DNA of 24,000 nt from positions 1 through 24,000 of the forward strand of contig JADFFQ010000041.1 of assembly GCA_022568135.1 (NCBI GenBank). Reading direction: 5' to 3'. Source of the stretch: Planctomycetota bacterium (lineage in GTDB: Bacteria; Planctomycetota; Phycisphaerae; Phycisphaerales; SM1A02). A program made the position numbers and the translations under genes. The notes below the pieces were generated by a model. That model made no database searches and had not been told where the DNA came from. It saw only the letters and a list, made by a program, of their open reading frames with translations. Every line of letters starts with the position of its first letter. The stretch's first letter is position 1. Shown in pieces: positions 1 to 24,000 of this stretch.

Positions 1-351
1 AATGGACCCGTCTATTCTTCCGATTAACATATAAGCCAGTTGATTTTGCCTTCTAACCCATTAAGGTTTATCATTTAGGGAAAATTACTCCTTACGATTT
101 GGAGGAGGGACTTTTTCATGGTCGGCGAGACCATCAGCCATTACCATGGGTCGGGCCTGTATATCGGCTTGAGGAATAGTCTGATCTCGGAAGGGGATGC
201 AGTATGAAGGGGGTTGGCTTGGAGACAGTCTTCCGCAGAGAAAAGGGGGTAGTCCCGTCTCTCGTCAGGTTTATTATCCACCGCACTTCTTCTTTTCTGA
301 AAGTCCCTAGACTTCAATGTGACTGTCTGCTGCTTCTTTGCAAGAGAAGCC

Positions 352-1119
352 CTATTTCCCAGCAAACTGGGGACCGAGCCCAGCTTCAAGCGCTCTAGTT
401 ACTAGCGTGTCGTGTCCCAAATACAGCACAATCAATCTACCTCTCTTGTAAAAGTGGGGTGTCGCAACCCAATGCACCATTGTTGTTGGGGGGCGGCCGA
501 ACGCAGAACCGTCAGGAGAGATATGTTCCGCCTCAGCATCCGCAGCTGCCACATCCGCGTGCTCAAAGACGTGAACTTCACCTCCATTGACGGTGATTAC
601 CTGGCTCTCAACCGAGAAGAAGGCTTGCGACACTTTACCAAAGGGCTCTACGCTAGCTCCGGCTGAACGCAAATGATCTATTAAGGTCTCGTAATCTATG
701 ACCGCTCCGTCAGGTTTGAGGAAAACTATTACGCCACCTGTTGCTTGCACTGGATAGGATTCTGCGACAGGTCCTGTAAACCATGCCTCCGCGCGATGCC
801 CGATCTGTAGCTCGGTAAATGACGCCGGGATCAGGTCCTGTTTGTGCCGTTTGAAAATCTTGGTTTTGTTGGTGATGCGGACCCGAGCTTTGGCTGATCC
901 CCAGTTTTCTTCTGGATTTTCCTCGATGAGAATTGTACCAATGGTGTTCGTTGCTACATCAGATCCGGAGTGAGTGGAGGCCTGCGGATCACCGGCATCC
1001 GCCAATCTGGCAGGCCGCGCGGTATACACGCGACATCCTTGCTGCCCCAGCCGCCCTGACGCCCGCGCCAGGATGCTCTTCGCTGGCACCGGCCTTGCCA
1101 GACTTAGCACTGGACTCAC
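352..1119 (-). CDS. hypothetical protein with DUF3221-like domain (start uncertain)
   Basis: 255-codon ORF with protein-like composition. The segment ...[24 protein letters not shown] resembles the ESYPxQA motif of DUF3221/YobA-like domains (from memory). The C-terminal half ([23 protein letters not shown]...[11 protein letters not shown]) resembles uncharacterised Chloroflexi/Firmicutes-type proteins. The only upstream start is GTG 1119, which lies in high-GC DNA 57 bp from dnaK. There is no convincing signal peptide or lipobox. Confidence 0.5.
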
Positions 1120-1175
1120 GCGCGGGCCGAGCCGCGCGCGGATTTCCCAACATTTCCATCAGGAAGGTGGACACT

Positions 1176-3086
1176 ATGTCAAAGATCATCGGCATCGACC
1201 TGGGCACAACCAACTCCGTGGTCGCCATCATGGAAGGCGCCCAACCCAAGGTGCTCATCAACTCGACCGGCAATCGGATTACGCCGTCCGTCGTGGGCTT
1301 CACCGACAAGGGCGAGCGGCTCGTCGGCCAACCCGCCAGGCACCAACAGGTCACCAACCCCAAGAACACCGTCTTCTCCATCAAGCGGTTGATGGGCAGG
1401 CGTCACCACGAAGTGCAGGAAGAAGAGAAGCTCGTTCCCTACGAGGTGGTGGGAGCCGCGGACCAGCCGGTGAAGGTGAAGGTCCGCAACAAGCTCTACA
1501 CGCCGCAGGAGGTCTCCGCCATGATCCTGCGCGACCTCAAGAAGACCGCGGAGGATTACCTGGGCGAGAAGATCGACCGGGCCGTCATCACCGTCCCCGC
1601 CTACTTCAACGACTCGCAGCGGACAGCCACCAAGGAGGCAGGCGAGATCGCCGGGCTCACCGTCGAGCGCATTATCAATGAGCCGACCGCCGCCGCCTTG
1701 GCCTACGGCCTGGAGAAGAAGAAAACCGCCAAGATCGCCGTGTTCGACTTCGGCGGCGGCACCTTCGACATCTCGATCCTCGACATCGGCGAGGGTGTGT
1801 TCGAGGTCCTCAGCACCCACGGCGATACCCACCTCGGCGGCGATGACCTCGATCAGCGGATCATCGAATTTGTGGCCGAGGAATTCCGCAAGGCCCAAGG
1901 CATTGACCTGCGCAAAGACGCCATGGCTCTGCAACGGCTCAAGGAAGCCGCCGAGAAAGCCAAGTGCGAGCTCAGCCAGCAGATGGAGACCTCCATCAAC
2001 CTGCCCTTCATCACCGCCGATCAGCAGGGTCCAAAGCATCTGCAACAGACGATCACTCGCGTCAAGTTCGAGTCGTTGTGCGAAGACCTGTTTGATCGCC
2101 TGCGGGGCCCGTGCAGAACCGCAATCGAAGACGCCAAGCTCAAGCCCAGCGACATCGAGGAGGTGGTGATGGTCGGCGGCTCCACCCGCATCCCCAAGGT
2201 GCAGGAAATCGCCAAGGAGATCTTTCAGGCCGAATCATTGGACAAGTCAATCAACCCGGACGAGGTCGTGGCGATCGGGGCCGCGATCCAGGGTGGGGTG
2301 CTCGTCGGGGAGGTCAAGGACGTCCTGCTGCTGGATGTGACCCCCCTGAGCCTGGGCGTGGAAACGCTTGGCGGCGTGCTGACCAGGCTCATCGAGAAAA
2401 ACACCACCATCCCCACCTCCAAGAAGGAGATCTTCTCCACCGCGGCCGACAGCCAGACCTCGGTGACCATTCACGTGCTTCAGGGCGAGCGCGAGTTCGC
2501 CCGGGACAACCGCACACTGGGTCGCTTCGACTTGACCGAGATTCCGCCGTCGCCTCGCGGTCTGCCACAGATCGAAGTGGAGTTCTCCATCGACGCCAAC
2601 GGCATCCTGAACGTATCCGCCACCGACAAGGCCACCTCCAAGAGCCAGTCCATCGAGATCACCGGCTCCACGGGTCTTTCGGAACAGGAGATCGAAAAGA
2701 TGAAGACCGAAGCTCAGGAGCACGCCATCGAGGACAAGGCCCGCCGGGAACTGGTGGACCTCAAGAACCAGGCTGAGCACCTCGTCTATACCACCCGCAA
2801 GTCGCTCGAAGAGCACGGCGAAAAGGTCTCAGCCGAGGCCCGCGGCAGCATCGAATCCGCGATCTCCAACCTCGAAGACAAGATCAAGGAAGATGACAAA
2901 GCTGCGATCGAGGCGGCGCTCAAGCAGCTCAACGACGCCGCGATCGAACTGGGCAAGGCCGTCTACGAGGCCACCTCGTCCACCGTCGGCGCCGGCTCCA
3001 CTGAAGGCGCCCCCGACGCGTCAGTCGAATCGAAACCGGATGAAGATGTCATCGACGCCGAGTACGAGGTCAAGGACGATACGTAA
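1176..3086 (+). CDS. dnaK: molecular chaperone DnaK (Hsp70)
   Basis: ORF 933..3086 trimmed to ATG 1176 ([17 protein letters not shown]). An AGGAAGGTGG SD-like purine run lies at 1161-1170. Hsp70 signatures [16 protein letters not shown] and VGGSTRIP are present, with an acidic C-terminal tail ...[10 protein letters not shown]. Confidence 0.97.
2936..3086 (+). repeat. direct repeat copy A (functional 3' end of dnaK, last 50 codons plus stop)
   Basis: Hand alignment to 4307-4457 gives 151 bp with no indels and 4 mismatches (2996/4367, 2999/4370, 3025/4396, 3047/4418). Confidence 0.9.
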
Positions 3087-3123
3087 CGAGGGGGGATCAA
3101 ACACACGAACGAGCCCAAGCCCC

Positions 3124-3153
3124 AAAGCCCAGGGAGTCCGTTCCCTGGGCTTT
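3124..3153 (+). terminator. stem-loop downstream of dnaK
   Basis: Perfect 12-bp stem AAAGCCCAGGGA / TCCCTGGGCTTT with a 6-nt loop GTCCGT, 38 nt after the dnaK stop. Only a short T-run follows. Confidence 0.5.
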
Positions 3154-3197
3154 GGCTCTAGGATGAGTGCGCCCACACTCGATTAACGGCTCGTCGC

Positions 3198-4193
3198 ATG
3201 CCCAATCCACGCCGCCGACGCAGGTTCTTCCGCGTAGCCTTGCGCCTCATCGCGACCCTTGCGATATTCGTCCCTGGCTGGCTCATCACACTGCGCGCCA
3301 CAAGTCCCTGGCGGGCCGTACGGACTTACACCCTCGACCTCTCTTCGACAGTGCCACAGATCACTGACCATCCGAGGCGACTTCGGGTCGCCGCATACAA
3401 CATTGCGCACGGGCGCGGTTTGGCCGAGAGCAATTGGGATGGTTCGTCCCCAGAGCGTGAGACGCGATTGGAGGAGATCGCATCCTTGCTGCGCGAGGCG
3501 CAACTCGACGTGGTCGTGCTCAACGAGGTCGACTTCAACTGCACCTGGAGCGGCGGCGTCAATCAAGCAGAGCTCATCGCTAAGGAAGCGGGATTCCCGT
3601 ACGTTGCCGAGCAGTGCAGCTACGACACCGGCCTGCCACTCTTCACCGTGCGGTTTGGCAACGCACTGTTGAGTCGATACCCGATCGTTAATGCCGAGCT
3701 CGTGGACTTCCCCACCTACTTGCAGTGGGAGGCCCTGCTCGGCGGCAAGAAGCGCGGACTTCTCTGTACGCTACAACTGAGCGAAGCGGAATCTGTGCGC
3801 GTGCTCGCGGTCCATCTGGAACATCGCGATGAGGCGACGCGGGTTGGATCAGCGCGCATGATCATCGACTTGGCGGAAGAACAAGCGACGCCGCTCATCG
3901 TGGCCGGGGATTTCAACAGCACGCCGCTGGGGTTTCCGTTGGCGCAGATCGATCATGAGGGTCACAATGCGCTCTCACTACTCCTCGGCAGCGGCTTGTT
4001 TGATACTGACCTGAAGAATGCACCCTCCCCGGATGACCTCACATTCCCCTCCGACGAGCCTTACTTCGTGATCGACTGGGTGCTCGCACCGACTGACTGG
4101 CGCACCGTGTCACGCCGCGTTGTCCGCACCGATCTGTCCGACCACCTTCCAGTGATCGTGGAATTGGAGTTGGAATCGACCCGTTCGCGCTAA
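3198..4193 (+). CDS. endonuclease/exonuclease/phosphatase (EEP) family protein, N-terminal membrane anchor
   Basis: 331 aa. An Arg-rich N-terminus is followed by a hydrophobic helix (FFRVALRLIATLAIFVPGWLI). EEP-type motifs are present: VAAYNIAHG, VVVLNEVD, LAVHLEH, VAGDFNSTP, SDHLPV. Confidence 0.85.
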   Translation: MPNPRRRRRFFRVALRLIATLAIFVPGWLITLRATSPWRAVRTYTLDLSSTVPQITDHPRRLRVAAYNIAHGRGLAESNWDGSSPERETRLEEIASLLREAQLDVVVLNEVDFNCTWSGGVNQAELIAKEAGFPYVAEQCSYDTGLPLFTVRFGNALLSRYPIVNAELVDFPTYLQWEALLGGKKRGLLCTLQLSEAESVRVLAVHLEHRDEATRVGSARMIIDLAEEQATPLIVAGDFNSTPLGFPLAQIDHEGHNALSLLLGSGLFDTDLKNAPSPDDLTFPSDEPYFVIDWVLAPTDWRTVSRRVVRTDLSDHLPVIVELELESTRSR

Positions 4194-4208
4194 GAGAGTG
4201 TTTCGGAA

Positions 4209-4232
4209 CCCTCTCCCCTTGAGGGGAGAGGG
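4209..4232 (+). terminator. stem-loop downstream of the EEP gene
   Basis: Perfect 10-bp stem CCCTCTCCCC / GGGGAGAGGG with loop TTGA, 16 nt after the EEP stop. Confidence 0.45.
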
Positions 4233-4306
4233 TCGGTCTCCACAGGCGATCATGCCATAGGCAGATCCGCCGAGGCGGACTCGCCGTGGCGAGGTGAGGG
4301 GTGATC

Positions 4307-4457
4307 CGCCGCGATCGAACTGGGCAAGGCCGTCTACGAGGCCACCTCGTCCACCGTCGGCGCCGGGTCAACTGAAGGCGCCCCCGACGCGTCAGCCGAA
4401 TCGAAACCGGATGAAGACGTCATCGACGCCGAGTACGAGGTCAAGGACGATACGTAA
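4307..4457 (+). pseudogene. orphan duplicate of the dnaK 3' end (direct repeat copy B)
   Basis: 147 of 151 positions match 2936-3086. In the dnaK frame it encodes [49 protein letters not shown]. That frame is closed by TGA at 4302-4304, so it has no start and no upstream dnaK body. Confidence 0.85.
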
Positions 4458-4490
4458 GCGCTGTGCTCGGCAGACCGCATCGCACACACC

Positions 4491-4526
4491 GAAGCCCACG
4501 GGCTCGAGCCCGTGGGCTTCTTCATT
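4491..4526 (+). terminator. palindromic stem-loop after the orphan dnaK end
   Basis: GAAGCCCACGGGC TCGA GCCCGTGGGCTTC is a 13-bp perfect stem (a full 30-nt palindrome), followed by the T-rich TTCATT. Confidence 0.6.
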
Positions 4527-4563
4527 GCCCCGGCGGGCCGCAGTTCACCGACTACATCCTCGT

Positions 4564-6057
4564 ATGATGCCGGACGTGTCCAGCGAGCAGCACGGTTCAC
4601 GTCCGTCGCCGGCCATGGCGACAATCGTAATCCTGGCGATGCTCTCCCTGGCCGCGCTTGTCGTCGCGTTGGCGAGAATGCGGATTGATCGCTCGGCGAC
4701 CATCGAGGCAGGGCAGGCCAACCTTGCGGCGCTTTGGCCGTTTTGGATTGCCTCCGGCTGCGGCTGGGCGTCGTTGACTGCGCTATGGCTGCTGCTTCGC
4801 CGAACCGCGAATCGCTCCGGGCACGCGCGGATTGGACGCTCGGTGCTGCTGATCCTCACCGTCGCCGTGGTGGCTCGGGTGGCGGTGTTGTTCACCCACG
4901 AGCCGGCCCTGAGCGATGATGTGTACCGCTACGTCTTCGACGGCCGAAACGCCGCTGCCGGGATCAACCCCTACCTGAAAGCGCCGGATGAATCCTTCGG
5001 CGTCACCGAGGATGCCGCAGAGGACTGGCCAGGCCAGGCCAATCTGCTGCCGCTGATCAACTTCCCGCAGCTTCACACGATCTATTTGCCGGCCAGCCAG
5101 TGGGTGTTCGCATCAACGGGGCTGGCGATCATGGATGACTGGTCCGATCCGAACTCCAGCGCACGAGTGTTTCGCGCGGTGTTCATTGGGTTCGACCTCG
5201 CGGTGATCATCGGGCTGCTGATCGCGTTGGCCCGTGCCGGCAGATCCCCGTGGTGGGCGGTGCTGTACGCCTGGCACCCTCTGCCGATTGCTGAGTTCGC
5301 CGGCTCCGGACATCTGGACAGCCTCGGCATCGCGCTGCTGGTGGGAGCTCTGCTGGCATACACGAAGGCGCCGCAGAAGATCTGGGAATGGACGGTGATG
5401 CTGGCCGTGGGAACGCTGGTGAAGCCCGTGGTCCTGCCGGTCGCGGCGCTTCTGCTCAAGGGCAGGCCGTGGCCGGCTTGGGCGCGCAGCCTCGCCATCG
5501 GCGCAACCGTGTGCGTGTTCATCGCCGGGCCCCTGTGGCTGACGCACGATGCCCAGCCGCTGAAGAACATGGTCTCCACGGCTGAGTTCTTCACCCTCAA
5601 GTGGGCCCACTTCGGAAGCATCTACGAGCCGATGCTGTGGACGATCGAGAAGGCTCAGCACCAGTGGACCAACGACCAGCAGGAGGTTCTCGCCCGGCGG
5701 CTCTGTATTGCGATGGTCGTGGCCGTGGTGGTGGTCGTCTGGCTGCGGAGCCGCGACGTGTGGGGGGGGTCTCGAATGATTCTCTTCGCCATGGTGCTCT
5801 TGTCGCCAGCCGCCCACCCGTGGTATCTGCTGTGGTCACTGGCCCTAATGCCGATGACCCGCAGCGGGGCGTTGTGGATTGCCTCGCTGACCCTGCCCTG
5901 GGGCTATGTGGTCCTGGGCGACGTGGTGAGTTGGTCGGCATCGCCGTGGGTCATGGTCGCGGCGTATCTGCCGGTGTACGCTGCGCTGGTGTTCGACGCC
6001 GCCAAGGGTTTAGCCGTCGCTCGTAGAGCGACGCGCGGCTCTGCGAGCCGCGGCTGA
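4564..6057 (+). CDS. polytopic membrane protein, GT-C-like glycosyltransferase (DUF2029 / GT87 / PIG-V-like)
   Basis: ORF 4294..6057 trimmed to ATG 4564 (alternative ATG 4615). The upstream part is an out-of-frame read through the dnaK remnant. There are many hydrophobic helices. The loop motif after the first helices, HEPALSDDVYRYVFDGRNAAAGINPY, resembles the SDDxxRYxWDG motif I associate with DUF2029/mannosyltransferase-like families (from memory). Confidence 0.55.
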   Translation: MMPDVSSEQHGSRPSPAMATIVILAMLSLAALVVALARMRIDRSATIEAGQANLAALWPFWIASGCGWASLTALWLLLRRTANRSGHARIGRSVLLILTVAVVARVAVLFTHEPALSDDVYRYVFDGRNAAAGINPYLKAPDESFGVTEDAAEDWPGQANLLPLINFPQLHTIYLPASQWVFASTGLAIMDDWSDPNSSARVFRAVFIGFDLAVIIGLLIALARAGRSPWWAVLYAWHPLPIAEFAGSGHLDSLGIALLVGALLAYTKAPQKIWEWTVMLAVGTLVKPVVLPVAALLLKGRPWPAWARSLAIGATVCVFIAGPLWLTHDAQPLKNMVSTAEFFTLKWAHFGSIYEPMLWTIEKAQHQWTNDQQEVLARRLCIAMVVAVVVVVWLRSRDVWGGSRMILFAMVLLSPAAHPWYLLWSLALMPMTRSGALWIASLTLPWGYVVLGDVVSWSASPWVMVAAYLPVYAALVFDAAKGLAVARRATRGSASRG

Positions 6058-6072
6058 ACGACGAGGATCGCC

Positions 6073-7191
6073 ATGCAGGTTGCACGAGTCATCGAGGTAC
6101 TGGAGTCGATCGCGCCGCTGGAATGCGCGGCCGAGTGGGATAACGTCGGTCTCCTCATCGGTTCGACGAAGTGGCGGGCGAACTCGATCATGCTCACGAT
6201 CGATCTGACCGAAGCGGTGCTGCACGAAGCGATCGAGGCCGGCTCGCGGATGATCGTGTCGTATCACCCGCCGATCTTTGAGCCGCTCACCGCACTGACT
6301 GCCGCCGTGCCCAAGCAACGAATCGCGCTGGAGGCGGTGCGGGCGAAAATCGCGGTGTACTCGCCGCACACCGCCCTCGACGCGGCGCCGGGCGGGATCA
6401 ACGACTGGATCGCATCGGGACTCGGCCACGGCGACGTTCGGCCGCTGCACGTGTATGAATCGCTTCCAGAGACCGAGCAGTGCAAGATCGTCACGTTCTG
6501 CCCGGCCGACGCGGTCGATCGGCTGCGCAACGCCCTGGCCACGGTCGGGGCGGGGCGGATCGGCCGATACGAGCTGTGCTCCTTCGAGATCAAGGGAACG
6601 GGGACGTTCTTCGGCGGCGAGGGAGCCCGCCCGCGGGTGGGGCGCACCGGAGCCCTGCAGCACGTTGATGAGATCCGCCTGGAGATGGTCTGCCCGCAGG
6701 CGTCGCTGGCGCTGGCCGTCACGACGCTTCGGCAATTCCATCCGTACGAGGAGCCGCCGATTGAAATCTATCAACTCCTGCCGCGCCCCCGGCGAGACAC
6801 CGGCCAGGGTCGAAGGGTCGTCCTCGACCGCAAGGTCCCGCTTCGCGCGCTCATCGAGCGTATCAAGCAACGCCTGGGCGTTGATCAGCTTCAAGTCGCC
6901 GCGGCGCACGGCGGGCCGCGCCGTTACGGCACGATCGGGCTGTGCGCGGGAGCGGGTGGATCGTTGCTTGAAGCTGCGGTCAAGCAAGGCTGCCAACTCT
7001 TTCTGACCGGTGAGATGCGCCACCACGACGTGCTGGCCGCGCAAGCCGACGGCTGCACGGTCATCCTCGCCGGCCACACCAACACTGAACGCGGCTACCT
7101 CAAAGTGCTTCGCAAACGGCTGCGGGCAACGCTGCCGGACGCAACCGTGATCATCTCCAAGAAGGACGTCAATCCTCTGCGGGCGATGTAA
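6073..7191 (+). CDS. Nif3-like dinuclear metal center protein (NIF3/YbgI family, long form with inserted domain)
   Basis: 372 aa. GAGGA lies 5 nt before the ATG and 15 nt after the upstream gene. NIF3 motifs are present: EWDNVGLLIG, VSYHPPIF, VYSPHTALD, LTGEMRHHD, AGHTNTERGY. Confidence 0.85.
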   Translation: MQVARVIEVLESIAPLECAAEWDNVGLLIGSTKWRANSIMLTIDLTEAVLHEAIEAGSRMIVSYHPPIFEPLTALTAAVPKQRIALEAVRAKIAVYSPHTALDAAPGGINDWIASGLGHGDVRPLHVYESLPETEQCKIVTFCPADAVDRLRNALATVGAGRIGRYELCSFEIKGTGTFFGGEGARPRVGRTGALQHVDEIRLEMVCPQASLALAVTTLRQFHPYEEPPIEIYQLLPRPRRDTGQGRRVVLDRKVPLRALIERIKQRLGVDQLQVAAAHGGPRRYGTIGLCAGAGGSLLEAAVKQGCQLFLTGEMRHHDVLAAQADGCTVILAGHTNTERGYLKVLRKRLRATLPDATVIISKKDVNPLRAM

Positions 7192-7199
7192 AACGTCGG

Positions 7200-7217
7200 T
7201 TGGGCTCTCAGAGCCAA
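7200..7217. terminator. weak hairpin between convergent genes
   Basis: TTGGGCTC TCA GAGCCAA gives 5 bp, a bulge, then 2 bp. It lies in the 33-bp gap between the NIF3 stop (7191) and the stop of the minus-strand gene (7225). Confidence 0.25.
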
Positions 7218-7224
7218 TCTGCCG

Positions 7225-9054
7225 CTAAGGCTTCTTCGGCTCTTTGTGTTTCTTGAGAATCTCGTCGAGCAGATCGCCCAGCGGGATGCCGGTGTCTTTC
7301 AGGGCGTCGTTGAGCAGCCCGCGGAATCCTGACTCCAACGCCGCCTGGGCCAGATCGAAATCCGGATCAATCTCGGTCTTGAGCTTGCCGAACTCGCCGC
7401 GGGTGACCAGCGGGACAATGACCCTGTCCGCGTAGCCGCGCAGCTCCTTGACGCTCATCGCCAGGGCTTGAAGCGGAATCTCGGTTCTCAAGTCCACGGT
7501 CCGCGTGTTGAGGTCGATTCGGCCGGAATAGACGAGCGTGTACTGATCGATCTTCACCTCGAACCGCTCGTAGGTGATGATTCCATTGCGAATCCTGGCC
7601 ACGATCGGGTCGATCCGGCCGGGAATGGTCCGGGCGTTGGCCGAGTTGAATAACGTCAACAGCGCCAACGTCACCGAGCCGCTGTCAAGCTCGACGGCGC
7701 CGATGGTGATCTCGAGATCGGCGTTGAGGCGACTGACATCACCATCCAGCGGGATGGTCCCATCGCTTATCGTGGCGCGCAGGGGCTGCTCGGTGCTGCG
7801 GATGTCCGCCAGGACGGGGTGAATCTTGTATAACAGGCGATCGCGTAGCGCCGGCGTGATCTCAAGCTCTGCGTGCATTGGTGCAGCGTTGGTGATCCGC
7901 AGAGCGTTGTTGCGACCGTTGACGCGACCTTCGAGCCAGCCGTTGGGCGTGTCAATGCGGGCCTGCAGATTGCCGGTGGTCCGCGAGAATCTGGTGGCTG
8001 TGGCCTGGGCGTCCATCGTCGGTCCCACCGCCGCCACGAGCATCCCCCCCAGCCCGGCGAACGCATCAACCACGCGCGTGGGCACGCCATGGGCGCTGAC
8101 CGTGATATCAAGCCGCGCCAGGTCGGCCGAGACCCCTTGCTGGTTGAGAAGTCCGCCCAGTGTACCGTCCAGCTCGATCAGCTCCGCCTCGGCTGCCCCG
8201 GGCACGATCACCTCGCCGGTGACCGACACCTTGATGCCCTCAGCCAAGCTGTCGCTGGTTGCGAGAACCTTCAACGAGCGCAGGGCCGTTGCCTGATCAT
8301 TGGGCGGCGCCGGCAGATTGCTCAGCTGGATATCGATCCGCCCCGATGCGCGAGGGAGCGTCAAGACGCCGTCGCTGTCGAACAACCGCGTGATTTCGCC
8401 CGACACATCGAGCGTTCCCGCAAGGTCTCCGCCCGTCGCGTTGCTATGAACCTCCAGCGTGACCTGATCTGGGCCGCGGTAGGCCAGTTCGCCGGTGAGG
8501 TTGTCGAATACAAGCGTTCGCTGCGAAGCGGCGTCGCGCAACCGCACCGTCAGGCCGTTGATCCGCAGTGTTGTTGCGGGCAGGCCTTTCAGCGTGATCG
8601 GCTTCTTCTGGTCCGGCCCGCGTCGAGGCTTGTCAGCGGCATCGGAATCACTGCCGACAAACAGATCTCCGAAGCTGGTCGAACCATCCTCGCGCAGCTC
8701 GCCGCTCAAGGTGCCCGACAGGTCGATCTCAACCGCATCCAGACGTCGCGTCAGCAGGCCGAACAGCCCAGCGCTCGCCCCGACATCGAGCCGCACAACC
8801 TCTTCGCCGCCGGCATCGGTGATCGAGAACCCTTCGACAGCCTGCGACCCGAACCACGCCAGCGTGAGCCTGTCAAAGGCAACGGTGCCGTTGATCCGCC
8901 GCTGCAGCGCCCGTTGGATGAGACCGTGGCCCAGCCCCCAACTGACAAGCGTCGGGCCCAGCGCAACGAGCAGCACAAGCACACCCCCCAGGCCGATGAG
9001 AACGGCCACGGCCTTCTTCCGCCGGCGACGTGGTCTGTCTGCGGGCTGTGACAT
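7225..9054 (-). CDS. membrane-anchored AsmA-like / DUF748-like hypothetical protein
   Basis: 609 aa. The N-terminus is RRRRKK followed by a TM helix (AVAVLIGLGGVLVLLVALGPTLV). The rest is a long beta-rich, G/T/L/D-rich body resembling the AsmA/TamB-like family. The overlapping + ORF 7873..9051 is Arg-rich shadow. Confidence 0.6.
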   Translation of the reverse strand: MSQPADRPRRRRKKAVAVLIGLGGVLVLLVALGPTLVSWGLGHGLIQRALQRRINGTVAFDRLTLAWFGSQAVEGFSITDAGGEEVVRLDVGASAGLFGLLTRRLDAVEIDLSGTLSGELREDGSTSFGDLFVGSDSDAADKPRRGPDQKKPITLKGLPATTLRINGLTVRLRDAASQRTLVFDNLTGELAYRGPDQVTLEVHSNATGGDLAGTLDVSGEITRLFDSDGVLTLPRASGRIDIQLSNLPAPPNDQATALRSLKVLATSDSLAEGIKVSVTGEVIVPGAAEAELIELDGTLGGLLNQQGVSADLARLDITVSAHGVPTRVVDAFAGLGGMLVAAVGPTMDAQATATRFSRTTGNLQARIDTPNGWLEGRVNGRNNALRITNAAPMHAELEITPALRDRLLYKIHPVLADIRSTEQPLRATISDGTIPLDGDVSRLNADLEITIGAVELDSGSVTLALLTLFNSANARTIPGRIDPIVARIRNGIITYERFEVKIDQYTLVYSGRIDLNTRTVDLRTEIPLQALAMSVKELRGYADRVIVPLVTRGEFGKLKTEIDPDFDLAQAALESGFRGLLNDALKDTGIPLGDLLDEILKKHKEPKKP

Positions 9055-9160
9055 CGCGCCTCACCAGGCTCACAATGATTCGGCTGGCAATCGCCCGGCC
9101 GAGCGTATCCACATAGTAGTGCGCTTTGCAAACGCCTGGCCGGCTTCGGGATCGCCTTGA

Positions 9161-9186
9161 TAGCCGCGGGTGCATACCCGCGGGCC
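9161..9186 (+). repeat. REP-like GC-rich hairpin, family member
   Basis: TAGCCGCGGGTGCATACCCGCGGGCC has an 8-bp stem CCGCGGGT / ACCCGCGG and loop GCAT. Its architecture matches 18189-18217 (TTAGCCCCGGGTGAATACACCCGGGGCC). It is intergenic, between the AsmA-like and PilZ genes. Confidence 0.55.
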
Positions 9187-9262
9187 GAGATAGCCGGGCG
9201 CAAAGAACCCACTCCCCCGCGACCTTCCGGTCGCCGCTAGGGCCACCATCGGTCGGGCCGAT

Positions 9263-9598
9263 TCACGCAGCTTGTCGCGCAGCGGCCCAGTCGGCGGAGC
9301 TCTTGACGAACTGCACGCCCAAGACCTCCCGATCGTCGGTGATCCAAAGCGAACGAACGATCCGGGCATCGAGCATTTCATTGGCCAGCACAACGGCCTG
9401 GCGGCGTTTCAGCGCGATGCCGAGGAACAACCGGTCGCCTGGTTGAAGATCCCCAGGCCCCTTGACCTCCAGCAATGCGCCGGCGGCGGATAGGTTCCAC
9501 GTGGTCCCGGACAGGTACTTGCCCGTCTTCGCAACGAACAGCTTGCAGGCACGCGCCATCTCAACCCGCTTGTGGGCTCGACGATCCCGTACAACCAT
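9263..9598 (-). CDS. PilZ domain protein (putative c-di-GMP receptor)
   Basis: 111 aa. An RxxxR-type motif lies at the N-terminus (RDRRAHKR) and a D/NxSxxG motif follows (WNLSAAGAL). Confidence 0.75.
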   Translation of the reverse strand: MVVRDRRAHKRVEMARACKLFVAKTGKYLSGTTWNLSAAGALLEVKGPGDLQPGDRLFLGIALKRRQAVVLANEMLDARIVRSLWITDDREVLGVQFVKSSADWAAARQAA

Positions 9599-9772
9599 GT
9601 GTGGACCTCAATGTGGCCGGCGTCGCTGCACAGCGGCTCCAGCCGGGTTATCGGCGATGTGCGACGATGACTTTGGCCCGGTGCGAATATGCACGGCTCC
9701 GCCCCAGGGCCATGGCCGATCTGGGGCTCGCAACCGGCCGATCCGCCCGGCCCTATCCTTTATTATTCTTCC

Positions 9773-10678
9773 ATGCTCGAATCCATCAGCGTCCAAGCGC
9801 CGGCCAAGCTGAACCTCGCCCTGTCGGTCGGCCCGACGGATCGTGACGGGATGCATCCGATTTGCAGTTGGATGGTGACGATCGATCTCTGCGACGAACT
9901 GGTGGTGGACCGGTTGCCGCAAGACCGGCTCTCCCGGTACGCGATCCTCTGGCACGAAGACGCCAAGCGCCCAAGCGATATCGACTGGCCGATCACCGGC
10001 GACCTGGCGGTGCGGGCTCATCTGGCCATGGAGAACCATGTGGGTCGGCGACTCCCGTTGCAATTGAAACTGCAAAAGCGCATTCCCGTGGGCGGAGGAC
10101 TCGGCGGCGGCTCTTCCAACGCGGCCGCTATGCTCCGGGCCGTCAACGAATTGTTCGACCTTTGCGTGTCCCTCGATGACATGCGGCAGATCAGTTGGGG
10201 GCTTGGGTCTGATGTGCCCTTCTTTGTAGCAGGCGGAAGCGCCATCGTCGAAGGGCTCGGCGAGCAGATCGAATCGCAAGAGACGGTGCCGAACCTGAGC
10301 GCCGTGATCGTCTTTCCCGAAGCCTCATGCCCGACCGGACGCGTCTACGACATGTTCGACAAGGTCGGGCCGGGACCGTTGCGCCCAGACGCGGTGCGGG
10401 CGCTGGCCGGCTTGAATGGGCCGTTGCGCCCGGATGCGATCTTCAACGATCTAGCGCCAGCGGCCATACGCGTCGCCCCCACGCTCCAGGAGCATCTGGC
10501 CCAACTGACCGCTCTGGCCGAACGTCCAGCTCATGTGGCCGGAAGCGGCTCGAGTATCTTCGTCCTCTGCGACGACCAGCTCCACGCCGAGGCGCTGGCG
10601 GACGCGGTCGAGCGCAGACTTGCATTGCCCGCCGTCGCGGTGAGGTCGCTTGCGGCCAGAGCCACGTCGGTTCTTTGA
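9773..10678 (+). CDS. ispE: 4-diphosphocytidyl-2-C-methyl-D-erythritol kinase
   Basis: ORF 9689..10678 trimmed to ATG 9773 (MLESISVQAPAKLNLALSV). The GHMP kinase motif PVGGGLGGGSSNAAA is present, and the C-terminus has GSGSSIF. Confidence 0.9.
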   Translation: MLESISVQAPAKLNLALSVGPTDRDGMHPICSWMVTIDLCDELVVDRLPQDRLSRYAILWHEDAKRPSDIDWPITGDLAVRAHLAMENHVGRRLPLQLKLQKRIPVGGGLGGGSSNAAAMLRAVNELFDLCVSLDDMRQISWGLGSDVPFFVAGGSAIVEGLGEQIESQETVPNLSAVIVFPEASCPTGRVYDMFDKVGPGPLRPDAVRALAGLNGPLRPDAIFNDLAPAAIRVAPTLQEHLAQLTALAERPAHVAGSGSSIFVLCDDQLHAEALADAVERRLALPAVAVRSLAARATSVL

Positions 10679-10943
10679 TTGGCCGATCAGGACGCGCGGC
10701 GGCCGGCTCAGCGCGATTCAGGACCCCATAGACGCGTGAGATTTGCCATTCGCTGCGGGCGAAGTTCACCGGCTTGCCGACCTGCAGCCAGTGCAGAGCC
10801 GACGCATGGGCCGCCTTGATCATCACCTCCGACTCATCCTCCGTCCGGTCCGCTTTCTCCAGCAGCGTCCAGGTGAAGTTGAACATCGCTTTACCACATT
10901 GCAGATGCTGCTGAGCGGTCAAGTTCATCGTGGTCTGGGCCAT
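10443..10943 (-). CDS. small helical hypothetical protein, probably truncated; ORF tail is antisense to ispE
   Basis: ATG 10943 is preceded by GGAGGA at 9-nt spacing. The first ~82 aa (…FNFTWTLLEKADRTEDESEVMIKAAHASALHWLQVGKPVNFARSEWQISRVYGVLNRAEPA) are protein-like and match my recollection of a conserved ~140-aa family. From about 10700 the frame becomes R/P-rich junk and overlaps ispE by 236 bp before a stop. Confidence 0.45.
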   Translation of the reverse strand: MAQTTMNLTAQQHLQCGKAMFNFTWTLLEKADRTEDESEVMIKAAHASALHWLQVGKPVNFARSEWQISRVYGVLNRAEPAAARPDRPIKEPTWLWPQATSPRRRAMQVCARPRPPAPRRGAGRRRGRRYSSRFRPHELDVRPERSVGPDAPGAWGRRVWPLALDR

Positions 10944-10980
10944 AGGCAATGATCCTCCGAGCCCACGTTACGATGCCCAG

Positions 10981-12423
10981 ATGAACGAAGAGACAACCTA
11001 TCACATGACGCCGGATCAGTTCCGCCGCCACGGCCGGGCGCTGGTCGATTGGATTGCCCGTTACATGGAGCAGATTGAGCAATACCCGGTGCTTTCGCAG
11101 GTCAAGCCGGGTGAGATTCGCCGCCGCTTGCCGGCTTCGCCGCCACAACAGGGCGAACCGTTCGAGATGATGATGCGCGACCTGGACGAGATCATTCTCC
11201 CGGGGATCACCCACTGGCAGTCGCCAAGCTTCTTCGGGTTCTTTCCCGCCAACGCCTCCGGCCCGTCGATCCTGGGAGAGCTGCTCTCAGCCGGTTTGGG
11301 TGTGCAGGGAATGCTGTGGGCCACCAGCCCGGCGTGCACTGAGCTGGAGACCCATGTGCTCGACTGGCTGGTTGACATGCTGGAGCTGCCGCAGCATTTC
11401 AAATCCACCACAGCCGGCGGAGGGGTGATCCAGGACACCGCCTCCAGCGCGACCCTTTGTGCGCTGCTCACAGCGCGCGAGAGGGCGACGGACTTCACGA
11501 GCAACCACAAGGGAGTCGATCGCCCGTTGATCGCCTACACCTCGAACCAGGCTCACTCCTCCGTCGAGAAGGCGGTCAAGATCGCCGGCCTGGGGCGCGA
11601 GAATCTGCGTTTGATCGAGGTGGATGAGCAGTACGCGATGCGGCCGGACGCTCTGGAGGCGGCGATCAAGAATGACCTGGCCAGCGGCCGAACACCGTGC
11701 TTCGTCTGCGCGACGGTCGGCACGACGTCGTCGAATGCAATCGATCCCCTGCGCCCCATCGGCGAGATATGTCAGCGGCATGGGGTCTGGCTGCACGTCG
11801 ATGCGGCCATGAGCGGCACGGCTGCGATCTGCCCCGAGTTCCGCTTTATCCACGACGGGCTCCAGTTCGCCGACAGCTACTGCTTCAACCCGCATAAGTG
11901 GATGTTCACCAACTTCGACTGCGATTGCTTCTGGGTCGCCGACCGAGCTGCACTCATCAACACGCTCAGTGTTCAGCCTGAGTATTTGAAGAACCCGGCC
12001 GGCGGTTCCGGGGGCGGAGAGGTGTTCGATTATCGCGACTGGCACATTCCGCTCGGCCGGCGGTTCCGGGCGTTGAAACTCTGGTTCGTCATCCGCCACT
12101 ACGGCATCGTTGGCCTGCAACATCACATCCGTGAGCACGTGAAGCTCGCCCAGGAGTTCGCATCGTGGGTCCAAGCGGATGAGCGCTTCGAGCTGGCGGT
12201 CGAGCCACCCTTGAACCTGGTCTGCTTCCGCCACCGCGGCGGGGATGAGGTCAACCAACAGATCATGGATCGCCTCAACTGCTCGGGCAAGCTGTATCTC
12301 ACCCACACCCGGCTCGATGAGAAGCTGACCCTGCGCTTCTGCGTCGGCCAGACACACACCCAGCGCCGCCACGTCCAGGCGGCGTGGGCGTCGATCCACG
12401 AATCAGCTGACGCGATCGCTTGA
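10981..12423 (+). CDS. aromatic-L-amino-acid decarboxylase (group II PLP-dependent decarboxylase)
   Basis: ORF 10930..12423 trimmed to ATG 10981 (alternative ATG 11005). Motifs present: FRRHGRALVDWIARY, ITHWQSPSFFGFFPAN, HVDAA, and the PLP-lysine motif FNPHKWMFTNFDC. Confidence 0.85.
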   Translation: MNEETTYHMTPDQFRRHGRALVDWIARYMEQIEQYPVLSQVKPGEIRRRLPASPPQQGEPFEMMMRDLDEIILPGITHWQSPSFFGFFPANASGPSILGELLSAGLGVQGMLWATSPACTELETHVLDWLVDMLELPQHFKSTTAGGGVIQDTASSATLCALLTARERATDFTSNHKGVDRPLIAYTSNQAHSSVEKAVKIAGLGRENLRLIEVDEQYAMRPDALEAAIKNDLASGRTPCFVCATVGTTSSNAIDPLRPIGEICQRHGVWLHVDAAMSGTAAICPEFRFIHDGLQFADSYCFNPHKWMFTNFDCDCFWVADRAALINTLSVQPEYLKNPAGGSGGGEVFDYRDWHIPLGRRFRALKLWFVIRHYGIVGLQHHIREHVKLAQEFASWVQADERFELAVEPPLNLVCFRHRGGDEVNQQIMDRLNCSGKLYLTHTRLDEKLTLRFCVGQTHTQRRHVQAAWASIHESADAIA

Positions 12424-12439
12424 TGATTCACCACCGAGG

Positions 12440-12532
12440 CACAGAGGACACTGAGAAGATATCAGGTAGGATTCCTACGAACAGGATGCTCTTCTACGTC
12501 TTTGTATTCTCTGTGTTCTCAGTGTCTCTGTG
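12440..12532. repeat. imperfect inverted repeat with a CACAGAG(G)ACACTGAGAA core
   Basis: CACAGAGGACACTGAGAA (12440-12457) pairs with TTCTCAGTGTCTCTGTG (12516-12532), the reverse complement with a 1-nt indel. The spacer is about 58 bp. It lies in the intergenic region between the decarboxylase and the YdeP-like gene. Confidence 0.6.
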
Positions 12533-12563
12533 GTTCATTCTTAAGAACGGGTGAGGACGCACG

Positions 12564-14744
12564 ATGCGACGGGTCAAAGCAGGTGGTGGTTGGCCGGCGA
12601 TCTGGTATGCGCTGGGCAAGGCTCGGCAATCAGGCGGGCTGTGGCGCATGTACAAGGCGCTGCGGTCCAAGAACACTTGCAAAACCTGCGCGCTGGGCAT
12701 GGGCGGGCAGCTCGGCGGAATGGTCAACGAGGCCGGGCGATTCCCGGAGGTCTGCAAGAAGTCGATCCAGGCGATGGCCGCGGACATGCAGGGTCGCATC
12801 CAGCCGCACTTCTTCGATGACTTCAGCCTTGAACAGTTGCGGGGCCTCTCATCACGCGAACTCGAAGCGGCCGGTCGACTCACCGAGCCGCTGTACGCCG
12901 GGCCGCTCGACAATCACTACCGCTGCATCACCTGGGACGATGCGCTGGACCGCATCGCCGCGAAGCTCAAGAAGACGGCGCCGGCGGAAACGTTCTTCTA
13001 CTTCAGCGGCCGGTCGTCGAACGAAGCGGGGTTCTTGCTGCAACTGTTCGCCCGGCTCTACGGCACCAACAACATCAACAACTGCTCGTTCTTCTGCCAC
13101 CAGGCCTCAGGCGTCGGTTTGACGACCGTCACCGGCTCCGGCACCGCGACGGTTGCGCTCGATGACATCCAACGTTGCGACCTGCTGTTCCTGATCGGGG
13201 CGAACCCCGCATCGAACCATCCCCGGCTGATGCGGACGATCGTCGAGCATCGTCGCCGCGGCGGGAAGGTGATCGTCGTCAACCCGCTGCGCGAGATCGG
13301 GCTGGTGCGGTTCAAGGTGCCATCCGACGTTCGCAGCCTGCTGTTGGGCTCGAAGATCGCAGACGTGTACGTTCAGCCGCACATCGGCGGCGACATCGCG
13401 TTCCTTGCAGCGGTCGCAAAGGCCGTGATCGAGCGCGGCGCGGTGGATGAGCAGTTCGTGACCAACCACACCAACGGCTGGGACGCGTTTCGCAGACACA
13501 TCGAATCGCTGGGGTGGGAAGAGCTTGTCAAGCGCTGCGGCGTAGGGCGCGAGACGATCGACCACGTCGCGGAGATCTATGCCGCCTCGCACAACGCAAT
13601 CTTCTGCTGGGCGATGGGGATCACCCATCACGAGCACGGCGTGGGGAACGTGCAGATGATCGCGAACCTGGCGATGACGCGCGGGATGCTCGGCCGGGCC
13701 GGCTGCGGGCTGCTGCCGTTGCGCGGGCACTCCAACGTGCAGGGCATGGGCTCGATGGGTGTGGTGCCGAAGCTCAAGCAAGCGGTCTTCGAGCGGCTGG
13801 AAAGCGCCTTCGGCGTGAAGCTGCCGACCGAAGTCGGGCTCGACACCCTCGGTAGCATTGCACAGGCCGACGAGGGCAAGGTTCGCTTTGCGTCCTGCCT
13901 GGGCGGGAACCTGTACGGGTCGAATCCCGATTCGGCCTTCGCTGCCCGTGCCATGAGCAAGATCGACATGGTGGCGTACATGTCCACGACGCTGAATACC
14001 GGCCATGCGCACGGCCGTGGGCGCGAAACGATCATCCTGCCCGTGCTTGCGCGAGACGAGGAGCCCCAGGCCACCACCCAGGAATCGATGTTCAACTACG
14101 TGCGGCTCAGCGACGGCGGCACCCCGCGCCACGTTGGCCCGCGAAGCGAAGTGCAAGTCATCGCCGACCTCGCTCAGCGCGTGCTCGGTGATTCCACCCC
14201 CATCGACTGGGAATCCATGCGCCGTCACGGCCGGATCCGCGAGGCGATCGCCGAAATCATCCCCGGCTACGAAAAGATCGGCGCGATCGACCAAACCAGG
14301 CAGGAGTTCCAGATCGACGGCCGAACGTTGCACGAGTCGAAGTTTCCCACCGACACCGGCCGGGCGAAGTTCCACGTGGTCGATCTGCCGGCGCTTGCGG
14401 GCACGGACAATGGCGAGCTTCGCCTGATGACCGTGCGCTCCGAAGGTCAGTTCAACACGGTGGTGTACGAGGAGCACGACATCTATCGCGGTCAGGACAG
14501 GCGGGACGTGGTGATGATGCACCCCGATGACATCGAGCGTTTCGGCTTTGAGGTGAATCAGCGCGTGACCGTCCGCAGCGAGACCGGGGCATTGGCGAAT
14601 CTGCTCGTGCGCTCAATCGACATCCGCGCCGGCAACGCGGTGATGTATTATCCCGAGGCCAACGCGATCATCCCCAAGCGGGCCGATCCGCGATCGCGCA
14701 CGCCGGCGTTCAAAAACACGGTGGTGAGGATCGAGCCGGGATAG
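12564..14744 (+). CDS. FdhF/YdeP-family molybdopterin oxidoreductase
   Basis: 726 aa. The N-terminus GGGWPAIWYALGKARQSGG...RSKNTCKTCALGMGGQLGGMVNEAGRFPEVCKKSIQAMAADMQ is characteristic of the YdeP family (from memory). Its length and C-terminal molybdopterin-binding-like region fit. Confidence 0.85.
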   Translation: MRRVKAGGGWPAIWYALGKARQSGGLWRMYKALRSKNTCKTCALGMGGQLGGMVNEAGRFPEVCKKSIQAMAADMQGRIQPHFFDDFSLEQLRGLSSRELEAAGRLTEPLYAGPLDNHYRCITWDDALDRIAAKLKKTAPAETFFYFSGRSSNEAGFLLQLFARLYGTNNINNCSFFCHQASGVGLTTVTGSGTATVALDDIQRCDLLFLIGANPASNHPRLMRTIVEHRRRGGKVIVVNPLREIGLVRFKVPSDVRSLLLGSKIADVYVQPHIGGDIAFLAAVAKAVIERGAVDEQFVTNHTNGWDAFRRHIESLGWEELVKRCGVGRETIDHVAEIYAASHNAIFCWAMGITHHEHGVGNVQMIANLAMTRGMLGRAGCGLLPLRGHSNVQGMGSMGVVPKLKQAVFERLESAFGVKLPTEVGLDTLGSIAQADEGKVRFASCLGGNLYGSNPDSAFAARAMSKIDMVAYMSTTLNTGHAHGRGRETIILPVLARDEEPQATTQESMFNYVRLSDGGTPRHVGPRSEVQVIADLAQRVLGDSTPIDWESMRRHGRIREAIAEIIPGYEKIGAIDQTRQEFQIDGRTLHESKFPTDTGRAKFHVVDLPALAGTDNGELRLMTVRSEGQFNTVVYEEHDIYRGQDRRDVVMMHPDDIERFGFEVNQRVTVRSETGALANLLVRSIDIRAGNAVMYYPEANAIIPKRADPRSRTPAFKNTVVRIEPG

Positions 14745-14792
14745 CGGTCAGCCCTCAGCTTTCAGCTGTCGGAGTCAGTATGCGAGCCGCGG

Positions 14793-15398
14793 CTATTGGG
14801 TCAGGGTGCGCTGAACAAGCACTTCGTACTCTTGCAGCGTGTTGATGTTGGTCAAATACCTTGACCACGCCTGCGGAGCCTCGATCGCTTCGATCTCAAT
14901 CGACCCCATCAGATGAGACACGGCGCGCTGACCGGCATCGAGCAGCGCTCGTACCGCACGCAATACCTCCGCCGAGATTCGCGCAGGCAATGGTTCGGTT
15001 TCTGAACGACCATCAATCCGCAGGACCGTCGCCTGGGCGGACGAAGGCACAGTCAGCGCCTTGAGCAACTTGCTTGTCACCAGCGGCACGTCACAAGGAC
15101 AGACGAGGTATTGCGTATCCAGTCCGCTGGCCAGCAGTGCCTCAATGCCGCCAAGCGGTCCGTGGCGGGATCGCAGATCGTCGATATGCTGAAGTGTCGC
15201 CAGCGCGTCGTCTGGCCCGACGACAACCACCTGTTGGCACACCTGGGCCATGACATCGGCGACGGCTTCGATCATCGGGCGACCATCCGGCAGCGGCAGC
15301 GCGTGCTTCGGCCGGCCCATCCGCAGGCTTCGGCCGCCGGCCAGCACGGCGCCGGTGTGCGGCCACCGCCCGCTATCAACGCTGCTGGGGGACCCCAT
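14793..15398 (-). CDS. mobA: molybdenum cofactor guanylyltransferase
   Basis: ORF 14793..15686 trimmed to ATG 15398. The upstream 96 codons are an out-of-frame read of the MOSC gene. The motif VLAGGRSLRMGRPKHALPL (LAGGxSxRMG) is present. It is about 201 aa. Confidence 0.8.
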   Translation of the reverse strand: MGSPSSVDSGRWPHTGAVLAGGRSLRMGRPKHALPLPDGRPMIEAVADVMAQVCQQVVVVGPDDALATLQHIDDLRSRHGPLGGIEALLASGLDTQYLVCPCDVPLVTSKLLKALTVPSSAQATVLRIDGRSETEPLPARISAEVLRAVRALLDAGQRAVSHLMGSIEIEAIEAPQAWSRYLTNINTLQEYEVLVQRTLTQ

Positions 15399-15846
15399 GA
15401 TGCACTTCAATCGTCTCGCCGGAGCGGATCTCGCCGGTCGTGATGATCCTGGCGTAGCAGCCGCATCGACCTGTGATGGCGCCCTGCAACCGGGGACTGA
15501 TGGCGTCCAGCACGTAGCATGGCTTACGCACCTTGGTGATTTCCAGCTCCACACCGCCGTTGAAGCACAGCCGATCACTGATGTGGAGTGCATCAACATT
15601 GAGGCCGCGAATGGTGAGGTTTTCGCCGGTTGCGCCGGGATAGACATCGAACCCCTCCCGCCGCAGATCGTCGAGATCTTCGACATCGATCAAGCTGATC
15701 GCCTGCATCGGGGTGTTGTGCTTGGCGTGATCGTGCCCGTCACCGACGAGGCCGGCTGAGGTCACCTCGCCGATCTCGATTTGGTGCTTGGGGACACCCC
15801 CGGGTGAGATGTTGACCGCGACCACGATGGGAGATGATTCACTCAT
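15376..15846 (-). CDS. MOSC domain-containing protein (YiiM-like)
   Basis: ORF 15376..15900 trimmed to ATG 15846 (MSESSPIVVAVNIS). Motifs present: GLVGDGHDH, PGATGENLTIRGL, and the conserved Cys context KVRKPCYVLD. Its 3' end overlaps the mobA start by 23 nt. Confidence 0.75.
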   Translation of the reverse strand: MSESSPIVVAVNISPGGVPKHQIEIGEVTSAGLVGDGHDHAKHNTPMQAISLIDVEDLDDLRREGFDVYPGATGENLTIRGLNVDALHISDRLCFNGGVELEITKVRKPCYVLDAISPRLQGAITGRCGCYARIITTGEIRSGETIEVHHGVPQQR

Positions 15847-15920
15847 GCCGGAACATGATACCCTGTTTCGCCGGCTCACCTCGCCCCGCCGCGAGAACAT
15901 TGAACGATGACAACGACGCG

Positions 15921-16709
15921 ATGACCGACACTCTCCAAGGCAAGAACGCGCTGGTCTGCGGCAGCACGCAGGGCATCGGCCGGGCCTGCGCGATGGAGCT
16001 GGCCAGGCTCGGGGCCGAGGTCACCTTGATGGCCCGCAATGAAGCCGGGCTCAATAATGTCCGCCAAGAGTTGCCGACCGACCACGGCCAGTCGCACGGT
16101 TCGATCGTCGCCGACTTTTCCGATTGGGAAGTCGTACGCGGCAAGGCGAACCGTCACATTGAGGCGAACGGGCCGATCCACATCCTGCTGAACAACACCG
16201 GCGGGCCCCCGGCCGGACCTGTCTTCGAGGCTCCGTCCGACCAGCTCATCGCTGCCTTCACCCAACACCTCCTGTGCAACCATGTGCTCGTGCAGACCCT
16301 CGCGCCCGGCATGCGCGACGCCGGCTACGGGCGCATCGTCAACATCATCTCCACGTCGGTGATCCAGACGATCAAGGGGCTCGGCGTGTCCAACGTCATC
16401 CGCGGCGCGGTGGCGAATTGGGCCCGCACCCTCGCCGGTGAACTCGGCCCGTTCGGCATCACCGTCAATAATATCTTGCCCGGCTACACCCGCACCGCTC
16501 GACTCGACAGCCTCATCCAAGGCAGGGCGAATCGCGCCGGCTCGACAGTCCAGGAGATCGAAGGTCAAATGATCGCCAACGTGCCGCTGGGTCGCTTCGC
16601 CGAGCCGCAAGAGATCGCTGCGGTAGCCGGTTTTCTCGCCTCGCCCTCGGCAGCCTACATCAACGGCGTCAACCTGCCCGTCGATGGCGGACGCCTCGCA
16701 GGGCAGTAA
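15921..16709 (+). CDS. atypical SDR-family protein (BKR-like; canonical YxxxK absent)
   Basis: ORF 15834..16709 trimmed to ATG 15921. It has a Rossmann motif ALVCGSTQGIGRA and NNTGG. Anchoring on GITVN against E. coli FabG (NYAAAKAG...GITVN, from memory) places SNVIR where YAAAK is expected. Confidence 0.75.
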   Translation: MTDTLQGKNALVCGSTQGIGRACAMELARLGAEVTLMARNEAGLNNVRQELPTDHGQSHGSIVADFSDWEVVRGKANRHIEANGPIHILLNNTGGPPAGPVFEAPSDQLIAAFTQHLLCNHVLVQTLAPGMRDAGYGRIVNIISTSVIQTIKGLGVSNVIRGAVANWARTLAGELGPFGITVNNILPGYTRTARLDSLIQGRANRAGSTVQEIEGQMIANVPLGRFAEPQEIAAVAGFLASPSAAYINGVNLPVDGGRLAGQ

Positions 16710-16738
16710 CAGATCACCCCAGAACCTCGCGTCGAGAC

Positions 16739-18202
16739 ATGTTGACGATCCGCAACTTCATTGACGGGCAGCTCGTAGAGCCAGCGGGCAGGGCGTACTT
16801 CGACGACATCGACCCGGCCACGGGCGAGGTTTGCGCGCAGGTCCCCGATAGCGACCAGCGCGATGTCGAGGCGGCCGTGGACTCCGCTAAGCGAGCGTTC
16901 GGAGCGTGGTCGGCAACCCCCGCAGCGGAGCGCAGTCGAATCCTGCTTCGGATCGCGGACCTGATCGAACGCGACCTCGACGAACTCGCCCGCAGCGAGT
17001 GCATCGACACCGGCAAGCCGCTTAGCGTAGCAAGATCGGTTGACATCCCGCGCGCCGTGAAAAACTTCCGCTTCTTCGCCACAGCGATCCTGCACACGAA
17101 ATCCGAAACGCATCAGACCGATACCGACGCGCTCAACGTGACCCTGCGCCAGCCGCGCGGCGTAGCCGGGCTGATCTCGCCGTGGAACCTGCCGCTGTAT
17201 CTATTCACGTGGAAGGTCGCCCCGGCGATCGCCACCGGCAACACCGCGGTGGGCAAGCCCTCGGAGCTCACCCCCACGACCGCCTATCGACTGGCTGCAC
17301 TGTGTCAGGAGGCGGGTCTGCCGGCGGGCGTGCTCAATATCGTGCACGGCCTCGGGGCCAAGGCAGGCGCCGCCATCGTCCGCCACGGCGATGTCCCGAC
17401 GATCTCCTTCACCGGGGGAACCGAGACCGGCTCGCAGATCGCCCGCACCGCCGCTCCAATGTTCAAGCGTCTGGCGCTGGAGTGCGGCGGCAAGAACCCG
17501 ACGATCGTCTTCGCTGACGCTGATCTCGACGAAGCGCTTCCGGTGAGTGTGCAATCCGCGTTCGCCAACCAGGGAGAAACGTGTCTGTGCGGCTCCCGGA
17601 TCTTCGTCGAGCGTTCGGTCTACGACCAGTTCGTCGATCGCTTCGTCGAGCGCAGCGGCGCGCTGCGCGTGGGCGACCCGCTCCAGGAAAAAACCGACCT
17701 TGGGGCGCTGATCTCCAAAGAGCATCTGGCCAAGGTCGAATCGTATGTTTCGTTGGCTCAGGATGAGGGCGGCACGATCCGCTGCGGCGGGGCCCCCCCG
17801 GCGGCGATCAACGAGCGGTGCCGCGGCGGGTTCTTCCTCCAGCCGACGGTCATCACCGGGCTAGACGCGCAGTGCCGGACGAACCGCGAGGAAATCTTCG
17901 GCCCGGTGGTCACGATCATGCCGTTTGACGATGAGGAGCAGGTCATCGGCTTCGCCAACGCCACGCAATATGGGCTGTCGGCCTCGCTGTGGACGGGCAA
18001 TCTCGATCGGGCTCATCGCGTCGCCGGGCAGATTCAGTCCGGGACGGTGTGGGTGAACTGCTGGCTGCTGCGCGATCTGCGGGTACCCTTCGGCGGAATG
18101 AAGCACAGCGGCCTCGGCCGAGAAGGCGGCGAGGAAGCACTGCGCTTCTTCACCGAACCAAAGAACGTGTGTATCAAGCTGAGATCACTTAGCCCCGGGT
18201 GA
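16739..18202 (+). CDS. aldehyde dehydrogenase, 2-aminomuconate-6-semialdehyde dehydrogenase-like (ALDH8 / AmnC / NbaE type)
   Basis: 487 aa. ALDH motifs are present: ISPWNLPL, GKPSELTP, LECGGKNP (catalytic Cys region) and EEIFGPV. The specific substrate is inferred only from neighbours (ACMSD, a RidA-type deaminase, kynurenine genes). Confidence 0.8.
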   Translation: MLTIRNFIDGQLVEPAGRAYFDDIDPATGEVCAQVPDSDQRDVEAAVDSAKRAFGAWSATPAAERSRILLRIADLIERDLDELARSECIDTGKPLSVARSVDIPRAVKNFRFFATAILHTKSETHQTDTDALNVTLRQPRGVAGLISPWNLPLYLFTWKVAPAIATGNTAVGKPSELTPTTAYRLAALCQEAGLPAGVLNIVHGLGAKAGAAIVRHGDVPTISFTGGTETGSQIARTAAPMFKRLALECGGKNPTIVFADADLDEALPVSVQSAFANQGETCLCGSRIFVERSVYDQFVDRFVERSGALRVGDPLQEKTDLGALISKEHLAKVESYVSLAQDEGGTIRCGGAPPAAINERCRGGFFLQPTVITGLDAQCRTNREEIFGPVVTIMPFDDEEQVIGFANATQYGLSASLWTGNLDRAHRVAGQIQSGTVWVNCWLLRDLRVPFGGMKHSGLGREGGEEALRFFTEPKNVCIKLRSLSPG

Positions 18203-18217
18203 ATACACCCGGGGCCC
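18189..18217 (+). repeat. REP-like GC-rich hairpin, family member; contains the ALDH stop codon
   Basis: TTAGCCCCGGGTGAATACACCCGGGGCCC has a 10-bp stem GCCCCGGGTG / CACCCGGGGC (18192-18215) and loop AATA. The TGA at 18200-18202 inside the left arm terminates the ALDH. Confidence 0.7.
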
Positions 18218-18241
18218 ACGCGCGAATTGGAATTGAACGAC

Positions 18242-18682
18242 ATGTCCAGCAACGACCCGGGCCTCATGAGCCCCCGCGCCCCGGAACCCGTCGGCGCCTA
18301 TCCGCACGCCAGGCGCGTCGGCAACCTGTTGTATCTCTCCGGCGTCGGCCCCCGGAAACGCGGCCGCAAAGACATCCCCGGCGTGACGCTTGATACTCAG
18401 GGCAATGCGACTTCATATGACATTGAAGCGCAGTGCCGGTCGTGCTTCGACAACGTGCGGGCCATTCTGGAAGACGCCGGCTCGGGCTGGGACAAGATCG
18501 TCGATGTGCTGGTGTTCCTCACAAATATGAAGAAGGACTTCGCGCGGTTCAACACGCTGTATGCGGCATATTTCGCAGGCGACGGCAAGCCGAACCCGAC
18601 GCGTACCACGATCGAGGTCGGCTGCCTGCCCACGCCGATCGCGGTGGAGTTGAAAGTCATCGCGACGATCAAGGCAGACTAG
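18242..18682 (+). CDS. RidA/YjgF-family deaminase (2-aminomuconate deaminase-like by context)
   Basis: ORF 18227 (TTG) trimmed to ATG 18242. It has a RidA-like core: PEPVGAYPHARRVGNLLYLSGVGP ... VDVLVFLTNMKDF...RTTIEVGCLP. Confidence 0.75.
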   Translation: MSSNDPGLMSPRAPEPVGAYPHARRVGNLLYLSGVGPRKRGRKDIPGVTLDTQGNATSYDIEAQCRSCFDNVRAILEDAGSGWDKIVDVLVFLTNMKKDFARFNTLYAAYFAGDGKPNPTRTTIEVGCLPTPIAVELKVIATIKAD

Positions 18683-18742
18683 ATCGAAGCCGCAGCAATA
18701 TGATGCCCCATTGATTGCGCAAACCACGTCGAAGACTAGGTT

Positions 18743-19165
18743 GTGAACATTGGCGGTCCGGCATTCTGGGTTACCTTCGCGCTCTTTGTGTTGAGCCCGT
18801 TCGGCGCCTTCACATTGTCCTGGGCGATCCGGCGGCAATACTTCGCCACCAAACGAAACATTGTGATCTTGGCCGCCTACTACATTGTTTTTGTTGGCGG
18901 ATACCTCCCGACGTTCGTGTTTGGAGAAGGTGCTAATTCAGCTGTAGTTTTGCTTCAAACCGCTGGGTGTCTCTCTATTACCGCCGGACCATTTGTCGCA
19001 CTTTACTTCCTTGTTTCGATGATCTTCTTCACTGAGAGGCCCACCTACCCGCCTTGTCCCGGATGTGGATACGACCTGACCGGAAACACATCCGGTCGAT
19101 GCCCGGAATGTGGCAGGGAACTCCGTCCGCAACACGCCAAGCACCTTGAATCAAAGGATCGCTAG
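18743..19165 (+). CDS. small multi-pass membrane protein with C-terminal Cys4 zinc-ribbon
   Basis: GTG start, 140 aa, 3-4 hydrophobic helices. The C-terminus is CPGCGYDLTGNTSGRCPECG. The local GC is lower (a sampled 60-nt line at 18901 is 45% GC). It is a hypothetical protein. Confidence 0.55.
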   Translation: MNIGGPAFWVTFALFVLSPFGAFTLSWAIRRQYFATKRNIVILAAYYIVFVGGYLPTFVFGEGANSAVVLLQTAGCLSITAGPFVALYFLVSMIFFTERPTYPPCPGCGYDLTGNTSGRCPECGRELRPQHAKHLESKDR

Positions 19166-19800
19166 CACATACCCTTCTTGCTAGTCAATGGTCGCAACAC
19201 CGCCCGCACCGGCGAGGCGTCGAAGCCGACCAACGGCAGGGGTAGGGCGATCAGTTCGTACATCCCCTGCGGCACATCCTTGAGCATCAAGCCTTCCAGA
19301 ATCGCCATGTCGTGGGCAAGAACACGCTGGTGGGCGGGCAGGTCCTTGGATTCGAACAGGTCCACGCTGGGGGTATCGATGCCGATGAGCTTGACGCCTC
19401 GCTCGTGCAGATGATCGACAAGCTCCGGGCTCAGGGCCGCGAAGTCGTCGTTCCATTTCCGGGGGTCGGGAAACGTGCCGGTCGCAAGAAGCAGCCGGTC
19501 AGCTTGAACGTTCGCTGGGACATCTTCCGGTTCAATGCGGGCACCGCGTTTGACATCCAGGTGAATGACCTGGCACGGACCGACATACAACTCCAGGCTT
19601 CGTTGCTCGATTGATGGCGCATCGCGGCCGTAGTGGCTCGGGGCATCGGCATGAGCGCCCAGATGCACGGTCGCGTGCAGGGTGGAGAGCGTAAGGTTGT
19701 CACCGCGCTTCATGTCCAGCAGCACCTCGCGGCTCGGCGGAGTGTCGCCCGGCCAAACCTTCAAGTCCGGCGAAATCGGCGGCGTGATGTCGTAGATCAT
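19162..19800 (-). CDS. kynB: kynurenine formamidase (cyclase family)
   Basis: ORF 19162..19965 trimmed to ATG 19800 (MIYDITPPISPDLKVWPGD). The metal motif VHLGAHADAPSH is present. There is an ATGA 4-nt start/stop overlap with kmo. Confidence 0.85.
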   Translation of the reverse strand: MIYDITPPISPDLKVWPGDTPPSREVLLDMKRGDNLTLSTLHATVHLGAHADAPSHYGRDAPSIEQRSLELYVGPCQVIHLDVKRGARIEPEDVPANVQADRLLLATGTFPDPRKWNDDFAALSPELVDHLHERGVKLIGIDTPSVDLFESKDLPAHQRVLAHDMAILEGLMLKDVPQGMYELIALPLPLVGFDASPVRAVLRPLTSKKGMC

Positions 19801-21146
19801 CGCATGTCGAGCCCCCACAGCAGGCCAAGGATCACCATCAACGTGGCCACGGCTACCGTCCACCCGATCACGGCGAGGATTTGGTTCTGCCGGGCCGCTT
19901 TCCGCCTCGCTTGCGCGTAGGGGATCCGCGAGAAGGTCACCATGTTGTATAACGGCGTGTACCACCGCCCACAGAGCCTGTGAAGCATACCCTCGGCGCG
20001 TTTGCGCAGCCGGAACGCCGGCGAGGCCACGCGATCTCGCATCTCAATGAAGTTGCCGATCGCCAGGTCGGCGATGGCGTCGGCATTGACCTTGCGGCCA
20101 CGGAAATATCGCTCGAACGCCACGTGGCGATCCGACTTGGACTGCTCGAGACATTCAACGAGAGCGACGCAATCCTCGAACGCCGCGTTCATCCCCTGGC
20201 CGTAGAACGGTACAACGGCGTGGGCGGCGTCGCCGACGAGCACAACCTTATCCTCGTAGAACCACGGCGAACAGCGCACGGTCACCAGCGAACTCGTGGG
20301 GTTGCGCCGGTAATCCTCCGCCAGGCTGGGCATGAGTTCCACGGCGTCGCGGAAATTCGCCTGGAAGAAACGCTGAATCTCATCCTCACTCTTCACCGCC
20401 TTGAAGCTGCCAGGACCCACAAACGGCCAAAAGAGAGTACACGTGAATGAGCGGTCGCGGTTGGGAAGCGCAATCATCATGGAGCCGCCCCTCGGCCAGA
20501 TGTGCAGCGCGTGCGGCTCCATGGCGAAGTCACCGCCACGCGTCGGCGGAACCGTCAGCTCCTTATAGCCGTGCCCGAGGTACGTCTGGCTGTAATCGAA
20601 TTGATCGACCAACTGCATCCGCGCGCGCACGGCCGAGAACGCGCCGTCACAACCGATGACGACGTCTGCATCGACGCGAGTCGTTTCATTGTCAGCGGTG
20701 TTGAGCAACGTAACGGAGGGCTTGTCAATGTCAACGTCGATGCAGCGATGCTCGAAGTGATACCGAACGTTGGGGTGCTTCCGGGCGCCGTCGAGTAGCG
20801 TCACGTTCAGCCCACCCCGCGACACGGAGTTGATCGCATCGTTGGGGTTCTTGCTGTATGGCTGGAAGGTGAGCCGGCCGGCGGGTGAATGAATCATTCG
20901 CCCGCGCATCGGGATGGCGTCGTTGAGCACCGCCTCGGCCAGACCGGCTCGTTGCAGGGCGTGGATCCCTCGGACCGACAGCGCCAGGTTGATCGATCGC
21001 CCGCCGGTCAACCCCCTGGCCCGAGGGTCCGGCCGGCGCTCGTACACTCCCACGCTATAGCCGGCCTCGCCGAGCATGCACGCCAGCAGCGCCCCGGCCA
21101 AACCGGCGCCGACGATCACTATCCGCTGCCGCTCAGTCTCGACCAC
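19797..21146 (-). CDS. kmo: kynurenine 3-monooxygenase with C-terminal hydrophobic tail
   Basis: GTG start. The FAD motif IVIVGAGLAGALLA is present, along with GRSINLALSVRG and LVGDAAHAVVPFYGQGMN. The C-terminal stretch ILAVIGWTVAVATLMVILGLLWGL looks like a TM helix. Confidence 0.9.
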   Translation of the reverse strand: MVETERQRIVIVGAGLAGALLACMLGEAGYSVGVYERRPDPRARGLTGGRSINLALSVRGIHALQRAGLAEAVLNDAIPMRGRMIHSPAGRLTFQPYSKNPNDAINSVSRGGLNVTLLDGARKHPNVRYHFEHRCIDVDIDKPSVTLLNTADNETTRVDADVVIGCDGAFSAVRARMQLVDQFDYSQTYLGHGYKELTVPPTRGGDFAMEPHALHIWPRGGSMMIALPNRDRSFTCTLFWPFVGPGSFKAVKSEDEIQRFFQANFRDAVELMPSLAEDYRRNPTSSLVTVRCSPWFYEDKVVLVGDAAHAVVPFYGQGMNAAFEDCVALVECLEQSKSDRHVAFERYFRGRKVNADAIADLAIGNFIEMRDRVASPAFRLRKRAEGMLHRLCGRWYTPLYNMVTFSRIPYAQARRKAARQNQILAVIGWTVAVATLMVILGLLWGLDMR

Positions 21147-21174
21147 GCAACAAGTCTACCGTCAGCGCAAGCAT

Positions 21175-21201
21175 TTAGCCCCGGGTGATTCACCCGGTGC
21201 C
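21175..21201 (+). repeat. REP-like GC-rich hairpin, family member
   Basis: TTAGCCCCGGGTGATTCACCCGGTGCC shares the 14-mer TTAGCCCCGGGTGA with 18189-18202. It has an imperfect palindrome CCGGGTGA / TCACCCGG. It lies in the 82-bp gap between kynU and kmo. Confidence 0.65.
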
Positions 21202-21228
21202 AAACGAGGTTCGGATCAGAACTACCGA

Positions 21229-22530
21229 TCACAGATTTGCCGTCAGGATCTGCGTAAACCGCCACACCTCGTGGAAGGTGTTGTACAGCGGAACGGGCGC
21301 GGCGCGGATGATGTTCGGCTCGCGGAAGTCGCAGACGGCGCCCTCGGCCAACACGGCCTCGTGGCGGTGCCTGGGCTGATCGTGCACAAGAATCGAGAGC
21401 TGGCAGCCTTGGGCATCCGGGTCGCTAGGCGTGATGATCTCGAACCGATCGTTCGACGAGCGCTGCAGCAGAAAGCGCAGGTAGCCGGTGAGCTGCCCGG
21501 ATTTGTGCCGCAGCGCGTCCATGCCGACTTCGTCGAACATCTCCAGCGAGGCCTTCAGCGGCGCCATCGAAAGAATGGGCGGGTTGCTGACCTGCCAACC
21601 GGCCGCGCCAGGCTGCGGAACAAAATCGCGCTGAAGATGCATCTGGAAACGAGTTTCGGGATCATCGCCCCACCAGCCGGCCAAGCGGGGCAGGTCGGGG
21701 GCGTTGCCGTGCTTCTCGTGGACGAAGCACCCGGCAATGGCGCCGGGCCCGGCGTTGAGATACTTGTACGAACACCAGACCGCGAAATCGACCTCCCAAT
21801 CGTGCAGGTGAAGCTGGACGTTGCCGGCTGCGTGGGCCAGTTGCAGGCCGACCGCGCAGCCGTGATTCCGGGCGGCGGCGGCGATTCGAGCCATGTCGAA
21901 CACCTGCCCGGTATGGAAGTTCACGCCGGGCAATAACACCAGCGCGATCTGCTCGCCCTGTTCATCGAGGAAGCCTTCGATGTCCTCGGTGCGAACGGTG
22001 TGCTCACCCTCGCGGGGTTTGATCTGCACCAGCGTGTCGTTGGGATCAAGCCCGCGGCTGCGCAAGTGTGTCCTCACCGCATACAGGTCTGACGGGAAGG
22101 CCGGGTACTCCATCAGGATCTTGTGGCGCTTGGGCGTCGGGCGGAAGAAACTGACCAACATCAAATGCAGATTGATGGTCAGACTGTTCATCATGACTAC
22201 TTCGCCGGCCCCCGGAAGCGCCCCAACGAGCCGCTCGCCGCTTTCGCCGAACACCTCGTGATAGGAGTACCACGGCGTGCGAGCCTTGCGGTGGGCATCA
22301 ACAGCAAGCTCGGCCCAGTCATCGAGCTCCTGCTCAACCATCGCCCGGACGGTCTTGGGTTGCAGCCCCAATGAGTTGCCGGCGAAGTAGATGACCGGCT
22401 CGCCGTTGGGCCGGCGAGGAATGTGAAACCGATCGCGATACTCGCGCAGCGAGTCGGTCTCATCGAGATGGCGGGCAAACTCTTGCGACGGCTCGAAGGC
22501 GGTCGTCGCGCCGGACTCCGTGCGGCTCAT
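21229..22530 (-). CDS. kynU: kynureninase
   Basis: 433 aa. Motifs present: IYFAGNSLGLQPK, TPWYSYHE, and the PLP-lysine context WCSYKYLNAGPG. Confidence 0.9.
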   Translation of the reverse strand: MSRTESGATTAFEPSQEFARHLDETDSLREYRDRFHIPRRPNGEPVIYFAGNSLGLQPKTVRAMVEQELDDWAELAVDAHRKARTPWYSYHEVFGESGERLVGALPGAGEVVMMNSLTINLHLMLVSFFRPTPKRHKILMEYPAFPSDLYAVRTHLRSRGLDPNDTLVQIKPREGEHTVRTEDIEGFLDEQGEQIALVLLPGVNFHTGQVFDMARIAAAARNHGCAVGLQLAHAAGNVQLHLHDWEVDFAVWCSYKYLNAGPGAIAGCFVHEKHGNAPDLPRLAGWWGDDPETRFQMHLQRDFVPQPGAAGWQVSNPPILSMAPLKASLEMFDEVGMDALRHKSGQLTGYLRFLLQRSSNDRFEIITPSDPDAQGCQLSILVHDQPRHRHEAVLAEGAVCDFREPNIIRAAPVPLYNTFHEVWRFTQILTANL

Positions 22531-22557
22531 GCGCCCATCGTAGCGGCAACGACGCAG

Positions 22558-22582
22558 TTAGCCCCCCCCAGGCCGGGAGCTA
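22558..22582 (-). repeat. degenerate REP-like element forming the ACMSD 3' end
   Basis: The minus strand reads TAGCTCCCGGCCTGGGGGGGGCTAA. Compare 23703-23726, ATAGCCCCCGGCTCTGCCGGGGGG. It encodes the last ACMSD codons SSRPGGG plus TAA. Confidence 0.35.
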
Positions 22583-23649
22583 TGTGAGTGCGCTGCGGCA
22601 GCACGCCCCGATGACGCCGAGGACGTGAAGACCTGCGGGCCCAGGCCGAGGAACTCCAGAGCCGTTCCCGCCAGCAATCGCTCTCGGGCTTGAGGCGACA
22701 GCTCGTCGATCGACTCGATGAGCTTGCCCGGCTGCGATTCGCCCAAGGGAAACGGATAGTCCGAGCCGAGCGCAACGCGATCGGGCCCCATCAGATTGAC
22801 CAGATAACGCAACGCATCAGCATCGTGCACCAGCGAATCGAGGTAAATGCGATCCAGATAAGCGCGCGGGTTGCCCACCTGGTTTGGGTTCACCAGATCG
22901 GGGCGAGCGTGGTAGCCATGTTCGATTCGCCCGATGGTGAATGCAAACGCGCCGCCGCCGTGGGCAAAGGCGATCCGCAGCTTGGGCAGGCGCTCCAGCA
23001 CGCCGCCGAAGATTACCGAGCAGATGGCCAGGGCGGTCTCGACGGGCATCCCCACCAGCCACGGCATCCAGTACTTGCTCATCCGTTCACGCCCGAGCAT
23101 CTCCCAAGGGTGGACGAAGACCGCAGCCCCGAGCTCGGCCGCCGCCTCGAATACTCCAAACAACGCCGGCTCATCGAGGTTCCGCCCGTTGACGTGGCTG
23201 CCGATCTGGACACCTGCCAGGCCCAGCTCACCGACGCATCGTTGGAGCTCCTTGACGGCGAGGCCCGGATCCTGCATGGGGATCGTGCCCAGCCCGACAA
23301 AGCGATCCGGGTACTGCGCACAGACGCCGGCGATGTGATCGTTGAGCATCCGCGAAAGGTCCATCGCATCGGCCGGCTTCGCCCAATAGCTGAACATTAC
23401 CGGCACGGTGGAGAGCACCTGCACGTGGACACCACATTGATCACAGTCCGCAATGCGCTTCTGCGGGTCCCAGCAGTTGGCCTGAATGTCGCGGAAGCAC
23501 TTGTCATCGACCATCATGTGGGCGCAGTCGCATTGATAGTGATCGAGTCGCACCCATCCGCCGTAGCCGTACTTCTCCCTCAGGTCCGGCCAGTTCTGCG
23601 GCAGGATGTGGGTGTGCAGGTCGATTTTGAGGGGGCCCAGTTCCGACAC
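22558..23649 (-). CDS. 2-amino-3-carboxymuconate-6-semialdehyde decarboxylase (ACMSD, amidohydrolase-2 family)
   Basis: The metal-binding start [16 protein letters not shown] is present, along with AFAHGGGAF and [11 protein letters not shown]. The start is placed at GTG 23649. The annotated TTG 23820 would add 57 Arg-rich residues that read through the two REP-like hairpins. Start uncertain. Confidence 0.8.
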
Positions 23650-23702
23650 GTTCCACAGCGTACCAGATGCATCGGCGCCGGCGCGGTGTTGGCTGCCCTG
23701 CC

Positions 23703-23726
23703 ATAGCCCCCGGCTCTGCCGGGGGG
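23703..23726 (+). repeat. REP-like hairpin, left member of an inverted pair
   Basis: ATAGCCCCCGGCTCTGCCGGGGGG has a 7-bp stem CCCCCGG / CCGGGGG and loop CTCTG. Confidence 0.65.
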
Positions 23727-23760
23727 TTCGTCCGCAACGGGCGTAAATCTTTGACTCGAT

Positions 23761-23784
23761 CCCCGGGCAGAGCCCGGGGCTAAG
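23761..23784 (-). repeat. REP-like hairpin, right member of an inverted pair
   Basis: The minus strand reads CTTAGCCCCGGGCTCTGCCCGGGG. It has a 7-bp stem and the same TTAGCCCCGGG core as 18189 and 21175. It is inverted relative to 23703-23726 with a 34-bp spacer. Confidence 0.65.
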
Positions 23785-23823
23785 GGAGGCGCGGACGCGG
23801 CGGCTCGCTCGCTGACTCAACCC

Positions 23824-24000
23824 TCACGCGCGCTCGATCACCACCTCCGGCTCGAAGATGATGCGCTTGACCGGCGTGGGCTTTGGAACTTGCGTACCGC
23901 ATTTCTTACAGGTGCTCAGCCGCTCGTCGGCCCAGAACTCCTCCATCGACTGCGCAAAGTGCTCGACGATGTCGCCACAGTCGAACTCCTTGTCGTAGAC
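23824..24000 (-). CDS. 3-hydroxyanthranilate 3,4-dioxygenase, C-terminal fragment (gene continues beyond the window)
   Basis: My own translation of the minus strand gives VYDKEFDCGDIVEHFAQSMEEFWADERLSTCKKCGTQVPKPTPVKRIIFEPEVVIERA*, with the stop TGA at 23826-23824. The FW/YA.E..R.C..CG tail resembles the rubredoxin-like C-terminus of bacterial HAO (from memory). The position directly upstream of ACMSD fits. It is not in the supplied ORF track because it is truncated. Confidence 0.55.
   Translation of the reverse strand, partial: VYDKEFDCGDIVEHFAQSMEEFWADERLSTCKKCGTQVPKPTPVKRIIFEPEVVIERA

Follow-up and report, generated by a model that had tools for sequence, protein, structure and literature searches.

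A duplicated dnaK 3' end in a planctomycete genome as the probable scar of recombination between two haplotypes of one locus

The 3' end of dnaK occurs twice in a 24,000-nucleotide stretch of Planctomycetota DNA (GCA_022568135.1, JADFFQ010000041.1:1-24000; hereafter the window), as direct copies R1 and R2 on either side of a single EEP-family gene. Comparison with related sequences points to this repeat as probably (probability roughly 0.7) the scar of homology-facilitated illegitimate recombination (HFIR) between two haplotypes of the interval separating dnaK from a GT87 glycosyltransferase gene, one with and one without the EEP gene (EEP+ and EEP-). Both parental arrangements, the hybrid, the microhomology at its junction, the allelic identity of R2 and an independent mirror-image hybrid are observed in the comparative data, all of which come from metagenome assemblies.

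The repeated dnaK end and the genes around it

The two copies, each 151 nt long, lie 1.37 kb apart on the same strand (Table 1) and are 97% identical, with 4 substitutions and 0 indels, far exceeding the chance expectation for a 151-nt match at 97% within 24 kb. Going from R1 to R2, three of the four substitutions are synonymous third-position changes (GGC>GGG, TCC>TCA and GAT>GAC), while the single non-synonymous change is GTC>GCC (V>A). Identity ends on the right exactly at the dnaK TAA stop and on the left at the octamer CGCCGCGA. R1 forms the functional end of dnaK. For R2 no in-frame start codon was found, and it is without function of its own. Alignment confirmed the initial annotation in its account of the repeat, including the substitutions, the lack of indels and the three synonymous changes plus V>A. 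Folding upheld its description of a distinct stem-loop after each copy (h1 after R1, terminator 2 after R2), and a domain scan agreed that a single EEP gene lies between the copies, without integrase or transposase.

The EEP gene is the only credible gene between R1 and R2. Its product has an Arg-rich N-terminus followed by a hydrophobic helix, and the AlphaFold model (pLDDT 93) adopts an EEP fold with an N-terminal helix spanning residues 4-39. A PDB sequence search gave no match, and a fold search returned generic EEP relatives only, with uncharacterised bacterial EEPs nearest, followed by sphingomyelinases, Tdp2 and nocturnin. Identity to the EEP of the related contigs L003, L015 and L017 is 93-95%. 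The spacer downstream of EEP is homologous in L003 and L017, except for a 29-nt indel.

Each copy of the dnaK end is followed by its own hairpin. The hairpin h1, which terminates dnaK in the EEP+ haplotype, is intact in L003 and has a homologous hairpin in the outgroup contig L004. Terminator 2 has a 13-bp stem (4491-4503/4508-4520) followed by the T-rich tail TTCTTCATT, and stands directly 3' of functional dnaK in L179, L016 and L015. Both fold as strong hairpins; a simple promoter/terminator consensus scan missed both, because their stems and tails fall outside the rule of the scan. Further downstream, the GT87 gene starts at 4564 or, according to public records, at 4615. Upstream of dnaK, a look-up of the ORF at 352-1119 gave no record.

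Table 1 Features of the dnaK-GT87 locus in the window
Feature	Position	Strand	Basis
dnaK, intact, 636 aa	1176..3086	+	NCBIfam DnaK equivalog, E=8e-292; same protein on 3 long contigs
R1, functional dnaK end, last 50 codons plus stop, h1-linked	2936..3086	+	repeat alignment
Hairpin h1, 13-bp stem (3123-3135/3142-3154), loop GTCCGT	3123..3154	+	fold
EEP-family phosphoesterase gene, 331 aa, N-terminal membrane-anchor helix	3198..4193	+	Pfam PF03372, E=1e-18
Spacer of the EEP+ haplotype, two hairpins (4208-4233; about 4249-4296)	4194..4306	+	fold
Putative illegitimate junction, 8-bp microhomology CGCCGCGA	4307..4314	+	octamer in L003/L017 spacers and dnaK alleles
R2, orphan dnaK 3' end, non-coding passenger DNA, probable EEP- haplotype origin	4307..4457	+	repeat alignment
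Terminator 2 and GT87 leader of the EEP- haplotype	4458..4563	+	fold; continuity in L179, L016 and L015
W-type GT87 5' end, right-hand part of the EEP- block	4564..4743	+	identity step
GT87/MptA_B-family glycosyltransferase gene	4564..6057	+	PF09594, PF26314

Two haplotypes between dnaK and GT87

Among uncultured Planctomycetota of ~92-97% mutual nucleotide identity, the dnaK-GT87 interval appears to exist in two old and very different versions. The EEP+ haplotype runs dnaK, h1, EEP, spacer and an L-type GT87 5' end, and its pure form is represented by one short contig, L003, which at 1.5 kb does not reach dnaK and carries intact h1, EEP, the spacer with CGCCGCGA and L-type GT87, with no dnaK copy. 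The EEP- haplotype runs dnaK, terminator 2 and a W-type GT87 5' end. It is found in the 78-kb contig L179, where the order is dnaK, terminator 2, W-type GT87 and NIF3, and in the same order in L016. An empty site of this kind, with dnaK followed by the terminator at 4458-4526 and then GT87, had been predicted from the window, and these two contigs supply it.

The order dnaK-h1-EEP is ancestral, and EEP the older neighbour of dnaK, since h1 and the EEP leader are common to a more distant clade. In this outgroup (L004 and L005), dnaK is followed by an h1-homologous hairpin, a homologous EEP leader and EEP, at 84% identity for DnaK and 65% for EEP. At the other end of the interval, the W-type GT87 5' end shares 48-60% nucleotide identity with the L-type end of L003, L015 and L017, rising to >90% from about 4744; the boundary between the haplotypes is sharp, at about 4743.

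The two blocks differ in diversity. Among its carriers the EEP- block is 97-98% identical, against 86-94% for the rest of GT87 (Fisher p = 0.02, 7e-4, 8e-11 and 0.03), while the divergence of the EEP block (93-95% identity) equals the genome background level. Because the EEP- block is less diverse than the adjoining GT87 and the EEP block is at background, the comparison suggests that the EEP- block is a young, spreading allele. Its lower diversity could alternatively come from stronger constraint.

Wider surveys placed this gene order in a narrow clade. In a protein search with the C-terminal half of DnaK, the matches listed were partial DnaK fragments of at most 84% identity, with no close relative among them. 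A scan of JGI metagenomes with a degenerate dnaK-terminus pattern yielded 76 loci, none exceeding 85% DnaK identity, and neither EEP nor GT87 lay directly 3' of dnaK at any of them. Two of the JGI loci carry related genes at a distance: in L165 an EEP gene lies 1.2 kb downstream, and in L128 the distance to GT87-NIF3 is 6 kb. A scan of GTDB with an EEP profile yielded 80 loci, of which two are close relatives: L017 and L018, L018 and L015 being one contig. In the remaining 78 the EEP has at most 55% identity and never adjoins dnaK or GT87, and the synteny is therefore specific to the clade rather than general to the EEP family. GT87 homologues of ~60% identity (L174-L177) have a PadR/TPR block or BaxI as upstream neighbours. 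In L004 and L005 it is EEP that the PadR/TPR block follows.

Origin of the repeat

The window is a mosaic in which EEP+ sequence extends to 4314 and EEP- sequence begins at 4307, with both parental configurations recovered, the EEP+ one in L003 and the EEP- one in L179 and L016. The octamer at the join, CGCCGCGA, is present at the matching point of the EEP+ spacer (position 1154 of L003, position 1270 of L017) and in every dnaK allele, 151 nt upstream of the stop. R2 runs on into terminator 2, and its states TCA, GCC and GAC are those of the terminator-2-linked dnaK of L015 and L179, with GCC and GAC also in L016, and GGG is its only private state; the suggestion in the initial annotation that R2 came from a related dnaK allele is borne out by these matches. 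No other allele seen has the GTC or GAT of R1, the sole h1-linked dnaK sequence in the comparison, and TCC is common to R1 and L016.

Relative to L003 and L017, the DNA replaced in the window consists of ~125 nt of spacer and the L-type 5' end (~180 nt), and the DNA replacing it, ~430 nt, consists of R2, terminator 2 and the W-type 5' end. Insertion is thus accompanied by loss of resident DNA of similar size, as expected of HFIR. The L-type identity step at about 4743 is seen in all comparisons alike and may mark the old haplotype boundary, and for this reason it does not place the crossover specific to this event.

A second scar, with a mirror-image structure, occurs in L015 and L017. These contigs run dnaK, terminator 2, the GT87 leader and 14 W-type codons, a join in the h1 loop, EEP and L-type GT87. 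The join shows a 6-bp microhomology, GTCCGT, which is the h1 loop, and an orphan GT87 5' stub lies upstream of EEP in place of an orphan dnaK end. Because the join truncates h1, this arrangement is secondary. The scar of the window and that of L015/L017 each combine one microhomology join with one probable homologous flank, and the microhomologies (8 bp in the window, 6 bp in L015/L017) both lie within the 3-10 bp typical of HFIR junctions (PMC3240628). By their structure, both scars appear to be products of recombination between the two haplotypes and not of site-specific integration. A further contig, L014, begins with a decayed copy of the dnaK end. Should it and the window have inherited their structure from a common ancestor, some other cause, for instance an independent event, would have to account for R2 being nearly intact in the window.

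In the mechanism we infer, one homologous crossover in a flanking gene and one illegitimate join at the 8-bp CGCCGCGA would have given the hybrid (Table 1); a single crossover with a fragment circularised at CGCCGCGA would be topologically equivalent. The EEP- piece would, by chance, have begun 151 nt inside dnaK, and a piece starting there would leave a working end (R1, with h1 downstream) and a silent one (R2, with terminator 2 downstream). In the direction that we favour slightly, an EEP- fragment comprising R2, terminator 2 and the first ~180 nt of GT87 would have overwritten the spacer and the GT87 5' end of an EEP+ genome. The 151 nt of homology between R1 and R2 may offer a route to later deletion of EEP. 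Recombinational loss of the cassette had been noted from the window as something the repeats permit, and recombination of R1 with R2 would indeed regenerate the empty form, which exists.

A rather unlikely alternative reverses this direction and keeps the one in the initial annotation, though with no mobile element: an EEP- genome would have regained EEP from an EEP+ relative, so that R1 and EEP would be incoming and R2 native. Homologous exchange would then have taken place in dnaK upstream of 2936, and the donor spacer would have been joined illegitimately at CGCCGCGA to the recipient dnaK. The junction, the parental forms and the microhomology fit equally well, the topology is as simple, and the private substitutions of R1 (GTC and GAT) could mark a foreign allele. 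Starting from the ancestral EEP+ state, however, two steps are needed, loss and then regain, and the reduced diversity expected of a recently moved piece is seen in the EEP- block, not in the EEP block. For a purely local duplication of the dnaK end of the same genome, by replication slippage or template switching, the same-strand copies at short distance and the microhomology at the left junction could be cited. This origin is highly improbable: downstream of R2 come terminator 2 and W-type GT87, but h1 comes after the local dnaK, R2-terminator 2-GT87 is contiguous native sequence in L179, L016 and L015, the copy stops exactly at the stop codon, and R2 has the allele states of other lineages. 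It is also very unlikely that the contig is a chimera of co-occurring EEP+ and EEP- strains. In favour of a chimera, the window was assembled from a metagenome, both types occur among related strains, and positions 1-992 are unmatched in an otherwise identical contig. Against it, the parental overlap at the junction is 8 bp, far under any assembly k-mer. The Logan contig L002 (run SRR12886465), possibly not independent of the assembly of the window, matches positions 3057-4336 at 100%, including the spacer-R2 junction, and ends 30 nt inside each copy, as expected of a k=31 graph branch. Three long contigs carry the gene order dnaK-EEP-GT87, the identical EEP and a W-type GT87 have consecutive accession numbers in an NCBI MAG, and R1 and R2 are not a collapsed repeat, because they differ at 4 positions.

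The initial annotation had read the repeat as the footprint of an element targeting the dnaK 3' end, that is, a small integrative EEP element inserting site-specifically and bringing a replacement end. We give this very little credence. Direct repeats of the target end do surround a single-gene insert, yet recombination between the haplotypes also yields them; empty sites exist in relatives, EEP-fold domains act as endonucleases in some retroelements, and the EEP protein has a weak match to PF14529 (E=3e-4, below the Pfam cut-off). Against the reading stand the ancestral order dnaK-h1-EEP in L004 and L005 and the contigs L015 and L017, in which the same EEP segment is joined on the opposite side and the mirror scar uses a different site. 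A scan of 15 large ORFs in the window revealed no integrase, transposase or recombinase domain, there is no reverse transcriptase, and no tRNA was found in the window. The cargo is not foreign to the locus: its synteny is ancestral, its divergence is that of the background, its GC is the same as that of its neighbours with no composition anomaly, and a search for the cassette (3087-4306) at other loci found no further copy. The 78 distant EEP homologues lie at unrelated loci, one per genome record, each with a membrane anchor, and the closest folds are those named above, uncharacterised bacterial EEPs first. At its left end R2 shares 8 bp of microhomology with the resident spacer rather than having an att core, and a literature search found nothing on integration sites at dnaK ends. 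Local duplication, a dnaK-targeting element and chimeric assembly were all rejected.

Relation to known systems

The locus illustrates that a footprint resembling that of a mobile element can arise without one, recombination of two divergent alleles at one locus being sufficient, which is a practical caution for island-finding heuristics. It offers what is probably a clean natural example of HFIR, with both parental forms and two reciprocal products recovered, in uncultured Planctomycetota, whose mechanisms of gene exchange are, to our knowledge, essentially unknown. The comparison further draws attention to a conserved, membrane-anchored EEP phosphoesterase that is polymorphic for presence or absence beside a GT87 glycosyltransferase. 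The event is instructive but fairly ordinary, and represents no new kind of genetic system.

More tentatively, dnaK-GT87 might be a recombination hot spot at which a short EEP-less block, terminator 2 with the first 60 GT87 codons, is sweeping horizontally across species-level lineages, a proposal that we regard as doubtful. If it held, EEP would be deleted when both ends recombine homologously and mirror-image HFIR fossils would be left when one end fails. The locus would then be direct sequence evidence for short-fragment uptake and gene-specific sweeps in Planctomycetota, and would imply selection on the combination of EEP and GT87 N-terminus, perhaps via envelope glycolipid chemistry. We know of no description of natural transformation in Planctomycetota, and a literature search by title or abstract found no paper on competence or natural transformation in Planctomycetes.

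Genomic islands integrate at the 3' ends of genes (tRNA, tmRNA and others) and restore the end. They share with the window a direct repeat of the target end around the insert and empty sites in relatives. Here, in contrast, there is no integrase or att-like core, the inserted gene is the ancestral neighbour, the cassette does not move between loci and the second scar uses a different junction. A closer parallel in mechanism is found in the arrays of orphan gene ends and immunity genes at Rhs, CDI and T6SS effector loci of Vibrio cholerae, for which an HFIR-like displacement has been proposed (PMC5361080). In those arrays, as in our proposal, incoming allele fragments displace the resident end and the orphaned pieces are fossils of exchange, whereas the planctomycete locus has no toxin-immunity logic, the orphan being a chaperone tail without a start codon or evident selective value.

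Single crossover with a circularised fragment, studied at E. coli lacZ, produced partial duplications of 109-950 bp (PMC3240628). The window likewise has a direct repeat of part of a homologous gene around an insert, and its 151 nt fall within the reported range. This route differs in requiring a circle closed at CGCCGCGA, and from sequence alone it is indistinguishable from linear HFIR. HFIR itself has been shown experimentally in Streptococcus pneumoniae, Acinetobacter baylyi, Pseudomonas stutzeri and E. coli (PMC3240628). The planctomycete scars resemble it in pairing a probable homologous anchor with an illegitimate join at a short, GC-rich microhomology (8 bp in one scar, 6 bp in the other), in the insertion of foreign DNA beside the anchor with loss of a similar length of resident DNA, and in the lack of a dedicated recombinase. 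They differ in that the process is read from natural genomes of uncultured Planctomycetota rather than from transformation experiments, and in that the captured DNA is a fragment of an essential neighbour gene, a divergent allele of the same locus, resulting in duplication of a gene end. A further difference is that a single pair of haplotypes has here given rise to two mirror-image products.

Arrangements of the dnaK-GT87 interval

Re-examination of coordinates, substitutions, hairpins and gene content showed that the initial annotation had described the repeat and its surroundings correctly in all details. A gap-free direct repeat of 151 nt occupies 2936-3086 (R1, inside the functional dnaK end) and 4307-4457 (R2, an orphan downstream of the EEP phosphoesterase gene). 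The copies differ by four substitutions; read in the dnaK frame, three are synonymous changes at the third position and the fourth is V>A. The right limit of the repeat is exactly the TAA stop, while its left limit is the octamer CGCCGCGA; R2 contains no in-frame start codon. No integrase or transposase domain was detected among the large ORFs of the window, neither a tRNA nor a second copy of the cassette was found, and GC content is even throughout the region.

Features of the interval in the window, and the mirror-image scar in two relatives
Feature	Position	Strand	Remarks
dnaK	1176-3086	+	
h1 (hairpin)	stem 3123-3135/3142-3154		loop GTCCGT; after R1
EEP-family gene	3198-4193	+	331 aa
Terminator 2	4491-4520		13-bp hairpin and T-rich tail, unlike h1; after R2
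GT87/MptA_B-family glycosyltransferase gene	start 4564 or 4615, end 6057	+	
NIF3 gene		+	
Mirror-image scar	L015 4583-4790; L017 80-190		orphan W-type GT87 leader and 14 codons before EEP

Four arrangements were found among close relatives (about 91-97% nucleotide identity). In the EEP+ form, represented by contig L003, intact h1 and EEP are followed by the same downstream spacer including CGCCGCGA, then, with no dnaK copy, by a different spacer of ~125 nt and a GT87 gene whose first ~180 nt are 48-60% identical to those of the window (L-type versus the window's W-type). The EEP- form is seen in L179, a 78-kb contig with the gene order T2SSG, DUF4190, three PEP-CTERM-like genes, dnaK, terminator 2, W-type GT87 and NIF3, and reads the same in the short contig L016; these are the empty sites that the initial annotation had anticipated. 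The window is a hybrid, with EEP+ sequence as far as CGCCGCGA that continues as R2, terminator 2 and W-type GT87. Contigs L015 and L017 carry its mirror image: dnaK, terminator 2, a GT87 leader with 14 W-type codons, a join, EEP, the spacer and L-type GT87, the first 79 nt of the L017 contig differing from terminator 2. The join falls within GTCCGT, the h1 loop, so that of h1 only the 3' arm is left.

Further variation was observed in the interval. Relative to L003 and L017, the window has a 29-nt insertion at 4245-4273 in the post-EEP spacer, forming part of the second hairpin of that spacer. Positions 1-79 of L017, upstream of its GT87 stub, are unrelated to terminator 2 and thus mark another breakpoint 12 nt ahead of the stub's ATG, which may reflect a genuine rearrangement or an artefact of the contig end. 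The GT87 dimorphism covers the N-terminal 60 codons (window 4564-4743; 48-60% nucleotide identity), and its boundary is sharp. Another small variable block, at about 4800-4860 (roughly codons 80-92 when counted from the 4564 start), reads either TANRSGHARIG or TPVGRSVVGFG and is not tied to the N-terminal type, as in P0364, which combines the W-type with the second variant.

The allelic states at the dnaK ends bear out the earlier proposal that R2 is an orphan from another dnaK allele. Its TCA, GCC and GAC codons recur in L015 and L179, at dnaK ends linked to terminator 2, with GCC and GAC also occurring in L016; GGG is private to R2, and GTC and GAT are private to R1. Contigs L014 and L178 start within a dnaK-end copy followed by terminator 2. 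The L014 copy (contig 1-50) carries I>N, Y>D and a stop change TAA>CAA; it has 5 changes over 50 nt, and the block beside it has 6 over 253 nt (p = 0.02). The peptide altered here, the basis of our pattern search, is present at dnaK ends of distant relatives, so another lineage appears to carry an orphan of the kind seen in the window, here in decayed form.

Assembly evidence and flanking sequence

From 993 on, the window matches ENA contig k141_2163164 at 100%. An identical DnaK protein with the same neighbours occurs in three long contigs, and in one NCBI MAG the accession numbers of an identical EEP and of a W-type GT87 are consecutive. L002, a Logan contig from run SRR12886465, corresponds to window 3057-4336 and covers the spacer-to-R2 junction; it ends 30 nt within each repeat copy, as expected of a k=31 graph branch from a true repeat. 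The sequences meeting at 4307 have 8 bp in common, which is insufficient for assembler chaining.

Positions 1-992 have ~50% GC versus ~62% elsewhere, with a junction near 970-993, and their minus strand holds an ORF (352 to about 1005-1119) that matched no family. These first ~990 nt are missing from the L173/L001 contig, otherwise 100% identical to window 993-14193, and from L015; L179 has three PEP-CTERM-like paralogues instead, between DUF4190 and dnaK. The spacer upstream of dnaK would thus also be variable, unless the contig of the window is chimeric near 970-993. At 19162-23820, on the minus strand, cyclase (kynurenine formamidase-like), FAD monooxygenase, kynureninase and amidohydrolase_2 domains form a cluster that resembles a tryptophan/kynurenine degradation operon.

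Ancestral state and direction of transfer

The outgroup clade (L004, L005 and eight short contigs; DnaK 84% and EEP 65% identity) has EEP directly after dnaK, a hairpin homologous to h1 (AACCCAGGGA-CTCCCC-TCCCTGGGTT) and a leader homologous to the EEP leader, which indicates by sequence comparison that the resident arrangement in this clade, and the ancestral one, is dnaK-h1-EEP. Terminator 2 did not align with the outgroup hairpin or leader past a generic stem. More distant EEP homologues (<=55% identity) occupy 78 GTDB loci in Planctomycetota, Desulfobacterota and Verrucomicrobiota and adjoin neither dnaK nor GT87 at any of them. EEP is accordingly an ordinary gene of the chromosome. The predicted structure of its product (pLDDT 93) combines an EEP fold with an N-terminal membrane helix and is closest among solved structures to bacterial EEPs, sphingomyelinases, Tdp2 and nocturnin; in residues 1-35 (window 3198-3300), PRRRRRFF precedes a hydrophobic helix, a possible signal anchor or Tat-type signal. 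Downstream of EEP, the outgroup has a minus-strand SLBB-PadR-TPR block (L004 3284-6224; also L005, there with BaxI), found upstream of GT87-NIF3 in L174 (4042-7766), which suggests that the window's clade lost this block and EEP came to adjoin GT87.

Across the window, L014, L016, L178 and L179, identity in the EEP- block (terminator 2 hairpin to GT87 +180) is 97-98%, compared with 86-94% for adjoining GT87 sequence (Fisher p = 0.02, 7e-4, 8e-11 and 0.03). The EEP block diverges at background level (93-95%). This pattern suggests that the EEP- block is the younger allele, spreading horizontally, although stronger constraint on it could mimic its low diversity. Complete replacement of the interval by this block would remove EEP and yield the state of L179 and L016, and replacement on one side only would leave the scar of the window or that of L015/L017. 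Entry of the EEP- block into an EEP+ genome would take one event from the ancestral EEP+ state, and regain of EEP by an EEP- genome two. The former direction is thus modestly favoured, and modestly only, given the constraint alternative and R1 being the sole h1-linked dnaK end among the sequences compared. A short EEP- block may be sweeping through lineages at species level, which, if true, would be relevant to DNA exchange in these bacteria.

Origin of the repeat

The initial annotation attributed the repeat to an element targeting the dnaK 3' end, a cause left unsupported by the ancestral position of dnaK-h1-EEP and the lack of an integrase or transposase domain in the large ORFs; we dropped it for a scar between two haplotypes. 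Its inference that the repeats permit loss of EEP was right. In both hybrids, sequence of one haplotype meets that of the other at a short, GC-rich stretch of microhomology (8 bp and 6 bp), and beyond the junction each runs on into a gene that the two haplotypes share. This structure matches homology-facilitated illegitimate recombination (HFIR), in which a linear fragment undergoes homologous exchange at one end and an illegitimate join at the other, usually at 3-10 bp of microhomology, and resident DNA is lost as the insertion occurs (PMC3240628). Topologically equivalent is one crossover with a ligation-circularised fragment, which duplicates 109-950 bp of the homologous locus (PMC3240628). 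In the window, the EEP- fragment would by chance have begun 151 nt inside dnaK, giving rise to the repeat, which stops at the stop codon because the haplotypes are no longer alignable past it. The repeat is best read as a natural scar of HFIR type between EEP+ and EEP- haplotypes. The same explanation has been offered for gene ends left as orphans at Rhs and T6SS loci (PMC5361080), and the scar, so read, is a new example of this known process in a poorly studied phylum rather than a new kind of system.

Follow-up and report, generated by a model that had tools for sequence, protein, structure and literature searches.

The window, by which we mean the whole 24,000-nt stretch analysed here, belongs to the MAG of an uncultured Planctomycetota bacterium (G000; 3.35 Mb, 93% complete, 87 contigs). 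An initial annotation had reported six hairpins in it, and all six were found where it had placed them. The first, at 9161..9186 on the plus strand (TAGCCGCGGGTGCATACCCGCGGG), is a TAG-headed hairpin of the form TAG-CCGCGGGTGCATACCCGCGG, located in the spacer between two minus-strand genes, one for a PilZ-domain protein (9263-9598) and the other for a 609-aa protein (7225-9054). It folds as ssDNA with -11.5 kcal/mol (z = -3.5), and its stem is of a separate family, which is represented in the genome by five copies of CCGCGGGTATGCACCCGCGG-CTA and by related CCGCGGGTGGTAACCCGCGG copies. The core that was thought to be common to all copies is therefore shared by this one only as far as the TAG foot, its stem starting with CCGCGGGT. 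The next two hairpins, both on the plus strand, are members of what we term subfamily C. The one at 18189..18217 (TTAGCCCCGGGTGAATACACCCGGGGCC; TTAG-CCCCGGGTGAATACACCCGGGG-CC; -14.7 kcal/mol, z = -5.6) sits at the junction of an aldehyde dehydrogenase gene and a RidA-like gene, and it encodes the last codons of the former (SLSPG), whose TGA stop lies in the hairpin loop. The other, at 21175..21201 (TTAGCCCCGGGTGATTCACCCGGTGCC; TTAG-CCCCGGGTGATTCACCCGGTG-CC; -8.6 kcal/mol, z = -3.4), is mildly decayed and separates a kynurenine 3-monooxygenase-like gene from a kynureninase gene, both on the minus strand.

The fourth hairpin, at 22558..22582 (unstranded; TTAGCCCCCCCCAGGCCGGGAGCTA), is a decayed double-headed copy with no ssDNA fold (z = -0.55). 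On the minus strand, an ACMSD-like amidohydrolase gene ends in this copy, which provides its last codons and TAA stop, so the earlier statement that copies lie between genes or at gene ends has to be modified for this copy, which is inside a gene. The last two hairpins, of subfamily A, are the halves of a REPIN-like heads-outward doublet at 23704..23783 (unstranded), in the spacer between the stop of an upstream minus-strand gene (23824) and the ACMSD-like gene. The left half (23704..23726, plus strand; TAGCCCCCGGCTCTGCCGGGGGG; TAG-CCCCCGGCTCTGCCGGGGG-G) folds with -11.5 kcal/mol (z = -3.5) and the right half (23760..23783, minus strand; TTAGCCCCGGGCTCTGCCCGGGG; TTAG-CCCCGGGCTCTGCCCGGGG) with -10.8 kcal/mol (z = -2.9), while the entire doublet can form one long hairpin (-29.7 kcal/mol, z = -4.4). 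Folding energies in the window thus range from -8.6 to -14.7 kcal/mol for five copies, with z-scores from -2.9 to -5.6. The two loop subtypes that had been noticed are real: GGC-TCY-GCC is that of subfamily A and GGTGAATACACC that of subfamily C, and the two subfamilies have separate cognate genes (see below).

Such hairpins could be palindromes that arise by chance or from base composition in a G+C-rich genome, or the operators to which a regulator specific to the kynurenine cluster binds. The latter is suggested by their crowding, five copies being packed into 5.6 kb of this single pathway locus; five of the six lie in or adjoin the cluster, one more than had been counted before. An Rfam search of the window matched no family. 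When one mismatch is allowed, the 10-mer has 7 matches in the window where 3.0 are expected, and 7 were also reached in 5 of 100 shuffles. An 11-mer reported three times in the window, TTAGCCCCGGG, was indeed counted three times there, and only nine times in the whole genome. Since these window-only 10-mer statistics are too weak alone, the analysis was moved to the whole genome. There, the bare 10-mer TAGCCCC[GC]GG is found at 92 sites against 29 for the reversed word, an enrichment of just 2-3x that would still suit a compositional origin, and at about 70 of these sites a short loop and the complementary arm of a hairpin come next. Because the bare word is only weakly enriched, decisive evidence was sought in hairpin structure.

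The structural evidence is clear-cut. The 22-nt pattern of the main subfamily hairpin has 40 matches in G000 and none for the reversed control, and 8, 30 and 35 matches in three sister species, 7 in one other genus and 0-1 in 35 further relatives; the same 22-mer is present in many other Planctomycetota genomes. Copies are spread over more than 40 contigs, beside unrelated genes. In 69 of 70 copies, the variable position of the stem is paired (45 C·G, 22 G·C, 1 T·A and 1 T·G, with 1 mismatch). Moreover, perfect hairpins with a CCCCSGG stem carry TAG on exactly one side in 64 of 81 cases (79%). These genome-wide counts refute the chance or operator reading, which we consider almost certainly wrong.

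The unpaired foot extends well beyond this core. Among 2671 perfect hairpins in the genome, TAG is the commonest 3-nt flank (3.5%, against a genome frequency of 0.38%), and it is common to at least 15 different stem families. The base that precedes it is A in 49%, T in 38% and G in 8% of the core family (A or T in 87%), and A in 47%, T in 24% and G in 18% across all families. The foot is therefore WTAG rather than GTAG, with TAG itself conserved. Stems are G+C and 7-10 bp long, with loops of 3-8 nt. TAGCCCCSGG hairpins fall into four subfamilies (A to D) told apart by their loops, and occur either alone or as inverted doublets with their feet outward; at least six heads-outward doublets are present in the genome, with a spacing of 76-83 nt. 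The TAG foot is not a by-product of stop codons, a called same-strand stop coinciding with just 16 of 241 heads. A MITE origin was also rejected, the units being 20-nt self-complementary hairpins without terminal inverted repeats or target duplications.

The genome-wide census (about 98 TAGCCCC heads and 241 TAG-headed perfect hairpins) also reveals where these elements reside. According to our own gene calls, on which all intergenic and spacer statistics rest, 84% of the 241 hairpins are intergenic, while non-coding DNA makes up 15.5% of the genome. Convergent spacers are enriched, holding 35% of intergenic copies against 17% of intergenic bases, and divergent spacers are depleted (9% against 27%). 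The median distance to the 3' end of the gene pointing at the element is 68 nt, with 101 of 241 copies within 50 nt. This distribution is what would be seen if the hairpins were primarily transcription terminators or 3' mRNA-stabilising stem-loops, held at gene ends by selection and not spread by a nuclease. The same reading could call on the GTTCTTC that follows many subfamily A copies, and on the stabilisation of upstream mRNA by REPs in other systems (PMC3733652). However, a terminator scan of 8500-24000 that required a T tract listed no copy among its terminator-like sites, the orientation bias in co-directional spacers is weak (66 hairpins in the same direction as the genes and 45 in the opposite one), and GTTCTTC is how the doublet spacer begins beside the subfamily A Y1 gene described below. 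Above all, independent selection would not yield 40 nearly identical 22-mers that agree in loop and unpaired foot, nor place hairpins on both sides of Y1 genes. We therefore find a primary role in termination or stabilisation unlikely, although the elements may have such a role as a secondary effect.

Comparison of orthologous junctions shows that copies differ between sister species that are 93-95% identical. The 18189 hairpin is found in G000 only, the three sister species having an unrelated segment of ~71 nt with a different, imperfect TAG-headed hairpin. The 21175 hairpin is present in G000 and G001; at that site G003 has ~570 nt of unrelated sequence, and G002, with the same 574-nt spacing as G003, is taken to carry unrelated sequence of that length too. 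The decayed 22558 copy has orthologues in G001-G003 that are perfect hairpins (TTAGCCCCCGGCAGGCCGGGGGCTA or a ...CATG... variant). As for the 23704..23783 doublet, all four species of the genus retain it at the orthologous position, albeit with point changes.

The proposal that the hairpins are REP/BIME-like implied a RAYT, and we therefore looked for Y1 HUH genes. A Pfam scan of the genome gave 12 Y1_Tnp matches, none with TAGCCCC hairpins on both sides. The resulting conclusion that there is no cognate RAYT was a failure of sensitivity, since tblastn with divergent relatives, themselves found as hairpin-flanked genes in other genomes, revealed ~30 Y1-like ORFs in the 3.35 Mb and recovered the cognates. 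The key lead came from 118 loci with the 22-mer in other genomes, one of which (L056, an unrelated planctomycete contig) adjoins a Y1 gene; a single such locus is expected since the repeats are dispersed. Four of the ORFs have TAGCCCCSGG hairpins on both sides, and each of the four subfamilies flanks one of them. In G000, these are the cognate genes of subfamilies A (C84:7805-8275), B (C43:46528-47076), C (C9:26169-26600) and D (C84:13070-13510). The flanks of the subfamily A gene are heads-outward doublets with the same architecture as the one at 23704..23783, and its stop codon is a TAG foot. Orthologues or relatives in sister species and other genera are flanked likewise (in G002, G003, G016, G033, G020 and L056). 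In another group of Y1 genes, class ii (on contigs C56, C64, C35, C75 and C2), the flanking hairpins carry a GTAAAG foot. Foot type, either (A/T)TAG or GTAAAG, thus tracks the clade of the Y1 protein. Taken together, census, gene-relative position and Y1 genes strengthen the proposal.

The cognate proteins are divergent. H86, H88, W119 and Y140 are invariant across 12 aligned proteins, which include a canonical RAYT of the genus (L167; 188 bits on NF047646) that has TAG-headed hairpins as its own flanks. The TAG-foot clade is marked by an N-terminal TTYGTWLxGDxRG, W[TA] and YVxRHN (Tyr motif YV(E/R/Q)RH(N/A)). On Pfam Y1_Tnp (PF01797), the subfamily A cognate scores 13.5 bits for a cut-off of 23, and the subfamily C cognate has no match; the related proteins of L148, L166 and L056 reach 25-34 bits on NF047646, below its cut-off of 80. 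Many homologues are annotated by JGI as 'REP element-mobilizing transposase RayT'. As a single sequence, the subfamily A cognate matched nothing in the PDB. A profile including L167 matches E. coli TnpAREP (4ER8) with 2e-15, while a clade-only profile has no match to 4ER8 and weak matches to IS200/IS605 transposases (ISDra2 TnpA, E = 5e-4).

This last result raises the question of whether the hairpins are instead the subterminal structures of active insertion sequences of the IS200/IS605 type, and of miniature forms derived from these, rather than part of a domesticated REP/RAYT system. The ~30 Y1-like ORFs in one genome would agree with this, as would L056 and L148, where the hairpins around the Y1 gene are in direct, not inverted, orientation. 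Yet there is only one gene copy per subfamily. That of subfamily A, present once in G000, is syntenic in G002 and G003 at 91-92% identity, like the surrounding DNA (its flanks are 94-96% identical), and in all three genomes it lies between inverted heads-outward doublets. In addition, the repeats are lone 20-nt hairpins by the dozen and not units of IS length with distinct left and right ends. An origin as active insertion sequences is accordingly very improbable.

Together, these findings make it highly likely that the hairpins are REP-type elements mobilised by cognate small Y1 HUH nucleases, with one gene per subfamily. This rests on computed data: the size of the family, its structure and covariation, the intergenic bias, the flanking of Y1 genes in several genomes, the HUH and Tyr residues, and turnover. 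In the mechanism that we propose, a small Y1 HUH nuclease/transposase, whose gene is embedded between copies of its own hairpin, would recognise and cleave the foot and hairpin in ssDNA. This enzyme would seed, copy or excise elements in trans, which would account for the many copies that are nearly identical, for compensatory changes in stems, and for junctions where sister species have gained, lost or replaced a copy. Copies would survive chiefly in the stretch immediately 3' of genes, where their cost would be small. Some contribute a stop codon and the C-terminal tail of a protein, and the copies probably form stable 3' RNA hairpins as well. Binding and cutting of these hairpins by the Y1 proteins, and any effect on mRNA, are predictions made from sequence.

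More tentatively, and with rather less than even chances, the ~30 Y1 HUH genes might represent a radiation in which each has co-diversified with its own hairpin family, with the TAG-foot clade as a distinct class of REPtron nuclease that stands between RAYTs and IS200 transposases, has so far escaped classification and reads a WTAG guide instead of GTAG. If so, they would offer a natural panel of matched enzyme/hairpin pairs for studying guide-sequence recognition by Y1 enzymes. REP-type elements and their nucleases would give odd hairpins, repeat-made tails and stops, and junction differences between sister species one ordinary cause. Annotators are alerted to a clade of RAYT-like genes that escapes the Pfam and NCBIfam models. 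For REP/RAYT research, a compact genome with four close hairpin subfamilies, each with its own enzyme gene, is a natural set for recognition specificity.

The system to which ours is best compared is the GTAG-tagged REP superfamily, with its REPINs and RAYTs (Nunvar 2010, PMC2817692; Bertels and Rainey 2011; Di Nocera 2013, PMC3733652). Tagged REPs have been reported in Planctomycetes, and R. baltica is among the genomes with coexisting REP families (Di Nocera 2013, PMC3733652). As in GTAG REPs, the elements are G+C hairpins of 20-30 nt with an unpaired foot ending in TAG, present in tens to hundreds of copies that are extragenic and mainly downstream of genes, with several families per genome, heads-outward (HH) dimers and compensatory stem variants. 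Copies likewise lie on either side of a single-copy Y1 HUH gene, single-copy synteny having been tested for the subfamily A cognate. However, the foot opens with A or T where theirs has G, and the genome has ~30 Y1-like ORFs in 3.35 Mb. The proteins, which fall below RAYT and Y1_Tnp cut-offs, form a divergent clade: besides the N-terminal TTYGTWLxGDxRG, they have W[TA] in place of WQ, and YVxRHN where YIxxNP is usual. Small planctomycete Y1 proteins with a W[TA] motif are also encoded by the class 3 TnpAY1 'REPtron-like' genes known from Planctomycetes and Acidobacteria (Quentin et al. 2018, PMC6006769). Those, however, are defined by a Y----Q motif (YV[VI][AENY]EQ) and by hairpins with a CnGA foot, as against YVxRHN and (A/T)TAG here. 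With IS200/IS605 elements (IS608, ISDra2), our system shares a Y1 HUH enzyme predicted to read ssDNA hairpins and, at some loci, hairpins in direct orientation on either side of the gene. In contrast to these elements, no full-length unit is present in multiple copies; what spreads is the hairpin, alone or as a doublet, and the gene is fixed and syntenic between species. The hairpins and their Y1 genes thus represent selfish or domesticated bacterial DNA of an ordinary kind, from a lineage that has been little studied.

As for the window, the hairpins that the initial annotation had read as REP/BIME-like elements are all present where it had placed them. Five of the copies fold as single-stranded DNA well beyond shuffled sequences (z = -2.9 to -5.6), and the inverted pair at 23704/23783 folds in the same way into a single long hairpin (-29.7 kcal/mol, z = -4.4). 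The copy at 22558 shows no fold as single-stranded DNA (z = -0.55), while that at 9161 is a member of the CCGCGGGT stem family. None of the window copies has the look of a canonical terminator, and an Rfam search of the window matched no family. On the forward strand, the window encodes DnaK (933-3086), an aldehyde dehydrogenase (16739-18202) and a RidA-like protein (18227-18682). The reverse strand carries genes for a cyclase-family, kynurenine formamidase-like protein (19162-19965), a KMO-like FAD monooxygenase (19797-21146), a kynureninase (21229-22530) and an ACMSD-like amidohydrolase (22558 to about 23650), together with a further, unnamed gene ending at 23824. Two of the elements contribute to coding sequence: the one at 18189 supplies the final codons of the aldehyde dehydrogenase, whose TGA stop sits in the hairpin loop, and the one at 22558 encodes the amidohydrolase tail and its TAA stop. 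Since the TAGCCCCSGG 10-mer is only marginally in excess of chance within the window (7 occurrences vs 3.0 expected), a genome-wide test was needed.

The assembly of the genome studied comprises 3.35 Mb in 87 contigs (62.6% G+C, 93% complete), the window being C19:1-24000. The whole-genome search proposed in the initial annotation returned 92 occurrences of TAGCCCC[GC]GG, about 70 of which continue into a loop of 4-8 nt and a complementary arm. The bare 10-mer is enriched 2-3x at most, and the signal therefore resides in the structure. Consistent with this, changes at the one variable stem position are fully compensatory (C·G in 45 copies, G·C in 22, with one T·A, one T·G and one mismatch), and a 22-nt pattern for subfamily A has 40 matches, vs none with a reversed control. 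Four subfamilies can be told apart by their loops: A (CTCYG, about 35-40 copies), B (CTTG, 15 copies), C (TGAATACA-like, about 4-7 copies) and D (CTGTTAG or CGGTTCG, few copies). TAG lies on exactly one side in 64 of the 81 perfect hairpins with a CCCCSGG stem. This foot extends to other stems: of the trinucleotides that flank the genome's 2671 perfect hairpins (stem of at least 7 bp, loop of 3-9 nt), TAG ranks first, at 3.5% vs a genome frequency of 0.38%. The 241 TAG-headed hairpins fall into at least 15 stem families, CCGCGGGT among them, and the base preceding TAG is A or T in most copies.

Our gene calls, made with a dicodon-based method, number 2716 and class 84.5% of the genome as coding; relative to them, 84% of the TAG-headed hairpins are outside genes. 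Those in spacers favor convergent ones (35% of hairpins vs 17% of intergenic bases) over divergent ones (9% vs 27%), co-directional spacers holding 56% of both, with a weak orientation bias (66 vs 45). The median distance from an element to the gene 3' end pointing at it is 68 nt, and a called stop codon lies inside 19 of the hairpins.

Subfamily A is abundant throughout the genus, its pattern matching 40, 8, 30 and 35 times in the four species; a second genus of the same family yields seven matches, and the remaining 35 relatives searched yield 0-1. Exact copies of the 22-mer are also present in many further Planctomycetota (Lacipirellula, Pirellulales and Phycisphaeraceae MAGs) and, beyond that phylum, in one Thermoanaerobaculia MAG and one Acidobacteriota MAG. 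Across the sister species G001, G002 and G003, the kynurenine cluster is 93-95% identical, although the hairpin junctions differ. The 23704/23783 doublet is kept in all four species, the 22558 copy is decayed here and perfect in the three sisters, and the 21175 copy, which belongs to subfamily C, is common to the genome studied and G001. The 18189 copy is found in the genome studied only, the other three carrying a segment of about 71 nt with a different, imperfect TAG-headed hairpin. Between the KMO-like gene and kynureninase (window 21116-21241), the sequence of G003 is unrelated over about 570 nt, and G002 has the same 574-nt spacing. At the RidA/cyclase junction (window 18670-19188), the three sisters have a subfamily B element (CCCCCGGCAAGCCGGGGG-CTA) missing from the genome studied, which has instead an insert that they lack, about 490 nt long and lower in G+C. 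This insert contains a 140-aa ORF (18743-19165) with predicted membrane helices and a C-terminal CPGCG...CPECG (zinc-ribbon) knuckle, for which Pfam gave no match. At the cyclase/KMO boundary (window 19792-19894), G002 and G003 have about 875 nt where the genome studied has about 100, which may reflect a deletion in the genome studied or an insertion in the other two.

A Pfam Y1_Tnp scan of the genome found 12 genes, none with TAGCCCC hairpins on both sides; hairpins from other families, whose foot is GTAAAG, border some of them. Small Y1 genes embedded in CCCC(N)GGC(R)(R)AGCC(N)GGGG hairpin arrays, on a planctomycete contig (L056) and in another genome, G016 (L148), were used as queries in tblastn and phmmer searches. 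These revealed about 30 Y1-like ORFs in the genome studied, most with their own hairpin on both flanks. The search for a RAYT gene suggested in the initial annotation ended in four pairings, the cognate Y1 genes lying at C84:7805-8275 (A), C43:46528-47076 (B), C9:26169-26600 (C) and C84:13070-13510 (D). The subfamily A gene has heads-outward doublets on either side, and its stop codon is a TAG foot. Its orthologues in G002 and G003 are syntenic and 91-92% identical, with flanks 94-96% identical and the same arrangement of flanking hairpins, while more distant relatives in G033, G016 and G020 have TAG- or CTA-footed flanking hairpins with shifted stems and loops. Close orthologues were found solely in genomes with subfamily A elements, with two exceptions: G033 has an orthologue but a different loop type, and in G001 (86% complete), where the elements are present, no orthologue was found. 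Directly beside the subfamily D gene, at C84:12913-12988, a 15-nt unit (TAGCCCCCGGCCAAT) is repeated five to six times in tandem, every repeat consisting of a REP foot and left arm without the right arm.

In an alignment with L167, a genuine RAYT from this genus (188 bits on NF047646, flanked by TAG-GGTCCGC hairpins), the cognate clade keeps the His-x-His, Trp and Tyr residues, and adds to the RAYT features an invariant N-terminal TTYGTWLxGDxRG motif. Proteins from L148, L166 and L056 score 25-34 bits on NF047646, below its cut-off of 80, and the subfamily A protein scores 13.5 bits on Y1_Tnp, below the cut-off of 23. A clade-only profile weakly matches IS200/IS605 transposases (2XM3, E = 5e-4); with the canonical RAYT L167 included, it matches Escherichia coli TnpAREP (4ER8) at 2e-15. 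Public data hold more than 300 homologues, one from Algisphaera agarilytica, many labeled "REP element-mobilizing transposase RayT" by JGI.

Other repeat families occur on many contigs of this genome, several of them next to Y1-like loci. CCGCGACCAYYGGTCGCGG and CCGGCGATGSCATCGCCGG repeats, with a CTTTAC/GTAAAG foot, bracket class-ii Y1 genes; AAAGCCCAGGGAAAGCTTTCCCTGGGCTTT (11 copies) brackets a Y1-like ORF at C51:63914-64528, and GTCCCGACAAGTCGGGAC (14 copies) brackets C56:7002-7949. CGCCGCGTGGSCGCGGCG units form a 40-nt tandem array around a broken Y1 gene at C13:47100-48600, and the 12-mer ATCCTCGACCTG occurs 77 times in the genome. A RAYT-like gene at C49:4898-5611 (237 aa; 71 bits on NF047646, slightly below the cut-off) has inverted GGGACAGTCACCTAT repeats on both sides, along with GGATATTCGGG or GATTTGGCCCC units in tandem, rather than GC hairpins.

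The REP/RAYT reading is thus borne out by a genome-wide hairpin family whose four subfamilies each flank a Y1 gene. By analogy with TnpAREP and IS608, the Y1 enzyme would recognize the foot and hairpin in single-stranded DNA, and then cleave. The system departs from known REP/RAYT pairs in its WTAG foot and divergent cognate Y1 clade, and enzyme-hairpin pairs are unusually numerous for one small genome. For Di Nocera et al. 2013 (PMC3733652), what defines a REP is its terminal tag, GTAG or CGTC. They described tagged REPs in Planctomycetes, with R. baltica among genomes where different families coexist, and reported that dimers are usually of the HH type, that compensatory stem variants occur and that REPs lie downstream of genes. 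The family described here agrees on every point but the tag's first base. The rare class 3 Y1 proteins of Quentin et al. 2018 (PMC6006769), mainly from Planctomycetes and Acidobacteria, have a Y----Q motif and are bordered by atypical, high-copy hairpins whose foot is CnGA. The concept is shared, but the elements and enzymes described here have neither the CnGA foot nor the Y----Q motif that define that class.
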